Source: Longimicrobiales bacterium (GTDB lineage: Bacteria > Gemmatimonadota > Gemmatimonadetes > Longimicrobiales > RSA9). From it: 61,590 nucleotides of DNA. The stretch spans positions 1 through 61,590 of the forward strand of contig JBOHRL010000079.1 in the NCBI GenBank assembly GCA_050732695.1, read 5' to 3'. The notes below the pieces were generated by a model. That model did not search any database. It was not told the origin of the DNA and was given only the letters and a program-made list of their open reading frames with translations. Of the stretch, positions 1 through 61,590 are shown one piece after another; positions within the stretch are counted from its first letter, which is position 1; every line of letters starts with the position of its first letter. The translations under genes and the position numbers were made by a program.

Positions 1-161
1 TGATCGGGGCGTTGTTCGCCGGCGAACTGATGCAGCGGGCGACGGTGGCTGGGACGACGAATTACTTCATCGTGTTCCTCGTGCCGGGCATCATCACACT
101 CCTCTGTGCGCTGGCCTTCGCGGCGACGGTGAGGCCGGAGCAGAACAGAGCTGTGTCGTGA
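1..161 (+). CDS. 3' end of a membrane (transporter-like) protein, partial at the window edge
   Basis: Open frame from position 3 to the TGA at 159-161. It encodes IGALFAGELMQRATVAGTTNYFIVFLVPGIITLLCALAFAATVRPEQNRAVS, which looks like a C-terminal hydrophobic helix. Codon bias matches the rest of the window. Confidence 0.35.
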   Translation, partial: IGALFAGELMQRATVAGTTNYFIVFLVPGIITLLCALAFAATVRPEQNRAVS

Positions 162-519
162 CCGTGAACCAGGTCGAGGTCCGCGAGCAGATCATCGCGC
201 CCCGCACGTCCCGCTTCGACGAGGGCGTGTTTGTAGGCGTACGCGGTGGCTGCCGAGCGAGAGGAACGGGCCGGAACCGGATGCCCGACCCTGCCCGAGC
301 CCGACGCCGGCCCGAAGTCCTGGAGACCGCCTGCCCATGACCCTCCCGTGCGAGCATAACACCCCGAACTTCCCATCGCGCTTTGGAGTGGACCCTGCCG
401 GGCTGGCATGTTCCGCGCGCGGCCCGCCGCCGCGCGAGTCTCGCGGTGATCCTGACCGCGCGTGGGGGATTCGCCGCGCTGAACGCGGTCAGATCCCCAC
501 GGACGGCCGTCGAGCTCGA

Positions 520-1776
520 GTGAATCCTCCGTTCAAGGCTCATCCGGCTGCCGGTGTTCGGAGCGCCATCGCCGCAGTGGTAGCGGCGGCTTCAGCGCTG
601 GTTCTGGCCTGCGCTCCGGACTCTGGGAGTGAGGACTCGGTTGTTGCGCGGGACAGCGCGGGCATCGCGATCATCGAGAGTCGGTCACCCACTTGGACTA
701 CGCAGCAGGGCTGGAGTCTGGGTGAGTCGCCCCGCCTCCAGGTGGGGCTACGCGATGGTTCGGCTGATCAGGAATTCAGTACAGTGATCGATGCCGCATT
801 GCTGCCAGACGGTGTCCTTGTTGTTGCGGACCTCGGTTCGAACGAGTTGCGATTCTTCGCGCCCGGGCCTCGCCACATCCGAACTGTGGGACGCACGGGT
901 CGCGGACCGATGGAGTTCATGGCGTTGCGCAGCGTCGAAGTCGTCGGTGATTCGCTGTATGTGTTTGATGCATCGCTCGACCGGCTTTCGGTTCTGACAT
1001 TGGCTGGCGATCCGATCAGGACGGCAGGCTTCGGGCCGGTCGATCGAATATCGCTGTTCCGATACTCTCTGGTGGGTACTGTCGGAGCAGAGCTGTTATT
1101 CGGTACGCTTTTCTTCCAGCCTGTTCCTCGAAGACCTGCGGCCGTATATGCGGATTCGGCGCCCAATCTCGTCTACTCGCAGGACGGCCGCCCAGCAGGA
1201 ACTCTCGGAGAACCCGTCCGCATGGACCTGTTCGGCGAAACCGACGGAGGTGGCCCACAGCCGTTCGGCCGGATGAGTGCACTCGATACAGACGGAAGCA
1301 GTCTGTTCATAGGGGACGGCGCGACCTACGAGATCCGCGTGTATTCCGCGATCGGTGAACTCGTCCGCATCATTCGCCGCGCTTGGGAGCCACAACGGGT
1401 CACGCCCGTACTCGTTGACGAATTGGTCCGTATGCAGATGGACCTTTACGGAGTTGCTGAAGGTGACGCGCGGGCGGCGGCAATTCGCGAACCGTTCGAG
1501 CGCCTCCCGCTGCCGGAGCACACGCCCGCGTTCGGACAACTGGTTGTTGCCTCGAGTGGCCACATCTGGACCCAGGACTACCGGCCAGTCGAGGACGGCG
1601 GTGACAAACAGTGGAGCGTGTTCGATCCTCAAGGAAGATGGCTCGGGCGAGTGAGCGTGCCCGGTCGCCATCGCCTGCTCGATGCAGGCCCGGACTATAT
1701 CCTTGGTATCTGGCGGGATGATCTCGGTGTCGAGTCGGTCCGCGTCTACGACATCGAAGTGCCATACGGCGGCTGA
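520..1776 (+). CDS. NHL/6-bladed beta-propeller-like lipoprotein; paralogue of the 49181-50221 protein
   Basis: ORF 337-1776. The proposed GTG start at 520 gives a lipoprotein signal VNPPFKAHPAAGVRSAIAAVVAAASALVLAC. Repeated DGxLxVAD / VxDxxxxRLxVL strands (DGVLVVADLGSNELRFF, LYVFDASLDRLSVL, SSLFIGDGATYEIRVY) mirror those of the 49181-50221 protein. Confidence 0.55.
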   Translation: MNPPFKAHPAAGVRSAIAAVVAAASALVLACAPDSGSEDSVVARDSAGIAIIESRSPTWTTQQGWSLGESPRLQVGLRDGSADQEFSTVIDAALLPDGVLVVADLGSNELRFFAPGPRHIRTVGRTGRGPMEFMALRSVEVVGDSLYVFDASLDRLSVLTLAGDPIRTAGFGPVDRISLFRYSLVGTVGAELLFGTLFFQPVPRRPAAVYADSAPNLVYSQDGRPAGTLGEPVRMDLFGETDGGGPQPFGRMSALDTDGSSLFIGDGATYEIRVYSAIGELVRIIRRAWEPQRVTPVLVDELVRMQMDLYGVAEGDARAAAIREPFERLPLPEHTPAFGQLVVASSGHIWTQDYRPVEDGGDKQWSVFDPQGRWLGRVSVPGRHRLLDAGPDYILGIWRDDLGVESVRVYDIEVPYGG

Positions 1777-2066
1777 GCGCCGGAAAAGCGCTCCGATTCG
1801 CGACGGCAACGCTCGCGGGCCGACTGCACGCGAGACACAATGCGCGCTGGCAGGATCACCACATTTCGCTGCGACCCGGGACGGAAACGGCGAAGTTCCC
1901 CCGGGCCCGCGTTCACCACGAGACGTGGAGTGTTCCTGGCGTGCTCGACCGTGACAGCAAGAGATCCGAATCGTGTCCTGATGCGGTCATTCGGCACGCA
2001 GGGAATCCACGGGATCGATTCGGGCTGCCCGCCGCGCGGGCAGGAAGCTCGCGGCGGTGACTGCTG

Positions 2067-3376
2067 TCAGCGTTGCCACCGTTGCAACGGCGAGCGCAAG
2101 CGGGTCTGCGGCAAATTGATTCCCCAGAGAAATCCTCGAATGAAGCGCATGAATGTGAAACTGGCGAGCAGGCCGATGCTGATTCCGGCTGCCGCTAGGC
2201 GGAACCCGTCGCTGAGCACGAGCGAGAAGAGGTCGCGTGTCTGTGCACCGATGGCGAGCCGGATGCCCATCTCGCGACGACGCCGTTTCGCGCTTTGCGC
2301 GATGGAACCATAGATGCCCAGGACGGCCAGCAGCAGGGCACCTCCACCGAACAGTGTAGCGGCCGTGGCGAGAGCCTCACGAGTTGCAACAGCGCTTCGA
2401 GCGGCGGACCGTGTCGTCTGGATCCCGGTGGGGGCGACACCGGATGAACATCGGCTATTTGACCGCGCTATTCGCGGCAAAGTCGACATGTCGTGGTTTC
2501 GCGCTCGCCGGATGTCGAGGATGCAATGAATCGTCGCTGCGAAGCCGGCGGGTCACGGTTCAGTCGGATGACGAAAGCAACGTGCGATTGCGGGCGCTCC
2601 GCGAAAGGTAGGTAGAACGCAGTCCCGATCTCGCTCTCGAATCCGCGCACCCGAATATCCCTTGCAACTCCCGCAATTCGGCGCGTCTCGGGTTCCGCGT
2701 TGGAACCGATCCGAAGGCGAACCCGTTCACCCACGACGTCCGCGTGCCCGAACAGTTCGAGCGCGAGCTGCCGGCTCAGGACAACCGTTGCATCGGCCAT
2801 GTTGCCGGGTCGGATTCCGACACCGGCAAAGAGCGGTACGCCGAGCGAAGCGAAGAAAGCATCCGATACGTACGTCACCGGGGCGCTGACGTAACGATCG
2901 TCTTCGGCCCGATCGCCCGGCCACAAGCGGGGAGCAAAGAGCATACCCTCGCCAAGTGGCAATTGTGAGCGGCCAACTCGCCACCGCCGCCGGGAGAGAT
3001 GCGATCCGTGGTGGATCTGCCGCGAATACCGCGGCCAAATCACAACCGGCGCCGGGCGGGACGCTCTCCGTGGTGGATCTGCCGCGAATAGCGCGGTCAA
3101 ATCACGACCGCCGCCGGGCGGGATGCGATCCGTGGTGGATCTGCCGCGGATCCAGCGTCGGCTGGACCGACCACACGCGATCGCCCTGCATCGTGGACCT
3201 CTTCTCACGCGGAGACGCTGGGAGGCGGAGTCGCAGAGAACGGACCAGTAGCGAAACGTCAGACGTCTGCGCCGACGGCAAGGTTCGCGGTACGCGGGCT
3301 GTTCACCATGCCGGGGAACAGCGAGTTCTGGCCTGACTGCGTCCTCAGTCCCCCGTAACCAATCCCCCGGCTGCAT
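2067..3376 (-). pseudogene. Decayed MacB-like ABC permease: second periplasmic core domain plus C-terminal FtsX domain, split over two frames
   Basis: ORF 2468-3376 contains a MacB_PCD-like segment (YVSDAFFASLGVPLFAGVGIRPGN...VVLSRQLALELFGHADVVGERVRL...IAGVARDIRVRGFESEIGTAFYLPFAE). It aligns with the second PCD of the full-length permease at 39593-42013. ORF 2067-2489, in another frame, carries the FtsX C-terminus (ALLLAVLGIYGSIAQSAKRRRREMGIRLAIGAQTRDLFSLVLSDGFRLAAAGISIGLLASF). The total span is ~1.3 kb against ~2.4 kb expected, so the N-terminal half is missing. A 63-bp tandem repeat sits in the 5' part. Confidence 0.45.
2986..3160. repeat. Tandem direct repeat, ~63-bp unit, ~2.8 copies
   Basis: Unit ...GCCGGGCGGGAYGCNNTCCGTGGTGGATCTGCCGCGAATASCGCGGYCAAATCACRAC repeated head to tail at ~2986-3048, 3049-3111 and 3112-3160 with few substitutions. 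Confidence 0.7.
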
Positions 3377-6300
3377 GCCCGACCTTCGGCTTGCGCCCCA
3401 GAACCTTCATCGTCGCCCACTCCTTCCACTCGTCAAGGATCTCATAAACGGTTGGAATTACGATGAGCGTGAGTAACGTCGATGTTATGACTCCGCCGAT
3501 GACGGCGCGGCCGAGCGGAGCGCGGAAGTCGGCGCCCTCGCCGAGTCCGAGGGCGACGGGAGTCATGCCGGCAATGAGTGCGAACGATGTCATGACGATG
3601 GGTCGCAGGCGGATGCGGCCGGCTTCGATCAACGCTTCTCTGCGAGTCATGCCGCGTTCGCGTCCCCATTTCGCGAAGTCGATGAGCAGGATCGCGTTCT
3701 TGGCGACGATGCCCATGAGCAGCATGACGCCGATCATGCTCATCAGGTTGAGCGTGGTGTTGGTGACGAGCAGGGCGAGGACGACGCCGATGAGGCTGAG
3801 CGGCAGCGAAACCATGATGCCGATCGGGTCGAGGAACGAGCCGAACTGCACGACGAGGATGAGATACATGAGCATGAGCGCGAAGCCGATGGCGGCGAAC
3901 ATCTCGATGAAGACTTCGTTCTGCTGTTCGAACTGGCCGCCGGGTGTGAAGCGGTAGCCGGCAGGAAGATCGAGTTGCTGAAGCCGCGCCTGGATCTCGG
4001 TCGAGACTTCGCCGAGTGAACGGCCCTGGGTGTTGGCCCCGATGGTGACGACCTTCTCGCGGTCGAGATGGTTGATCTGAGCGGGGCCAAGACCCGCCTC
4101 GATGGTTGCGACCTGTTCGAGCGGCACGATGGCTGGCGGTGAGCCGGGCTCGCCGCCGGGCAGCACGAGCGGAAGCTGCCGGATGTCCTCGGGACGACGC
4201 CTTGCTTGCGGTGAAAGGCGAACCATGACGTCGCGCGTCTCGCCATCGGGATCGATCCAGTCACCGGCATCGATGCCGGCGAAGGCGGGCCGCATGGCCT
4301 GCGCGATCTGGCCGATGCTGAGACCGAGCGAGCCGGCGAGGCCCCGTTGGATGCGGACGGTCAGTTCGGGCTTCTGGCCGCGCGTGGACAGGCCGACATC
4401 GACGGCATTCGGCACATCGCGGATGATGTCGGCGGCCTGTTCGGCAAGACTGGTGAGCGTCGTCGCGTCGGGCCCACGCAAGTCGAACTGGACCTCCTTC
4501 TGTGCATCACCGAAGCCGCTCGAGGAGACCCACGCTTGCGCGCCGCCCACACGCCGGATCTCCTCGCGGAGCGTGCCCGCAAACTCGTACTGGCTGACAT
4601 CGCGCTCTGCGCGCGGGACAAGCCGAACGTAGATGTTGGCCTGATCGACTGCACTGGCGCCGGCCACCCACGTCGTTCCGCTGGCGCCGACGGTCACGTA
4701 CGTGTACTGGACCTCGGGGTGTGCCCGCACCGTGCGCGCGACTTCCTCTGCCTTGATGCGCGTGTACTCGAGATTCGAGCCGGGCGCCGTCTCGACACCG
4801 ATGTTGATCTCGCTCCGGTCACTGTTGGGCACGAAGCCGAACCCGCCGAACACGACCTGGATGACGAGGGCGCCGATCATCGACAGGGCGGCAATGCCGA
4901 TCATGGCGAGGCGGTGGTCGAGGGCCCAGCCGATAACACGTTTGTACGAATCGGCCTGGCGATCGAACCAGTCATTGAACCGGCCGAGCAGGCGCGAGAT
5001 GGGATTCCTGCGTTCCTTCTTCTCGAGCTGCGGATCGTACCAGTACGCCGAGAGCATTGGATCGAGCGAGAACGAGACCAGCAACGAGACGAGCACGGCG
5101 CATGCGATGGTGAGCGCCATCGGCTTGAACCACTGGCCGGCTTCGCCTTCAATGAATGCGATGGGCAGGAACACGATCACGATCGAGAACGTGGTTGCCG
5201 TGACTGCGAGCCCGATCTCTTCCGTGGCCTCGCGAGCCGCGCGCAGGTGGTCCTTCCCCATCTGGATGTGGCGGACGATGTTCTCGCGCACGACAATCGC
5301 ATCATCGATGAGCACGCCGATCGCGAGCGACAGGCCCAGTAACGACATGGTATTCAGAGTGAAGCCGAACGCATAGACGGCAATGAAGGCAGACAGCACA
5401 CTGATGGGCAGTGCGAGCCCGGTGATGACCGTGGACCGCCACGAGTTCAGGAACACGAAGACGACGAGGATGGTCAGGATCGCGCCATCGATGAGCATCT
5501 CCTGGACGTTCGAGACGGAGTCCTCTACGCGGTCGCCGGCATCGGTCACGATGGAAACCTCGACATCGGCCGGTAACGAAGGTCGCAACTGGTCAATGCG
5601 CGCCTTGATTTCGTTTGCGACGGTGGTCGTGGACGTGCCATCGGACTTGAGGATGTCGAGGCCGACGGCGGGCCGGCCGTTGAAGAGTGCGGCAGAGCGC
5701 GCCTCTTCGGCGCCATCGCGGATGTCCGCGACCTGACCGAGCCGGATGATCTGACGATTCCGCTCGGCGACGACGAGCTGCTCGAACTCGGCGGGGCCGG
5801 CAAGGCGGCCTTCGAGCCGGATCGTACGCTCATCGATGTCACTGCTGACCCGTCCGACAGGCGCGGCCAGGTTCTGTGACTGGATGGCCTGCACGACATC
5901 CGCGACGCTCACGCCGGCTGCGCGGAGATCCGCGGGTCGCAGTTCGACTGTGAGTTCGCGCTCGGCGCCGCCGACGACGCGGACCGTGGCAACGCCCGCA
6001 ATGGAACGCAGCTCGCGCGTGATGCGAGGATCGGCAATGGCGGTCAGATCCGCCTGGGACAGCGTGTTCGACGACAGTGTGAGCGAGATGACGGGCAGGT
6101 CGCTCGGATCGAATCGCCCGAAGATCGGTTCCTCGATTTCAGGCGGCAGATCGCCGCGGATGCTCGATACCGCATCGCGCACATCCTGGGCTGCCTGGTC
6201 CACGCCCTTCGAGAAGACGAAGAACGTGATGATCTGGCCGAATCCGTCGAGCGATGTCGATTGCATGCGATCGACGCCGTTGATGCCTGCAATGGCTTCC

Positions 6301-6503
6301 TCGACGGGGTCGATCACTTCGCGTTCGACGACATCAGGCGATGCGCCGGGGTAGGGGATCGAGACCGTGACGACCGGACTCTGGATATCCGGGAATTCGT
6401 CGACCTCGAGACGCATGAGGGCGTACAGTCCGAAGGCAACGAGCGCAATCATCGACACGACGGTGATGATCGGACGACGAATCGAGAAATCCGAGATGAA
6501 CAC
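3345..6503 (-). CDS. RND multidrug efflux transporter, inner-membrane pump (AcrB/HAE1 family)
   Basis: 1052 aa. N-terminus MFISDFSIRRPIITVVSMIALVAFG, with RND hallmark blocks and 12-TM organisation. Follows the MFP gene on the same strand. Confidence 0.95.
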   Translation of the reverse strand: MFISDFSIRRPIITVVSMIALVAFGLYALMRLEVDEFPDIQSPVVTVSIPYPGASPDVVEREVIDPVEEAIAGINGVDRMQSTSLDGFGQIITFFVFSKGVDQAAQDVRDAVSSIRGDLPPEIEEPIFGRFDPSDLPVISLTLSSNTLSQADLTAIADPRITRELRSIAGVATVRVVGGAERELTVELRPADLRAAGVSVADVVQAIQSQNLAAPVGRVSSDIDERTIRLEGRLAGPAEFEQLVVAERNRQIIRLGQVADIRDGAEEARSAALFNGRPAVGLDILKSDGTSTTTVANEIKARIDQLRPSLPADVEVSIVTDAGDRVEDSVSNVQEMLIDGAILTILVVFVFLNSWRSTVITGLALPISVLSAFIAVYAFGFTLNTMSLLGLSLAIGVLIDDAIVVRENIVRHIQMGKDHLRAAREATEEIGLAVTATTFSIVIVFLPIAFIEGEAGQWFKPMALTIACAVLVSLLVSFSLDPMLSAYWYDPQLEKKERRNPISRLLGRFNDWFDRQADSYKRVIGWALDHRLAMIGIAALSMIGALVIQVVFGGFGFVPNSDRSEINIGVETAPGSNLEYTRIKAEEVARTVRAHPEVQYTYVTVGASGTTWVAGASAVDQANIYVRLVPRAERDVSQYEFAGTLREEIRRVGGAQAWVSSSGFGDAQKEVQFDLRGPDATTLTSLAEQAADIIRDVPNAVDVGLSTRGQKPELTVRIQRGLAGSLGLSIGQIAQAMRPAFAGIDAGDWIDPDGETRDVMVRLSPQARRRPEDIRQLPLVLPGGEPGSPPAIVPLEQVATIEAGLGPAQINHLDREKVVTIGANTQGRSLGEVSTEIQARLQQLDLPAGYRFTPGGQFEQQNEVFIEMFAAIGFALMLMYLILVVQFGSFLDPIGIMVSLPLSLIGVVLALLVTNTTLNLMSMIGVMLLMGIVAKNAILLIDFAKWGRERGMTRREALIEAGRIRLRPIVMTSFALIAGMTPVALGLGEGADFRAPLGRAVIGGVITSTLLTLIVIPTVYEILDEWKEWATMKVLGRKPKVGHAAGGLVTGD

Positions 6504-6563
6504 GCGTGCCTCCTATGCGCCGGGACGACAGATCGAGGAATCCGAGCCTACCACGCGTGCCTC

Positions 6564-7703
6564 TTAACGTTCGACGGCCGGAGAGTCGGCAAGCGACTGA
6601 ATCCGGACCGGCGTTCCCGGTGTGTACCCCTGAGCGGCGCCTGCGAGCAGCGTATCACCGAGTGCCAGGCCCGAGACGACCTCGATCCGTTCCGCCTGCT
6701 CGTCGCGAATCCCGGTCTGCACGTTGACGCGTTCGATCGTGCCGTTCCTGATGCGCAGGACACTGGCCCCGCTGGAGCTGATCTGAACCGCATTGAGCGG
6801 TGCGGCCAACGCGCGTTTCGCGTCGGTGCCGATGCGGCCCTGTGCGAACACGCCTCCCAGGAGATGGCCGCCCGCGTTCGGGATCGAGACCATCACGCCG
6901 ACCTGGCCCGTCGCTGGATCGACCGTCGGGTTGATGCGCGTGATCTCGCCGGAGAAGATGCGTTCGCCGTAGCCATTGACCGTGAAGTCCACAGGTGCGC
7001 CGATGCGCAGCTTGCCGATTTCCGATGCCGATACGGCGGCCTCGAGCCGCATGCCCGTCGGGTCCACAACCGTGAACAGGGGCAGGCCCGGCGAAACGAC
7101 ATCGCCTGCACTGACCGCTCGCTCGCTCACGATGCCGGTGATCGGCGCAAGGACGCGCGTGCTCTCGAGCTGTTTCTGCGCCTGCGCGAGACGGGCATTC
7201 GCGTCCGCGTGCTGCGCTTCCGCCGTTGTCGCCGCGACGCGGGCCGCCTCGAGGTCACGCTCGGCGATGGCGCCGGCTTCCGCCAGTCGTGTCGCACGCT
7301 CTGCATTGCGGCGCGCGACGCTCGCCGCCTGCTGCGCGGTTGTGACCGCCGACTGAGCCGAGAAGAACGCGTCGCGAATCGCCGTATCCTCGATGCGCGC
7401 AAGCGACGTCCCGACGCGAACACGCTGGCCGACTTCCGCCAGCGTCTGTAGAACCGTGCCGCCGACTTCCGCACGGATCGATGCCGCGCGCTCCGGCTGG
7501 AGCGATCCGGACAGCGATGGACCGCTCGCCAGATCGACCGAATCCACGACCACGATGTTCTCCGGACCGACCAGCACTGCTGTATCTTCATTAGCCATTT
7601 CCCCCTCGCTGCCGCCGCCGCACGCGGCCAACGTCACGCTCATGACGAGCGCGGCCGCCCTGCGCGTTGCCGTGAGGCGATGCACTGCTGTTTCCCGCTT
7701 CAC
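6564..7703 (-). CDS. RND efflux membrane fusion protein (AcrA/HlyD family periplasmic adaptor lipoprotein)
   Basis: 379 aa with lipoprotein signal (LVMSVTLAACGGG), a coiled-coil hairpin (QQAASVARRNAERATRLAEAGAIAERDLEAARVAATTAEAQ) and beta-barrel/MP domains. Overlaps the TolC stop by 4 nt. Confidence 0.9.
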   Translation of the reverse strand: MKRETAVHRLTATRRAAALVMSVTLAACGGGSEGEMANEDTAVLVGPENIVVVDSVDLASGPSLSGSLQPERAASIRAEVGGTVLQTLAEVGQRVRVGTSLARIEDTAIRDAFFSAQSAVTTAQQAASVARRNAERATRLAEAGAIAERDLEAARVAATTAEAQHADANARLAQAQKQLESTRVLAPITGIVSERAVSAGDVVSPGLPLFTVVDPTGMRLEAAVSASEIGKLRIGAPVDFTVNGYGERIFSGEITRINPTVDPATGQVGVMVSIPNAGGHLLGGVFAQGRIGTDAKRALAAPLNAVQISSSGASVLRIRNGTIERVNVQTGIRDEQAERIEVVSGLALGDTLLAGAAQGYTPGTPVRIQSLADSPAVER

Positions 7704-9352
7704 CGCTGTCCTCCTCCCGTCATGCCACTTGCCGTGCGCACCGTCTGTGTTCCTGTCTGCGTTTGTGGCACGGACTGTTGCGGTTGCACCTGTTGCACAG
7801 GCATTGGCGCGGCGCGAGCAGCGGTCTCCCCAGTCGAGAGCGGCAGGAACGGTAACAATGCGTTACGCAGCATCGCGATCTGGAGATCACGCGCGGCCTG
7901 CGCCCGGTTAGCCTGCGCCTGTTGTTGCAGGATTCGCGAGTCGGTGAGTTCCAGCTGAGTCGAAATACCTTCACGGTACCTGACCCCGGCAATCGCGTAC
8001 GCGCGCGCTGCCTGCTCGACCGTACCCGCACTCGCCTGCCACGCAGACCTCGCCGCTGCCAGCCGCGCCGACGCATCCCGCGTATCCAGCGCGGTCAATT
8101 CGCGCGTCATGTCGAGGCGTGCCCGCGCCTCTTCGAGATTCGCACGTGCAACGGCCTCATCGCCGCTGATCCTGAATCCGGTGAAGATCGGCAGCTGGAT
8201 GCTCGCCGAGATCGATGAATTCGTACGGTACGGGACATTGAACGGGTTGCCATTCTCGGGATACCCGACGCGGCCGTAGGACAGGGCGACCGTCAGCGAG
8301 GGCAGACGCTGTGCTCTGGCCACGCGCACAAGACCCTGCTGAACGCGTACGCCCTGCTCTGCCTGCTGGACCGGAACACGTGCGGCCGCGGTGTCCAGCT
8401 CCACATCAAGGATCTGACTCGCAAGCCGCACGATACCTCCCATGCCGACCTGCTCATCATCGAGGTCGGTCGTCAACAGGATCGATGTGTCAGCCGGCAG
8501 ATTGAGCAACTGCTTCAGGCGCAGCATCGCAAGATCGCGGTCCGCACGCCGCTGGATCACGAGCGGTTCCTGCGTCGAGCGTGTGACCTGGGCGCGCAAC
8601 AATTCGAACTCCGACTGATCACCCACATCGCGTGCAAGACGAACCTGCGACAGCGTGGTTTCCGCCTGCTCGAGCGTCGCCTCGGAGATGACGAACAACC
8701 GCTGCGCAAGCGCCGCATCGTAATACGCACTCGCCACCTCGAGGACGAGCTGCGCCCGCTCCGCTGCAAGCACGAGTTCCGCCGTGCGACGCCCCGCTGC
8801 CGCGACCTGGCTCTGCGCCTGAACGCGGCCACCCGAGAAGATCGTCTGACTCACCGTCAGATCGAATCGCCAGATGTTCTCACGGCCGAACGGAAGATCG
8901 CTGAACGAACCGAACGGGTCCTCCCGCGACTGGCAGCGCACGGCCGCTTCCAGCGAATCCACCCGCGCCGGCAATGGAAGCACCGGGTCTGGTGTGAATG
9001 TGCCGCAATCGGACGGCGGGGCGTCCGTAGACGTCGTGTCCTGACCGCCACCGCCGAACGACTCGAATTCGCTCGCCAGTGTGCGCGTGAACGATGCCGA
9101 CCCGAATACCTGCGGGTAGTATTCGCTCCTCGCCCGCTGCTGCTCGCCGGCCGATCGCATGACACCCGCACGTGCAATCGCGACACGCTCGCTCGCTGCC
9201 TCCGCCGCTCGCAACGCCGCCTCCAGCGACAGCGACTGCGCCGTGTCAACCGACTGCCCCGACAGCGACGCCGGCACCAGCAACTGCATCGCCACCAACA
9301 CCCCGCTCAACCCGATCGTTCGACCGCTCATTCCACGCCTGACGTCGTTCAT
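7700..9352 (-). CDS. TolC-like outer membrane efflux factor (OMF)
   Basis: Two repeated alpha-helical/beta-barrel halves (TVSQTIFSGGRVQAQ..., LSYGRVGYPENGNPF...). The start is proposed at the internal Met (MNDVRRGMSGRTIGLSGVLVAMQLLVPASLSGQ, a signal peptide) rather than the ORF-track start at 9508. C-terminal Gln/Thr-rich low-complexity tail. Confidence 0.85.
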   Translation of the reverse strand: MNDVRRGMSGRTIGLSGVLVAMQLLVPASLSGQSVDTAQSLSLEAALRAAEAASERVAIARAGVMRSAGEQQRARSEYYPQVFGSASFTRTLASEFESFGGGGQDTTSTDAPPSDCGTFTPDPVLPLPARVDSLEAAVRCQSREDPFGSFSDLPFGRENIWRFDLTVSQTIFSGGRVQAQSQVAAAGRRTAELVLAAERAQLVLEVASAYYDAALAQRLFVISEATLEQAETTLSQVRLARDVGDQSEFELLRAQVTRSTQEPLVIQRRADRDLAMLRLKQLLNLPADTSILLTTDLDDEQVGMGGIVRLASQILDVELDTAAARVPVQQAEQGVRVQQGLVRVARAQRLPSLTVALSYGRVGYPENGNPFNVPYRTNSSISASIQLPIFTGFRISGDEAVARANLEEARARLDMTRELTALDTRDASARLAAARSAWQASAGTVEQAARAYAIAGVRYREGISTQLELTDSRILQQQAQANRAQAARDLQIAMLRNALLPFLPLSTGETAARAAPMPVQQVQPQQSVPQTQTGTQTVRTASGMTGGGQR

Positions 9353-9377
9353 GCTCGCCCCCTCAATACCGTCCGCG

Positions 9378-9959
9378 TCACACTGCGCGTTCCGCTCCGC
9401 CGATCGCTCGCAAGAGCAGGTCCACATACAACGCGGGCGCCTCGTCCATCGTGTAATTGAAAACTTCCGGCATGAAGTCACGCCCCATCGCATCCGAAAA
9501 CAATGCACCGATCAACATCGCCGCACACGCACGTACATCGACATCCCCTGCGACCAGACCGCGCCGCTGAAGCCGAGCCAGATAGCCGCTCAACTCCGCA
9601 TGCACCCGAAGCGGCCGGTCCCGCGCCGCATCCAGCAACTCAGGCCGCTCCTGCGCCTCCCCCATCACCGTCCGGATCATCAGCCGCACACTGTAGAGAT
9701 GCGCCAGCTGGAGCCGACTCCATCCGACCAGTTCCTCACGCACATCGCGCGATTTCCGGGGCAGGTGCGGAAACTCCGCCGTTCGACCCGCCCGCCCGAC
9801 CGCCTCCCGCACCAGCTCTCCCTTCGTTCCGAAGTGACGGAACAACGTGACCTCGTTCACGCCCGCCGCGTCCGCAATCCGCCGCGTGGTCGTCCCGCGA
9901 TACCCCAATTCACCAAACAGCCGCTGTGCCGCATCGAGGATCCGTTCCCGGTTGTCCAT
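9378..9959 (-). CDS. TetR/AcrR-family transcriptional regulator, first gene of the efflux operon
   Basis: MDNRERILDAAQRLFGELGYRGTTTRRIADAAGVNEVTLFRHFGTKGEL is the canonical TetR HTH. The ATG at 9957-9959 is in frame with ORF 9378-10430. It lies 25 bp upstream of tolC on the same strand. Confidence 0.85.
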   Translation of the reverse strand: MDNRERILDAAQRLFGELGYRGTTTRRIADAAGVNEVTLFRHFGTKGELVREAVGRAGRTAEFPHLPRKSRDVREELVGWSRLQLAHLYSVRLMIRTVMGEAQERPELLDAARDRPLRVHAELSGYLARLQRRGLVAGDVDVRACAAMLIGALFSDAMGRDFMPEVFNYTMDEAPALYVDLLLRAIGGAERAV

Positions 9960-9988
9960 GTGGTGAAGATGGCGGCCGGGAGCGGCCT

Positions 9989-10008
9989 GTGCAAGTGCTT
10001 GCTTGCAC
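9989..10008. promoter_or_regulatory. Palindrome GTGCAAG-N6-CTTGCAC in the tetR / ypfJ divergent promoter region; candidate TetR operator
   Basis: Inverted repeat GTGCAAGtgcttgCTTGCAC lies 30 bp upstream of the TetR start codon. Confidence 0.3.
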
Positions 10009-10100
10009 GGACGACGTTGATGTGGCTGGTCCACGGACACCGTGCGGTCCGTCCGTGTTTCCGCCAGATTCCGCGTCCTGAACTCGAAGGAGGCGAGCGC

Positions 10101-10940
10101 ATGCGATGGCAGAAAGGGCGACGGAGCACGAACGTCGAGGATCGGCGCGGGATGGGGGGAGCGGGGCTGAAGCTGGGAGGAGGTGCGTTGCTGGTTGCGG
10201 TGGTGGTGATGTTGCTGGGCGGCGATCCGCGAGCGGTACTGGAGATGATAGGCGGAACGGGCGGCGGTACGGCCGGGCCGGCTGCGCCGTTGACTCCGGC
10301 GGAGGAGGAGATGGGTGAGCAGGTGCGACACATTCTCGGTACGACGGAGGATGTGTGGGGGCAGCTCTTCGCGGCGCGAGGCGATTCGTACGCAGCGCCG
10401 ACGCTGGTGCTGTTTTCGGGTGCGGTACAATCGGCATGCGGGACGGCGTCAGCGGCGGCGGGCCCGTTCTACTGTCCGCTGGACCAGCAGGTGTACATCG
10501 ATCTTTCGTTCTACGATGAGTTGCGCAGCCGGTTCGGTGCGCCGGGCGATTTCGCGCAGGCGTACGTCATTGCGCACGAGGTAGGTCATCACGTTCAGAA
10601 TCTGCTGGGCATTGCGGATCAGGTTCAGGTAGCGAGGCAACAATCGGGTCAGGCAGAATCGAACGCGTTGTCCGTGCGCGTGGAGTTACAGGCGGACTGT
10701 CTGGCGGGCGTGTGGGCGAACCACTCGCAGGCGGAGCTATCGTGGCTGGAGACAGGTGATGTGGAGGAGGGCTTGAACGCGGCGGCCGCGATTGGCGATG
10801 ATCGATTACAGCGGCAGATGGGCGGTGCAGTGAATCCGGAGTCGTGGACGCACGGCTCGTCCGAGCAGCGTGTGGAATGGTTCCGTCGCGGAATGACAGC
10901 GGGTGACATGTCGGCGTGCGACACGTTCGGGGCCGGTTGA
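10101..10940 (+). CDS. YpfJ-family neutral zinc metallopeptidase (membrane-anchored)
   Basis: HEVGHH zinc-binding motif in YVIAHEVGHHVQNLLG; YpfJ-like blocks (PFYCPLDQQVYIDLSFY, LQADCLAGVWA). N-terminal TM segment; RBS GGAGG 8 nt upstream of the ATG at 10101. Confidence 0.8.
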   Translation: MRWQKGRRSTNVEDRRGMGGAGLKLGGGALLVAVVVMLLGGDPRAVLEMIGGTGGGTAGPAAPLTPAEEEMGEQVRHILGTTEDVWGQLFAARGDSYAAPTLVLFSGAVQSACGTASAAAGPFYCPLDQQVYIDLSFYDELRSRFGAPGDFAQAYVIAHEVGHHVQNLLGIADQVQVARQQSGQAESNALSVRVELQADCLAGVWANHSQAELSWLETGDVEEGLNAAAAIGDDRLQRQMGGAVNPESWTHGSSEQRVEWFRRGMTAGDMSACDTFGAG

Positions 10941-11030
10941 TGGCCCATCGCGATTCGACGCGAGGTTGATGGCCCATCGCGATTCGCTGCGAGGTTGATG
11001 GCACGTCGCGATTCGGCGCGCGTCCGAAGG
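10938..11030. repeat. Three tandem copies of a ~30-bp unit in a convergent intergenic region
   Basis: GGTTGATGGCCCATCGCGATTCGACGCGA / GGTTGATGGCCCATCGCGATTCGCTGCGA / GGTTGATGGCACGTCGCGATTCGGCGCGC, head to tail. It lies between the ypfJ-like stop and the cyclase stop. Confidence 0.6.
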
Positions 11031-11093
11031 CGCGACCGAGGCCGGGCGCGCTCGTGTGAGAACTCGGGAACGGACCGGGCGGTATCTCCCGAG

Positions 11094-14063
11094 TCAGAAT
11101 GCCCACCACCACTGAACTGCGAACAGATTGTCGCGCGGGTCTGCGTCCGCGGTCCTGTTCACGACGTATTCGGCGAGGATTCCGGTATTGCGGAGGATGC
11201 GATAGCCGGCGCCGACCTGGAGTCTCTTCACGTTGCGATCCCATGGCTGAGTGCCTGTGGCGGTGTCGAGATCGTTGAAGCGCAACTCGTTCCACCGGGC
11301 GGCAAGGGAAAGGCCGGCCGTTGCCTTGTACTGAGTCTCGACGTACCAGGAGAAGTCGCGCGGATCCGTGGAGAGGTTGGGAACCTGCCAGCGATCGAAG
11401 AAGATCTCGCCGCGTACGGTGGTCCTGCCGCGGGCGAAGACGGCTTCGGCGTTCCAGATCTCCTGGTCGAAGTCGTGAGGCTCGGCGCGGTCAGGAAGCG
11501 GACCTTCGTCGACGCGATCGATATAAGGGCCGCGATTGTATGCGAGTCCGAGGCGAAGTTCGGGCACGATCTGCATGGCTGCACCGACGACCACCGAAGG
11601 GTGGCGCAAGCGATCGGAATCGAGGTCCCAGTCATCGGGCCCGCTCGAGGGTGATGCCGTCAATGCCGCAGCGCGCACGACGAGATCACCGAATGCGGTG
11701 GAGAGCATCGCACCCCATGGATAGGGCACGTTCCAGACCTGGGGCGCGCCACGGGGGCGGCGGTCCGGCTGATTCTTCCAGTCGAGGAAACCGGCCGTTG
11801 CGGCGGGCACGACGGTAGCGGAAACGAGCGTCCTGTAGTCGTAGGCGAGCGGCGGGCGGATAAGCGGATCGTCCACGGTGTGGTGACGTTCTGCGTAACC
11901 GCCGAACGGCGTCGCAAACTTTCCAGCCTGGATGGCCAGTCTTGCGCGTGCGAACGGAACCACGCGCAGGAAGACCTGTTCGATTCGCGCTTCGACACCG
12001 GCATCAGCGGGAGCTTCACCGCGGTCTGCGCGCAGCTCGAGCATCGCATAGACGTGGTCACCCGCAAACACGTCCGTGAGGAGCCGAAGTCGTCCTGCGA
12101 CGAAAGGATCGACGGACGGGATCAGCCAGGGTGGCGAATCCTGCGGGACATAGCCCTCGAGATCGAGCCGGCCGCTGAAATCGATCTGGAAGGCGCCGGA
12201 CGTCGAGATGTAGCTGAGGCCGAGACCGGCGAGCGTCGGCAGACCGGGCCCGCGATCCTGTGCACTGACGGGAGCTGCCACGCTGGCGAGTGCGAGCGCG
12301 ATCGCGCCAGCGATGCGACGCGGAGCGGACGCGTTGCCGGTGCCGCTCGCGACCGCAAAGATGGGTGTTGGCTGCGAGAACCCCTTGAGCCGGCGCCGGC
12401 CACGGGTCGCGACCGGGATGCGGTCCTCCACGGCGAGCATGGTCGATTCCGAAATCAGGATCTCGCCCGGAGCGGCGGCATCACACAATCGCGCGGCAAG
12501 GTTCACGGTCTCGCCGATCACTGTGTAGTTGAGGCGGTCGGGCGAACCGACATTCCCGGCGAGGACCGGGCCGGTGCTCGCGCCGATTGCAATGTTCACA
12601 GCGGGGTCGCCGCGTGCCTCGCGTTCGAGGTTGATGCGCCGAGTCGCTTCCTGCATGCGCAATGCGGCGCGCACGGCGCGGAGCGCATCATCGTCATGAA
12701 CGATGGGTGCGCCGAAGATGGCCATGATGCCGTCCCCGGTGTACTTGTCGACGACACCGCCCTCTTCCTCGATGGTCTGGCTCCACGCCGTCATGCATTC
12801 GTTGAGTGTGGCAATGACGGCACCGGGCCGCGCGCCCTCGGCCAGTGCCGTGAAGCCGACGATATCGGCGAACACGACAGAAACGGTCCGCATCTCGCCG
12901 CCGAGGTGCAGCGGCCCGGCCATGAGATCGTTGGCGATTTCACGGGATACGACCTTTTGCAGCACATCGCGGTAGCGCTCCTTGAGTGCGAGTCCTTCGA
13001 CCATCAGGTTGAAGGAGCGCGCGAGGGTAGCCAGCTCATCGCGGCCGTGCACCGGCACGCGCGTCTCGAGATCGCCACGCGCGATGCGATCCGTAGCATG
13101 CACCAGCGCGCGCACGGGCCGCGTCAGGCGTTGCGAGAGCAGAGCGCCGATCGTGAGAGCGACGAGGAGAGCGACGAGGCCGGTCCACACCAGTACGGTG
13201 CGAATGCGCTCGAACGGGGCAATCGCTTCATCGATCGGTACAGCGATGACACGGCGCACGGCCGGCTCGACCCCTGCCGGTGTCACGCTCTCGGCAGCGA
13301 GCATCCAACGGCGTGCATCGGTCATTACGACGTGGTCGTTGCCGTTCTCCGTTGCCGCCATCTGCGCGCGAAGTGACCTGCCGGGGCCGGTTCCGGCAAT
13401 GCACTGGCGCTTGGCGGCGAAGCAGACCTCGACACCTGCAGCCTGACCGAGGCGAGCGGCGTCCTCCGCATCGATCGGTACACCGAACACGACAGTGCCG
13501 ATCGCCCGGCCGGCCAGTGCGACGGGTTCGGCCGTCAACGCGAAGAGCCGGCTGTCGATCAGGCGGTACGTCGTCTCGCCGATCGAATCGCGCTCGGCGG
13601 CCGTTCGCGCGAGAGTTGTCGCGCCCGCCGGATCGCCCGGGACCGCCTTGCCGTCGAGCAGAGTGGCGACGATTTCTCCGCGCGCATCGGTGAACGCCGC
13701 CACGCCGGAAGTGAGGCGGGCGAGGTCCAGTTCATAGCGGGCCGTCTCGAGGAGCCAGTCGGGTTCGCCGGATTCGAGGGAGGCCTCGAGCGCGGCGAGT
13801 GTGCGTCGTGAATCGGTGAACGCGCGGGCGAGGCGTGCGAGCTGGGCGCGATGCAACTGTTCGACTTCAGCGAACGCCCTGCGCGAGATTCCGGCGGCAC
13901 GCAACGTCACGTGACGGACCTGGCTCGCCGTTTGCCTCTCCACGAGTACGAGCATGGTCCCGGCGACGAGCAGCACGAGGCCCAGCAGCGAAAGCATCAG
14001 TCGCGCGGCGAAACTGGTGCGCAAGCGCTCGGTGATATGCGCCTCCCGCACGCGCGTACTCAC
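11094..14063 (-). CDS. Membrane sensor adenylate/guanylate cyclase (TM-periplasmic domain-TM-HAMP-class III cyclase) continuous with a C-terminal signal-peptide-like segment and OMP-like beta-barrel domain
   Basis: 989-aa ORF. TM1 LMLSLLGLVLLVAGTMLVLV, a ~250-aa extracytoplasmic domain, TM2, HAMP, then a class III cyclase (VSVVFADIVGFTALAE, KYTGDGIMAIFGAP, ..LKGFSQPTPIFAV). With no stop it continues into RRIAGAIALALASVAAPVSAQD plus ~385 aa with amphipathic beta-strand periodicity ending FAVQWWWAF. Confidence 0.85.
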   Translation of the reverse strand: MSTRVREAHITERLRTSFAARLMLSLLGLVLLVAGTMLVLVERQTASQVRHVTLRAAGISRRAFAEVEQLHRAQLARLARAFTDSRRTLAALEASLESGEPDWLLETARYELDLARLTSGVAAFTDARGEIVATLLDGKAVPGDPAGATTLARTAAERDSIGETTYRLIDSRLFALTAEPVALAGRAIGTVVFGVPIDAEDAARLGQAAGVEVCFAAKRQCIAGTGPGRSLRAQMAATENGNDHVVMTDARRWMLAAESVTPAGVEPAVRRVIAVPIDEAIAPFERIRTVLVWTGLVALLVALTIGALLSQRLTRPVRALVHATDRIARGDLETRVPVHGRDELATLARSFNLMVEGLALKERYRDVLQKVVSREIANDLMAGPLHLGGEMRTVSVVFADIVGFTALAEGARPGAVIATLNECMTAWSQTIEEEGGVVDKYTGDGIMAIFGAPIVHDDDALRAVRAALRMQEATRRINLEREARGDPAVNIAIGASTGPVLAGNVGSPDRLNYTVIGETVNLAARLCDAAAPGEILISESTMLAVEDRIPVATRGRRRLKGFSQPTPIFAVASGTGNASAPRRIAGAIALALASVAAPVSAQDRGPGLPTLAGLGLSYISTSGAFQIDFSGRLDLEGYVPQDSPPWLIPSVDPFVAGRLRLLTDVFAGDHVYAMLELRADRGEAPADAGVEARIEQVFLRVVPFARARLAIQAGKFATPFGGYAERHHTVDDPLIRPPLAYDYRTLVSATVVPAATAGFLDWKNQPDRRPRGAPQVWNVPYPWGAMLSTAFGDLVVRAAALTASPSSGPDDWDLDSDRLRHPSVVVGAAMQIVPELRLGLAYNRGPYIDRVDEGPLPDRAEPHDFDQEIWNAEAVFARGRTTVRGEIFFDRWQVPNLSTDPRDFSWYVETQYKATAGLSLAARWNELRFNDLDTATGTQPWDRNVKRLQVGAGYRILRNTGILAEYVVNRTADADPRDNLFAVQWWWAF

Positions 14064-14779
14064 GACAGTGGAATCGTGAGACTGGTCGTACGCCCCGACT
14101 CGACGGTAATCGTCGTGACGCGGCCATCCACATCGGGATGCCAGGCCTCGAGTTCCCAGCGGCCCGCCGGGACATCATGGATCACGAACGTGCCCCGGTC
14201 GTCGACCATCGCGTGAAACGGATTCTGAACTACGATCACAGCGCTGCGCATCGTCTCGTGCACTTCACAGTAGATCCGAACGATGCCCGGCTCATCGAAA
14301 CGCACGGACTTGGACTCACCCTGCGGATACCGGCCCAGATCGAAGCGTTGGGCCGGAGAATACGAGAACACGTTGTGAAAGAACGGGTCCCCGTTCGGGA
14401 ACTCGACGGTACCGCCCACGCGAACGAATACGACTGCGGGCGCGAATGTCGTGTCGTGCTGCTCGAGCCGGACTCGCCCGGCGGTCGGAGAAACAGCGGG
14501 AAACGGCCCGCGCAGAAAGACGACGGCAGGGATCGATTGCACCGTGTGCGGCGCCTCGACGGCGCCACCGAGGTAGCGCTTCGCTCGGCGCCTTGCGGCG
14601 GCGGGTCTGACTTCGAGGCGGCCCTCGATCGTGCCGAGGCGAATGGGATGGCCAGTCTCGAGCCGACCCTCGATCGCGCCGATGCGCATGCCACCCGCGA
14701 CCGGGCCCAGCGGGTGAGCCGGCATCGACTGGCCGCTTACCATGAGAGCGGCAAGCATGACGAGAAGGAGAACACGCAT
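14060..14779 (-). CDS. Secreted cupredoxin (type-1 blue copper, amicyanin/pseudoazurin-like) protein
   Basis: Signal peptide MRVLLLVMLAALMVSGQS. Copper ligand set His (FFHNVFS) plus Cys-x2-His-x2-Met (RIYCEVHETM). Internal tandem 15-aa repeat IGAIEGRLE / LGTIEGRLE. Its stop overlaps the cyclase GTG start (GTGA). Confidence 0.7.
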   Translation of the reverse strand: MRVLLLVMLAALMVSGQSMPAHPLGPVAGGMRIGAIEGRLETGHPIRLGTIEGRLEVRPAAARRRAKRYLGGAVEAPHTVQSIPAVVFLRGPFPAVSPTAGRVRLEQHDTTFAPAVVFVRVGGTVEFPNGDPFFHNVFSYSPAQRFDLGRYPQGESKSVRFDEPGIVRIYCEVHETMRSAVIVVQNPFHAMVDDRGTFVIHDVPAGRWELEAWHPDVDGRVTTITVESGRTTSLTIPLS

Positions 14780-15058
14780 CGAGACACCCAGGATGCGGCT
14801 GGCCGGGACTGCCGGTCAAGGCGCGAAAAGTGGGTTGGTCGATCTATCCGTTGGCAACGTCGGACGGGCCTTTGGTGGCGAACCCGCACACGTCCTTGGT
14901 CACATGTTTTTCGCGCTCACAGGCTTTTCCGCGAGCCGGCCCTCGCGTAGAACCATCGCGATGACGGGCGGGACAGATCAGCCAACGATGCGCTGCCCCG
15001 GAGCGTCCATCTTACTCACCCCGAGCGTGGACCTTCCAACCAATCAGCAGGAGATCCC

Positions 15059-16015
15059 ATGGTCACACGACGCGAATGGCTCGGCATCACTGCCGGCGCG
15101 GGCGCCGCGCTGGCACTGGATCCCCGCTTGCTGCGGGCGCTCCGAACGCAGCAGCTCATCACCCGTGCCATCCCATCGAGCGGCGAGCAGCTGCCCGTCG
15201 TGGGACTGGGCAGTTCGGCAACATTCTCACGGGTCGCACGAAGCGAGGACGTATCCGCGCTGCGTGATGTATTTCATGCGATGGTCGAAGGCGGGGCGAG
15301 TGTCTTCGACACAGCGCCCGGCTATGGCGCGTCGGAGGAGGTCGCCGGCCGGATCGCAAGCGAGCTGGGCGTCACGGACCGGATCTTCTGGGCGACGAAG
15401 GTGAACGTCGCACGCCAGGGCCCGGCGGATCCGGCGGCGGCGAGGGAGCAGATCGACCGATCGTTCGAACGGATCGGCAAGGACAGGATCGACCTGATTC
15501 AGGTCCACAACCTTGGCGATGTCCCGACTCAGCTCGGCATCCTGAAGGACATCAAGGCACAGGGGCGCGTGCGCTACATCGGCGTTACGACGACGAGCGA
15601 AGAACAATACGAGGAGCTTGCCGGGATCATGCGCAGCGAGCCGATCGACTTCATCGGCATCGACTACGCCATCGATAATCGCCAGGTCGAAACGACGATT
15701 CTGCCACTCGCGCTCGAACGGAAGATCGGCGTGCTGGTCTACGCACCGTTCGGCCGTACGCGCCTCTTTACCCGTGCCGGAGATCGTTCTTTGCCGGAAT
15801 GGGCGAGCGAGTTCGACGCGAATTCATGGGCGCAGTTCTTCCTCAAGTTCATTGCGGCACACCCGGCGGTGACGGCGATCACGCCTGCGACAAGCCAGGC
15901 GCGCAACATGATCGACAACATCGGCGGGGCAACGGGTCGGCTGCCGGACGAGGCCACACGGCAGCGCATGATCGAACTCGTCGATGCCCTGCCGCCGGCG
16001 CCTCCGCGCCGGTAG
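15059..16015 (+). CDS. Aldo/keto reductase with Tat-type signal peptide
   Basis: TRREWLGITAGAGAALAL Tat-like N-terminus. AKR blocks VFDTAPGYG, IDLIQVHN, RYIGVT. Confidence 0.9.
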   Translation: MVTRREWLGITAGAGAALALDPRLLRALRTQQLITRAIPSSGEQLPVVGLGSSATFSRVARSEDVSALRDVFHAMVEGGASVFDTAPGYGASEEVAGRIASELGVTDRIFWATKVNVARQGPADPAAAREQIDRSFERIGKDRIDLIQVHNLGDVPTQLGILKDIKAQGRVRYIGVTTTSEEQYEELAGIMRSEPIDFIGIDYAIDNRQVETTILPLALERKIGVLVYAPFGRTRLFTRAGDRSLPEWASEFDANSWAQFFLKFIAAHPAVTAITPATSQARNMIDNIGGATGRLPDEATRQRMIELVDALPPAPPRR

Positions 16016-16090
16016 GCAGCGGGCGCGAGCGACTGCGTCCGTGACCGTCTCCAAGCTCCCTCGCCTGAACCCTCGCAGGCGGGGTGGCTG

Positions 16091-16123
16091 GATCCGTCCG
16101 GTCGGCTGACGGCCGGACGGATC
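16091..16123. terminator. GC-rich hairpin between convergent genes (candidate bidirectional terminator)
   Basis: GATCCGTCCGGTCGG-ctga-CGGCCGGACGGATC, a ~14-bp stem with one mismatch. It overlaps the stop of the 16122-18716 gene. Confidence 0.5.
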
Positions 16124-18716
16124 ACATACTCAGCCAGTACGCGACCTTGATGAGAAACGTGTTCTCGGGGTGCAACTGGAAGAGATCGCCGTACTCGCCT
16201 TTCCACGAGCGAGGTGTCACCCGATCATCGGACGCCTGCCGGCCGTGCGCCCACACGAGGAAGAGGGTCGATCCGGGCAGATACTCCCAGCGCGCGACGG
16301 CGTTCGTCCGCAGTTGATGGAACTTGAACGCCGTCGCGGCGGAAACCGGCGGCACGAACGGGGCAAAGCGCGCGTCGTACTCGTCCGCACCAGGGGTCGC
16401 GCTCAGTTCGCGGAACCCGGAGTACGTGCCCTTGCTGACGAACGGTTCGGCATACAGCTCGAACGTGAGATCCGGGCCGGCTGTGTAGTTCACGCGCAGA
16501 TTCATGGACAGCGTGCGTTGCTCGAGGTGCGCGAAGGCATGGTGCGTCAGCATGCCGTCCGTGAAGTTGCCGAACCACTGCGAGTGATTCGTATTGCGGG
16601 AGATGTTGGTGCCGATGCTCGTCTGGAGGCGCTCCGAGAAACGGATCTGGAGGTTGGGACTCAGGTTCACGGACCGGGTCTGGCCCTCGTCACCGAAGCT
16701 GAGATTGACCCAGAGGTTTGGAACGAGCGTGCGGCGGCTGTCCCCGTTGATGCCGAACCACGGGTAGATGCCGCGCGATTCTCGCAGCGCGGGCCCGCCA
16801 CGCGTGCAGCGATCGCAGTAGGACTCGCCGAACCCGTCGAACGTGATGCCCGCGTGCAGGTTCCAGTTGTTATGGAGGCCCATGTGGGCGTTGCCGTTGA
16901 CCGCGAACTGAAGGCGCCTGCCGGATGTGTTCCAGGTCTGCCAATGGTTGCCGTTGATGCGCAACCAGCGATATGGGCCGCGCGGCGTGAGGAAGTTGAG
17001 TGCGGCCCACGTGCTCCAGTCCTGGAGGTCCGCACGGCGCAGATAACCGAGATCGTTCACATCGAACCCTGCGGACTGCCGGACGAAACTGGTTTCGAAG
17101 CGCGTGATGCCGCCGCCGTACTTTCCGAACTTGATCTGTTGCGCATGGCCTGACAACGATGTGCGTGCCGCGTCCAATCGTGCGTTATCATCCGGCTGCT
17201 GAAAGTAGTGAACGGCGTTGCGCTGCGTGCGGTCAACGGCTTCGCTGGTGCCAGCGACTCGCGAGGCAGCGAACGAGCCGGCCAGCTCATACTGCCCGCC
17301 GAACATGCGGTTGCGGGCGCTCACGCCGGCGACATAGGCGCTGCTGTGCACGAACGGCGCCGTCCACTCGTCGAGTGAACGGTTGACCGCTGTGCCGATC
17401 AAGCGGATGCCGGCCTCGCCGCCGCGCAGATCCTGCTCGACACTGATGACGGCGAAGTTCGAGCGCGGTTCAACGGTCGTGCCGTTTGCACCATCGACGT
17501 GCTGCGTGACGGCATCGAGGATGCCGAAGGAAAGGCCGTTGCGGGTCCGCCCCGTCAGCTTGGCAGCGGCGGCAATGGGCGTGGCCGTTGGTGTCGATGC
17601 ATCGCCGTAGTCATTGCGGAGGATTGGTGAACGGCCGATACGACGCGAGTGGAAAAGGCCTTCGTTGGTGCTGCAATCCACGACGATGTAGCAGTTCAGG
17701 GCGAAGCGGTAGAGTCCAGTACCCTCGACGAAGAACGGCCGCCGCTCACTGAGGAACGTCTCGAATGCGCTCAGATTGAGGACAGCAGGATCGGCTTCGA
17801 CCTGGCCGAAGTCGGGGTTCACGGTCGCGTCCAGCGTAGCGTTCGGCGTCACGCGCAGTTTCAGATCGGCGCCGGCCGAGACGTGCTGCGCACGCTCGAA
17901 ACCGCCAGTGGCTCTTCCCCGTGTTTCGTTCCTGGCCAGGGTGTAAGGCGTTACTTCGAGAGAACGCGCACTGCTGATGCCGGCGATTCCTTCGAGGTTC
18001 CCGAGTTGCGACACGAGCCCGTTCCGCGTTTTGCGGAAGAGCGGCCAACTCACCCGCTCGCGATAGCGCTCGATATCACGGAACACACCGAACCCGAACG
18101 TGTGGCGCGGTGCATCGGCGTAACGAAGCTGCGACAACGGGATCCGGTACTCGGCCGTCCAGCCGAGCGAATCGACCACGGTCGCGACATCCCATACGCC
18201 GTTCCACGAGCCATCTTCGTTGCCGTCATTGTACACTGCATAATCTCGTTTTACGCCGACCGGATTCACGGCGAACTCGAAACCGGTCCGGTTGTCATTG
18301 TAGGAGTCGATGAAAACCACGATCTGGTCCGACGGGCCGCGCACGTCACGGCGAGTCAGCGCGCGCATGATGCTGTCCGGATGGGGGTCCCAGGCGCGCA
18401 CGAAAACGAAGAAATCGCGGTCGTCGTACGCGACCTGGACCTCCGTCCGGAACGACGGGTCCGCATCCTCGAGGGGCTCGAACTGGCGGAAATCCGCAAC
18501 GCGCACGGCAACGCGCCAGACGTCATCATCGGCGAGACCATCGATCGAAGGGGGCCGGGCCGCCCGGTGGGCGACCACCGTCGCACGGGCCTCTGACTCG
18601 GGTGTCGACTGGGGCGGCATCGCGCCAGGTAGCGGAACGGCAAGCGTCACAGCGGTTACGGCCGCAAGCAAAGGCATCCGCGACATCCTGTTGAGGGGCT
18701 CCGCACGATGTGACAT
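16122..18716 (-). CDS. CBM9-like/DOMON-like plus DUF5916 beta-barrel family protein, secreted
   Basis: 864 aa with signal peptide. N-terminal block PSIDGLADDDVWRVAVRVADFRQFEPLEDADPSFRTEVQVAYDDRDFFVFVRAW matches the CBM family 9-like domain that precedes DUF5916 in Bacteroidota and Gemmatimonadota proteins. Confidence 0.75.
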   Translation of the reverse strand: MSHRAEPLNRMSRMPLLAAVTAVTLAVPLPGAMPPQSTPESEARATVVAHRAARPPSIDGLADDDVWRVAVRVADFRQFEPLEDADPSFRTEVQVAYDDRDFFVFVRAWDPHPDSIMRALTRRDVRGPSDQIVVFIDSYNDNRTGFEFAVNPVGVKRDYAVYNDGNEDGSWNGVWDVATVVDSLGWTAEYRIPLSQLRYADAPRHTFGFGVFRDIERYRERVSWPLFRKTRNGLVSQLGNLEGIAGISSARSLEVTPYTLARNETRGRATGGFERAQHVSAGADLKLRVTPNATLDATVNPDFGQVEADPAVLNLSAFETFLSERRPFFVEGTGLYRFALNCYIVVDCSTNEGLFHSRRIGRSPILRNDYGDASTPTATPIAAAAKLTGRTRNGLSFGILDAVTQHVDGANGTTVEPRSNFAVISVEQDLRGGEAGIRLIGTAVNRSLDEWTAPFVHSSAYVAGVSARNRMFGGQYELAGSFAASRVAGTSEAVDRTQRNAVHYFQQPDDNARLDAARTSLSGHAQQIKFGKYGGGITRFETSFVRQSAGFDVNDLGYLRRADLQDWSTWAALNFLTPRGPYRWLRINGNHWQTWNTSGRRLQFAVNGNAHMGLHNNWNLHAGITFDGFGESYCDRCTRGGPALRESRGIYPWFGINGDSRRTLVPNLWVNLSFGDEGQTRSVNLSPNLQIRFSERLQTSIGTNISRNTNHSQWFGNFTDGMLTHHAFAHLEQRTLSMNLRVNYTAGPDLTFELYAEPFVSKGTYSGFRELSATPGADEYDARFAPFVPPVSAATAFKFHQLRTNAVARWEYLPGSTLFLVWAHGRQASDDRVTPRSWKGEYGDLFQLHPENTFLIKVAYWLSM

Positions 18717-18951
18717 CCAACACGGCAGAAAGGTTGGATTCCGTCAACGGATCGGCCGTTCGGGCCGGCGGACCCGTCGATACACGCGCCTCGCGCGAGG
18801 CGGAAGGGCGCGTGCTGCTCGAGTCGTTCGACCGACCGTCTTGCCGTGCTGTAGGGCATGGCGTATCAGTTCCGTTGCCGGACGTCGCACGCGACGAGTG
18901 TCCGTGGAACGGTCCGGCTTCACTCAGCGGAACCCTTTACAAGGAGGGGCC

Positions 18952-19338
18952 ATGTCCGTGAAGGATGTTGCAGACGGCCTGGTCGAGCGGTGCAGGCAGG
19001 GGGACTTCCTCGGCGCTGTCGATCGCTTCTATGGCGACGACATCGTCAGCATCGAGCCGGTCGGATCTGCCGAGGTGCCGGCGGAGCTACGCGGCAAGAC
19101 GGCGGTGCGAGGCAAGAACGAGTGGTGGGATGAGAACCACCAGGTCCACAGTGTCGACGTGCGCGGCCCGTTCATCGGCGACAACGAGTTCGCCGTTCAG
19201 TACAACATGGACGTGACCAACAAGACGAACGGGCAGCGCATGCAGATGAAGGAAGTCGCGCTCTACGAAGTCAAGGGCGACAGGATCGTCCGCGAACAGT
19301 TCTTCTACAATCCGGGAGCCAGCACTACTACCGAGTAA
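18952..19338 (+). CDS. SnoaL-like / NTF2-fold small protein
   Basis: 128 aa; ATG at 18952 preceded by RBS AAGGAGG. FYGDDIVSIEP...NEFAVQYNMDVTNKTNGQRMQMKEVALYEVKGDRIVREQFFY follows the NTF2-like pattern. Confidence 0.7.
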   Translation: MSVKDVADGLVERCRQGDFLGAVDRFYGDDIVSIEPVGSAEVPAELRGKTAVRGKNEWWDENHQVHSVDVRGPFIGDNEFAVQYNMDVTNKTNGQRMQMKEVALYEVKGDRIVREQFFYNPGASTTTE

Positions 19339-19362
19339 TCGATCCGCCCCTGAAATGCCGTT

Positions 19363-19386
19363 GCCGCATCCGATGACGGATGCGGC
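19363..19386. terminator. Perfect 10-bp stem hairpin between convergent genes
   Basis: GCCGCATCCG-atga-CGGATGCGGC. Confidence 0.5.
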
Positions 19387-19449
19387 GCAGGGACCTGCGC
19401 GGGGGCATGCGTGGCGAGAACGCTGCCTGTACACTTTCACCGTTGCCCC

Positions 19450-21123
19450 TCAGGCTTTCGAAGTCGGCTCGACCTCCCGTGGGGACTGGTTCCCGTCGGC
19501 GGAATCCGCGATGACAGCGGCAGGCGCACCGTCGAGACGCTCGGCCAGAGCGTCCTTCTGCAACTGGAGCAACGTGTCGGGCACTGTCACGCCGCCGATG
19601 TCCATCATGGTGTGAAGCGCGGGTGGCAGTGATTTCATGAGATCGGTGATGAAGGAGCTTACGCCCGGACCAGCGCCACTGCCCTCGCCGTTGGCACCGC
19701 CCCACATCACGACCTTGTCGAACTTGATGTTGCTGATGGCCTTCGCCGCGGTGTCGGCGAGGTGGTCGATGTGCTCGAGCATGAGAAGGCGATAGGCTTC
19801 GTCCGCGCTGCCGGCGGCAGCGACAATCTTCTTCAGGCCGTCCGCCTTCTTGCTCAACTTCTCGAATTCGCCGCGCGCTTCGGCCTCGAGCCGGGCGAAG
19901 GTCGCGTCGGCCTGGCCAATGGCCTCGAGACGGATGCTCTCGGCGCGCGCTTCGGCGTCGACGATGCGCTTCGCTTTCTCGGCTTTGGCAGGAGCCTCGA
20001 GTTCGGCGCGGCGCTCGGCTTCGATGCGCTCTGCTTCGGCGAGGGCGGCTTTTGCCTGGGCGCGGTTCTCTTCCTCCTGCACGGCGGCCTCGGCGACGCG
20101 CTTCCGGGTCTCGCCCTTCTGGTACGCGTCGGCTTCACGGACGTGCAACTCGGCGTTGGCCGCAGCGACGCGCGCCTTCGCCTGTGTCTCGCCTTCGACT
20201 GCCTCGGCGTTCGCGGCGGCGACCGCAACGCGACGATCCTGGTCGGCCTGCGCGATCTCCGTGTCGCGCACGAACTCGGCACGCTGCTGCGCGACGGCGG
20301 TTTCGCGATCGAGTTCCGCGACCTGCACGGCCGTGTCGCGCTGCGCGCTCTTCACGCCGATTTCGCGTTCGCGGTCCGCGTTCGCGACGGCGATGAACTT
20401 CTGCTGGTTCGCCTGCGCTACGCGCGTCTCACCCATGCGCTCTTCTTCGGCTACGTCGCCGCGCGCGCGATTGACCGCCCCGGCGCCCGCCTTCTGCCCG
20501 ATCGCTTCGATGTAGCCGGACTCGTCGTTCAGGTCCTTGATGTTCACGTTGATCAGCTTGAGACCGATCTTCATGAGTTCCGGTTCGATCGCGTGCTCGA
20601 TGTTGCCGCGGAACGTGTCGCGATCGACGTTGATCTCCTCGATGCGCATCTGCGCAATGACCTGGCGCATCTGACCGAAGATGATGTTCTGCGCCAGTTC
20701 GACGATCGACTGAGGACGAAGGCTGAGCAGCCTTGCCGCGGCGTTCTGCTGGTACTCCTCCGTGTCACCGATCGCGACCGTCACCTGGGATGGGACGCGC
20801 ACGCGGATGTTCTCGGCCGAGAGTGCATCGGTCAGATTGATGTCGATCTGGAGCGGCGTCAGCTCGAGGAATGCCGCCTCCTGGATGACCGGCCACACGA
20901 ACGTGCCGCCACCGCTCAACACCCTGGCGGACCGGCCTTCGCCAACCCTTCCGCTGATGACGAGGACCTTGTTCGCGGGACAGCGCTTGTAGCGTGACAC
21001 GAACAGGATCACGAGGCTGGCCACGACGAGGGCGATCGCACCGACCGCTATGATGGTTGCTCCCGTCAGGCCAGCAATCTGGTCGCTGAACTGAAGCGCG
21101 CTGAACATCGCATGGTATCCCAT
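19450..21123 (-). CDS. Flotillin-family SPFH/band-7 membrane scaffold protein (FloT/YqiK-like)
   Basis: 557 aa. N-terminal TM, SPFH domain (VLVISGRVGEG...PLQIDINLTDALSAENIRV), then a long Ala/Glu-rich coiled coil and the flotillin C-terminal region. Confidence 0.9.
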   Translation of the reverse strand: MGYHAMFSALQFSDQIAGLTGATIIAVGAIALVVASLVILFVSRYKRCPANKVLVISGRVGEGRSARVLSGGGTFVWPVIQEAAFLELTPLQIDINLTDALSAENIRVRVPSQVTVAIGDTEEYQQNAAARLLSLRPQSIVELAQNIIFGQMRQVIAQMRIEEINVDRDTFRGNIEHAIEPELMKIGLKLINVNIKDLNDESGYIEAIGQKAGAGAVNRARGDVAEEERMGETRVAQANQQKFIAVANADREREIGVKSAQRDTAVQVAELDRETAVAQQRAEFVRDTEIAQADQDRRVAVAAANAEAVEGETQAKARVAAANAELHVREADAYQKGETRKRVAEAAVQEEENRAQAKAALAEAERIEAERRAELEAPAKAEKAKRIVDAEARAESIRLEAIGQADATFARLEAEARGEFEKLSKKADGLKKIVAAAGSADEAYRLLMLEHIDHLADTAAKAISNIKFDKVVMWGGANGEGSGAGPGVSSFITDLMKSLPPALHTMMDIGGVTVPDTLLQLQKDALAERLDGAPAAVIADSADGNQSPREVEPTSKA

Positions 21124-21677
21124 CAGATCTCCTCGATGATGGACGCAGGTACAACTTCGACCGTCTTCCCGTCTTCGCCGACGGACACGACAACGACGGT
21201 CGCACCTTCCGGGATGTCACTGGCCTCGCGGGCGATCGCGCGCAACTCGACCGTCCGCCCCTGGATCGGGACCTGCACGAGCCCGAAGCCGCCGTCTTTC
21301 CGAATCGTGAGCGTGACGCGCGCGTTCCGCCCAATGGCGTTGTCGAGATTCAGCGTGCCCGATGTGTCGAAACGCGTCATCTGCCGCGTGGCCCAGGCAC
21401 TGAACCACGCCGCGCCGAAGGCGGGCACGATCGCGATCACCGCAGCGAGCGCCGCCGGCAGCGTCGTGTTCAGCCAGATGCCCGCCGCTCCGAAGACGAC
21501 GCAGGCGGCGGACATCGAGCGCACACCGAGCAGCTCGAGGCCGTGCCCGATCTCACCACCGGCGTGCGCGTGAGACACGTCGACATCGCCATGACCGATG
21601 CCGGCAAGGGCCAGCACGATCTGCGCGATGAGGACGACTGCGCCGATCAGCAGAAACGTCAGAAAGACCGAGTGCAT
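21123..21677 (-). CDS. NfeD-like membrane protein (YuaF/YqiJ type) partner of flotillin
   Basis: 184 aa with TM helices plus a C-terminal OB-fold region (GRNARVTLTIRKDGGFGLVQVPIQGRTVELRAI). Its stop overlaps the flotillin ATG (TGATG). Confidence 0.8.
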   Translation of the reverse strand: MHSVFLTFLLIGAVVLIAQIVLALAGIGHGDVDVSHAHAGGEIGHGLELLGVRSMSAACVVFGAAGIWLNTTLPAALAAVIAIVPAFGAAWFSAWATRQMTRFDTSGTLNLDNAIGRNARVTLTIRKDGGFGLVQVPIQGRTVELRAIAREASDIPEGATVVVVSVGEDGKTVEVVPASIIEEI

Positions 21678-21811
21678 TCTGTACCTTCGGGTGCTCCGGA
21701 TCCGGTCGCGTCACTGGGCCGGGGCGCCTGTCCCCCCGCGGTTCAGGGGACGGCCCTGCGCCTGGCCCGGGGGCCAACCCCCTGCGCAAACCGCCATGGC
21801 GGCTCTCTGCT

Positions 21812-22531
21812 CTACGGTACGATCTCGAGCAGCTCGACTTCAAAGATCAGGACAGCGTTCGGCGGAATCATGGCGCCCTGACCCTGCGGGCCATACCCGA
21901 GGTTACCCGGAATCACGAACCGGTACTGGCTGCCCACGGACATCAACTGGAGCCCTTCCGAGAAGCCGGGAATCACACCACCCACGCCGAAGGTGGCCGG
22001 CTCGTTGCGATCATAGGAGCTGTCGAATTGCGTCCCATCGATGAGCGTGCCCTTGTAGTGAATCCGGACCTGGTCGTCCGGCCCGGGTTTTTCGCCTTCA
22101 GCCTCACGCATCACTTCGTACTGAAGACCCGACGCCGTCGTGGTGACGCCCTCCCTCGCCCTGTTGGTCTCCAGATACGAAGCTCCCTCTGTCTCGTTCT
22201 GTTGAGCCGACGCCGCCATCTCGGCCTGCTGTTCTTCCTGGACCATCTGGCTGAACCGGCCCATGACTGCCTGAAGCGAGTCGGCGGGCACGGCAGGGTC
22301 ACGCTCGGCCAGCGCGTCCTGGATGCCCCGCAGCAGCGCGTCCAGCTGTATGTGGTCGGCAGCCGGCGCGAGCGAAGCGCCCATCTGTAGACCCACCGCG
22401 TAACTGGCCTTCTGGCTGTCGTCCTCGAGGGGCGCATTCTGCGCGGACTCCAGCCCGCCCTGGCACGCCGCCACGATGACGGTACTCAGCAATGACACGG
22501 CGGCCGCCGCGCCCATGGGCCTGTTTTTCAT
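21812..22531 (-). CDS. FKBP-type peptidyl-prolyl cis-trans isomerase (FkpA-like) lipoprotein
   Basis: Lipobox LSTVIVAAC. FKBP domain (IHYKGTLIDGTQFDSSYDRNEPATFGVGGVIPGFSEGLQLM...AVLIFEVELLEI). Confidence 0.9.
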   Translation of the reverse strand: MKNRPMGAAAAVSLLSTVIVAACQGGLESAQNAPLEDDSQKASYAVGLQMGASLAPAADHIQLDALLRGIQDALAERDPAVPADSLQAVMGRFSQMVQEEQQAEMAASAQQNETEGASYLETNRAREGVTTTASGLQYEVMREAEGEKPGPDDQVRIHYKGTLIDGTQFDSSYDRNEPATFGVGGVIPGFSEGLQLMSVGSQYRFVIPGNLGYGPQGQGAMIPPNAVLIFEVELLEIVP

Positions 22532-22625
22532 GTCGTGGGTTATCCTGGTCGAAGGGAGCGCGGAATCTAACGCCGACCGGCTGGCATTTCCAACCGTTCA
22601 CCGCGACAGGACAGATCGGACCCGG

Positions 22626-23096
22626 TCACGGGGAGCGCGGGTCCGGTACGGAACAGTGACCGTAGCTGACAAACGTCATGAGCATCGATGTCACGACTTC
22701 CGTGAATGCCCCCAGCTCGAGGCCGATCGCCGGGATGTCGGAATCGCCGTAGATCTTCAGAAGATACGCACCATGTCTTGCGGACAGAGTGAGGAATCCT
22801 TCGGAGGTGTTGTGCGTGGCCTCCACTGGAACGCAGCCGCTGCTGTCACATCGCTGGATGGAGACCGAAGCGCCGAGCGTGGTCGAGTCACGGAGCGCCT
22901 GCAACGGCGGCACGAGCAGATACCCGTTCTCGATCTGGCTGGGTTCGCAGCCCTCCGGGGTACAGTTCATGCGCCGCTCGTATGGACAGCGAAGATCGCG
23001 TGAGGGCTCCTGTGCCAGTGCAGCGCCCGGCATCACAAGGAAGAACGCCGCGAGGCGAAGTCGCTCGCGCGAGTGGAAGAGGCTGACACCAATCAT
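22626..23096 (-). CDS. Hypothetical secreted Cys-rich protein
   Basis: 156 aa with signal peptide LRLAAFFLVMPGAALAQEP and 8 Cys in the mature part (CPYERRMNCTPEGCEPS...CDSSGC). Good codon bias. Confidence 0.5.
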   Translation of the reverse strand: MIGVSLFHSRERLRLAAFFLVMPGAALAQEPSRDLRCPYERRMNCTPEGCEPSQIENGYLLVPPLQALRDSTTLGASVSIQRCDSSGCVPVEATHNTSEGFLTLSARHGAYLLKIYGDSDIPAIGLELGAFTEVVTSMLMTFVSYGHCSVPDPRSP

Positions 23097-23223
23097 ATGC
23101 GATGTCTCCCTGCGTTATGGACGAAACAGGCCGACGTCCTTGCGGCCCGAGCGGGCGGATCCGGGGTCCGCCGTTTTGCGGGTCGCGGCGGAGACCGCCG
23201 AAACCAGCCGAAGGGGGCCGGTC

Positions 23224-23626
23224 ATGAAAGGGCGACTCAGAACGATGAGTGCGGCGATGCTGGCTGTTCTTGCCGCAGGCTGTACGACCTTGCAGCAGAT
23301 CGCGGCGCTGCGACAGGTCGGCTTCTCGATCGATCGCGTGACCGGCGCTCGGTTTGCCGGCCATCTCCGGCAGCTTTGAACGCGAGGTCGTGCTCGAGCC
23401 AGGGGTCGCGCAGGACATCCCGATCGACATCCGCCTCGATCTCGCCGAGTTCTTCGAACGCAACGCACGCGATATGATCGAGCTGGCGCTTGCGGTTGCC
23501 GGCGCGGGTGGTGAGCCGAAGCGCATCGCTCTGCGCGCCACTCCTGCGATCCAGACCGCCATAGGACCGATCCGCTACCCGCAGCCGATCACGATCGTGA
23601 GCGGCGAACCGGGCACCGTCCGCTAA
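23224..23626 (+). pseudogene. Lipoprotein split over two frames; possibly a frameshifted LEA_2/WHy-like gene
   Basis: Frame 1 (23224-23379) reads MKGRLRTMSAAMLAVLAAGCTTLQQIAALRQVGFSIDRVTGARF...*. Frame 2 (23354-23626) continues SGSFEREVVLEPGVAQDIPIDIRLDLAEFFERNARDMIELALAV.... The two frames overlap by 26 nt. Confidence 0.3.
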
Positions 23627-23648
23627 AGTCCGGGCCGGGCATGATCGG

Positions 23649-24479
23649 TCAGCGCCGCCGGTTGCGAATGCGGCGAGAGAACTCCGGATCGTCTGCGTAC
23701 GTCCGGACGAGGCTGTTGATGCGATAGCGGTTGCGTGCAGCTTCGAGCGGCAGGTCTGTGTCGAGAAGGCCGGCCTCGAGCGCAAGCGCATCCGAATAAC
23801 CTGGCAGAAGGATGCGCAGGCCGTAGCGGATGCGTTCGGGCGACACGCGATTCGCATGGTGCAGGATCCGCGTCGTGCAGTTGTCACGGATGGTCCCATA
23901 GAAGGCCGGCTCGCGCGCGAGCTGGTTCGCGGCTTCGAGCATCTCGACGAAGAGCGTGCGCGCCGCTTCCGGTGTCGCCCGCACCGGATACAGGTAGACT
24001 TCGTCACCGTAGCGATCGGTGCGCAGGCGGATCAGATCGCGCTCGTCGCCGATGACGTACATCAACTCGAATCGTTTGAGCATTCCCTTGAACAGCGAGT
24101 ACTCTTCACCCACTTCCTTGCGCGCCTCGATGGACACGGCGACGTACTGGCCATCCTCGAAGCCAAAGCTGAGCAACGCGTGCGCTGGCCCGCGGAACCG
24201 GTCGCCGAACGGTGAGAGCACGTACCAGATGGATTCGATGCGATCGAGGTCATAGACCCTGCGCTCCCAGCGAGGCACCGGGTCATGAGCGCTCGACCAG
24301 TCGAAGTTGCGGACATTATGGATTACGACTTCGCGTCCAGCGAAGCTTGCTGTGGCCGTACGCGCCTGTTCCGCGATCCAGGTTCTATCGTTGCTGGGCC
24401 GGATGGCGGTCCATGCGACAGCCGGGATCGCGACCGAGAGGACAACGAGCGGTCCGGTGATCCGGCGTTGCCTGCGCAA
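23649..24479 (-). CDS. DUF4105-like secreted/periplasmic protein
   Basis: 276 aa with N-terminal signal/anchor. Blocks WYVLSPFGDRFRGPAHALLSFGF and FYGTIRDNCTTRI resemble the DUF4105 family. Confidence 0.55.
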   Translation of the reverse strand: MRRQRRITGPLVVLSVAIPAVAWTAIRPSNDRTWIAEQARTATASFAGREVVIHNVRNFDWSSAHDPVPRWERRVYDLDRIESIWYVLSPFGDRFRGPAHALLSFGFEDGQYVAVSIEARKEVGEEYSLFKGMLKRFELMYVIGDERDLIRLRTDRYGDEVYLYPVRATPEAARTLFVEMLEAANQLAREPAFYGTIRDNCTTRILHHANRVSPERIRYGLRILLPGYSDALALEAGLLDTDLPLEAARNRYRINSLVRTYADDPEFSRRIRNRRR

Positions 24480-24524
24480 GCGATCTCCCTGTTGGCGCCC
24501 GTTGCGCCAGGCCGCAGTCAGACC

Positions 24525-27500
24525 TCAGCGCGTCGCCGGCCCGAGGAGCTGGTTGACGCGCGCGGTCAGGTCATCGAGTTGTTGCCTCAGCACCGCATGC
24601 CGTTCGATGGCATCACGCCCGATCTTCTGATCGGTCCGCGCGGTCATACCGGCGAGGTACGAAATGTGGGTCTCCAGTCCGGGCTTGCCGTAGCGGACCT
24701 CCTCTGCGAACAACTCGCTGGCGAGCGCATTGACCTGGCGCAGCGTTTCCGCTCCTTCGCCTGTCGCGTTGGCCAGACGGGTCTGCGCCTCACGCAAGCG
24801 TGTCCCGAGCTGCTCCGCTTCCGCGACCATCGCGCGCATGCGCGTATTGTGCTGGTACTGCTCGACGAGATCGGCGACCGTCGTGCCTTCGGCCGCGATG
24901 CGTGGATCGATCAGCACGTTGAACGGTTGCGTATGTGCAGTGCCATTCACGGTGAGACGCGCCGTGTACTGACCGGGCGGCACAGTGAGCCCGTTGCTGT
25001 GCCGGACATCCCACACGAAGCGGTTGTGACCGGCGTCCTGGGTGACACGGGGGCCGCCGCCGGCGCCGCCGCGCCCGCGGCCGGCCATCATGTCATCGTC
25101 CGGATCGCCGCCGCCACCGCCTCTTCGGCCGCCGCCGCGCCCGGCTGTGGCACCACTCCGGTACGTATTCACGACCTGGCCTCCGGCATCGAGAATGTCG
25201 ATGCTGACACCAGCGGCGGGCGCATTGGCGAAGTAATACTCGATGTTCGGGCCGAGGATGTTGGCGCCGTCGCGCGTGCGGTATCCGTCACGCGGTTTGT
25301 AGAGGTGCACGTCCTGGGTTGCGACCTGCGGCGTGAGCTGGTGCAGCGCGGACACGTTATCCATGATCCAGAGCGAACGACCCTGCGTCACGATGATGAG
25401 ATCCTTGCGGAAGAGCTTGATGTCCTGGATCGGGACGTTCGGCAGGTTACGATCGAAGCTCTGCCAGTGTGCGCCGTTATCGAACGAGATGAACAACCCG
25501 AACTCCGTGCCCGCATAGAGCAGTCCTTCCCGGTCGGGATCCTCGCGCACGACGCGCGTTGGCCAGTCCCCGGGAATTCCGTTGGTCCCATCCGTGAGGC
25601 GTGTCCATGTACGGCCGTAGTCGTCGGTCCGGTAGAGGTACGGCTCGTAATCACCAAGGAGGTAGCGATACACGGCGTAGTACGCAGACCCGGGCCGGTG
25701 TGGTGACGGGTCGATGAACGCGACGCGGCCGCCTTCCGGCATGCCCTGCGGCGTAATGTCCGTCCACGTCTTTCCATTGTCGCGCGTGATGTGGAACGGC
25801 CCGTCATTCGAGCCGACCCAGATGACGCCCGGCTCGAGCAGCGATTCGCGAATCGCGTAGAGCGTGCTGTAGAACTCCTCACCCGTGACATCGCGTGTGA
25901 TCGGGATGCCGCTCGTGCCCTGGCAACATTCCGGATTCGCGGTCAGGTCAGGTGAAATCGTCTCCCACGTAACGCCGAGATCGCGCGTGCGGTGCACGTG
26001 CTGCGAACCGTAATAGAGGACATCGGGGTCGTGAGGCGATACGTCCATGGGCGAGACACGCTGGAAGCGCAGGATCAGATCGCGTGCATCGTTGCCGTAG
26101 AGAGACTGCGCACCGACCCAGTACTGCTTCTCCTGGCCGGTCTCCATGTTCATCACGCCGTACTGCCCTTTGCACGAGCCATATACGATGTCGGGCTTCG
26201 AAGGGTGCGGAATCACGGGGCCGGTTTCGCAGCCGGGCGTATCGCTCCACCAGTCCTCACCCTCTTCACCACCGGTCGCAAGGCTCGACATCACGAACGT
26301 ACTGTTATCCTGCTGCGCGCCGTACAACCGGTACGGGAACGCGTTGTCGGTCCAGATCCCGTAGATCTCGGCAGTTGGCTGATTGCCCTGCGTCGACCAC
26401 GTGCGGCCGCCATCGTACGAGACATTGGCACCGCCGTCATTCGACTGTATCATCGTATTACCATCGACGGGACTGATCCACATGTCGTGGTTGTCGCCGT
26501 GCGGCGTGGGGAATCGTGTGAACGACTGTCCCGCGTCGGTCGACTTGAAAAAGCCTTCCGCACCGGCGTATACGATGTCCGCGTTGGTCGGGTCGGCGGC
26601 GAGTGTGGTGTAGTAGAACGGACGCGTGATGAGCGAGCCCTGGTCGTTGATGAGGGCCCAGGTCTGGCCGCCGTCATCGGAGCGGTAGAAGCCGCCGCCG
26701 GGCTTCGCCTCGACGAGCGCATAGACGCGCGCCGGGTTGTCGGCCGTTACCGCAAGGTTGCCCTTGCCGATGAGGTCGCCCGGTAGGCCCGTCGTGATGC
26801 GGGTCCACTTCTCGCCGCCATCCGTGCTCTTGTAGAAACCGCCCTCGTGCGAGCCGCTGATGATGGCCCACGGCTTCCGTTCGATCCGGTTCATCCATGC
26901 GTAGACGACGTCCGGATTGCCGGGCTGGAGCTCGACGTCCATCGCGCCCGTGCTGTCGCTCACGAACAGCACCTTGCGCCAGGATCTGCCACCATCCGTC
27001 GTCTTGAAGATGCCGCGTTCGGGATGCGGCTTGAACGCGTCTCCGTTCGCCGCCACCCACACGATGTCGGGGTTGGTCGGGTGGATGCGCACGGCGCCGA
27101 TCTGGCCGACATCATAGAGGCCGGCAAACTGCCATGTCGCGCCCGCGTCCGCGCTGCGGTACACGCCGCGCCCAGTCGAGACGTTGCTGCGCAGGCCGTC
27201 GGAACCGGTGCCCAGGTACACGATGTTCGGGTCCGATGTGGCAACGGCCACATCACCCGTCGAGCCGAGCGGGACCTGGCCGTCCGTCACGGCCGACCAG
27301 CTCCCGCCACCGTCGGTCGTCTTGAAGAGACCGCCGCTCGCCGCGCCCATGTAGAACGTTTGCGGCTGCGACGGAACGCCCGTCACTGTCGTGACCCTGC
27401 CGCCGCGGGACGGCCCCACCAGCCGGAACGTGAGCCCATGGAACAGCGACGTGTCGACTGCCGCCATCGTGGGCGGCTCTGCCTGAGCGGCCGTTTGGGC

Positions 27501-27563
27501 GAAGACCGGCCATGGGGCCAGGACCGTGGCCGTGACGAGTGCTGAAAGCAGGAGGCGTCGCAT
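24525..27563 (-). CDS. Sortilin/VPS10-like BNR (Asp-box) repeat beta-propeller secreted protein, paralogue 1
   Basis: Start at the internal Met with signal peptide MRRLLLSALVTATVLAPWPVFAQT (ORF track starts at 27677). Many S-x-D-x-G-x-T-W Asp-box repeats (KTTDGGGSW, RSADAGATW, KTTDGGRSW, KSTDGGEKW, RSDDGGQTW). Gly/Arg-rich low-complexity insert. Confidence 0.8.
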   Translation of the reverse strand: MRRLLLSALVTATVLAPWPVFAQTAAQAEPPTMAAVDTSLFHGLTFRLVGPSRGGRVTTVTGVPSQPQTFYMGAASGGLFKTTDGGGSWSAVTDGQVPLGSTGDVAVATSDPNIVYLGTGSDGLRSNVSTGRGVYRSADAGATWQFAGLYDVGQIGAVRIHPTNPDIVWVAANGDAFKPHPERGIFKTTDGGRSWRKVLFVSDSTGAMDVELQPGNPDVVYAWMNRIERKPWAIISGSHEGGFYKSTDGGEKWTRITTGLPGDLIGKGNLAVTADNPARVYALVEAKPGGGFYRSDDGGQTWALINDQGSLITRPFYYTTLAADPTNADIVYAGAEGFFKSTDAGQSFTRFPTPHGDNHDMWISPVDGNTMIQSNDGGANVSYDGGRTWSTQGNQPTAEIYGIWTDNAFPYRLYGAQQDNSTFVMSSLATGGEEGEDWWSDTPGCETGPVIPHPSKPDIVYGSCKGQYGVMNMETGQEKQYWVGAQSLYGNDARDLILRFQRVSPMDVSPHDPDVLYYGSQHVHRTRDLGVTWETISPDLTANPECCQGTSGIPITRDVTGEEFYSTLYAIRESLLEPGVIWVGSNDGPFHITRDNGKTWTDITPQGMPEGGRVAFIDPSPHRPGSAYYAVYRYLLGDYEPYLYRTDDYGRTWTRLTDGTNGIPGDWPTRVVREDPDREGLLYAGTEFGLFISFDNGAHWQSFDRNLPNVPIQDIKLFRKDLIIVTQGRSLWIMDNVSALHQLTPQVATQDVHLYKPRDGYRTRDGANILGPNIEYYFANAPAAGVSIDILDAGGQVVNTYRSGATAGRGGGRRGGGGGDPDDDMMAGRGRGGAGGGPRVTQDAGHNRFVWDVRHSNGLTVPPGQYTARLTVNGTAHTQPFNVLIDPRIAAEGTTVADLVEQYQHNTRMRAMVAEAEQLGTRLREAQTRLANATGEGAETLRQVNALASELFAEEVRYGKPGLETHISYLAGMTARTDQKIGRDAIERHAVLRQQLDDLTARVNQLLGPATR

Positions 27564-27574
27564 GTTGACTCTCG

Positions 27575-27716
27575 CGGACCGGGAACCATTTCCCAAAGTT
27601 GGCCCGTCCCGATATGCATTTGCCACATCAAGACGCGCGGGCCTCGTGAATCGATGGGCAGATCGTAGCAAATGCATGGACCGTTGGGCAAGGATTGGGA
27701 AATGGTTCCCGGTCCG
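27575..27716. repeat. Perfect 22-nt inverted repeats flanking 98 bp with nested 9-nt inverted repeats; MITE-like element or regulatory palindrome
   Basis: CGGACCGGGAACCATTTCCCAA at 27575-27596 pairs with TTGGGAAATGGTTCCCGGTCCG at 27695-27716. Inner pair TGCATTTGC (27615-27623) / GCAAATGCA (27668-27676). Two ATGCAT palindromes. Sits between the divergent sortilin and HD-GYP genes, 12 nt from the sortilin start codon. Confidence 0.6.
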
Positions 27717-27825
27717 TCTTGACGGGACGACGAAGTTGGGCTAATGCTTTGAAAGCTCCGACCTACCCCGTTGATTCCGGAGCGACCGAGGGCTTGCCGG
27801 TGGAGCGCCGGCGAGATGGTGGTGA

Positions 27826-29352
27826 GTGCCACGACCTGAGGTCGCGCCGGGAGCCTGTCTTGTCATACCCGCCAACCTGGCTATGCGCTGGAAGTCATCG
27901 TTTTCGACACGGATTGCGGCTGCGTACGCGCTGATCGGCAGCACGTGGATTCTGGTCTCTGACCGCATCCTGGCAACGGTTGTGGCCGAGCCGGTGCGGG
28001 TGGCATCCGTGAAGGCCTACGCAGGCTGGATCTTCGTGCTGGGTTCGGCGCTCGTGATCTTTGTCCTGATCGAGCGTGAGTTCCAGCGGCGGCGTCGTAC
28101 GGAAGTCGAGTTGCGCGGGAGCAGGCTGCGCGAGCGTCGCGCGCTGGGGCGGGCGCACGCGGCGCTCGGTGAAGCGGAGCAGGCACGGGACGAGGCACAA
28201 CTGGCGCGCGGCGAAGCGCAGCAGGCGAAGACGGAGGTCGACAGCGCCGGGCAAAGGATCCGCCGGCAACTCGAGCGACTGGCGGCGCTCCGATCCATCG
28301 ACACGGCGATCGCAGGAAACGTCGATCTGCGCGTGACATTGGACATCATACTGGAGCAGGTAGTGACGCGGCTGAGCGTCGATGCGGTGGCGGTGCACCT
28401 GCTCGATCCGGGGACGCGAACGCTGACGCTTGTCGCGGCGCGCGGTTTCCGGAGGTATGGCATGCCGGGCACCCGGCAATCGCTCAATGAAGGACTCGCG
28501 GGCCGAATCGCGGCGGAGCGGACGATGCGGCACATCATGGACGTTCTGGTGGAACGTGACGGGTTCGCATTACGACTTGTCGGTGGTGAGGGATTCCGTG
28601 GATACGCCGGCATGCCGCTGACGACCCGTGGAAAGGTGCGGGGTGTGCTCGAGGTCTTTCAGCGCGGTACGCTCGAACCCGACGACGAGTGGTTCGATTT
28701 CCTGCATGCGCTGGCGGGCCAGTGCGTGATTGCGGTCGAGCATCTGTCGATGTTCGATGGTCTGCAACGAGCCAATCTCGACCTCGCGCTCGCCTATGAC
28801 CGCACGCTCGAAGGCTGGTCACGAGCACTCGAACTGCGGGATTACGAGACCGAGGGTCACAGCCGCCGGGTTACCCGTTTGACCTTGCAACTCGCGAACG
28901 CGCTGGGCGTCAGCGAGGAGGAGCGCGTTCACATGCGGCGGGGCGCGCTGCTCCACGACGTCGGCAAGATGGCCATCCCCGACAGCATCCTGCTCAAGCC
29001 ATCGGCTCTGACCGAAGACGAGTGGCGGATCATGCGCCAGCATCCCACGTATGCGCACGACCTTCTCGCACCCATCCCGTTTCTGCGGCCGGCACTGGAT
29101 ATCCCGTTCTGCCACCATGAGAGCTGGGATGGCAGTGGCTACCCGCGCGGTCTGCGCGGAGAATCGATCCCCATCGCAGCGCGCATCTTCACGGTGGTCG
29201 ATGTGTGGGATGCGCTGACGCACACCCGCCCCTACAGGCGTGCGTGGCCCGAGGGGATCGTGAGGGATTACATTCACTCGCTGTCGGGCAAGCATTTCGA
29301 TCCGGCCATCGTACGGACGTTCCTGTCGATCGACATGAGCGCGGCGGCCTGA
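27826..29352 (+). CDS. Membrane-anchored GAF-domain HD-GYP c-di-GMP phosphodiesterase
   Basis: N-terminal TM helices, coiled coil, GAF-like region, then HD-GYP (ALLHDVGK...HHESWDGSGYPRGL). The start could instead be the Met at 27883. Confidence 0.85.
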   Translation: MPRPEVAPGACLVIPANLAMRWKSSFSTRIAAAYALIGSTWILVSDRILATVVAEPVRVASVKAYAGWIFVLGSALVIFVLIEREFQRRRRTEVELRGSRLRERRALGRAHAALGEAEQARDEAQLARGEAQQAKTEVDSAGQRIRRQLERLAALRSIDTAIAGNVDLRVTLDIILEQVVTRLSVDAVAVHLLDPGTRTLTLVAARGFRRYGMPGTRQSLNEGLAGRIAAERTMRHIMDVLVERDGFALRLVGGEGFRGYAGMPLTTRGKVRGVLEVFQRGTLEPDDEWFDFLHALAGQCVIAVEHLSMFDGLQRANLDLALAYDRTLEGWSRALELRDYETEGHSRRVTRLTLQLANALGVSEEERVHMRRGALLHDVGKMAIPDSILLKPSALTEDEWRIMRQHPTYAHDLLAPIPFLRPALDIPFCHHESWDGSGYPRGLRGESIPIAARIFTVVDVWDALTHTRPYRRAWPEGIVRDYIHSLSGKHFDPAIVRTFLSIDMSAAA

Positions 29353-29479
29353 ACCGATTCCAGGTCCGGCTGCACTCGTATGGCCAGCGGCAGATGCGAG
29401 CGAATCGCACGGTGCGTTGGCCCGAGTCCTGCTGCGTTGGAGTCAGACGTCGAAACGCCACGATCTCGAAACGCGGATC

Positions 29480-30532
29480 ATGCTTCACATCCTGAACGGC
29501 GACTCGACCCGATTGATCCTCGAGCAGACTGATGTGCCCGGGCAGATCGCGGTCTGGACCGATGTCCTGCACGAAGGACCGGTCCCATATGATGAAGACG
29601 TCGATGCGTGGATCCGCCTGCGAGCCCGTTACCTCGCAAGCAACGGGTGGTCGAGCGAGCCAGCCATTCTGTCCTCGTATCGAACCGCACAGTCCGCGTT
29701 CGATTCCTGGTCGGATCATGACGAAATCGTGCTCTGGTTCGAACACGATCTGTACGATCAGCTCCTGCTGATTCGCCACCTTGCATGGTGGCGGCGAGCG
29801 AACCGCGGCGCGACGCGACTGAGCCTGATCTGCATCGGCGAATATCCCGGTATGGAAGACTTCGCCGGCCTCGGCCAGCTGAGCCCGGCGCAGCTGGCCG
29901 GCCTGCTCGATGCGCGCATCCCCGTTTCTGATGAGCAGTTCGATCAGGCAGGAGCGGCGTGGAAGGCGTTCACCTCGAAACAGCCGCTCGCCGTGCAGGC
30001 TCTGATCGATCAGAAGAGACAACCACTTCCGTACCTGGCAGGCGCATTGCAACGAATACTCGAAGAGTACCCTGCAACCGGCAATGGACTGCCACGAACG
30101 GAGCGACAGATCCTCGAGGCACTCGAGCCCGCACCACTCAGAGTCGTGACGCTCTTCCGAGCCAATCAGACGAAGGAGGAGCGCGTGTTCATGGGTGACT
30201 CCACCTTCTGGTTGCACGTCCTTGGGCTCGCCGACGGCGACAACCCGCTCATCGCCATCGAAGCCGGCGCCGGATCGGGGAACGTTTCAGATCCATCCAG
30301 CACCTCCGCCGATGGGCGGGGGAATGGCGCCGGCGCATCGCCAGCCTCCGATGATGACGATCCCACCCACGAGGTTCGACTGACGCCCAAAGGTCGCGGC
30401 GTGCTCGAAGGACGAGCCGATTGGATCGAACTGAACGGCATCGACCGCTGGATCGGCGGCGTCCACCTGCACGGCGCCGACTCGCCATGGCGCTGGGACC
30501 GGAATCGAGGCGTTCTCGTCGCGGCTTCGTGA
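29480..30532 (+). CDS. DUF1835 (plus DUF3658-like) domain protein
   Basis: The N-terminus MLHILNGDSTRLILEQTDVPGQIAVWTDVLHEGPVP matches the conserved DUF1835 start. The ATG at 29480 is in frame with ORF 29417-30532. Confidence 0.65.
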   Translation: MLHILNGDSTRLILEQTDVPGQIAVWTDVLHEGPVPYDEDVDAWIRLRARYLASNGWSSEPAILSSYRTAQSAFDSWSDHDEIVLWFEHDLYDQLLLIRHLAWWRRANRGATRLSLICIGEYPGMEDFAGLGQLSPAQLAGLLDARIPVSDEQFDQAGAAWKAFTSKQPLAVQALIDQKRQPLPYLAGALQRILEEYPATGNGLPRTERQILEALEPAPLRVVTLFRANQTKEERVFMGDSTFWLHVLGLADGDNPLIAIEAGAGSGNVSDPSSTSADGRGNGAGASPASDDDDPTHEVRLTPKGRGVLEGRADWIELNGIDRWIGGVHLHGADSPWRWDRNRGVLVAAS

Positions 30533-30687
30533 CACCCTGCGCGGGTTGTGTCCTCTCCACGGGGACTGCCCGAACGGCGGAACTGCTTCGGACGTGCATC
30601 GAGGCGAGGAGCCCGCTGGCGGAGGCGAGGGTGGTTGGGGGGAGCGGGACTCGACCGACACCGTGAGAAAACCTTAGATTTGCCGCG

Positions 30688-31158
30688 ATGTCGCAAAACC
30701 GAAACGAAACCACGACGCCGGTCTGTCCGGTCGGCCATGTCGATATCGAGTCCATCAAGCGGGTCACCGGCGCGCGCGCGTGGGCGCTGCGCACCGCAGG
30801 CCTGCTCCTGCTCGGCCTCGCCGCGATCGGCATCGTCCTCCCGCTCATGCCCGCAACGTGCTTTGTGCTCGCCTCCGCATGGTGTTTCGCCCGCAGTTCG
30901 CCGAGGCTTTACCACTGGATGCACCACAACCGCCTGTTCGGAAAACTGCTCCGCGACTACCGCGACCACCGGCTGATTCCGCTCCGCGTGAAAGTCGCCT
31001 CCGTAGCCGTCCTCTGGGTCACGATCGGCATCACGTTCGCGGCAGTTTCCAACCTCATCGTTCGCGTCCTCGTCGTCGCCATCGGCGCAACCATCACCGC
31101 CCACGTCGGTCGGACCGGGAACCATTCCCCAGAGATGGCTCGTCCAGCCATTCAGTAG
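30688..31158 (+). CDS. YbaN/DUF454 family inner membrane protein
   Basis: LPLMPATCFVLASAWCFARSSPRLYHWMHHNRLFGKLLRDYRDHRLIPLRVK matches the DUF454 signature. Confidence 0.75.
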   Translation: MSQNRNETTTPVCPVGHVDIESIKRVTGARAWALRTAGLLLLGLAAIGIVLPLMPATCFVLASAWCFARSSPRLYHWMHHNRLFGKLLRDYRDHRLIPLRVKVASVAVLWVTIGITFAAVSNLIVRVLVVAIGATITAHVGRTGNHSPEMARPAIQ

Positions 31159-31248
31159 CTCCCTTCGCGAGTCATCCGCCGGCTCATCGTGGGTAAACGG
31201 AGGGCGGAGGGGTGACGTCGAAGGAGCAGACAAACGACGGAAGGCGTT

Positions 31249-31839
31249 TTGGGGCGGATCGGCGAAGCGGACGAAGTCGAGGGTCTGGCGCGGCGAGCGC
31301 GGGCCGGCGACGGGCGAGCGATGGAGCGCCTGCTGGCAGAGGTGTATCCGCGGGTCGCGCGGTGGGCGCGGACGCAGGGGCTGGGAGAGGATGACGTCGA
31401 AGATGTGACGCAGGCGGCCCTGATTGCGGCGTATCGAGCGTTGCCCGCGTTCCGCTTCGAGTCGCGATTCGAGACGTGGCTGTACAGGATCGTGCGAAGA
31501 GCGGTGGCAGACTGGCGCCGACGGCAGGCGAGTTGGGGGCGGGAGTCGGTTGGAGAGGTTGGCGCGCTGGGTGTGATGCCCGGGGAATCGGCGGATGAAG
31601 CGCGGCTGAGCCGGGTCGTACGACGCGCGTTCGAAGGGTTGCCGGCCCGTCAGAGGGAAGTCTTCGATCTGGTGGAATTGCAGGGCCGGAGCACGGAGGA
31701 AGTGGCGGAACTGTTGAGTCTGGCGGCGTCGACGGTGCGAGTTCATCTGTTGCGCGCGCGGCGTGCGATCCGGCGTCGGGTGCTGGAGCGAGATGCGGCG
31801 CTAGTGGAGGATCGGTATGGAGTGCAGGTCGTTCGTTGA
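31249..31839 (+). CDS. ECF-subfamily RNA polymerase sigma-70 factor
   Basis: Region 2 (VTQAALIAAYRALPAFRFESRFETWLYRIVRR) and region 4 (LPARQREVFDLVELQGRSTEEVAELLSLAASTVRVHLLRARRAIR). Confidence 0.85.
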   Translation: MGRIGEADEVEGLARRARAGDGRAMERLLAEVYPRVARWARTQGLGEDDVEDVTQAALIAAYRALPAFRFESRFETWLYRIVRRAVADWRRRQASWGRESVGEVGALGVMPGESADEARLSRVVRRAFEGLPARQREVFDLVELQGRSTEEVAELLSLAASTVRVHLLRARRAIRRRVLERDAALVEDRYGVQVVR

Positions 31840-32332
31840 TGCGATGATGGAAGCGGAGCCGGCGGTGCTGCGGGGCAAGGGCGCCACGGCGCTGGCGGTC
31901 CACATCCGGACGTGCATCCGCTGTGCACGGCGAGCGCAGCTCGTCCTGGGTGCGACCGAGGCGTTGGCAGCCGAGCTGGACATTCGAAGTGAAGCAAAGG
32001 ACGCGGCGCGTTCGCGTGTCATTGTCGCAGCGGCTGGCGCTCGACCCGGCATCAGGCAGTCGACGTGGCGGGCTCGCACGCGTCGATCCGTACTCGTCGC
32101 GTTGCCGGCAGCTGCGGCGCTCGTGTTGGCGGTCGGGCTTGACCGCCTCGGCGATGATGGGGCGAATGCTCCGGCCGTGGACAGCGCATCTGTGACACAG
32201 CCGTCGCCAGACATGGGCGGGCTGGAGAGTCCGGACGTGGTCGTGCGACCCGGTCAGAACGCGGTGGTATTTCGCACATCGAATCCGAAGATCACGGTGG
32301 TATGGTACTACTCGACGCAGGGGGGGCCATGA
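31817..32332 (+). CDS. Anti-sigma factor (zinc-finger HxxxCxxC type) with one TM helix
   Basis: The N-terminus (MECRSFVDAMMEAEPAVLRGKGATALAVHIRTCIRCARR) contains the H-x3-C-x2-C motif, followed by a TM segment (SVLVALPAAAALVLAV). Overlaps the 3' end of the sigma gene. Confidence 0.7.
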   Translation: MECRSFVDAMMEAEPAVLRGKGATALAVHIRTCIRCARRAQLVLGATEALAAELDIRSEAKDAARSRVIVAAAGARPGIRQSTWRARTRRSVLVALPAAAALVLAVGLDRLGDDGANAPAVDSASVTQPSPDMGGLESPDVVVRPGQNAVVFRTSNPKITVVWYYSTQGGP

Positions 32333-32853
32333 GCAGGCTGGGACCGATGTTCGTCGGGATGCTGGCGATGCTGGTGTGTGTGGCGCCATTGTCAGCGCAG
32401 CGGGCGCAGGCGGGCGCGACGGGCACACCCGAGAGTGTGTTGCTGCGATTTCAGATCATCCAGGCCGATGGGTTCACGGAGACGGACCCCGCGATCGCAG
32501 ACGTGAGTGAAGTGCTGCGCGAGCTGTTCCGCTTTCGCGGTTATCGTCTGGCAGCGGAGTCTGTCGTGCGCGTGATGTCGGGTGCGAAGTTCTTGCAGAA
32601 GACATCGGATCATGAAGGCGTCGAGTACGTCATTCAGGGCGATGCGATGATGCATGGTGATGGCAGGTCGGACTCGGTTCGGCTCGGTGTGGAACTGTGG
32701 CGCGAACGACCACAGGCTGGTGGTCCGACGTCGGTGCAGTTGATCCAGACTTCGTTGACGGTGCCGATCGGTCAGACGGTCGTGGTCGGGAGTGCGCGGA
32801 CATCGCCCGACGTGCCAACGACCATTCTGGTGGTGAGGCCGGAAGCCCGCTGA
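32329..32853 (+). CDS. Hypothetical secreted protein, third gene of the sigma/anti-sigma operon
   Basis: Start at MSRLGPMFVGMLAMLVCVAPLSAQ (signal peptide), overlapping the anti-sigma stop (ATGA). ~175 aa with good codon bias. Confidence 0.5.
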   Translation: MSRLGPMFVGMLAMLVCVAPLSAQRAQAGATGTPESVLLRFQIIQADGFTETDPAIADVSEVLRELFRFRGYRLAAESVVRVMSGAKFLQKTSDHEGVEYVIQGDAMMHGDGRSDSVRLGVELWRERPQAGGPTSVQLIQTSLTVPIGQTVVVGSARTSPDVPTTILVVRPEAR

Positions 32854-32957
32854 CGATTCTTCAGGACTCGCGCCGGCGACGATCTTCCCTTCAATTGATT
32901 CCGCGGAAATGCGTCCCGCATCCCGTGGACGTCACGCGGAGAGGAAGGGGAGTCGGC

Positions 32958-34601
32958 ATGCGATTCGTTCCAGTGGTCACGCTCATGGCGTCGTGCGTGC
33001 CGGCCGGCCGGCTCGCAACGCCGGGGCCCGATGTCGGGAAGCGGATCGAGGCGGGGCGCGGCATCGTCAGTTCCGCGAATCCGCTGGCGAGTGAAGCCGG
33101 TCTCGAGATTCTGCGTGGCGGAGGCAATGCGGTGGACGCGGCGGTTGCGACGGCATTCGCGATCGGTGTCGTCGAGCCGCAGATGTCAGGCGTGGGCGGA
33201 GGCGGTGCAGCGCTGATCTGGCTGGAAAGCGACAAGCGGGCCGAGTACCTCGACTTCTACGCGGCACAGCCGTCCGAGCCCTTTCGCACCATCGCAGATA
33301 GAGCGGAGCAGCCAGGTGACCTGCGCGTGGTTGCGATTCCGGGCAGTGTGCGCGGGCTGCTTGCGTTGCACGAACGATTCGGGCGGTTGACGCGCGCACA
33401 GGTGATGGCGCCCGCGATCCGGCTTGCCGGCGAAGGATTCCCGGTCAATCTGATCCTGGCTGAGATGATCGAATCAGACTCGGCGGAACTGTTCCGTTTT
33501 CATGCATCTCGGGACATGCTCTGGCCGGATGGCCGGCCGCTCGAAGCAGGCACTCGTTTTCGCAACACGAAGCTGGCTGCGACGTTGCGCACGATTGCCG
33601 AGCAGGGCGAGGCCGGCTTCTACAGTGGAGCGCTTGCGGCAGGATTGATCGAGACACTGAACGCGGGCGGGCATCCTGCTGGCCTCGCCGATCTGGCAGA
33701 ATACCGGCCGGAGTGGAAGCGTCCGTTATGCACGGATTATCGGGGCCGAGTCGTACTGTCGGCGCCGCCGCCGCAGACCGGTTCCGAGATCCTGCACGTC
33801 CTCGAAATGCTGGAGCCGTTCGACATCGGTGCGATCGGCTTGCCGACACGGGATGCGCGCGCGTTTGACATTCTCGTCTCAGATGACGAGCCGCCGCCGG
33901 CCGCCTGCGCGGCGTACGAGCCCTACGGCCCAACGCCGGCGATTTCCGCAGGCGGTTCCGAAACGCATGCGGCTCGGGCTGCGAGCGATCGCACTCCGGC
34001 TGAGGGTGTGGCGCAAGACCGTGGAGCGAGGTCAGGCCAGCCGAGTGAGGAATCGCAACGGGGCGAGACCACGCACATCTCGATCGTCGACGCCGCCGGC
34101 AACGCGGTTGCCCTGACACAGACGAACAGCACGACGTTCGGGTCTGGCGCGAGCGTCGCTGGTTTCTTCCTGAATGATTCAGGTTATCGGTTCACGAACG
34201 AGAGTGCGCGGCAGCCGGCGCGTGACTCATGGCGCACCCGTACATCGACGATTGCTCCGACGATCGTGCTCGAGGACGATAAGGTGCACATGGTGGTCGG
34301 CGCCCCCGGCGGCGGCCGCATTCCGCCTGCGATTCTTCAGGCGATGGTCTACACGCTGGATTACGACATGGACCCGCTTGAAGCACTGCGCATGCCGCGC
34401 ATGTTTCCGAGTCCGTCCAATCCGACAGTACAACTCGAGACGGGTTTTGCGGCGAACGTTCTCGAACGGGTCCGCGCCATGGGCTACGCCCCTGCCCCGC
34501 CCGGCGGCGGTTATGCGCGTCTGTACATGATCGTGCGGCGCGACGGCCGCTGGATCGGTGTTGCCGATCCCCGTGACAACGGCGAGGTCCGAGGCTGGTA
34601 G
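32958..34601 (+). CDS. ggt: Gamma-glutamyltranspeptidase (GGT, Ntn-hydrolase)
   Basis: RBS GGAGGAAGGGG upstream of the ATG at 32958. GGT blocks (ANPLASEAGLEILRGGGNAVDAAVATAFAIGVVEPQMSGVGGGG) and the autoprocessing Thr in GETTHISIVDAAGNAV. Unusually long Ala/Pro/Ser-rich linker before the catalytic Thr. Confidence 0.9.
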   Translation: MRFVPVVTLMASCVPAGRLATPGPDVGKRIEAGRGIVSSANPLASEAGLEILRGGGNAVDAAVATAFAIGVVEPQMSGVGGGGAALIWLESDKRAEYLDFYAAQPSEPFRTIADRAEQPGDLRVVAIPGSVRGLLALHERFGRLTRAQVMAPAIRLAGEGFPVNLILAEMIESDSAELFRFHASRDMLWPDGRPLEAGTRFRNTKLAATLRTIAEQGEAGFYSGALAAGLIETLNAGGHPAGLADLAEYRPEWKRPLCTDYRGRVVLSAPPPQTGSEILHVLEMLEPFDIGAIGLPTRDARAFDILVSDDEPPPAACAAYEPYGPTPAISAGGSETHAARAASDRTPAEGVAQDRGARSGQPSEESQRGETTHISIVDAAGNAVALTQTNSTTFGSGASVAGFFLNDSGYRFTNESARQPARDSWRTRTSTIAPTIVLEDDKVHMVVGAPGGGRIPPAILQAMVYTLDYDMDPLEALRMPRMFPSPSNPTVQLETGFAANVLERVRAMGYAPAPPGGGYARLYMIVRRDGRWIGVADPRDNGEVRGW

Positions 34602-34619
34602 GAAAGACGCGCCGGAAGA

Positions 34620-36803
34620 TCACACGAGAGGTGGCATCACGACGACCGTGGTACAACCCGCCCGTTCCACGACCTCGCCCGTGCCCTGACCGTAGAAGAG
34701 CGGCACGTTGAATACGCGATTCTCCGCACCCGTGATCAGCAGGTCGTAGTATCCGGAGCTGGATTCAGCGATGATGGTCTCACCGGGTGCATCGCTGGCG
34801 CGGATTCGGGTCATGAAATTGACGTCCCACGTGGCCGCCAACGGACCGAGTGTACGATTCAGCTGCTCGCGTATCTCGTTGGTCCGCTGATTGAGCAAGG
34901 CGAATGTGCTCTTGCGCTCGGGCGTCATGAGCGTGCCGGGTGCGAGCCGCGTCTCATCGATGACGTGGAGAAGGGTGACATGCGCGCTGGCCGCGGCAGC
35001 ATAGCGGAACGCGAACTCGGCGGCGTAACGCGAGAGTACGCTGCCATCGACGGGGACGAGGATGCGCTGAAACGGTGGCTCGGAATCGGGAGTGCGGCGC
35101 ACGATCGTGACCGGGACACCGGCACCGCGGACGATGTGGCGAGCCAGCGGGTCGTGAAATGACGCATCAACGGCGGAGCCGAGCAGCAGCAGGTCGTAGT
35201 CGCGAGCCGCTTCGCCAAGGACAGCCGCGGCGACATCCTCGGAGGTGACTCGGCGTACGACGAATCGGCCGCCGGCTGTTTCGACGAGTTTCCTGGCCTT
35301 GTCGAGATGAGCTTCGAGATTGGTGCCGGCCAGCGAGGACCGACGCCAGGGCCACCGTCTGGAACCATCCGGCTGTTCGATGTACAACGCGGTGACCTGA
35401 CCGCGGTCACGCTTGGCGAGCATGGCGGCCAGCTCGAATCCACCCATGGCATTCACACCACCCGCGGTCGGCACGAGCAGGCGGAGCGTGCCGCCGGGAA
35501 TCAACAGGCGCTTGCCGATATCATCGAGGCGTTTCTGCTCTTCCGGCGTCAGGGGGATGAGTGGAACGACCCACCGGAGAGTGATCGGCGCCATGAAGGA
35601 TGTGACGACAGCGACCATCACGATGGTCGAAAACATCTCCTGGGTGAGCAGTCCGAGAGAGAGTCCGATGAGTGCGACGATGAGTCCCATGGCGCCGCGG
35701 GCGTTCATGCCCAGGCCGAGTGCCACGGATTCCCAGTGACTCAGGCGGCCGAGGCGACCGCCGGCATAACAACCGATCATCTTGCCGGCGACTGCGAGCG
35801 CGAGAATCAGGACAGGCATCTGCCAGCCGGAGAACGAGAAGAGGTCGACCTTCAGGCCGACATATGCGAAAAAGATCGGGGACAGCGCACTGAGGACGAA
35901 CAGCTCGAGAGTGTGCAGAGACGAGGCCTTGATGCGAGGCAACTGTCGCACGACGAGGCCGGCCACGAAGGCGCCGAAGACAGCGTGTACGCCGATCGCC
36001 TCCGTCGCTGCTGCCGCGGTGAACGTGAAGGCGAGGACAATCGTCAGATCAGCCCCGGCAAGGCCGACGCGCTCGTTGATGTAGCGGATCATCCTGTTCA
36101 ACACTGGGAACCCGATCCAGCGGACGGCCGCGAGGAACAGCACGAGCGCAACGATCGAGATCAGGAGTCCATCAAGCGAGAACTCGCTGCCGGCGGCAAT
36201 CCCCGCGATGACCGAGAGGATCAACCAGCCGGTCGTATCATCGACAACGCCCGCCGACAAGGTGACAACGCCCACGTTGCGGTTGATCAGGTCGAGGTCG
36301 ATGAGGATCTTCGCGATGACGGGCATGGCGGAGATGGCCATCGCCGTTGCGAGGAACGCCGCGAAGACTGCCCGTTGCGATGGATCGGCAACGAACTGAT
36401 CCGGGAGGAACCAGCCCACCGCAAAACCGCTCGCGAAGGGCACGACCATACCAAAGACGGAGGCAAAGATGGAAGCGCGGCCGAGGTGCGCCATGACACG
36501 GATATCGGTCTCGATGCCCGTCAACAGCAGGAGCAGCACCATGCCCAGCCACGAGATGACTTCCAACAGGTGGAATTGCGCCTGCTCGGGAGGAAACAGC
36601 TGAATCGACAGATCCGGTGCGAGGTGGCCGAGGACCGTTGGACCCAGCAGAATTCCTGCGAGCAGTTCACCAATGACCGATGGTTGACCGAGACGTCGCG
36701 CTGCCTCTGCCAGCAACCGCGCAAGGACGAGCAGCGCGCTGAGCTGCACAAGGAGAATCATCAGGGCATGCCCGGCGATGGGCTCGATGATGCGATCCAT
36801 CAC
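34620..36803 (-). CDS. Monovalent cation:proton antiporter (CPA2/KefB-like) fused to two C-terminal universal-stress-protein (UspA) domains
   Basis: 727 aa with ~12 N-terminal TM helices (GELLAGILLGPTVLG), followed by tandem Usp-like alpha/beta domains (LLVPTAGGVNAMGGFELA..., ILVPVDGSVLSRYAAEFAF...HVTLLHV). Confidence 0.85.
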   Translation of the reverse strand: MMDRIIEPIAGHALMILLVQLSALLVLARLLAEAARRLGQPSVIGELLAGILLGPTVLGHLAPDLSIQLFPPEQAQFHLLEVISWLGMVLLLLLTGIETDIRVMAHLGRASIFASVFGMVVPFASGFAVGWFLPDQFVADPSQRAVFAAFLATAMAISAMPVIAKILIDLDLINRNVGVVTLSAGVVDDTTGWLILSVIAGIAAGSEFSLDGLLISIVALVLFLAAVRWIGFPVLNRMIRYINERVGLAGADLTIVLAFTFTAAAATEAIGVHAVFGAFVAGLVVRQLPRIKASSLHTLELFVLSALSPIFFAYVGLKVDLFSFSGWQMPVLILALAVAGKMIGCYAGGRLGRLSHWESVALGLGMNARGAMGLIVALIGLSLGLLTQEMFSTIVMVAVVTSFMAPITLRWVVPLIPLTPEEQKRLDDIGKRLLIPGGTLRLLVPTAGGVNAMGGFELAAMLAKRDRGQVTALYIEQPDGSRRWPWRRSSLAGTNLEAHLDKARKLVETAGGRFVVRRVTSEDVAAAVLGEAARDYDLLLLGSAVDASFHDPLARHIVRGAGVPVTIVRRTPDSEPPFQRILVPVDGSVLSRYAAEFAFRYAAAASAHVTLLHVIDETRLAPGTLMTPERKSTFALLNQRTNEIREQLNRTLGPLAATWDVNFMTRIRASDAPGETIIAESSSGYYDLLITGAENRVFNVPLFYGQGTGEVVERAGCTTVVVMPPLV

Positions 36804-37028
36804 TCCGAATTGGATGTGGGCCCGGCAGGCCGTGACGAATGAAAAAGGGAGCGAGCTGCCGATTCGGGACCGACCGGAGACAACCCAGCCCCGTTACCGG
36901 TGGTTGGCCGTTGCGGCGAGCGAGCCACCGGACGATGCGGCTCGACAGGCAATATACGGGAGTCGACGGCGTCCGTCGAGCGTCCGATGGCCTGCCGCTC
37001 GCGGGCCGTGCGCTCTGTGTGGTCCGGG

Positions 37029-37904
37029 CTAACGCTGCTCAGCCAGGCTTGCCGCGCGCTGCATCAGGTTGACGCTACCGAGCCGTTCTGCCATCTCAGC
37101 AAAAGCGGGCCGGGGCCCGCGCCAGCGCAGATCATCCACACGCATCGAGGCGAGTGCATCGGTGCGGAGTCGTGCGAGCGTGCGGAACAGCAATGCAGTC
37201 TCACGTTCCTCAGCGAGCGTGGCCGCGAGGCGCGCCGCGCCGCGAACCGGAATCGTCCAGTCCCGTGCGTGTTCGGGGATCGACTCGATGTCACCATAGT
37301 GAGCGAGCAGTGCGGCAGCCGACTTCGCTCCCCAGCCAGGCAGCCCCGGATAGCCGTCCGCGCTGTCGCCGACGAGCGCAAGCAGATCCGGGATCGAAGC
37401 GGGCGGCACACCAAACTTCGCGCGTACCCCTTCGGCGTTGCGGATCTGATTCGCACGCCGGTCGACCTGCACGACACGGTCATCGACGACACATTGCCCC
37501 AGGTCTTTGTCGGGTGTCCAGATGACGACCTTGTCGACGCGCGGATCGGTCGCAGCCATGGCGGCGGCTGCGGCGAGCGCATCATCGGCCTCGAACTCGA
37601 CCATGGGCCAGACGGTGACACCGAGCGCCTCGAGCGCGTCCTCGAGGGGCCAGAATTGCGCCCACAGGCCCGGATCGATGCCTTCGCCCGTCTTGTAGCC
37701 CGGCCACAACGCGTTACGAAACGACTCGATCACGTGATCGGTCGCGACGCCAATGTGCGTGACATCGTCCTCGAGCATACCCAGCACGGTCGCCACGACG
37801 CCGCGTGCAGCCGAGAGATCGCCAACGGGAAGGTCGTCAGGCTTGCCGGGCGCGTAGAAATGCCGGAACAGCTCGAACGTGCCATCGATCAGATGTACGA
37901 TCAT
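37029..37904 (-). CDS. 5'-3' exonuclease / flap endonuclease (Pol I N-terminal domain family, Xni/ExoIX-like)
   Basis: MIVHLIDGTFELFRHFYA, EADDALAAAA and H3TH region GVPPASIPDLLALVGDSADGYPGLPGWGAKSAAALL. The start is at the internal Met (ORF track starts at 37928). Confidence 0.85.
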   Translation of the reverse strand: MIVHLIDGTFELFRHFYAPGKPDDLPVGDLSAARGVVATVLGMLEDDVTHIGVATDHVIESFRNALWPGYKTGEGIDPGLWAQFWPLEDALEALGVTVWPMVEFEADDALAAAAAMAATDPRVDKVVIWTPDKDLGQCVVDDRVVQVDRRANQIRNAEGVRAKFGVPPASIPDLLALVGDSADGYPGLPGWGAKSAAALLAHYGDIESIPEHARDWTIPVRGAARLAATLAEERETALLFRTLARLRTDALASMRVDDLRWRGPRPAFAEMAERLGSVNLMQRAASLAEQR

Positions 37905-38022
37905 GCGGCAAGATGGAGTGCGATGCACGGCGCGTCCATTCCTTGATGCATTCCCGATCGTGTTTGCCGGCCGGTTTCACGCTGAGTCCCTGCCTTGCCG
38001 CGCCCTGCACGGGAAGTCCATC

Positions 38023-39378
38023 ATGGTTGCAATGAAGGGACACACGGAATTCGCGATCATCGGGTCGGGACCGGGTGGCGCCGGGCTGGCTCGTGCACTG
38101 GCGCGCGCCGGCCGCCGCGTCGTACTCCTCGAACGCGGCCGTGACTGGCGACGTCACCCACTCTACGGCACCTATCCCGGTGCGCTTCTCTACGCCGACC
38201 GGAATGCGCTCCTGTTTACACGCGAAGGGATGAACGTCATTCGTCCGCTCATGCTCGGCGGCGCGACGAGCATGTACTGCGGTTGCGCGGCCCAGCCGGC
38301 CCCGTGGTGGAAGACGCGGTACGGCATCGACCTGGATGCACACGCGCAGGCGATCACGAAGGAACTCGGCATTGCGCCGCTTCCGGCGGATCTGCGAGGC
38401 GGGGCGTCGACGCGCATCGCAGAGGCGGGCATCGCGATGGGAATGCCATGGGCAGCACAGGACAAGTTCGTGTTTCCAGAGCGTGCACACTTCGATTGCG
38501 GCGCCCATTGCATGCTCGGCTGCCGGTGCGGAGCCAAATGGAACGCCGCCGAATTCGTGGATGATGCGATGGCCGCTGGCTGCGCGGTACACACGAGGGC
38601 GTATGTCGAACGCATCGACATCGAAGATGGCCATGCGACGGGCGTCAGCGGCAGAATGCGTGGCCGTCCGTTCTCGCTGCGCGCCGATACCGTCATCTGC
38701 GCTGCCGGCGGGATTGGCTCGGCTCGCCTGCTGCGCGCATCCGGCCTCGACGCAGCCGGTCGTGGCATGGCGATGGACACGACTGTGATGGTTTACGGCC
38801 ATGCACCGTTCCCTGGCATGGGCAGTGATCCGCCCATGACATGGAGTGCGCCCGATGATGAGCTGGGTGTTCTCTACTCGACGCTCATCGACCCCTGGCT
38901 CATGTATCCCATCATCCTCGCCACCAAGGCTCCTGCTTATTCACTGACCTGGCACCGCTATGGCCGGACCGTCGGCGTCATGATCAAGCTGCACGATGAA
39001 ATCAGCGGCGACGTCGGACTGCGCGAAATCCACAAGGGGTTGACGCCAGCCGATCGCGAGCGTCTTTCCCGCGCCGAGACCGTCGCCAGACAACTATTGC
39101 AACGCGTGGGCTGCCGGCCGGCAACCGTGTTCATGACACCGCTCCGTGGAACGCACCCGTCGGCGACCGTGCGCATCGACACGATGCTGACGCGCGATCT
39201 CGAGACGGAGGTTCGTAACCTGTTCGTATGTGATGCCAGTGTGTTTCCACAGGCGCTGGCACGCCCGACCGTGCTCACGATCCTTGCACTCGCCAGGCGG
39301 CTTGCGGGGCACCTTCTCGAGAAGGATCAGGCCGGCAAACGCGAGGTGGGCGAGTCAATGCGGGTGGACGGGTTGTAG
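38023..39378 (+). CDS. GMC-family FAD-dependent oxidoreductase
   Basis: Rossmann motif FAIIGSGPGGAGLARALARAGRRVVLLERG, plus a GMC C-terminal region. The ATG at 38023 is in frame with ORF 37879-39378 (GTG start in the track). Confidence 0.85.
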   Translation: MVAMKGHTEFAIIGSGPGGAGLARALARAGRRVVLLERGRDWRRHPLYGTYPGALLYADRNALLFTREGMNVIRPLMLGGATSMYCGCAAQPAPWWKTRYGIDLDAHAQAITKELGIAPLPADLRGGASTRIAEAGIAMGMPWAAQDKFVFPERAHFDCGAHCMLGCRCGAKWNAAEFVDDAMAAGCAVHTRAYVERIDIEDGHATGVSGRMRGRPFSLRADTVICAAGGIGSARLLRASGLDAAGRGMAMDTTVMVYGHAPFPGMGSDPPMTWSAPDDELGVLYSTLIDPWLMYPIILATKAPAYSLTWHRYGRTVGVMIKLHDEISGDVGLREIHKGLTPADRERLSRAETVARQLLQRVGCRPATVFMTPLRGTHPSATVRIDTMLTRDLETEVRNLFVCDASVFPQALARPTVLTILALARRLAGHLLEKDQAGKREVGESMRVDGL

Positions 39379-39592
39379 GCCGGATCCTGTCCGCTCGCGG
39401 GACTCGAACGTCCGAACGCGACCAGCCGGAGCGGGGCAGAACGCGGACGAGGTAACGTAAGATCAGTATTCTCAGCAGGATAGTGGTCAGCCTTCGACGG
39501 CACGCTTTCTTCGTGGGCGATGCGACGGGCGGCAACGTCGTTCATGAGCCATCCGGCCGGTCCGTCCCGTGTCCATCCACAGGGGTTGTTCC

Positions 39593-42013
39593 ATGGGCTT
39601 CGATTTCCGATACGCACTTCGGATGCTTCGCAAGCGGCCGTGGTTCTCGTTCGTGGTCGTGCTTACGATCGGACTCGGGATCGCGGCGACGACAACGGCG
39701 TTCAGCGTCGTGCACGCGGTGCTTCTCGAGCCGCTGCCGTACCCGGAGCCCGAGGACCTGGTCTACGTGTGGGAGCACAACGTCGTGCGAGGCCGGGACC
39801 GGAATGTGGTCTCGCCCGCGAACTACATCACATGGCGAGAGCAGGGGGCGGCGTTCGAGTCGGTGGCGGCATTCGTGGCGAGCAGTTCGACGATCACGGG
39901 GGACGGGGAACCAGAGCGGATCGGCCAGATGACGGTCACCGCGGGATTCTTCGATCTGCTGGGCGCATTTCCGTTGCGAGGCCGGCTGTTCCAGCCGGGT
40001 GAGGATCGGGCGGGCGCCCCGCCCGTCGCCGTGCTCGGCGAAGAGTTCTGGCGAAGCCGGTTCGGCGCCGACGCATCGGTTGTCGGACATACGATCATAC
40101 TGAACGACGAACCGGTGGAAGTCGTGGGCGTTCTGCCGGCGTCGTTCCATTTCGATGTCCAGCAAGGATTCGGGTTCACGGGCACGTACGACGTGTGGGT
40201 CCCGTTCCCCGAGGCGGAAGAACATCGCACGTCGAGTGGTCGCTACCTGACTGTGATCGCGCGACTCGCGGCCGGGATGGATGTCGGCGCGGCGCAGCGG
40301 TCGATGGAGCGGCTTGCGGAGCGCCTCGAACAGGAGTTCCCCGATCGCCAGACCGGCTGGACTGTCAACGTCGTGCCGATGCGAGACCAGGTCGTGGGCG
40401 ATGTGTCGCAGGCACTGCTCGTCATCTTCGGCGCCGTCACGTTCGTGCTCCTGATAGCCTGCGCGAACGTAGCAAACCTGTTGCTGACCCGCGCAACGGA
40501 ACGACACCAGGAAGTGGCCGTGCGCGCGGCGCTGGGAGCGAGCCGGGCCCGCATCGTACGACAGCTCGTGGCCGAGAGCATCACCCTCGCACTGGTGGGC
40601 GGCACAGCCGGACTCGTGCTTTCGGCATGGGGAATTGGTGTGCTCCAGGCTCTCAACCCCGACATTCCGCGCCTCGAAACCGTGCAGATGAGCGCACCGG
40701 TACTCGCGTTCGCGGTGGGAATCACATTGCTCACGGGACTCCTGTTCGGGCTGGCGCCGATCTCTCATGTGATGCGCTCGAATCTGGCTGTCTGGCTGCG
40801 CGGCCGAATGGGGGATGGCGGGCGGCGTGAGGCGAGGCGAATGCGCGGTGCGCTCGTCGTGACGGAGATCGCGTTGTCCCTGATTCTGCTCATCGGCGCA
40901 GGCCTGCTCGGCCGCAGCCTGTTGCGCCTGATCGATGTCGGCGTCGGCTTCGATACGGCCCGCCTGCTCGTGGCGACCGTGAATCTGCCCGGTGCTCGCT
41001 ACGAAGAGGAGGCGTCGCGAGTCGCGTTCTTCGACGACCTCGTCGAACGAGTGCAGAACCTGCCTCGTGTGGAGTCGGCGAGCGCGATCACATTCCCACC
41101 GCTGGGCGGAGTCGGTTCAGGCACCAGCTTCTGGGCGAATGACCGGCCAGTCCCGCCAGCGGGCCAACGACCCGTCGCCGACATCCGGTGGGTGCACCGC
41201 GACTACCACTCGACGATGGGTATCTCGATCGTGAGTGGCCGCACGTTCGACGAAACGGACGGCCCCGGCGCACCGCTGCGCGTCGTGATCAGCGAGGCGA
41301 CGCAGGAAGAGATCTGGCCGGGCGAAAACGCGATCGGCCGCACCGTGACGATGCCGTGGGACGAGGACCGCGTTGCTGAAGTCATTGGCGTCGTACGCGA
41401 CATCAAGCACAACGGTCCCAGCGATGTGCCGCGTTCCATGCTATACTGGAACTACGCGCAGTTCATGGCTTTCAACATCATGACGCTCGTCGTGCGGACA
41501 TCGGGCGATCCGCTCTCTGTACTACCCGCGATCCGAACACAAACGGCAGACATCGATCCGACGATCCCGCTGTTTGCTGTGCGAACCATGGAAGAGAACC
41601 TGTCCGCGGCGTTGACGCGCGCGCGATTCGCGGCCGTGAGTCTCGGTGTTTTCGCGACCGTCGCACTGCTGCTCGCTCTCATCGGCATCTATGGCGTCAT
41701 GTCGTACGCGACCGGTCAACGCATCAACGAGTTCGGTGTTCGACTCGCGCTGGGTGCAGACCCCGGCGACGTCGTCCGCCTGGTGCTGCGCCAGGGCCTC
41801 TTGCTCATCATCATTGCCGTCGGTCTTGGCATCCTCGGTGCGCTTGCGCTCACACGGGTCCTTCAGAACCTCGTCTTCGAGGTCGACCCGCTCGATCCCG
41901 TCACGTTCGTCAGCATGGCAACATTGCTCGCCCTCACAGCGCTGGCCGCGTGCTGGATTCCGGCGCACCGGGCAAGCGTCGTGAGTCCGGTCCGGGCGAT
42001 GCGAACCGAATAG
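39593..42013 (+). CDS. MacB-like ABC transporter permease with two MacB_PCD and two FtsX domains (~800 aa; no cognate ATPase adjacent)
   Basis: N-terminus MGFDFRYALRMLRKRPWFSFVVVLTIGLGIAATTTAF. FtsX blocks (ACANVANLLLTRATERHQEVAVRAALGASRARIVRQL and IGIYGVMSYATGQRINEFGVRLALGADPGDVVRLVL). Confidence 0.85.
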   Translation: MGFDFRYALRMLRKRPWFSFVVVLTIGLGIAATTTAFSVVHAVLLEPLPYPEPEDLVYVWEHNVVRGRDRNVVSPANYITWREQGAAFESVAAFVASSSTITGDGEPERIGQMTVTAGFFDLLGAFPLRGRLFQPGEDRAGAPPVAVLGEEFWRSRFGADASVVGHTIILNDEPVEVVGVLPASFHFDVQQGFGFTGTYDVWVPFPEAEEHRTSSGRYLTVIARLAAGMDVGAAQRSMERLAERLEQEFPDRQTGWTVNVVPMRDQVVGDVSQALLVIFGAVTFVLLIACANVANLLLTRATERHQEVAVRAALGASRARIVRQLVAESITLALVGGTAGLVLSAWGIGVLQALNPDIPRLETVQMSAPVLAFAVGITLLTGLLFGLAPISHVMRSNLAVWLRGRMGDGGRREARRMRGALVVTEIALSLILLIGAGLLGRSLLRLIDVGVGFDTARLLVATVNLPGARYEEEASRVAFFDDLVERVQNLPRVESASAITFPPLGGVGSGTSFWANDRPVPPAGQRPVADIRWVHRDYHSTMGISIVSGRTFDETDGPGAPLRVVISEATQEEIWPGENAIGRTVTMPWDEDRVAEVIGVVRDIKHNGPSDVPRSMLYWNYAQFMAFNIMTLVVRTSGDPLSVLPAIRTQTADIDPTIPLFAVRTMEENLSAALTRARFAAVSLGVFATVALLLALIGIYGVMSYATGQRINEFGVRLALGADPGDVVRLVLRQGLLLIIIAVGLGILGALALTRVLQNLVFEVDPLDPVTFVSMATLLALTALAACWIPAHRASVVSPVRAMRTE

Positions 42014-42070
42014 GCGGTCGTGCGCCGGGGACACACTCCGGTGCAATCGAAGAGGACGGAATGACGAAGG

Positions 42071-42096
42071 GCCGGTGCGGTTCAACCCGCACCGGC
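42071..42096. terminator. Perfect 10-bp stem hairpin between convergent genes
   Basis: GCCGGTGCGG-ttcaac-CCGCACCGGC. Confidence 0.5.
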
Positions 42097-42124
42097 CCCG
42101 TTCGTCATCCAGAGAACGAACCCA

Positions 42125-43069
42125 TCAGGACGCAGCGCTCGCGGCGGTGAGCAGGATCGCCGTTTCGACTTCTTCGCTCGAGTCGACCTCGATGGTGATC
42201 GGTGAGGCGGGCTGCGCGGCGAACGTCAGGCCGTCGGGACCACGTAACTCGAGTGTATACGAGCCCGGTACGACCGCGCCGAACGACGCCGTGAACGTGC
42301 CATCGCCATCCGCATCCGCGAACGACACAACCTCGCCAGACGTCCCGGCTTGTGCGTCCACGCTCCGCAACTCGGCAGAGAACGATCCCAGTGTCACGGC
42401 GACTCCGCCCACGACGGGCAACGAGAGGCCGGCAGACAGGCCGAGGCTCGCTTCAAGCGAGGCGGCTGCGGCTACACTCGTTGCCTTCAATGACGGACTC
42501 ATGACCCACTTCCCGGAATTGCCTGCTTCCTTGCCGAATGTCTCGGCAACATCGAAGTCCACGAGAAGCGTCTCGTCATCGCCTTCGAGCTCGAGCGCGC
42601 CCTGGAAATGCACTTTGATTCCGCTCTGGCCGCAGCTCGGGCACTTCAGCTCGCCGTCCACCGTTTCAGGCGCTTCCTCATAGCCGGGCGTCGAGTACAC
42701 CTTCACGCCCGCGTCTGTCTCGACTTCGAGATATGCGCCGTCAATGACGAAGCGGATCTGGCCATAACTGCCCGCCGCAATGACCGCATTGTCGACCAGC
42801 GTAGCCACGTCGTTCGAAAGCGTGAGCAGGTCCGTTGTGATCGGCTCCGTGCGCAGATAAATGCGCCCGCTCTCGCCGGCCGCTTCATCCTCGCTCGATC
42901 CACCCTGCAAATAGATCGACGAGATGGTCACTACGGCTGCGCTCACATCACCGGGCGCGTCCGTCAGCAGGATCGTAACGCGCGCGTCGTCATCACCGTT
43001 GAATCCGGTGTCGTCGCACGCTACGGCGAACGTCGAAGCGGCGACTGCTAACATTGCCAACCTGCGCAT
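42125..43069 (-). CDS. DUF4382-like lipoprotein
   Basis: Start at MRRLAMLAVAASTFAVAC (lipobox), then VTILLTDAPGD...VVTISSIYLQG..., typical of DUF4382. Confidence 0.6.
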   Translation of the reverse strand: MRRLAMLAVAASTFAVACDDTGFNGDDDARVTILLTDAPGDVSAAVVTISSIYLQGGSSEDEAAGESGRIYLRTEPITTDLLTLSNDVATLVDNAVIAAGSYGQIRFVIDGAYLEVETDAGVKVYSTPGYEEAPETVDGELKCPSCGQSGIKVHFQGALELEGDDETLLVDFDVAETFGKEAGNSGKWVMSPSLKATSVAAAASLEASLGLSAGLSLPVVGGVAVTLGSFSAELRSVDAQAGTSGEVVSFADADGDGTFTASFGAVVPGSYTLELRGPDGLTFAAQPASPITIEVDSSEEVETAILLTAASAAS

Positions 43070-43308
43070 GCGGGTCCTCCCCCGAGATGAGTCTGAATTG
43101 TGCGCGGTGTGTTGCTGCCGTGCCGCGCCCGTTGTTCCGGCGCCACAATTCGGATCCCGGGTGCGCGCCGTCACAGCGGCAAGGAAACGCGGCAGGACTC
43201 GTGCCGCTTCGACATCGTGTGGGTGAACGTCTCATGCGACAATGACTTGGCTGTCATGCGCGGGACCCATGAGGAACCGCTCATCCGGCCACTCTTTTCA
43301 AAACGATC

Positions 43309-44538
43309 CTATCTCTCGCTTCGATCCGGCACGCCGCGGGCGCCGGAGGCGGGGGCGTAACCTGTCATTTCGACGAAGCCCCGGCCGTGAACGGGCATTC
43401 GTTCGCGTACCCCCCGGATACCGACGGCGCCCTCCCAATAACGAATCGTGAGATCGAGTTCCTGGCCGGAAAGCAGTGGTTCGAGTTCGAGGTCCATCTC
43501 CAGCGCAGGTACACGAATTCGCCATGCCGAGGGGTACTCCGTTCCGCCGATCGGACTCGCCCATGATGCGGTCGATTCGATGGTGAACTCGTTCGCCGCG
43601 ATCGAAAACGTCGTCCCATCGGCGGCGCTGAACGTGCCTGCGCTGAACGGATCGGTCGCGCCGCCGGCCCGCCGCAGACGATAGAGCATGAGTTCCGATC
43701 CGTCATCGAGCTGGAGTGCGAACCAATCCCAGCCATCGAGGCCGGCGCGCAACGCGTTCGTGCTCCACTCGCGATCGAGCCAGCTCGACCCGCTCACGGG
43801 ATAGGTTCGATCCTCGATGCGCACCGTCCCCGTTGTGGGCATTCGCGTCAACGAGTAGTACCAGGAAGCGTTCCCTGGTTCGGGTCCCTTACGACTGAGT
43901 CCGTCCCCACCATGCAGAACGGGCGGTTTGCCTGCGTTGAGGATCAGATCGATCGCGACGGGTCCATCGGCTGCGCGAAGCCGTACGGGGAATGCGTAAC
44001 TGTCTGGTACGCTCTCGATGCTCCAGTCCTCGACATGGACGCGCAGCGGTGAAGACGTCACGCCGGCGAGCCCGAGTGCACCGCGCGCGAAGCGTTCGAA
44101 CGCGTGAAACCGGCCGGCCTCCGCATCGCTCAGCGCAAAGTGAGCCATCCATGCCTGCCGTGCACTCCATGCCGACAAGCGTTCCGGTGAATCGGAGGGT
44201 GGGGCGAGCGCACTCCGGAAGAAGGTGAGCTGGTATCCGAAGCGCCGGCCGTCCTCGGTCTCGAGGTGTCCGGTCACATACCACCATTCGGTGCGGAACC
44301 CGGGGTGTGAAGCGTGATCGTCAGGAAAACGAAAGTCGCGGGAACCGGCGGCCATGGCATAACCCGCAGTGTCACCGGTGACGAGCACGTCGGCGAGAGA
44401 CAGCGTTGTGCGGACTGTTTGCGGCGCGCGCGATCGGCCGGCGTACAGCGCAAGCGCAAAGAGCGCGATCGCTGCCACGACGAAGATGGCAAGGAGCGGG
44501 CGCGCCACGGGATCCCGAGGGCTGCCGGCACGCATCAT
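43309..44538 (-). CDS. AttH/CrtC-like lipocalin-domain protein (hydroxyneurosporene synthase family fold), last gene of the ABC operon
   Basis: FRFPDDHASHPGFRTEWWYVTGHLETEDGRRFGYQLTFF is the AttH/CrtC N-terminal signature. N-terminal TM/signal. Overlaps the permease stop. Confidence 0.75.
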   Translation of the reverse strand: MMRAGSPRDPVARPLLAIFVVAAIALFALALYAGRSRAPQTVRTTLSLADVLVTGDTAGYAMAAGSRDFRFPDDHASHPGFRTEWWYVTGHLETEDGRRFGYQLTFFRSALAPPSDSPERLSAWSARQAWMAHFALSDAEAGRFHAFERFARGALGLAGVTSSPLRVHVEDWSIESVPDSYAFPVRLRAADGPVAIDLILNAGKPPVLHGGDGLSRKGPEPGNASWYYSLTRMPTTGTVRIEDRTYPVSGSSWLDREWSTNALRAGLDGWDWFALQLDDGSELMLYRLRRAGGATDPFSAGTFSAADGTTFSIAANEFTIESTASWASPIGGTEYPSAWRIRVPALEMDLELEPLLSGQELDLTIRYWEGAVGIRGVRERMPVHGRGFVEMTGYAPASGARGVPDRSER

Positions 44539-47084
44539 TCCTCACGCAGCGCATCGGCCGGCCGGAGCCGCGCGATGCGAAGGGCCGGCCACAACCCGGC
44601 AAGAAGGGCTGCAACGATGGCGAGCGCAACGGACTCGGCCAGTGCTCCGGCATCGAAGCGCAGATCGATGGTCCAGCCGAAGGCGCGCCGGTTGATGACG
44701 CCGACCATGGCCCAGCTCAGGACGAAAGCGAGCGGAACGGCGAACACGCCCGACACGGCACCGAGAAACGCGGACTGTAAGAGGACGATTCCGCCGACCT
44801 GGCCGGGCGTGAAACCGGTCGCACGCAGCACGCCGAGTTCGCGTGTGCGCTCGAGCTGGAGTGCCAGCAGTGCCGCGAGCACGCCCGCCAGCGCGACAAG
44901 CAAGGCGAGCGCGCGCAATACGGCAGTGATCGCAAACGTACGGTCGAACACGCGCAGCGTCGCGGCGCGCACCCCGCCGGCAGGCTGAAAAAGGAGGTCG
45001 GTCCCACCGGCATCGATCTGCCGCAGTCGATCCAGCAGCACGAGCGCATCGGTGTTCCCATTCGCGAAGACGCCGATCGATGAGATGCCGGACTCCGGCC
45101 ACAACGCGGTGTACTTTGAACGATCGAGAAATGCGATGCCGAACTCGGTGGCGTAATCCCGGAATACGCCAGCAATCTCGAATCGGTGCATTCCGGGAGG
45201 ACCAGGCAGGTCCAGAGAGTCGCCCGGCTGCAGCTCGTACCGCCAGGCAAGTGGCTCCGAGATCAACAGGGCGCCCCGGTCAAAAGCGAGCCATGCGGCT
45301 TCCGCATCGCCTTCAATCCAATGGAACGCAGCGCGGTGCGCCGGGAAGAACTCCGCGCCGATGAGCCGGACCGGCCCGTCATCGCGTTCGATCATACTGA
45401 TTCGGTACGTCGACACGCCTGCAACGCCGGGCACGGCGAGAACGCGCGCAACAAGGGCGGAATCGAGTTTCGATTCGCGCCGGTTCGCGCCCGACGATGG
45501 CGTTGCAATGTAGACGTCGGCGAGCAGCGTCGTGTCGAGCCACCGTTCAACGCTGTCGCGGAAACTGGCAATCATGATGGCGATGGCGGCGCCAGCTGCG
45601 ATCGCGACAGTGAGCGCGGCAATGGCGGGGCCGGTCCGGGACAACGTCCTCGCAACGCCGCCGGCGGCCATACGTCCGACCAGACCGAGGACGCGCCCGG
45701 CGGCGGGTTGGATGGCGTGCACGAAACCGATCGTGCACCATGGCGTGAGCAGCGCAGCACCAAAGAGCAGGCCAAACATGGCGGCCAGCCCGAGAGTGAG
45801 GCTACGAACGGGCAGCCACAATGCGACGAGGGCGGCGGCGCTCATGGCGAGGCCGAGGCGTCCGGCTCGCCGCGCAATACGGTGTGTGCCTTCCTCGAGG
45901 ACGGAGCGGAGGAGAGCGTTGCGCGGCGAAGTCGCGGCGGCCTCACGAGCCGCGGGCAGTGCGGCCAGCACCGTCGCGCCGACACCGAGCAGCACGGCCC
46001 GCGCGATCGTTCCTGGCGGGAGCGAGACGCCGGTCACGCTCACACGAAAGTAGAGATCATTGATCGTACGCGTGACAAGATGGATGAGAGTACCGCCGAG
46101 CCATCGTCCCGCGAACAGGCCTAGCAACGTGGCTACGACACCAATTACGGCGGCTTCGATCAGAACGAGACGCAACACTTCCGATCGGGTAACACCCTGT
46201 GCACGCAGCAGTCCGAACAACGTGCGCCGCTGCACGACGCTGAACGTCATGCTGTTGTAGATCAGAAACGTGCCGAAGACGAGAGCGAGCAGGCCGAGGG
46301 CGGTGAGATTGAGTTCGAAGGCGCGGCTCATAGCGGCCGTCGCAGCGGTTCTCGATTCGACCGATGCGAGGCGCGAACCCGGAGGAAGCAGGGCGCGAAT
46401 GCGGTCGAGGATCGCTCCAGCAGCCGGACCGGCAGGCAGGCGCAGGTCGATGCGGTCGATGTGGCCGACCGTACCAAGCAGTTCCTGTGCAGTCGAGATG
46501 TCTGCAATCAGCACATCCGCGATCGCGTGGCCGGACAGTGCATCCGCAGGATCGAGTGTGCCCGCGAGCAGGACGGTACGCGGCGCGCCATTGATTCGTA
46601 CGACGAACGAATCGCCGGCCGTGAGACCGAGATCGATCGCGGTCTCGCCAGACAGCAGCACGGCGCCCGGTTGCGCGATGATGCCACCCGGTGTCGGGCC
46701 GGCTGACACCACGTTGGCATAGGGGCGAAACGGCGCTTCAGCGAACGGATCCACGCCGAGCAGGCGCAGCGTGCGAGTGGAACTGTCTGACACAACGCGC
46801 ACGATGCCTTCCACGACAGGCGCCGACGTACGGATCCCGGCACCGATGCGCAAACGGACATAGACCGAGTCCGCGAGGCCGGACGGCCCACCCGTGATCT
46901 GGTGTGTCGCGCGCCCGGTCACCGCATCGACGGAGAGCAGGAATGCGCGCCGTGCGCTCGCGATGGAAAGATCCACTGCGACGACGACCGCCACGCCGAG
47001 GCCGATGCCCAGAATGGCCAGCCCCAGCTGCCACCGGTGCCTCTCAAAATGGCGCAGGCTCGCTCGCCACAGCAACGCCGTCAC
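44535..47084 (-). CDS. ABC transporter permease with two FtsX domains (YbbP/AttG-like)
   Basis: 849 aa with TM1 then periplasmic domains. FtsX blocks ([44 protein letters not shown] and C-terminal [29 protein letters not shown]). Overlaps the ATPase stop. Confidence 0.85.
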
Positions 47085-47761
47085 CGCGGCACGCCCTCGT
47101 CGACCAGCGTCCCCCGCTCGAGCGCCAGTATGCGATCCGCTCGCTGAACCACGCGCTCGCCATGCGTGGCCACGATCAACGTACGCCCGGCATCTCGCGT
47201 CAACGAAACCAGCAGATCCAGCACGATCTCTCCGGTCCGCGCATCGACGTTGCCCGTCGGTTCATCGGCAAGTACAACGAGGGGTTCGTGCACGAGCGCA
47301 CGCGCGATCGCAACGCGCTGCTGCTCGCCACCGGACAGCCGGTCGGGATACGAGCCCGCGCGCTCTGCCAGACCCACCCGCTCGAGCCATGGCTCGACAT
47401 CCGACCGTCGCGACGGCAGCCCGTTCAGCTCGAGCGGCAGGCGCAGATTTTCCTCGACCGTCAGCGTCGGAATCAGATTGAAGAACTGGAAGACGAAGCC
47501 GATATGCCGTCGCCGGAAAAGCGTGCGCTCCCGCTCATCCAATGAGGTCAGTTCGACATTGCCGACGGTCACCGATCCCGAGTCCGGGCGATCGATTCCG
47601 CCAATCACGTTCAAAAGCGTCGATTTGCCGGACCCGCTCGGCCCGACCAGAGCCACGAATTCACCTCGTCCGATCGCCGCATTCACACCGTCGAGCACCA
47701 CGAGCGGGGTTTCGCCTTCGCGATACGTACGGGAAACCCCGTTCAGGTGGACCATCGTCAT
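47081..47761 (-). CDS. ABC transporter ATP-binding protein (MacB/LolD-like ATPase)
   Basis: Walker [10 protein letters not shown], signature [15 protein letters not shown], Walker [14 protein letters not shown]. Start at the internal Met [13 protein letters not shown]. Confidence 0.9.
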
Positions 47762-47863
47762 GCCGGGAAAATGGCAAGAAGAAATCGAGGCGTCCACGCT
47801 GGCGCCCGGGCGACCGAACTCTCGCGATCAACGGCAATCCCAACGTGGAGCGTGCAGCGAACG

Positions 47864-48202
47864 TCACCCCCGCGTCGCTGCACCCGGAGAAGATGCCTGC
47901 GACGACGCTGGTTCTGCCTGCGTGTTTCCAGCTTTCCGCATTGCGGCCTGCTTCAACGCGATCCGCTCGTCCATGTCGCGGACTTCAGCAACTTCAGCTT
48001 CGAATCCAGGCAGTGCCGGGCCCGACCGGCTCCGCTCGTACACACGCGCACCCATCGCGCGAAAGGTGGCTTCGCGCCGCCGCACCAGCCGCGTGATCTC
48101 AACCTTCAGCATGGCCGTCTCCGCCAGATCGCCGGCCTCGGTCTTCGCCCGGCCAAACCAGGTTCGCAATCGGCCAACCCATGCGTTCCGCTCGCTCTCC
48201 AT
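47864..48202 (-). CDS. Hypothetical small protein upstream of the ABC operon
   Basis: 112-aa ORF ([40 protein letters not shown]...) with strong GC3 codon bias and no better-scoring frame. Confidence 0.35.
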
Positions 48203-48261
48203 CGTCGCTTCCTCACGGACAGGGACGTCTCAAACCTGCTTTCCGGACGAGCGCCACGGCA

Positions 48262-48420
48262 AACCGGTTTCAGCGTGGCGCCCGGGGTGATCGGCCCCGC
48301 CGGGGGTTGTCGATTCGGCCGGCGAGCGCTGTCGAACGACCGGCGTGCCTGTCGATCGGCGGCGAGGGTTGTCGACCGGTCGGCGTGACGGTCGACCGAC
48401 CGGCGGCCACTCTTCGCTGC
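48262..48420. repeat. Array of ~5 degenerate ~20-bp direct repeats (TGTCGAnCGnCCGGCG-like) in an intergenic region
   Basis: TTGTCGATTCGGCCGGCGAGCGC / TGTCGAACGACCGGCGTGCC / TGTCGATCGGCGGCGAGGGT / TGTCGACCGGTCGGCGTGACG / GTCGACCGACCGGCGGCCAC in series. Confidence 0.45.
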
Positions 48421-48741
48421 GCATGGGTCAGATTGACAGTGGGTAGTCCCGTTCTAACATGTCGCTATTCGGGGCGGGGTACGATCCTTCCCGAGGTCTG
48501 CGCAGTGTTGACCGCGCAATAGCGCGCCGAAGCGGTCGAACGGATCGGAAGGAATGCATGGTTCTACGCGACAAATGGCGGTGTGAACAGCGTATGCACG
48601 GGCGCTGTGGCGTGGCGCGGCGCGTGACAGAGGGGTTGGCGCCGTCGGTGGTCGACGGTTCCCGTTGCGTCGTCGCACGCCGGCATGGCGCCGCCGGGAT
48701 CGCGAGTCGTGTCCCTGCAAGGGACTGAGTACGGAGGAATC

Positions 48742-49035
48742 ATGCGGAGTTCGAGGATGCGGTTGGTGCTGGTGTGTGCGTTGCTGGTGGGTGCGATGCA
48801 CGGAACAGCGAGGGCGGCGAGGGTTCTGGATTGTGCGGACTACGTGTCGACGACGCTCGAGGATGCGCCGGGGGTTGGTCACCTCATCGGGACGAAGACG
48901 GTGACGCACACGTACAACGCTTCACCGGGCGGCATCGGGGTGACGGTGAGTGAGACGTTCCAGGTCGGGGTCTACGACTTCGGTGGAAGCAGGGTGATGA
49001 TCGACTGCCGGGACTACCGTCGCTACCAGCTGTGA
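48742..49035 (+). CDS. Small secreted protein (97 aa) with terminal LDCADY / IDCRDY Cys motifs
   Basis: RBS GGAGG plus ATG at 48742. Signal peptide MRSSRMRLVLVCALLVGAMHGTARA. The ~70-aa mature region is beta-rich with Cys near both ends. Confidence 0.5.
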   Translation: MRSSRMRLVLVCALLVGAMHGTARAARVLDCADYVSTTLEDAPGVGHLIGTKTVTHTYNASPGGIGVTVSETFQVGVYDFGGSRVMIDCRDYRRYQL

Positions 49036-49180
49036 AGTGAGGTGCCGGGCCGTGGACGCGCGGCCCGGCACTGCGCCGCGACATGGTCGAACAGGAGGTC
49101 GTCGCGATGGTGGTGAAGTGGAGGGACGTCGTAGCGAACGGCGGCAGAAACGGGAACGACACAGATCGGATGGAGGCACG

Positions 49181-50221
49181 ATGAGGCGAGTCGTCGGGAC
49201 GGGATTGCTGAGTCTCGGGATGTTGGGGTGCGGTGTGGACGCATCGAATGATGAGGGGAGCGGGCCGCTCCGGGAGGATGGGCCGATCCGGATCGTTCGC
49301 GAGATCGCGGTCGCATACGAGGCCGAAGGCGAGGATTTTCTGTACCGGCCGACGGACGTCGTGCTTTCGGGCGACACGATTGTCGTCGTCGATAACGGCA
49401 ATGACCGCCTCGTGCTGCTGGATCTGGAGCTGAATGTGCTCGGATCGATCGGCCGGACGGGCGCGGGTCCGGGCGAGTTTGCGGCCCCGGTTTCGGTGCG
49501 CGTGACGCCGTCGGAGATCATCGTGGCGGAGATCGACAATGGTCGGTTCTCGGTGTTCGACCGGACGGGCGCATTCGTGCGCACGATCGGCGACATGGCG
49601 TTGGCAACGGAATTCGCGCTTGATTCGCGCGGAGCGATGTACCGGCCGGCGCCCTCGATGACACACCATGCGTACCGGGTCACGGAGGAGGGCGAAACGC
49701 TGTTCGCTCCCCGGCGGGATACGGTGGAGGAAGGCCCCGAGTGGGATGCGATCATGATGGGCGCGCGCGAGTCGCGGGTGGCGGTTACGGCCGGGGACAC
49801 GATGCACGTTTTCAACGACACGGACGGGACGCTGTCGAAGTATGCGCCGGATGGGACTCGCCTTGTAACGCGTGAGCTTCCCGGCAACCTGCTCGATTCA
49901 CTGAAGGCAGGGCGGGCGGCGCTTGTGAATTCACTGTCGCGATTGGGTGTCAACGAGTATGCGGCCACGCTCATCCACTCCTTCGCCACAACGGAGCGGA
50001 ACGAGATCATCATCGCATTGAACGCCGGCAACACGGTGGGCCTGGTGGTAGATCCTGTTACGTATCGGGCCCGGCGCTTGACGGTGCCGGAGATGAACGC
50101 GAACTGGGCGCCGCTCAAGACGGCGAGGGCGATGGCCTTGCGAGACGACCGTCTGTACATCGTGTCAGAGAGTCAGCTGTATCTGTATGAGGTCGATCGT
50201 TCGGAAGGCGGTATGCCGTGA
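49181..50221 (+). CDS. NHL/6-bladed beta-propeller lipoprotein
   Basis: RBS GGAGG then MRRVVGTGLLSLGMLGC (lipobox). Repeated DxxVxDxxNxRL / GxGPGEF motifs (IVVVDNGNDRLVLLDLELNVLGSIGRTGAGPGEFAAP, IIVAEIDNGRFSVFD). Confidence 0.65.
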   Translation: MRRVVGTGLLSLGMLGCGVDASNDEGSGPLREDGPIRIVREIAVAYEAEGEDFLYRPTDVVLSGDTIVVVDNGNDRLVLLDLELNVLGSIGRTGAGPGEFAAPVSVRVTPSEIIVAEIDNGRFSVFDRTGAFVRTIGDMALATEFALDSRGAMYRPAPSMTHHAYRVTEEGETLFAPRRDTVEEGPEWDAIMMGARESRVAVTAGDTMHVFNDTDGTLSKYAPDGTRLVTRELPGNLLDSLKAGRAALVNSLSRLGVNEYAATLIHSFATTERNEIIIALNAGNTVGLVVDPVTYRARRLTVPEMNANWAPLKTARAMALRDDRLYIVSESQLYLYEVDRSEGGMP

Positions 50222-50955
50222 TTCGGTTGCCCTCATTCACGCAGGTCGTCGCGGTCGTCGCCGTGTTCGGCGGGTCGGCGATGGGCGGATCGGCATGGCG
50301 AGCGAGCGCCGGTGCAGTTCGCGTCGAGCCGCTGGCCGCGCCGATCGCGTTCCTGCCCGAGGACGGTGCGCTTCGGCGTGGTCCGGGCGGAGCGCCGGCC
50401 GTTCACGTGTTCGGGGACTACGAATGCCCATCGTGTCGCGCGTTCGAGGCGAGGGCGGGCAAGGCCCTTCGGGCGCTCGCCGATGCCGGCCGGCTGCACC
50501 TTGTCTATCATGATGCGACGCTGTCTGCCCACCGGTGGGGCAATGCGGCGGCCGCCGCAGTTCACTGCGCTGTCCGCGATGAGAACGGCAAGCGGTTGGA
50601 TGATGAGCCGGACGATCCGATGCAGCCGATGGATGAGCGCGGCTGGATGGTCCACGACGCAATCTACGAACAGGCAGCCGAATGGAAGCAGGCGGCTGAC
50701 CCGCCCGCGGCGATTGCGCGATCTGCTGCCGAGGCGATGGGTGACGGCGGAGGTGAGAAGCCGAGCGGGATCGCGCGTCTCGAGGACTGCATGGCGGGTG
50801 AGCACACGTGGAGTGTGCTGCGTGAAGCGCGCGATCGTGCGCGACGCGCCGGCATCCACGAAGTGCCGGCGGTCATTGCCGGTGGTCAGCGCCTGCGCTT
50901 CACGTCGTACCGTTCTCTCGTTCGCTACGTGACGAAGCGAGTCGCGACCCCTTGA
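50218..50955 (+). CDS. DsbA-like thioredoxin-fold thiol:disulfide oxidoreductase
   Basis: N-terminal signal/anchor. CPSC active-site motif in HVFGDYECPSCRAFEARAG. The GTG start overlaps the upstream stop (GTGA). Confidence 0.7.
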   Translation: MIRLPSFTQVVAVVAVFGGSAMGGSAWRASAGAVRVEPLAAPIAFLPEDGALRRGPGGAPAVHVFGDYECPSCRAFEARAGKALRALADAGRLHLVYHDATLSAHRWGNAAAAAVHCAVRDENGKRLDDEPDDPMQPMDERGWMVHDAIYEQAAEWKQAADPPAAIARSAAEAMGDGGGEKPSGIARLEDCMAGEHTWSVLREARDRARRAGIHEVPAVIAGGQRLRFTSYRSLVRYVTKRVATP

Positions 50956-51070
50956 CCGGCTCGTTCCACCCGCCTTATTTCTTCCCGGATTCTGACTCGC
51001 AGTGCCATGCCGTTGTGTGACGCGCACCTGCGCATCGCCCGCCGAACTCCCTCGAGAGAGGACGACCATC

Positions 51071-54000
51071 ATGACCGCGACCCACGAACCGCGCCAGCGG
51101 TTGGCTGCGCCGGGTTCTCCGCTCGCCGCTGTAGCCGAATCCGCACGCCCGGCATCCGCGCGATCCGCGCAGGACGGCCACGGTCTTCGAAGCCGGATCG
51201 ACCGGTGCCGCGTCCTGTTCGCGTTGGCCGCGATTCTCGCGGTGCAGCCGGTCATACCTGTGGCCGCTCAGCAGACATCAGCGGCTGCACGCGAGATGGC
51301 GAATGCCGCCATGACTCCAGCGGCTGCGCCGTTCTTCCAGGCATTCCAGTGGCGCAACATCGGTCCCGCGAACATGTCCGGCCGAGTCACGGACATCGAG
51401 GCCGTCGAGGCGAATCCAGCCATCGTGTATGTCGGTTCGGCGTCGGGTGGTGTGTGGAAGTCGACGAACGCAGGCACGACGTGGACCATGACGAGCGAGG
51501 AGTTCGGTACGGGCAACATCGGCGACATCGCGATCTTCCAGCCGAACCCGGACATCGTCTGGGTGGGCACGGGCGAGGCCTGCGTTCGCAACAGCGTGGG
51601 TTGGGGCGATGGTGTGTATCGTTCGATGGATGGCGGCCAGACGTGGAACAACGTCGGGTTACGCGACACGCACCACATCAGCGAAGTCCTGACACACCCG
51701 ACGGATCCGGATGTCGCGTACGTCGCGTCGCAGGGACATCTGTGGGGTCACGAGGGCGAGCATGGAATCTACCGCACGACGGACGGCGGCAGGACGTGGG
51801 AAGCGCTCACGGACGGTTTGCCGAATGACGGAAGGACCGGGGCCAGCGACCTCGTCATGGATCCGACCAATCCGAACATCCTGTACGCCGGCTTGTGGGA
51901 ACGGATTCGTATGCCACACCGCTTCCTCTCGGGCGGGCCAAACGGCGGGATCTACAAGAGCACCGATGGCGGCGAGTCGTGGACCCGGCTCACGAACGGG
52001 CTTCCAACCGGTGACATCGGCAAGATCGGCCTGAGCATTTTCCGGCGTGACTCACGCATTCTGACCGCCATCGTCGAGCATGGTTTTCAGCCGGACGAAG
52101 ACAGCGTAGACTTCGCTGACATGTCGAAACTCGGCACCGGCATCTACCGCTCGGAAGACGGCGGCCAGAGCTGGCAGTACCTGAGCCGTTTCAACAACCG
52201 GCCCTTCTATTACAGCCACATCTGGATCGACCCGAACGAGGCAGCGCGGCTGTACGTGCTCGCCGGCAACGGTCAGATTTCGGAGGACGCCGGCCGCACG
52301 TTCGCGCGTTCGATGGAGGGCATCGCCGGCGACTTCCACGCACTGTGGGTCGATCCCGCCAACAGCAGGCGGTTCTACGTCGGCAATGACAAGGGCGCCT
52401 ACGTCACATATGACGGCGGCGAAACCTTCGTGATGTTCGACAACATGGACATCGGCCAGTTCTACGCAGTGACGGCAGACAACCGTGACCCCTACTGGGT
52501 GTACGGCGGCCTCCAGGACAACGGCAACTGGGGCGGGCCCAGCAACAGCCGGGACTACAACGGCGTTCTGAACGATCACTGGTTCAAGTTCCATTCGGGT
52601 GACGGCTTCCACACGACGGTCGACCCGAACGACTGGCGGACCGTGTACACGGAGAGCCAGGGCGGCAACCTGCGCCGTCTCGATGCCGTCTTCCGGCAGC
52701 AGGGCGAAAGCATCACTCCGAACCCGGAGACCGTCCTGAACCTGGCCGCCGTACTGCCGAATTATGCCGGCGCCGACGACGAGTTGGAAGGGCCAACGTT
52801 CCGCTTCAACTGGTCGTCGCCGATCATCCTCTCACCACACGATTCGAAGACGATCTGGTTCGGCGGCAATTATCTGTTCAGGAGCACCGATCGCGGCGAA
52901 ACGTGGATGATCGCGAGTCCCGATCTGTCGAACGCCGATACGGCGCATATCAATCCGCAGAGCGGCGGCCTGACGCGTGACGTGACTTCGGCCGAAACAC
53001 ATGCCACCGCGATCACGATCTCGGAGTCGCCCATCATTCCGGGCCTCGTGTGGGTCGGTACGGACGACGGCAACGTGCAGGTAACGCGGGACGGCGGCCG
53101 CACCTGGACCAACGTCCGCGGCAAACTCTCCACCGAATCGGAGGGCGTACCGGCGGGTACGTGGGTGAGCCGGGTTGAAGCTTCGTTCTACGATCCGGGG
53201 ACGGCATACGCGACGTTCGATGGTCATCGCATGAACGACTTCCGGCCCTACGTGTTCAGGACCACGGACTTCGGCGCGACATGGACGTCCGTCACGGGGA
53301 ATCTGCCGGCAGACGAACCCGTCTACGTTGTCGAGGAGGACCCGAAGAATCGCAACCTGCTGTACGCGGGAACCGAGTTCGGCGCATACGCCACGCTCGA
53401 TGGCGGCACGACGTGGCATCGCATCAACAACAACCTGCCATCCGTCGCGGTCCACGATCTCATTGTACACCCGCGTGAGGGCGACCTCATCGCGGCAACG
53501 CACGGACGCAGCATCTGGATTCTCGATGACATCTCGCCGCTCCAGCAACTGACGGACGGGATCATGGCCATGGACGCGTACATGTTCAGGAATCGTGTCG
53601 CGACGAAGTGGCGGGCGACCAGCCGGGGTGCGACGCGCGGCCACATGCTCTTCATGGGCAGGAACCCGCTCACCATTGCGCAGGAGTCACCGGAGAACTC
53701 GCCACGCGAGCTTCAGAACTCCGCGGCCATCCACTTCTGGCTGAAAGCCCAGCCTTCCAGCCCGGCGCGCCTCGAGATCACCGACATCGCAGGTCAACAC
53801 ACATTCACTGCTGACATCCAGGCGAGGACGGGTGTGAACAGATACCTGTGGAACATGCACTTCAATCCGCCCCCGCGCGTTGCCGGCGGGCGGGGTGGAC
53901 AGGGCGGCCAGGGCGGTCAGGGCGGTCAGGGCGGTCAGGGTCGTGGAGGCGGACGGGGCGGACAGCCGCAGGGGCCGGAAGCGGGACCGGGGAGCTACAT

Positions 54001-54082
54001 CGTCAAGCTGACGGTGAACGGGCAGACGGTACAGGGCACGGTCGCGATCCGTGAGGATCCGGCATTGCGCGCGGCGAATTGA
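51071..54082 (+). CDS. Sortilin/VPS10-like BNR (Asp-box) repeat beta-propeller secreted protein, paralogue 2
   Basis: ATG at 51071 in frame with ORF 51002-54082. Asp-box repeats (KSTNAGTTW, RSMDGGQTW, RTTDGGRTW, KSTDGGESW, RSEDGGQSW, RSTDRGETW, TRDGGRTW). (GGQ)n low-complexity insert near the C-terminus. Confidence 0.8.
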   Translation: MTATHEPRQRLAAPGSPLAAVAESARPASARSAQDGHGLRSRIDRCRVLFALAAILAVQPVIPVAAQQTSAAAREMANAAMTPAAAPFFQAFQWRNIGPANMSGRVTDIEAVEANPAIVYVGSASGGVWKSTNAGTTWTMTSEEFGTGNIGDIAIFQPNPDIVWVGTGEACVRNSVGWGDGVYRSMDGGQTWNNVGLRDTHHISEVLTHPTDPDVAYVASQGHLWGHEGEHGIYRTTDGGRTWEALTDGLPNDGRTGASDLVMDPTNPNILYAGLWERIRMPHRFLSGGPNGGIYKSTDGGESWTRLTNGLPTGDIGKIGLSIFRRDSRILTAIVEHGFQPDEDSVDFADMSKLGTGIYRSEDGGQSWQYLSRFNNRPFYYSHIWIDPNEAARLYVLAGNGQISEDAGRTFARSMEGIAGDFHALWVDPANSRRFYVGNDKGAYVTYDGGETFVMFDNMDIGQFYAVTADNRDPYWVYGGLQDNGNWGGPSNSRDYNGVLNDHWFKFHSGDGFHTTVDPNDWRTVYTESQGGNLRRLDAVFRQQGESITPNPETVLNLAAVLPNYAGADDELEGPTFRFNWSSPIILSPHDSKTIWFGGNYLFRSTDRGETWMIASPDLSNADTAHINPQSGGLTRDVTSAETHATAITISESPIIPGLVWVGTDDGNVQVTRDGGRTWTNVRGKLSTESEGVPAGTWVSRVEASFYDPGTAYATFDGHRMNDFRPYVFRTTDFGATWTSVTGNLPADEPVYVVEEDPKNRNLLYAGTEFGAYATLDGGTTWHRINNNLPSVAVHDLIVHPREGDLIAATHGRSIWILDDISPLQQLTDGIMAMDAYMFRNRVATKWRATSRGATRGHMLFMGRNPLTIAQESPENSPRELQNSAAIHFWLKAQPSSPARLEITDIAGQHTFTADIQARTGVNRYLWNMHFNPPPRVAGGRGGQGGQGGQGGQGGQGRGGGRGGQPQGPEAGPGSYIVKLTVNGQTVQGTVAIREDPALRAAN
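53895..53955. repeat. In-frame GGNCAG nonamer microsatellite encoding (Gly-Gly-Gln)n inside sortilin paralogue 2
   Basis: GGTGGACAG GGCGGCCAG GGCGGTCAG GGCGGTCAG GGCGGTCAG GGTCGTGGA GGCGGACGG. Confidence 0.5.
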
Positions 54083-54160
54083 GCCAGCGGACGTGCGGCG
54101 GTCCAGATGCGGGCGCACATGAGCTGAATCGCCGCGCGACAAACCGAATGACGCATCATG

Positions 54161-54286
54161 GCTGGTTTCTCTGGCCGTTTCTGGAACGGATCGGAATGCT
54201 CATGCAGGGCGCAGCCGCAGGCCGCGACCATCCATCCGTTCGCCGTGAACCAGAAACCAGCCCCAGAAACCAGCCCCAGAAACGCC
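54161..54286. repeat. Intergenic imperfect inverted repeat whose right arm is a 3x tandem 14-mer (CAGAAACCAGCCCC)
   Basis: Left arm GCTGGTTTCTCTGGCCGTTTCTGG (54161-54184). Right arm CCAGAAACCAGCCCCAGAAACCAGCCCCAGAAACGCC (54250-54286). Confidence 0.4.
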
Positions 54287-54332
54287 TCTTCTGAATGAGT
54301 CGTAACCCTCCGCATTCTTCACGGTCGAGGTC

Positions 54333-55454
54333 ATGAGCGGTCGCATCCGCAGAGTGCGCACGATCGACGCGCACGCGGCGGGTGAACCGCTTCGCGTCAT
54401 TCTCGATGGCTTTCCACAGCCGCCCGGTTCTACGGTCCTCGAACGTCGCCGCTGGGCACGCGAGAATGCCGATGCGCTACGAACCGCACTCATGTGGGAA
54501 CCGCGCGGGCATGCGGACATGTACGGCTGTCTGCTCATGCCACCTGCTTCACCCGATGGCGACCTCGCCGTGCTCTTCCTGCACAACGAAGGCTTCAGCA
54601 CGATGTGCGGACACGGCATCATTGCAGTGACCACGGTGCTGCTCGAAACCGGCCTGTTCGCGCCCACACCCCCCATAACGGAACTGCGCATTGACACACC
54701 GGCCGGCCGTGTCACTGCACACGCCCATGTCCGCGTTGGGCCGGACCACGAATCAGAGGTCCGCACTGAACCGGAGGTCGGCATTGAAAGAGAGGTCCGC
54801 GTCGAGTCGGACGTCCCCGTCGGGCAAGCCGTCCGCGCCGGGCCGGCGGTGCGCGTCGACCGCGTGACATTCAGGAACGTTCCGTCGTTCGTGGTTGAAC
54901 TCGACGCCGTTGTCGATGTGCCAGGTCTCGGGGCGGTTCGGTACGACCTTGCGTACGGAGGCGCGTTCTACGCGTACGTCGATGCGGCTACGCTGGGACT
55001 GGACTGCACGCCGGAACAGTTCCGTTCCCTCATCGACACGGGCATGCGCATCAAGCACGTCGTCATGGCAAGTCGACGCATCGAGCACCCGCACGAACCA
55101 GACCTGGGTTTCCTCTACGGGACCATCTTCACGGGCGAGGCGAAGTCGGAGACGGCGCACAGCCGCAACGTCTGTGTGTTTGCGGACGGCGAGGTCGATC
55201 GCAGCCCGACCGGCACGGGAGTGAGTGGCCGGCTCGCCATTCATCACGCCCGCGGGGAACTGCGCGTCGGAACGACGATCGAGGTCGAAAGCATTCTCGG
55301 CACTCGCTTCAGCGGACGCGTCCTCGAGGAAACCACGTGCGGTCCGTTCGCCGCCGTGATTCCGGAGATCGGCGGCAGTGCGTGGATCACCGGCCAGAAT
55401 GAAATCGTGATCGACCCCTCGGATCCGTTGCGCAGCGGATTCCTGCTCCGTTGA
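54333..55454 (+). CDS. Proline racemase-family enzyme with Cys/Thr catalytic pair; predicted trans-3-hydroxy-L-proline dehydratase
   Basis: Family blocks IDAHAAGEPLRVIL, first catalytic motif STMCGHG (Cys) and second motif DRSPTGTGVSGRLA (Thr in place of Cys). Contains an insert with short repeats (EVRTEPEVGIEREVRVESDV). Confidence 0.85.
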   Translation: MSGRIRRVRTIDAHAAGEPLRVILDGFPQPPGSTVLERRRWARENADALRTALMWEPRGHADMYGCLLMPPASPDGDLAVLFLHNEGFSTMCGHGIIAVTTVLLETGLFAPTPPITELRIDTPAGRVTAHAHVRVGPDHESEVRTEPEVGIEREVRVESDVPVGQAVRAGPAVRVDRVTFRNVPSFVVELDAVVDVPGLGAVRYDLAYGGAFYAYVDAATLGLDCTPEQFRSLIDTGMRIKHVVMASRRIEHPHEPDLGFLYGTIFTGEAKSETAHSRNVCVFADGEVDRSPTGTGVSGRLAIHHARGELRVGTTIEVESILGTRFSGRVLEETTCGPFAAVIPEIGGSAWITGQNEIVIDPSDPLRSGFLLR

Positions 55455-55820
55455 AACCGGCGGATCGCTCTGCGCGCCGCGGCGCGCTACGTGCGCCGGC
55501 AGTGCCAGCGTCTCCATCCCCGGCGCTTCGAGCTCGAGCCCGCCATCCGCGAACGCGACGCGGATCTTGAGCCATGCGCGGTGTGATCGCTGTGTCAGGA
55601 AACGGCCATTCCTTACCACGATCATCCAACGCCGGTCGTCGCGAAAACCGAACGCATCGAGATCCCATGCGTCGACCTCGATGGCTGATGTGCCCTTGAT
55701 CGGATGAACAAACAGACGCGCAACACGGGCGACCGGGTTCGTCACCTGCCGGATCCCGCAAACGCTCAGCCGGCAACCCCATCGGGTGGCGCCGGGATCG
55801 TATTCATCGAGGGCGCGCAT
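55455..55820 (-). pseudogene. MOSC N-terminal beta-barrel domain fragment (truncated MOSC-family gene remnant)
   Basis: Minus-strand frame encodes MRALDEYDPGATRWG...VARLFVHPIKGTSAIEVDAWDLDAFGFRDDRRWMIVVRNGRFLTQRSHRAWLKIRV, which matches the MOSC_N pattern. The frame then runs antisense through the racemase gene with no MOSC catalytic domain. Confidence 0.3.
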
Positions 55821-56015
55821 GGCCTCGGGCCGGGTATGACTACGACATTCATAGTACACAGGGGCGGATGGGCCTGGCCAAACGGCTCGGTGGGGGCTGG
55901 CGCGAGGACGAACAATCGAGCCAGAATCGTGTACGTCGAAGGGGTCCGGCGGCTCGCCGAAGAGGCGGGGTGGACCAGCCGGACGAGGAAAGCGGTGAAC
56001 AGGGAGGAATGAAAC

Positions 56016-57497
56016 GTGAGCGCGAAGATTCGAACTGCGTTGGCGGCAGCAGGCCTTGCGGTTGCGATTGTAGTAGCGGCGACGGGCATCGAGACGATGC
56101 GGCAGGGGCATGCGGCGGAGCCGCCGGTGTCAGCGCCGGCATCGGTGCAACAGACGCAGAATGCGGTTAGCGGCCCGGAAACGCTGTCGCGTGCGTTCCG
56201 CACGGCGTCGCAGGAAGCGATGGCATCGGTGGTCTACGTGCAGGTGGAATCGCAGCGACGGGTTGTGACGTCGCTGTGGCCGTTCGGGAATCAGGGTCAG
56301 GCGGAGACGATTCCGCAAACCGGCAGTGGCTCGGGCGTGATTTTCAGAGCGGATGGCTACATTCTGACGAACAACCACGTTGTGCAGGACGCGTCGCGAG
56401 TCGAGGTAACGTTGACGGATGGGCGGCAATTCGTGGCCGAGGTGATTGGGCGTGATCCGCGAACGGACATTGCGGTGGTTCGCATCGACGCAGCGGATCT
56501 GCCGGCGGCGCAGCTTGGCGCTGCGGACGAGATGCAGGTTGGTGACTGGGTCGTAGCGCTCGGTTATCCGTTGTCCCTGGGATCGACGGCGACGGCGGGA
56601 ATTGTGAGCGCGAAAGGCCGTTCGCTCGGCATTCTGAGGCAGAACGGGGAGGTCGATCCGGAGATGACGCTGGAGGCGTTCATTCAGACGGATGCGGCGA
56701 TCAATCCGGGCAATTCGGGTGGCGCGCTGGTGAATCTGGAAGGTGAGGTCATCGGCATCAATACGGCGATCGCGAGTCGAACGGGCTTCTACTCGGGGTA
56801 CGGCTTCGCGGTACCGATCGATCTGGCGAAGCGTGTTGCAGACGATCTGATCGAATACGGCGAGTACCGCCGTCCGCGGCTGGGCGTAGGTGTGCAGTCG
56901 CTGTCGCCGGCAGACGTAGAGATATACAAGGTGCCCACGAACAAGGGTGCGGAAGTGATCCAGGTCGATCCGAGCGGGCCGGGTGAGGCGGCGGGACTGG
57001 AGTTGGGCGATGTCATCGTGACACTCGACTCGAAGCCGATCGAGGACAGCAATCAATTGATCGAGATGCTCGCGGTGTATCAGCCTGGCCAGCAGGTCGA
57101 GCTGGAAGTATATCGTGATGGCAGCAAGCGCACGATCGATGCGAAGCTGGGAGTGTTCGAAACGGGCCGCCGCCCGGATCGTGTGGCTGAAGCTCCGCGC
57201 GACGATGGTGTGGGCAAGCTCGGTTTCGCGGCCGCGAACATCACGGACCGGCTGGCGGAGCAGTTCAAGCTTCAGACGACGGATGGCGTCGTGATTACGG
57301 ACGTGAACCCGCGCAGCGGCGCGGCCCCGTACCTGCAACCCGGCGTGATTGTCGAACGTGTGAACGGTACGCCGGTCAGGACCGTCGATGATCTTCAGAA
57401 GACGGCTGAGGGTCTGCGAGAAGGAGCGGCTGTGTCCATGGTCGTCCGTTTCCCGGATGGCACGCAGCGGATCGTGAATTATCGGCCTTCCGCCTGA
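56016..57497 (+). CDS. HtrA/DegP/DegQ-family periplasmic serine endoprotease with two PDZ domains
   Basis: GTG start. Signal peptide, trypsin-like domain with catalytic triad context (TNNHVV, DIAVVRI, GNSGGALVNLEGEVIGINTAI), then two PDZ-like regions. Confidence 0.9.
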   Translation: MSAKIRTALAAAGLAVAIVVAATGIETMRQGHAAEPPVSAPASVQQTQNAVSGPETLSRAFRTASQEAMASVVYVQVESQRRVVTSLWPFGNQGQAETIPQTGSGSGVIFRADGYILTNNHVVQDASRVEVTLTDGRQFVAEVIGRDPRTDIAVVRIDAADLPAAQLGAADEMQVGDWVVALGYPLSLGSTATAGIVSAKGRSLGILRQNGEVDPEMTLEAFIQTDAAINPGNSGGALVNLEGEVIGINTAIASRTGFYSGYGFAVPIDLAKRVADDLIEYGEYRRPRLGVGVQSLSPADVEIYKVPTNKGAEVIQVDPSGPGEAAGLELGDVIVTLDSKPIEDSNQLIEMLAVYQPGQQVELEVYRDGSKRTIDAKLGVFETGRRPDRVAEAPRDDGVGKLGFAAANITDRLAEQFKLQTTDGVVITDVNPRSGAAPYLQPGVIVERVNGTPVRTVDDLQKTAEGLREGAAVSMVVRFPDGTQRIVNYRPSA

Positions 57498-57528
57498 TTG
57501 CTCGACAGCCATTCACTTCACATGAACT

Positions 57529-57567
57529 CAGAGAGGGCTCCCGTTCCGGGGGCCCTCTCTGTATTTC
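57529..57567. terminator. Rho-independent-type terminator hairpin downstream of the HtrA gene
   Basis: CAGAGAGGGCTCCCG-ttc-CGGGGGCCCTCTCTG (15-bp stem, one mismatch) followed by TATTT. Confidence 0.55.
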
Positions 57568-57745
57568 GCGAGTGACTCGACGGCCTCCGTGTCATGAGCC
57601 CATTGAGACGGGCGAAGACGAACGCCCGGCGAGTGCGGCCATCGCCGTCGTGACTTGCGTCGGGCACATGTGGCTTCGATCCGGTATTGCGCCCACGCCT
57701 CCGGTCGCGGAACTTGGCGCATGCCGGCAACAGGAGAGCAATGAG

Positions 57746-58207
57746 ATGCCCACGGACGGGGCGCCGCGTAGTGTTCTCGTACGATGCCCATTCTGTGCCA
57801 AACTGAATCGGGTGGACGCCGCGAGGGCAGCGGATCGACCGGCGTGTGGTGAGTGCGGCAAGCCGATTCTGCTGGACCGTCCCGTGACCGTGACGGATGC
57901 AGACCTCGAGCGCACCGTCGCGGAGTCCGATGTGCCGGTGCTGGTCGACTTTCACGCCGACTGGTGCGGGCCGTGCCGGGTGATGGCGCCGATCCTCGAT
58001 GAGATCGCGCGGGCTCGCGTCGGATCGATGCTCATCGGCAAGCTGGACACGGACCGGAATCCGAGCATGGCATTCAAGTACGCGATCCGCGGGCTGCCTA
58101 CCCTCGTCATGTTCCGCGGTGGCGAGGAGATCGGGCGCCAGGTGGGTCTTGCTCATCGCTCACAGATCGAGCAGCTGGTCGAAGACGCCATCGCCGAACC
58201 CCACTGA
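57746..58207 (+). CDS. Thioredoxin 2-type protein (N-terminal zinc-finger plus thioredoxin domain)
   Basis: Two CxxC pairs in the N-terminus (CPFCAKLN...CGECGKP), then a thioredoxin domain with WCGPC active site (VLVDFHADWCGPCRVMAPIL). RBS AGGAGAG upstream. Confidence 0.85.
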   Translation: MPTDGAPRSVLVRCPFCAKLNRVDAARAADRPACGECGKPILLDRPVTVTDADLERTVAESDVPVLVDFHADWCGPCRVMAPILDEIARARVGSMLIGKLDTDRNPSMAFKYAIRGLPTLVMFRGGEEIGRQVGLAHRSQIEQLVEDAIAEPH

Positions 58208-58258
58208 CGAGCTGATGGGCATCGTCTCAGCGCTGGCGCGCCCGATCTTCAGCGCCTC

Positions 58259-59830
58259 TTGATGGAAGCGTCGCCGTTGTGCGCGCGGGCGGAACTTTTC
58301 GCTCGTCGTCCTGCCATAGCGGCTGGCGCTCGCACTCTCCGCTATGACGAGCTGGCTGCGCGCTCTCAGGCGGTCGCGCAGGCGCTCCTCGGCAGGCGCG
58401 CCGATCTCGATGGCGAGCGCGTCGCTTTCCTCGTCCAACCCGGCATCGACTGGGTCGTCACACAGTGGGCCATCTGGCGCGCCGGCGGCATGGCGGTTCC
58501 GCTCGCCACCATGCACCCGCCGCCGGAACTTGCGTACGTGATCGAAGACAGCGATGCCGCGACCGTCGTCGCCGATGCGGACGCGGCAAGCCGCGTCGAG
58601 TCGATCGCTCGAGATCTCGGCGCGCGGTTCCTCACCACAGCGCAGCTCGCCGCTTCGGGCGCACAGCCCAGCGACGGTGTGGCTTCCAGCCCCTCCGTCG
58701 CGCAACGTGGCGCTTCCATTCTGTACACGAGTGGTACGACCGGCCGGCCCAAGGGCGTGGTCACGACGCACGCGAACATCGCTGCGGCCGTCGAGACGCT
58801 GGTCGAGGCGTGGGGTTGGAGTGAAGCAGATCGCATCCTCAACGTATTGCCGCTGCATCACGTGCACGGCATCATCAACGTGCTGTCATGCGCCCTGTGG
58901 AGCGGTGCCTGTTGCGAGTTCATGCCTTTCGATGCAAGGCAGGTGTGGCGCCGGTTCGCGAGTGGAGATATCACGCTGTTCATGGCGGTGCCGACGATCT
59001 ATCGCCGGCTGATCGCGGCGTGGGAGGCAGCCCCATCCGGTGAGCGCGCAGCGTGGTCCCGTGGCGCGGGATCACTTCGCCTCATGGTATCCGGTTCTGC
59101 TGCGCTTCCTGTGCCGACGCTCGAGCGCTGGCGCGACATCACCGGTCATACGTTGCTCGAACGTTATGGCATGACGGAGATCGGCATGGCGCTGTCGAAC
59201 CCACTCGAAGGCGAACGGGTGGCCGGGACCGTCGGCACGCCGCTGGGCGGAGTCGAGGCACGACTCGTCGATGCGGCCGGCCAGCCAGTGCTCGCCGGGA
59301 CACCCGGTCAGATCGAAGTGCGCGGACCGCAGGTATTTCTGGAATACTGGCGGCGCCCGGCCGAAACGGCGGCTGCGTTCCGCAACGGTTGGTTCCGCAC
59401 CGGCGACGAGGCCGTCATCGAAGACGGCCGCTGGCGCATCCTCGGTCGCTCGAGCATCGACATCCTGAAAACAGCGGGCTACAAGGTGTCCGCCCTCGAG
59501 ATCGAGGACGTGCTGCGCGGCCACGACGATGTGGCCGACTGCGCTGTGATTGGCCTGCCCGATGAGGATCTGGGGGAACGCGTTGCTGCGGCGATCGTGC
59601 CCGCGGCCGGCGCAGCCATCTCGGTGCCGGCTCTTCTCGAGTGGGTGGCGATGCGGCTCGCACCGTACAAGGTACCGCGCACGGTGCAGCTGGTCGCAGA
59701 ACTGCCGCGCAATGCGATGGGCAAAGTGACCAAGCCCGAAGTGCGCGCGCTGTTCACACAGGAGTATGGAACATCCGCTGGTCAGCGTGGACAACCTGCC
59801 GGCGAGCACGGAGAGCGGGAACGACCATGA
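58259..59830 (+). CDS. AMP-dependent synthetase/ligase (acyl-CoA synthetase, MatB/FadD-like)
   Basis: AMP-binding motif ILYTSGTTGRPKGV, YGMTEIG, GWFRTGDEAVIEDGRWRILGR, and the C-terminal lysine context PRNAMGKVTKPEV. Confidence 0.85.
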   Translation: MMEASPLCARAELFARRPAIAAGARTLRYDELAARSQAVAQALLGRRADLDGERVAFLVQPGIDWVVTQWAIWRAGGMAVPLATMHPPPELAYVIEDSDAATVVADADAASRVESIARDLGARFLTTAQLAASGAQPSDGVASSPSVAQRGASILYTSGTTGRPKGVVTTHANIAAAVETLVEAWGWSEADRILNVLPLHHVHGIINVLSCALWSGACCEFMPFDARQVWRRFASGDITLFMAVPTIYRRLIAAWEAAPSGERAAWSRGAGSLRLMVSGSAALPVPTLERWRDITGHTLLERYGMTEIGMALSNPLEGERVAGTVGTPLGGVEARLVDAAGQPVLAGTPGQIEVRGPQVFLEYWRRPAETAAAFRNGWFRTGDEAVIEDGRWRILGRSSIDILKTAGYKVSALEIEDVLRGHDDVADCAVIGLPDEDLGERVAAAIVPAAGAAISVPALLEWVAMRLAPYKVPRTVQLVAELPRNAMGKVTKPEVRALFTQEYGTSAGQRGQPAGEHGERERP

Positions 59831-60618
59831 CCGTGCTCGTCATCGTACTGTTCGCATTGATGATCTACCTGCTGGGCCTGTTCCTCACGTACAGACATCG
59901 CTTCTATCTGGCCACTGCGAGGGACCAGGGCTACAGGATCCCGACGATGCGGCTTGCCGACTTCGACCCGCACTTCCGCCTGGGTCCGCACGGTCCCACG
60001 CTCGACGCGGAGATCGTGTTCATTGGTGGGGCAGACGCGGTGCCATTCGCCCCGACAGACCGCGAGGCGTGGGTTCTGGGTGTGCTCGCGCGCGATGCTC
60101 ACGCCATGTTCGAGTTCGGTACAGCTACCGGAAAGACCGCCTACTTGATGGCGCGCAATTCACTGCCGGACGCGCGTGTCGTGACGCTCACACTGGCGCC
60201 GGGTGGTACGGTAAGTTATCAGCACGAATCGGGAGATAGCGAGATCGCGCGTACGACGGCGCTCGCGGAGTCGTCATTCGGCGAGTTCCTGTACTCGAGA
60301 ACCCCGGCAGCGGCAAAGATCACGCAGCTCTACGCGGACAGCAAGGAATTCGATCACGCACCGTACCGGGCGTCATGCGATCTGATCTTCGTCGACGGCG
60401 CACACGCGTACTCGTACGTTCTGAGCGACAGCCGCAAGGCGTTCGAGATGCTGGCGCCCGGCGGGATCATCGTATGGCACGATTACAAGAAACGGTCGGG
60501 CCCGCCACGCGACGTGTATCGTGCATTGAACCACCTCGCTCAGAGCCACCGGTTGGTCCGCCTGGCCGGAACCCACATGGTCGCGCACCGCCAGGAGTGG
60601 GACGGAACGACGTTGTAA
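59827..60618 (+). CDS. Class I SAM-dependent methyltransferase with N-terminal TM helix
   Basis: ATG overlaps the upstream stop (ATGA). MTVLVIVLFALMIYLLGLFL TM, then the methyltransferase fold (MFEFGTATGKTAYLMA, DLIFVDGAHAYSYVLSDSRKAFEMLAPGGIIVWHDY). Confidence 0.7.
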   Translation: MTVLVIVLFALMIYLLGLFLTYRHRFYLATARDQGYRIPTMRLADFDPHFRLGPHGPTLDAEIVFIGGADAVPFAPTDREAWVLGVLARDAHAMFEFGTATGKTAYLMARNSLPDARVVTLTLAPGGTVSYQHESGDSEIARTTALAESSFGEFLYSRTPAAAKITQLYADSKEFDHAPYRASCDLIFVDGAHAYSYVLSDSRKAFEMLAPGGIIVWHDYKKRSGPPRDVYRALNHLAQSHRLVRLAGTHMVAHRQEWDGTTL

Positions 60619-60838
60619 CGCGTGAGCGGACCGCGATCACCTGATGTGTGGCCCTGCCTCGCGCTCGCTGTGCAGGTCGCAACTTCGCTCCACTCGCCCG
60701 TTTGGTTCATCCCGCCGCACGCGCAGATCGACCCGGCCCGCTTGCACACCCGGGCGCGGACACCTACCCTTGCTCCCCGGCCGGTAGATGATCGGTGCGC
60801 GTGTGGCGCCCGGCCGCCGCCAACGAGAGGAGGAGTGG

Positions 60839-61552
60839 ATGAAGGTGAGAGAGAAGACGCTCTGGATGCTGCTTGCGCTCGCAGTCGCGGGTTGCGGCGG
60901 TGCCGGCGATGCTGCCGAGGATGAAGCAATGGCAGGAGAAGAGCAGGGCGCGGCGGTTGCGGAGGATCCGGATATCGCGCCTGCCGGCGAAAGCACGGGT
61001 CTGCCCGCAGGGTTCGAGCTGCGTCTCGATAACGCGGACGCAACGGCTGCGGACTATCGAGTCATGGACATGGGCGGAACGCTGCACGTACAGACCGGGC
61101 CGGCCGGCATCCTTTACAATGCGTCGAATACGGCAACGGATGCGGATTTCGAAGCGACTGCCGAGTTCACCGAGGTAGGTGCCCCGGCCGATCACCGCGA
61201 GGCGTACGGCATCTTCGTTGGCGGCAGCGATCTCCAGGGCGCAGGCCAGCAATACACGTATTTCGTGATCCGCGCCACGGGTGAGTACCTGATCAAGCGG
61301 CGTCAGGGTGAAGAGACGACGACGGTCGTCGATTGGACGGCTGCACCGGCCATCACTGCATCGACGGGTGGTGCTGACTTGACCAACGCCCTGTCGGTTC
61401 GGAAGCAGGGCGAGACCGTCCACTTCCTGATCAACGGCACGGAAGTCACGACCGTTCCTGCGGCCGACATCGACACGAACGGCATGGCCGGCGTGCGCGT
61501 GAACCACAACCTGAACGTCATGGTCAACGGCTGGACATTCAGTACGATGTAG
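60839..61552 (+). CDS. Lipoprotein with concanavalin/LamG-like jelly-roll (DUF1080-like)
   Basis: RBS GAGAGGAGG then MKVREKTLWMLLALAVAGC (lipobox). GFELRLDN, EAYGIFVGG, YFVIRATGEYLIKRRQGEETTTVVDW and VHFLINGTEV resemble the DUF1080 / 3-keto-disaccharide hydrolase fold. Confidence 0.5.
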   Translation: MKVREKTLWMLLALAVAGCGGAGDAAEDEAMAGEEQGAAVAEDPDIAPAGESTGLPAGFELRLDNADATAADYRVMDMGGTLHVQTGPAGILYNASNTATDADFEATAEFTEVGAPADHREAYGIFVGGSDLQGAGQQYTYFVIRATGEYLIKRRQGEETTTVVDWTAAPAITASTGGADLTNALSVRKQGETVHFLINGTEVTTVPAADIDTNGMAGVRVNHNLNVMVNGWTFSTM

Positions 61553-61590
61553 TCATTGAATACGATGCAGATGTATCGCACGTGTTCGAG

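What the first reader, a model, noticed from the sequence alone, without database searches (positions are those of the whole stretch)
11094..14779. Sensor adenylate cyclase ORF continues without a stop into a signal-peptide-like segment and OMP-like beta-barrel; translationally coupled to a blue-copper protein
Seen in sequence:
- The 989-aa minus-strand ORF encodes TM1, a ~250-aa extracytoplasmic domain, TM2, HAMP and a complete class III nucleotidyl cyclase domain ending ...RRLKGFSQPTPIFAVASG, which is the normal C-terminus of such domains.
- With no stop codon it continues into RRIAGAIALALASVAAPVSAQD, which has the n/h/c architecture and AxA-like site of a Sec signal peptide.
- A further ~385 residues follow with amphipathic beta-strand periodicity and a terminal FAVQWWWAF. 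A C-terminal aromatic residue is the classic outer-membrane beta-barrel signature.
- The upstream gene (14060-14779) ends in a GTGA overlap with the cyclase start. It encodes a secreted cupredoxin with the complete type-1 copper ligand set (His...Cys-x2-His-x2-Met, amicyanin spacing) and a tandem 15-aa duplication.
Inference:
- Either the barrel module is really fused to the cyclase, which would be an undescribed architecture in which a cytoplasmic signalling enzyme is tethered to a secreted module. In that case the hydrophobic stretch may be a third TM helix exporting the C-terminal domain.
- Or a once-separate OMP gene lost its start/stop, through natural decay or an assembly indel.
- In both cases the cupredoxin / periplasmic sensor / cyclase coupling suggests copper or redox input to cAMP signalling.
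Basis: partly seen in the sequence, partly recalled or inferred. Interest (0 to 1): 0.8.

Follow-up and report, generated by a model that had tools for sequence, protein, structure and literature searches.

The report
Sensor adenylate cyclase fused to porin
One gene in a Longimicrobiales bacterium encodes both an inner-membrane sensor adenylate cyclase and, after an internal signal peptide, an outer-membrane porin, and the same fusion recurs in dozens of related genomes beside a blue-copper protein gene, pointing to an undescribed envelope-spanning sensing module.

Summary

The same in-frame fusion is present in 22 of 55 species-genome loci, and 26 of the 150 best cluster representatives are full-length (939-1032 aa). 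In split relatives the two genes are adjacent with ATGA/GTGA overlaps. On a rough tree fused and split states are interspersed.

The internal segment keeps a basic n-region, a ~14-residue hydrophobic core, a P/G break and small -3/-1 residues. The window has no internal start codon there.

Best reading (inferred, not shown): a polyprotein whose internal signal peptide restarts Sec export and is cut by signal peptidase I, releasing the porin.

The upstream cupredoxin gene (Cu ligands invariant in 38/38) is part of a conserved cupredoxin/sensor/porin trio. The trio also occurs in an Opitutaceae genome with a histidine kinase fused to the porin. The signal sensed is unknown.

No prior description was found. 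I classify it as a new variant of known kinds.

The parts
14060..14779 (-). Gene for a secreted 239-aa protein: N-terminal signal peptide, cupredoxin domain (res 104-183) and CarboxypepD_reg-like beta-sandwich (res 179-238). First gene of the unit.
   Evidence: ORF. Pfam Copper-bind 22.7 bits (cut-off 21.2) and CarboxypepD_reg E 2.7e-6. Best PDB sequence match is plastocyanin 1bxu, E 1.7e-4, with ligands in register. The public record names it 'hypothetical protein ACREL7_13355'.
14249..14377 (-). Type-1 copper ligand set: His135 (14375-14377), Cys171 (14267-14269), His174 (14258-14260), Met177 (14249-14251).
   Evidence: All four positions are invariant in 38/38 homologues from the related loci. 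They are also kept in the Opitutaceae homologue.
14613..14690 (-). Window-specific tandem duplication of the 15-aa G-x-IEG-x-L unit near the mature N-terminus.
   Evidence: Direct repeat of 33 nt, 85% identity, spacing 45 nt. Homologues have one copy.
14060..14063 (-). GTGA overlap of the cupredoxin stop (TGA 14062-14060) and the cyclase start (GTG 14063-14061). An alternative GTG start lies at 14051.
   Evidence: DNA read. Four-base overlaps occur at the same junction in L001, L002 and L062. The alternative start is used in P0320.
11094..14063 (-). 989-aa fused ORF: sensor adenylate cyclase, internal signal peptide, porin.
   Evidence: The public record MGH7502727.1 names it 'adenylate/guanylate cyclase domain-containing protein'.
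13941..14000 (-). TM1 (res 22-41, LMLSLLGLVLLVAGTMLVLV).
   Evidence: Sequence. It is part of the long N-terminal helix in the AF2 model.
13197..13940 (-). Periplasmic sensor domain (res 42-289): stalk helices plus two PAS-like alpha/beta modules.
13134..13196 (-). TM2 (res 290-310, VLVWTGLVALLVALTIGALLS).
   Evidence: Sequence. Helix in the model.
12990..13142 (-). HAMP domain (res 308-358).
   Evidence: Pfam PF00672, E 1.2e-17, 64 bits.
12381..12893 (-). Class III nucleotidyl cyclase catalytic domain (res 391-561). Catalytic residues are D400, K440, D444, T514, N521 and R525.
   Evidence: Pfam PF00211, E 4.6e-25. All six positions are invariant in 38/38 fused and unfused homologues.
12261..12341 (-). 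Linker and internal signal-peptide-like segment (res 575-601): TGNASAP, RR (n-region), IAGAIALALASVAA (h-region), PVSA (c-region). Predicted signal peptidase I site between A601 and Q602 (12261|12260).
   Evidence: Codon listing. An equivalent segment lies at the homologous position in all 23 fused proteins and resembles the N-terminal signal peptides of unfused homologues. The window has no usable internal start codon. Cleavage is inferred, not shown.
11097..12260 (-). Porin module (res 602-989): about 16 long beta-strands, OprP-like fold.
11718..11918 (-). Long, highly conserved loop after strand 5 (res 716-782, GKFATPFGGYAERHH...RPP...), in the position of the porin L3 constriction loop.
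   Evidence: Loop between E135-141 and E209-217 of the model. It holds the densest run of invariant and near-invariant columns.
11097..11123 (-). C-terminal strand ending in Phe (FAVQWWWAF), a beta-signal-like terminus.
   Evidence: DNA. The terminal residue is F/Y in 20/23 fused and 30/35 unfused homologues.

Best explanation
The ORF is a natural fusion of two neighbouring, normally translationally coupled genes. It encodes the precursor of two envelope proteins.

Step 1 (shown). The N-terminal 574 residues form an inner-membrane sensor adenylate cyclase: TM1, a tandem-PAS periplasmic domain, TM2, HAMP, and a class III catalytic domain with all catalytic residues intact.

Step 2 (shown). A segment with the anatomy of a Sec signal peptide follows, and then a 16-strand OprP-like porin.

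Step 3 (inferred). During membrane insertion the internal hydrophobic segment acts as a third, N-in/C-out transmembrane segment that restarts Sec translocation. Signal peptidase I cuts after VSA601. The roughly 43-kDa porin, starting at Gln602, is released into the periplasm and inserted into the outer membrane by BAM through its C-terminal aromatic signal. The cyclase keeps the signal peptide as a C-terminal membrane anchor, joined by a flexible linker.

Step 4 (shown as a genomic association, function inferred). The porin, the secreted blue-copper/CarboxypepD_reg protein from the upstream gene, and the periplasmic sensor domain form one functional unit. The dedicated porin admits a small solute or ion. 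The solute, or its effect on the copper protein's occupancy or redox state, is read by the tandem-PAS domain and converted by HAMP into cAMP synthesis.

Fusion guarantees equimolar synthesis of sensor and porin at the same site. It is tolerated because processing yields the same two products as the split genes.
For: The fusion is real.
- An identical junction is present in a 99.8%-identical protein from a separate 27.8-kb contig.
- 22 of 55 species-genome loci carry cyclase and barrel in one ORF.
- 26 of the best 150 cluster representatives are 939-1032 aa with the barrel at about residues 600-1000. Seven of eight sampled have HAMP plus cyclase.

Origin.
- Split relatives have the order cupredoxin, cyclase, barrel, with ATGA/GTGA overlaps at the cyclase/barrel junction.
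- Fused and split states are interspersed on the barrel tree. This argues that the two states are functionally interchangeable.

Both halves are functional.
- Six catalytic residues are invariant in 38/38 cyclases.
- The terminal aromatic residue is kept in 20/23 fused proteins.

Internal signal peptide.
- All 23 fused proteins have, just before the conserved LPTL motif, a basic patch, an apolar run (median 14 residues against 13 in unfused N-terminal signal peptides), a P/G break, small -3/-1 residues, and Gln at +1 in 17/23 against 28/35.
- These features persist across an all-fused clade of eight deeply diverged genomes (L034, L039, L015, L010, L056, L026, L011, L017).
- Linkers vary from about 20 to 100 residues on the cytoplasmic side only.
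- The window, L006, L010 and L045 have no in-frame ATG/GTG/TTG from which a separate porin could be started.

Geometry (established knowledge plus the model).
- Only about 16-24 residues separate the hydrophobic segment from the first barrel strand. That is too short to span a periplasm, so an outer-membrane barrel must be released.

The trio.
- Cupredoxin and sensor-cyclase lie beside the barrel in about 38 of 55 loci, in fused, split, convergent or divergent arrangements.
- The Cu ligands are invariant.
- An Opitutaceae locus has response regulator, cupredoxin homologue (E 4e-33), then a histidine kinase fused to a homologous barrel (E 2e-38) through the same kind of segment.
Against: - No experiment or proteomic data: cleavage, outer-membrane location and porin activity are all inferred.
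- No dedicated signal-peptide predictor was available. My site-finding rule partly enforces the -3/-1 pattern, so those counts are not independent evidence.
- If fusions arise often and recently, signal-peptide features could persist by ancestry rather than by selection in the fused state. The tree is a crude NJ tree without support values.
- The internal segments are slightly more hydrophobic than N-terminal ones (KD19 median 1.71 against 1.51), which would also suit a permanent anchor.
- Nineteen of 23 fused loci do have some in-frame GTG/ATG/TTG in the linker, so internal initiation is not excluded there.
- Signal peptidase cleavage of an internal signal in a bacterial membrane protein is rare.
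- The sensed signal is unknown, and nothing shown here ties the porin to copper.
- The sensor domains of the cyclase and kinase versions show no significant sequence similarity (E 0.039).
Confidence: 0.6

Rival explanations
1. Permanent tether. The hydrophobic segment is an uncleaved third transmembrane helix, and the C-terminal domain stays covalently attached to the cyclase. It would act as a periplasmic or membrane-associated sensory or output domain, or as an outer-membrane barrel physically tied to the inner membrane.
For: The topology is consistent: N-in, TM1 out, TM2 in, TM3 out. The internal segments are slightly more hydrophobic than N-terminal signal peptides. A covalent link would be a selective reason for the prevalence of fusion, 22 fused against 7 split co-directional loci.
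Against: The domain has a full 16-strand porin fold with a conserved C-terminal aromatic residue, so it belongs in the outer membrane. Only about 16-24 residues lie between the hydrophobic segment and the first strand, far too few to cross a periplasm. Linker length varies only on the cytoplasmic side. Small -3/-1 residues and a P/G break are retained, which an anchor does not need. Fused and split states interconvert on the tree, which implies the same end products.
Confidence: 0.15
2. Two products by internal translation initiation. The long ORF is read through for the cyclase, but the porin is mostly made from an internal start just upstream of the signal peptide, as in the split genes.
For: Nineteen of 23 fused loci have at least one in-frame GTG/ATG/TTG 14-45 codons upstream of the predicted site, some with a purine-rich motif.
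Against: The window and L006, L010 and L045 have none. Only four loci have an ATG, whereas split loci nearly always start the barrel with ATG at the overlap. GTG (Val) codons are expected by chance at 65% GC. Without a stop codon for the cyclase, ribosomes would still make the full-length fusion.
Confidence: 0.1
3. Artefact or decay. An assembly indel or a recent inactivating mutation joined two genes, and the fused ORF is not a functional product.
For: Split relatives differ from fused ones by small indels in a junction with overlapping stop and start. A few metagenomic family members (P0097, P0100) do carry frameshifted barrels.
Against: The same junction occurs in an independent assembly. 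The fusion is present in 22 species genomes, including contigs of 175 kb to 2.9 Mb, and 26 of the best 150 cluster representatives are full-length fusions. Catalytic residues, barrel motifs and coding-type GC3 (0.77) are intact across the whole ORF.
Confidence: 0.02

Closest known systems
OprP/OprO phosphate-selective porins of Pseudomonas aeruginosa (PDB 2o4v) and classical 16-strand trimeric porins (OmpF/OmpC type, Omp32, PorB)
   Different: Only 16% identity and no significant Pfam porin match (OMP_b-brl E 0.034). Conserved charged residues are mixed Arg and acidic rather than an evident arginine ladder. It is encoded as the C-terminal part of an inner-membrane sensor enzyme or immediately beside one. 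Oligomeric state and selectivity are unknown.
Membrane-bound HAMP-containing class III (IIIb-type) adenylyl cyclases, such as Mycobacterium tuberculosis Rv3645 and the Rv1318c-Rv1320c group (from my own knowledge)
   Same: Two TM helices flanking an extracytoplasmic domain, then HAMP, then a catalytic domain with the Lys/Thr substrate pair and the Asp-Asp, Asn, Arg catalytic set.
   Different: A tandem-PAS periplasmic sensor of about 250 aa, and a further 415 residues comprising an internal signal peptide and a porin. It is always partnered with a cupredoxin gene.
FbcH cytochrome b/c1 polyprotein of Bradyrhizobium japonicum (Thony-Meyer and colleagues, 1989-1991; recalled from memory, not found in the held library)
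   Same: A bacterial inner-membrane protein fused in one ORF to a downstream exported protein. An internal signal peptide is cleaved to give two mature proteins that work together.
   Different: There both products stay at the inner membrane in one complex. Here the released product would travel to the outer membrane and need BAM assembly. Cleavage here is only inferred.
Sensors that depend on a periplasmic partner: LuxP-LuxQ, and the Vibrio chitoporin ChiP / chitin-binding protein CBP / ChiS sensor (from my own knowledge)
   Different: The partner here is a type-1 copper protein with an added beta-sandwich domain, not a periplasmic binding protein. All three parts are in one operon or one ORF. 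The output is cAMP, or a histidine kinase in Opitutaceae. No ligand is known.
Plastocyanin/amicyanin-type cupredoxins
   Same: The His...Cys-x2-His-x2-Met ligand set aligns to plastocyanin and amicyanin, and the protein passes the Pfam Copper-bind cut-off.
   Different: It scores far below the NCBIfam cut-offs for plastocyanin, amicyanin, pseudoazurin and halocyanin. It carries a C-terminal CarboxypepD_reg-like domain and a family motif, FHNVFSYS...RFDLGRYP. Its genomic partners are signalling proteins, not redox enzymes.

Membership tests
Class III nucleotidyl cyclase (Pfam PF00211) | Significant match to the catalytic-domain profile above the curated cut-off | tested here: met
   88.7 bits against a cut-off of 21.9, residues 391-561.
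Class III nucleotidyl cyclase (Pfam PF00211) | Two metal-binding Asp, substrate-specifying Lys plus Asp/Thr, transition-state Asn and Arg | tested here: met
   D400, D444, K440, T514, N521 and R525 are present and invariant in 38/38 homologues. Assignment of the positions rests on motif knowledge, not on a structure.
Class III nucleotidyl cyclase (Pfam PF00211) | cAMP (or cGMP) synthesis activity | not testable with these tools
   Needs an enzyme assay.
HAMP-linked transmembrane receptor | HAMP domain directly after the second TM helix | tested here: met
   PF00672 64.4 bits (cut-off 25), residues 308-358, following TM2 at 290-310.
dCache / tandem-PAS (PDC) / CHASE4 extracytoplasmic sensor domains | Long stalk helix followed by two PAS-like alpha/beta modules between two TM helices | tested here: met
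dCache / tandem-PAS (PDC) / CHASE4 extracytoplasmic sensor domains | Sequence-profile membership of a named Pfam sensor family | tested here: not met
   Only CHASE4 at 20.2 bits, below its 26.2 cut-off. One distant homologue carries dCache_3.
Gram-negative 16-strand porins (OprP-like) | Closed antiparallel beta-barrel of about 16 strands matching solved porins | tested here: met
Gram-negative 16-strand porins (OprP-like) | Sequence-profile membership of a Pfam porin family (Porin_O_P, Porin_1, Porin_4) | tested here: not met
   No porin family at E<=0.1 apart from OMP_b-brl at E 0.034, 14.7 bits against 28.7. One homologue of 30 has a precomputed Porin_4 hit.
Gram-negative 16-strand porins (OprP-like) | C-terminal aromatic residue (beta-signal) for BAM | tested here: met
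   Terminal Phe in the window. F/Y in 50 of 58 homologues.
Gram-negative 16-strand porins (OprP-like) | Outer-membrane location, trimer formation, channel activity | not testable with these tools
   Needs fractionation and electrophysiology.
Sec signal peptide cleaved by signal peptidase I (here internal) | Basic n-region, 7-15-residue hydrophobic core, polar c-region with small residues at -3 and -1 | tested here: met
   RR / IAGAIALALASVAA / PVSA|Q in the window. An equivalent segment is present in all 23 fused proteins and matches the N-terminal signal peptides of unfused homologues. The site rule was partly imposed by my script.
Sec signal peptide cleaved by signal peptidase I (here internal) | Actual cleavage | not testable with these tools
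   Needs N-terminal sequencing or proteomics. No signal-peptide predictor was available.
Type-1 (blue) copper proteins, cupredoxin fold | His, Cys, His, Met ligands with Cys-x2-His-x2-Met spacing on a cupredoxin profile match | tested here: met
   Copper-bind 22.7 bits against 21.2. Ligands align to plastocyanin. Invariant in 38/38.
Type-1 (blue) copper proteins, cupredoxin fold | Membership of a named subfamily (plastocyanin, amicyanin, pseudoazurin, halocyanin) | tested here: not met
   16-21 bits against cut-offs of 88-110.
Type-1 (blue) copper proteins, cupredoxin fold | Copper binding and blue spectrum | not testable with these tools
   Needs purified protein.

The most novel reading that the evidence does not exclude
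The cupredoxin, tandem-PAS sensor and dedicated porin together form a previously unrecognised and widespread class of envelope-spanning signalling system in Gemmatimonadota and neighbouring phyla, with a counterpart in Verrucomicrobiota. An outer-membrane channel and a periplasmic blue-copper protein would jointly deliver a redox or metal signal to interchangeable cytoplasmic outputs (cAMP synthesis or two-component phosphorylation). The porin would routinely be made as the C-terminal part of the inner-membrane sensor and released by signal peptidase, a route of outer-membrane protein biogenesis not described before.
Probability: 0.3. Interest if true: 0.85.

Novelty: new variant of a known kind. 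Interest (0 to 1): 0.7.

Why it matters
Outer-membrane beta-barrel proteins are thought of as stand-alone Sec substrates with N-terminal signal peptides. A large natural family in which a porin is translated as the tail of an inner-membrane signalling enzyme would be a new case for three questions:
- how the Sec translocon restarts export after a large folded cytoplasmic domain;
- how signal peptidase handles internal signals in bacteria;
- how a barrel released at a defined inner-membrane site reaches BAM.

The fusion also acts as a Rosetta stone. It links a sizeable porin family with no Pfam match (1518 cluster representatives) and a very large unnamed cupredoxin/CarboxypepD_reg family (at least 7964 hits) to signal transduction. 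That gives a testable functional context, copper or redox or small-solute sensing with a cAMP or two-component output, in poorly studied soil phyla. Public annotation calls these proteins simply 'adenylate/guanylate cyclase domain-containing', so the porin half is currently invisible.

Tried and rejected
- Assembly error or pseudogene: rejected.
- Internal initiation as the general mechanism: rejected for the window and three other loci, not excluded elsewhere.
- Tat signal: the window has an RR pair, but other fused proteins lack a consistent twin-arginine motif, and barrel proteins are exported unfolded. Not pursued.
- Tandem Repeats Finder on the cupredoxin gene found nothing. The duplication appeared only with a short-seed repeat search.
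- Model coordinates are not exposed, so I could not map which conserved Arg/Asp/Glu residues line the pore. An anion-selective, OprP-like arginine ladder is therefore neither supported nor excluded.
- Homology between the periplasmic sensor domains of the cyclase and the Opitutaceae kinase: not significant (E 0.039).
- The 412-aa protein downstream of the kinase-porin fusion is not a barrel paralogue.
- DNA alignment of the closest fused/split pair (L022/L031) shows several small indels, not one identifiable fusing event.
- Promoter and terminator scans gave counts at chance level. No operon boundaries are claimed from them.
- Six literature searches found no description of a porin fused to a cyclase or kinase, or of this cassette. 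The FbcH precedent could not be retrieved and is cited from memory.
- The neighbouring genes in the window are functionally unrelated, and no cNMP-binding regulator lies within about 8 kb.

Full report

Yes. The minus strand carries a 989-aa ORF at 11094-14063 and a 239-aa ORF at 14060-14779.

- Pfam finds HAMP (308-358) and a class III cyclase domain (391-561) in the long ORF. Nothing significant matches the last ~415 residues. It finds Copper-bind plus a CarboxypepD_reg-like domain in the short ORF. NCBIfam adds no specific family.
- A codon-by-codon reading of the junction shows ...KGFSQPTPIFAVASG-TGNASAP-RR-IAGAIALALASVAA-PVSA-QD... with no stop. The only canonical start codon is a GTG inside the hydrophobic core.
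- The stop/start overlap GTGA at 14063-14060 and the terminal FAVQWWWAF-TGA are in the DNA.
- The 15-aa duplication in the upstream gene exists at DNA level (33 nt, 85% identity, 45-nt spacing). It is peculiar to this window, because all homologues have a single G-x-IEG-x-V/L unit.

**2. Is the fusion an error?**

No. The window is a complete public contig of a Longimicrobiales MAG, and NCBI annotates the ORF as one 989-aa 'adenylate/guanylate cyclase domain-containing protein'. A protein from a different 27.8-kb contig is 983/985 identical, with one internal substitution, and has the same junction sequence.

A search with the C-terminal 415 residues alone returned two kinds of protein. Some are ~400-aa proteins with their own Met and signal peptide. 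Others are longer proteins in which the end of a cyclase domain runs straight into a signal-like segment and the barrel, at 45-56% identity to the query.

I fetched 56 loci from species-representative genomes and classified the 55 that have a barrel match.

| Arrangement | Loci |
|---|---|
| Cyclase and barrel in one uninterrupted ORF | 22 |
| Separate co-directional genes | 7 |
| Cupredoxin-cyclase operon convergent on the barrel gene | 7 |
| Divergent | 1 |
| Cupredoxin gene directly upstream of a barrel paralogue | 3 |
| No partner in the fetched stretch | 15 |

An exhaustive profile search found 1518 cluster representatives (397 at E<=1e-30). Of the best 150, 26 are full-length proteins of 939-1032 aa with the barrel at about residues 600-1000. 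Seven of eight sampled have HAMP plus cyclase.

**3. Where did the fusion come from?**

- In split relatives the order is cupredoxin, then sensor-cyclase, then barrel.
- The barrel start almost always overlaps the cyclase stop as ATGA or GTGA. A small indel can therefore join or separate the frames.
- On a rough NJ tree of the barrel domains, fused and split states are interspersed: L022/L031; window and L005 against L001; L014/L019; L006/L024. There is also an all-fused clade of eight deeply diverged genomes.
- The closest fused/split pair differs by several small indels confined to the junction.

**4. What are the parts?**

- Cyclase. All six canonical class III catalytic positions are invariant in 38/38 homologues, fused or not. 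From my knowledge of class III cyclases, the Lys/Thr pair indicates an adenylyl cyclase of the IIIb type.
- Cupredoxin partner. It aligns to plastocyanin and amicyanin with ligands in register. His135, Cys171, His174 and Met177 are invariant in 38/38. Its family is very large, with at least 7964 hits, and carries only generic names.

**5. How does the fused protein most likely work?**

All 23 fused proteins have the same kind of segment immediately before the conserved LPTL motif. The segment comprises:
- a basic patch;
- an apolar run with a median of 14 residues, against 13 in the N-terminal signal peptides of unfused homologues;
- a P/G break;
- small residues at -3 and -1;
- usually Gln at +1.

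Linker length varies from about 20 to 100 mostly low-complexity residues, but only on the cytoplasmic side of this segment. The window and three other fused loci have no in-frame start codon from which the porin could be made separately. Only about 16-24 residues separate the hydrophobic segment from the first strand. Established knowledge of periplasm width says that is far too short for an outer-membrane barrel to stay tethered.

I therefore favour a polyprotein. The segment acts as TM3 and restarts Sec export. Signal peptidase I cuts after VSA601. The porin goes to BAM, and the cyclase keeps the signal peptide as a C-terminal anchor on a flexible linker. This step is inferred, not shown, and my site-finder partly imposes the -3/-1 rule. 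The precedent I know of is the FbcH cytochrome b/c1 polyprotein. I cite it from memory because I could not retrieve it.

**6. What is the unit for?**

The three proteins stay together in four different gene arrangements.

In an Opitutaceae (Verrucomicrobiota) MAG the same layout appears with a different output. An OmpR-type response regulator is followed by a cupredoxin homologue (38% identity, E 4e-33, ligands kept). Then comes a HisKA/HATPase kinase fused through a signal-like segment to a homologous barrel (28% identity, E 2e-38).

So the conserved core is cupredoxin, periplasmic sensor and porin, and the cytoplasmic output is interchangeable. The sensor domains of the two versions are not detectably similar in sequence.

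My working model is that a dedicated porin admits the signal into the periplasm. There the blue-copper protein and/or the tandem-PAS domain detects it, and HAMP relays this to the cyclase. A copper or redox signal is plausible but unproven, and nothing ties the porin itself to copper.

**7. Comparison with what is known, and novelty**

Each part belongs to a known kind:
- a class III HAMP cyclase;
- a tandem-PAS sensor;
- an OprP-like porin fold;
- a type-1 copper protein;
- a Sec signal peptide.

The barrel and the sensor meet the fold criteria but fail sequence-profile membership of named Pfam families. What is new is the architecture: an outer-membrane porin encoded as the C-terminal part of an inner-membrane sensor enzyme. 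The conserved trio is also new.

Six full-text searches found no description, and public annotation ignores the porin half. I classify it as a new variant of known kinds. It would rise in importance if processing and a trans-envelope sensing function are demonstrated.

**8. Context**

Neighbouring genes are unrelated to the locus:
- a TetR/OEP/HlyD/AcrB efflux set;
- a Zn-peptidase;
- an aldo-keto reductase;
- a DUF5916/CBM9 protein.

The promoter and terminator scans were uninformative.

Noticed in passing
L062:4668-8820 (Opitutaceae MAG, GCA_036502225.1; protein P0155 = HEY3757330.1): A histidine kinase (HisKA + HATPase_c) fused through a signal-like segment to a homologous porin. It is preceded by an OmpR-type response regulator and a cupredoxin homologue, all with 4-bp overlaps. 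This looks like an independent fusion of the same porin family to a different output, in another phylum.
   Followed up: yes
L062:8926-14772: Downstream of the kinase-porin fusion lies a cluster of a 412-aa protein with no family, a 568-aa Ig-like protein, DUF3570, a thioredoxin-like protein, DUF4266 and ApbE (flavin transferase). This hints at a periplasmic redox theme. The 412-aa protein is not a barrel paralogue.
   Followed up: partly
L029, L036, L037, L040, L042, L047, L058 (and L049, divergent): A sister clade of the barrel family keeps the association in a different layout. The cupredoxin-cyclase operon lies on the opposite strand, converging on the barrel gene, or diverging from it in L049.
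   Followed up: partly
L033:1307-3354, L035:5408-7326, L038:5370-7302: A cupredoxin-partner gene lies directly upstream of a barrel paralogue with no sensor gene between them. This suggests the copper protein and the porin can work as a pair.
   Followed up: no
window 14613-14690: A 45-nt tandem duplication (85% identical copies) doubles the G-x-IEG-x-L unit near the mature N-terminus of the cupredoxin partner. It is absent from all 37 homologues examined.
   Followed up: yes
window 14049-14063: The cyclase has two candidate GTG starts: 14063, which overlaps the upstream stop as GTGA, and 14051 (codon 5). The near-identical public protein P0320 is annotated from the second.
   Followed up: partly
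proteins P0097 and P0100: Two metagenomic family members begin as cyclase-porin fusions, but their barrel part drifts into Arg/Gly-rich out-of-frame sequence. Some database entries of this family therefore carry frameshifts, either sequencing errors or pseudogenes.
   Followed up: no
L061:3-200 (contig of P0001, 78% identical barrel): The gene caller started this barrel at a Met inside the hydrophobic core. The frame is open upstream to the contig edge through an acidic low-complexity linker, so the closest relative is probably also a fusion that was annotated too short.
   Followed up: partly
window 15059-16015 (+): An aldo-keto reductase, divergently oriented from the cupredoxin gene, has an N-terminus (MVTRREWLGITAGAGAALAL) that looks like a twin-arginine export signal. 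That is unusual for this normally cytoplasmic family.
   Followed up: no
window 3345-9980 (-) and 16122-18716 (-): A TetR regulator plus an OEP/HlyD/AcrB RND efflux operon lies downstream of the locus. An 864-aa DUF5916 + CBM9 protein lies beyond the aldo-keto reductase on the other side. Neither is evidently linked to the finding.
   Followed up: partly

Follow-up and report, generated by a model that had tools for sequence, protein, structure and literature searches.

The divergent sortilin/HD-GYP pair and the palindrome between its genes

The window, by which we mean the whole 61.6-kb stretch of DNA analysed here, part of a MAG annotated as Longimicrobiales bacterium (Gemmatimonadota), contains a divergent pair of genes. 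On the minus strand lies a gene for a secreted Sortilin/VPS10-BNR protein, with a start codon at 27563-27561 and an MRRLLL signal peptide common to the orthologues, and its plus-strand neighbour encodes a GAF + HD_5 protein of the HD-GYP type. The DNA between them carries two perfect inverted repeats of 22 nt, CGGACCGGGAACCATTTCCCAA at 27575-27596 and its exact reverse complement at 27695-27716, with 98 bp in between. For such a repeat, 100 dinucleotide shuffles of the window gave an expectation of 0 matches with up to three mismatches. Inside these arms, ATGCATTTGC (27614-27623) pairs with GCAAATGCAT (27668-27677), and both contain ATGCAT. The gap between the left arm and the sortilin ATG is 11 nt long and contains GAGAG, and TTGAC boxes are found outside both arms, at 27565-27569 and 27719-27723. 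The initial annotation of this DNA had described the outer repeats and their 98-bp spacing, the inner pair with its ATGCAT palindromes, the position of the left arm just upstream of the sortilin ATG beside GAGAG, and the TTGAC-like boxes; all were recovered. It had also named the divergent sortilin and HD-GYP genes as flanks, and the Sortilin-Vps10/BNR and GAF + HD_5 domains agree with this. A second Sortilin-Vps10/BNR paralogue (1,026 aa) is encoded at 51002-54082 (+), 3′ of a thioredoxin-like gene, with no copy of the element near it. Coordinates are collected in Table 1.

Table 1. Features of the sortilin/HD-GYP region and of the second, partial copy (window coordinates)
Feature	Position	Strand	Basis and remarks
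Sortilin/VPS10-BNR secreted protein gene	24525..27563	-	Pfam, orthologues; upstream region formed wholly by the element, beginning 11 nt before the ATG
Foldback, near-palindromic element, 142 bp	27575..27716	.	Repeat, folding and GC analyses; in the sister MAG at L002:206-347
Left terminal inverted repeat, CGGACCGGGAACCATTTCCCAA, with small palindrome GGGAA-N4-TTCCC	27575..27596	+	Repeat search
Inner perfect block ATGCATTTGC, partner of 27668-27677	27614..27623	+	Sequence reading, alignment
Asymmetric apical region, site of both sister-MAG differences (27642, 27644)	27624..27667	.	Comparison with the sister MAG
Weak sigma-70-like candidate promoter toward sortilin, TTGCCC-N18-TACGAT, 8/12 matches	27662..27691	-	By eye, inside the element
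Inner perfect block GCAAATGCAT	27668..27677	+	Sequence reading, alignment
Right terminal inverted repeat, exact reverse complement of the left	27695..27716	-	Repeat search
HD-GYP promoter-like box TTGACG-N17-TAATGC	27719..27747	+	TTGACG and 17-nt spacing kept in three lineages; 2 nt past the right repeat
Solo left end, decayed second copy	31111..31162	+	20/22 of the terminal repeat, 31/35 of the first 35 nt, about 40/52 against the left half

The complementarity of the element extends beyond the 22-nt outer repeats into arms of 52 nt that match at 77%. Its 22-nt and 10-nt blocks are perfect, and the intervening sequence has diverged, with indels. The GC content of the element (57.7%, against 64.9% for the window) is the lowest among the intergenic DNA of the window. 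Folding of the RNA in both orientations, which the initial annotation had proposed, gave a strong hairpin on either strand: the 142 nt fold at -76 to -82 kcal/mol (z about -5.7 to -9), with -76.4 kcal/mol for the plus strand and -79.7 kcal/mol for the minus strand. The same sequence folds at -47.8 kcal/mol (z -8.3) as single-stranded DNA. A hairpin of about equal stability on both strands as RNA, and also strong as single-stranded DNA, suggests a palindrome at the DNA level. We sought an asymmetry of G.U versus C.A pairs between the strands as a sign of RNA function in the element and found none that was clear. The Rfam 15 covariance models, run over 27000-28400 at E values up to 10, gave no match overlapping the element.

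These results bear directly on the idea that the palindrome is regulatory and arose at this site, either as a hairpin of the sortilin 5′ leader acting on translation or on RNase III processing, or as a pair of operators 120 bp apart, looping the DNA of the divergent promoters. We consider such an origin unlikely. In its favour, the stem stops 11 nt before the ATG and adjoins GAGAG, each arm holds a dimer-type site, GGGAA-N4-TTCCC, and perfect blocks set among diverged, indel-bearing spacers suggest constraint on the blocks. Moreover, the RNA in the sortilin sense (minus strand) exceeds that of the plus strand in stability by 3-5 kcal/mol, both in the window and in the sister MAG described below. 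However, the opposite strand, and likewise single-stranded DNA, folds almost as well, and the Rfam result also counts against a regulatory RNA.

The variable spacer of this lineage is 155 nt long, of which the palindrome occupies 142 nt, leaving 2 nt to the HD-GYP -35 box and 11 nt to the sortilin ATG. Hardly any of the sortilin upstream region lies outside the element, which leaves two places for the sortilin promoter, within the element or overlapping the promoter of the HD-GYP gene. We infer that this promoter is now inside the element, the candidate being the minus-strand TTGCCC-N18-TACGAT; a consensus promoter scan returned 0 sites in the element and thus did not report this candidate. 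With a promoter in this position, the sortilin mRNA would have only the distal half of the element and would lack the full 22-bp stem. Upstream of the right arm no promoter could be identified that would place both arms in one transcript, which is a further point against a leader hairpin evolved in place.

Other readings of the palindrome were tried and rejected. Integron attC sites have RYYYAAC and GTTRRRY at their extreme ends, stand in a cassette-array context and have IntI nearby. Here the ends are CGGACCG and CGGTCCG, the AAC and GTT lie 10-12 nt inside them, and the window contains no integrase. A sigma-54 promoter and an IHF site were both rejected on inspection by eye.

Comparison with a sister MAG and two related lineages

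A sister MAG (GCA_974430005.1, contigs L002 and L008), 99.74-99.87% identical to the window, carries the element in the same orientation with two substitutions (27642 and 27644), both of them apical. These 2 differences in 142 nt, which sit 2 nt apart, compare with a background of 45 in 23.6 kb, and in the sister MAG they create a CACGTG palindrome together with a better apical stem. In the minus-strand apical stem, A.G and G.G become U.G and C-G, a change that can be counted in favour of a palindrome shaped in place. The assembly of the sister MAG is interrupted right beside the element: the end of L002 and the start of L008 share about 140 nt within the leader and start region of the HD-GYP gene (window about 27780-27921).

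Two related lineages, represented by contigs L003/L004 and L005-L007, have sortilin proteins 84-85% identical to that of the window. The HD-GYP start, its leader of about 140 nt and the TTGACG-N17-TAnnnn box (27719-27747) can be aligned across all three lineages. From the HD-GYP -35 box to the sortilin Shine-Dalgarno sequence and ATG, the three lineages are mutually unrelated, and among them the palindrome is found in the window and its sister MAG only. No comparable inverted repeat was detected in the 170-215-nt orthologous spacers of the relatives. The initial annotation had held that absence of the element from the orthologous site in close relatives would favour an insertion. The element is indeed missing in the two related lineages; it is present in the sister MAG, and the whole spacer of the relatives is unalignable, so that no empty site can be defined.

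That nothing comparable stands upstream of the orthologous gene in the related lineages weighs against a regulatory palindrome that arose at this site. The initial annotation had offered, as one of two alternatives, an RNA switch or long operator controlling both divergent genes. This reading gained no positive support: the palindrome has no Rfam match, is about equally stable on either strand, is unconserved at the orthologous site, and leaves the HD-GYP promoter and leader outside the element.

The divergent promoter region of one related lineage contains a (CT)n microsatellite with 18 repeats in one sample (L003:48-83) and 7 in the other (L004:1519-1532). The two contigs otherwise differ at 1 of 4,019 positions (99.975% identical). 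Judged from these two sequences, the repeat, which lies at the site of the palindrome, looks like contingency-locus variation.

Such variation also enters into a different explanation, in which the 22-bp repeats are recombinase sites and a promoter-bearing 98-bp core flips, switching the secreted sortilin-like protein ON or OFF. We regard an invertible promoter (inverton) of this kind as quite unlikely, even though the geometry is suitable, with 22-bp inverted repeats around a short intergenic segment of 98 bp and 11 nt from the ATG of an exported-protein gene. Over 75% of the invertons known are shorter than 300 bases (PMC11602134). The core contains the asymmetric promoter-like TTGCCC-N18-TACGAT, which is weak (8/12) and was found by eye, and the (CT)18 versus (CT)7 difference of the sister lineage suggests a locus prone to contingency-type variation. 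Correia MITEs have been reported to invert (PMC10969869), which would make an inverton compatible with a MITE origin. On the other side, the orientation is the same in both assemblies (two in total), no recombinase was found among the ORFs of the 27 kb to the left and the 34 kb to the right, a segment of 98 bp offers little length for synapsis, and the core is largely palindromic, so that inversion would alter little. More specifically, the element could be a working minimal inversion switch, possibly a domesticated MITE, with a remote recombinase phase-varying the VPS10/sortilin-like protein beside the c-di-GMP phosphodiesterase gene and the (CT)n of the sister lineage serving the same end; this stricter form we find improbable.

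Three lineages with three unrelated spacers, one of them having a length-variable CT microsatellite, make the sortilin/HD-GYP divergent promoter look like a hot spot of regulatory turnover. With such a hot spot, environmental Longimicrobiales would offer a setting in which to test whether an exported BNR/VPS10 protein is expressed in a phase-variable manner.

A partial second copy at a rearrangement junction

A mismatch-tolerant search revealed a second sequence resembling the element terminus, CGGACCGGGAACCATTCCCCAG, at 31111-31132. The resemblance is specifically to the left half of the element (31/35, at a local score of 50 where shuffled sequences score 17 +/- 2) and continues as a gapless alignment over about 52 nt. 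The left end, the right end and this copy all begin at the identical nucleotide, CGGACC, and their outer flanks are unrelated. Neither a right-end remnant nor a hairpin follows the partial copy: the alignment score was 20 against 18.8 +/- 3.7 for shuffled sequence, and the folding z was +0.9. In all, the 61.6 kb contain a single full copy together with a solo left end, and their terminal nucleotides are identical.

A DUF454/YbaN-type gene ends within the partial copy, from which come its last 16 residues (GRTGNHSPEMARPAIQ) and its stop codon (31156-31158). The nucleotide homology of this gene to contig L009 ends at about 31118 and resumes at the promoter of an ECF sigma gene. Between these two genes L009 has an extra 4.2 kb, with a TPR gene and a MacB-type gene, that is missing from the window. 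The break in homology and the missing 4.2 kb together place the solo end at a rearrangement junction. The segments rearranged relative to L009 are 29417-30532 and 31119-31192 of the window. An extra ORF of 371 aa with no Pfam hit is present between the HD-GYP and DUF454 genes of the window in comparison with L009:1-5000.

The second copy bears on most of the explanations considered here. Its setting, within the 3′ end of a coding region, is unrelated to that of the full element, which counts against a regulatory palindrome evolved upstream of the sortilin gene. Its homology of 35-52 nt exceeds a 22-bp site and is left unexplained by recombination sites alone, which counts against the inverton.

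The copy is also central to the suggestion of a local accident that is neither functional nor mobile, in which an inverted duplication or template switch made the palindrome and a fragment of it was copied 3.4 kb away. This would fit the finding of the sequence at two loci only, within 3.5 kb of each other, and the lack of a family anywhere searched. The neighbourhood, moreover, is heavily rearranged relative to the relatives, with the extra 371-aa ORF, the missing TPR/MacB pair and the replaced spacer. We nevertheless think an accident unlikely, because homology of the 31111 copy begins exactly at the inverted-repeat boundary, as is expected of a discrete element and not of a random segmental copy. 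The perfect terminal and inner blocks among diverged spacers, too, argue for constraint or selective amplification.

Finally, the left end could be an ECF-sigma-type promoter, GGGAACC-N17-CGTCC, duplicated upstream of the HD-GYP gene and of the ECF sigma gene, the palindrome then being two such promoters facing each other. The motif is kept in the left half of the element and in the 31111 copy, both copies point to plus-strand genes about 200-270 nt downstream, and the 31111 copy stands upstream of an ECF sigma/anti-sigma pair. We judge this highly improbable: the window shows no enrichment of GGAAC-N16-19-CGTC (9 occurrences where 5.2 are expected), the right arm has no -10 element, and the stretch of identity, which takes in the spacer and sequence preceding the -35, is more than a promoter needs. 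As the main explanation, an ECF autoregulatory promoter was rejected, since the 8 orthologous sigma loci share another motif of canonical spacing and suitable position, GTAAAC-N17-CGTC, and lack the arm motif. In the window, GTAAAC-N17-CGTC is found at 31193-31219 (+), upstream of the ECF sigma gene (31321-31839), and it is kept in the L009-L016 orthologues (58-76% identity). It is probably the autoregulated ECF promoter.

Searches for a wider family and the probable origin of the element

Further copies of the element were sought in public collections. The representative genomes of GTDB gave 0 matches both in a 20-mer scan and with a paired-arm pattern. In the JGI metagenomes there was one match, within a MarR gene on an unrelated contig of lower GC, which was judged to be chance. 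The 43 single-arm matches in IMG/VR are about the number expected by a rough estimate and were likewise taken as chance; 7 of them, including all those reaching 18-19 nt, were inspected and lie in unrelated contexts. The plasmid and phage collections contained no copies, and a search of 5.8 billion proteins with the six-frame translations of the element joined into one query, meant to reveal copies hidden in spurious ORFs, gave no hits. The further copies for which the initial annotation had proposed a search therefore amount to the solo left end at 31111-31162, with none beyond chance in the public collections. MAG assemblies tend to lose repeats.

Among the approximately 45 ORFs of the window, judged by Pfam scan or from precomputed Pfam annotation of the sister-MAG contigs, none encodes a transposase, a recombinase, a RAYT or a Y1 transposase, and no IS with matching ends was found. 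There is no target-site duplication: the left flank ends in GACTCTCG (...CTCTCG), the right flank begins with TCTTGACG (TCTTGA...), and no direct repeat of at least 2 bp abuts the ends of the element. The TTGAC present on both sides is offset by 5 nt and 2 nt, respectively. A literature search found no paper on MITE-like elements in Gemmatimonadota.

Several known families invite comparison. The terminal inverted repeats of Correia elements, the MITEs of Neisseria, are about 26 bp long and their TA target is duplicated; the ERIC/IRU palindrome of the Enterobacteriaceae is about 127 bp long; and REPs typically start with a GTAG-type tetranucleotide. Like the element, Correia elements are small (about 100-200 bp) and non-coding, have terminal inverted repeats and lie immediately upstream of genes. 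They can donate sigma-70-like promoters, and their co-transcribed hairpins are cleaved by RNase III; as noted above, inversion has also been reported (PMC10969869). However, they occur in more than 100 copies per genome with a target duplication, whereas here one full copy and one solo end were seen, with no duplication; there is also no sequence similarity, and the phylum is a different one, Gemmatimonadota.

ERIC/IRU sequences share with the element a whole-length imperfect palindrome and an intergenic or UTR position. Their copy number ranges from a few to hundreds, and they insert at gene 3′ ends and occasionally inside genes (PMC10969869). ERIC is nevertheless a widespread multi-genome family, while the element was found in one species-level lineage and shows no sequence similarity to it. 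REPINs, which are non-autonomous and about 100 nt long, resemble the element in having two inverted short repeats with small palindromes, a spacer and a hairpin (PMC3116915, PMC3337134). They form large populations with a single-copy RAYT gene (PMC8049555). The element has a REPIN doublet-like hairpin, but no RAYT (REP-associated tyrosine transposase) accompanies it in the window and its arms have no GTAG-type 5′ motif. In invertible promoters such as fimS, the Bacteroides polysaccharide promoters and the Clostridioides difficile switches, inverted repeats likewise surround a short upstream segment. Those repeats measure 9-30 bp, and the segment between them carries a promoter and precedes genes whose products are secreted or displayed at the surface (PMC11602134). 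The element differs from them in showing no orientation polymorphism (in two assemblies), in having no nearby recombinase and in its palindromic core.

Taken together, the perfect 22-bp ends, the three termini at the same base, the restriction to one lineage, the breakpoint copy that re-tails a gene and the lowish GC lead us to favour, tentatively, a low-copy, non-autonomous, MITE-like foldback element, within which the promoter and leader of the sortilin gene now lie or by which they are influenced. The element is 142 bp long, has no internal ORF with its own start and stop, and ends in perfect 22-bp repeats; reported ranges for MITEs are 50-800 bp, with terminal repeats of at least 10-15 bp (PMC11602168). 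Bacterial MITEs with 1-22 copies per genome are documented, as are promoter donation, 3′-end insertions and ORF fusions (PMC10969869). The MITE alternative of the initial annotation thus fared well as regards small size, absence of coding capacity, 22-bp repeats, lineage specificity and a truncated copy; it fared poorly in that neither a target-site duplication nor a multi-copy family was demonstrated. Membership of the MITEs is not established, and the test for a target-site duplication came out against it. Almost no ancestral spacer is left on either side of the element, which is not what a clean insertion leaves, and one has to suppose that sequence was replaced or that a deletion took place with it.

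On the MITE-like reading, a foldback element would have entered this Longimicrobiales lineage by past transposition, presumably with a transposase from elsewhere in a genome acting on it in trans. It would then have filled the entire sortilin promoter and leader region, where the conserved promoter of the HD-GYP gene directly adjoins it. The DUF454 gene may have received a second insertion at its 3′ end that was later truncated through rearrangement, and the leftover solo left end would give that gene its new C-terminal tail and stop codon. If this is true, the element would be a small case, from Gemmatimonadota, in which mobile DNA has rewired a promoter and given a gene a new tail, helpful for annotation and unsurprising.

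Beside the element, the 5′ leader of the HD-GYP gene is itself conserved in the three lineages (window 27742-27886 (+), L004:1333-1480 (-) and L005:1603-1752 (-)). It contains an invariant block, GCTCCGACCTACCCCGTT (27755-27772), which is extended in the window by GATTCCGGAGC (27773-27783); in this latter segment the relatives differ by a 1-nt indel and one substitution. No Rfam match was found for the leader. A long-range stem can be formed between TTCCGGAGCGACC and GGTCGCGCCGGGA, and the RNAalifold consensus of the three sequences has compensatory changes in 7 of its 35 pairs. The conserved sequence is a candidate for a new cis-regulatory leader of a c-di-GMP phosphodiesterase gene.
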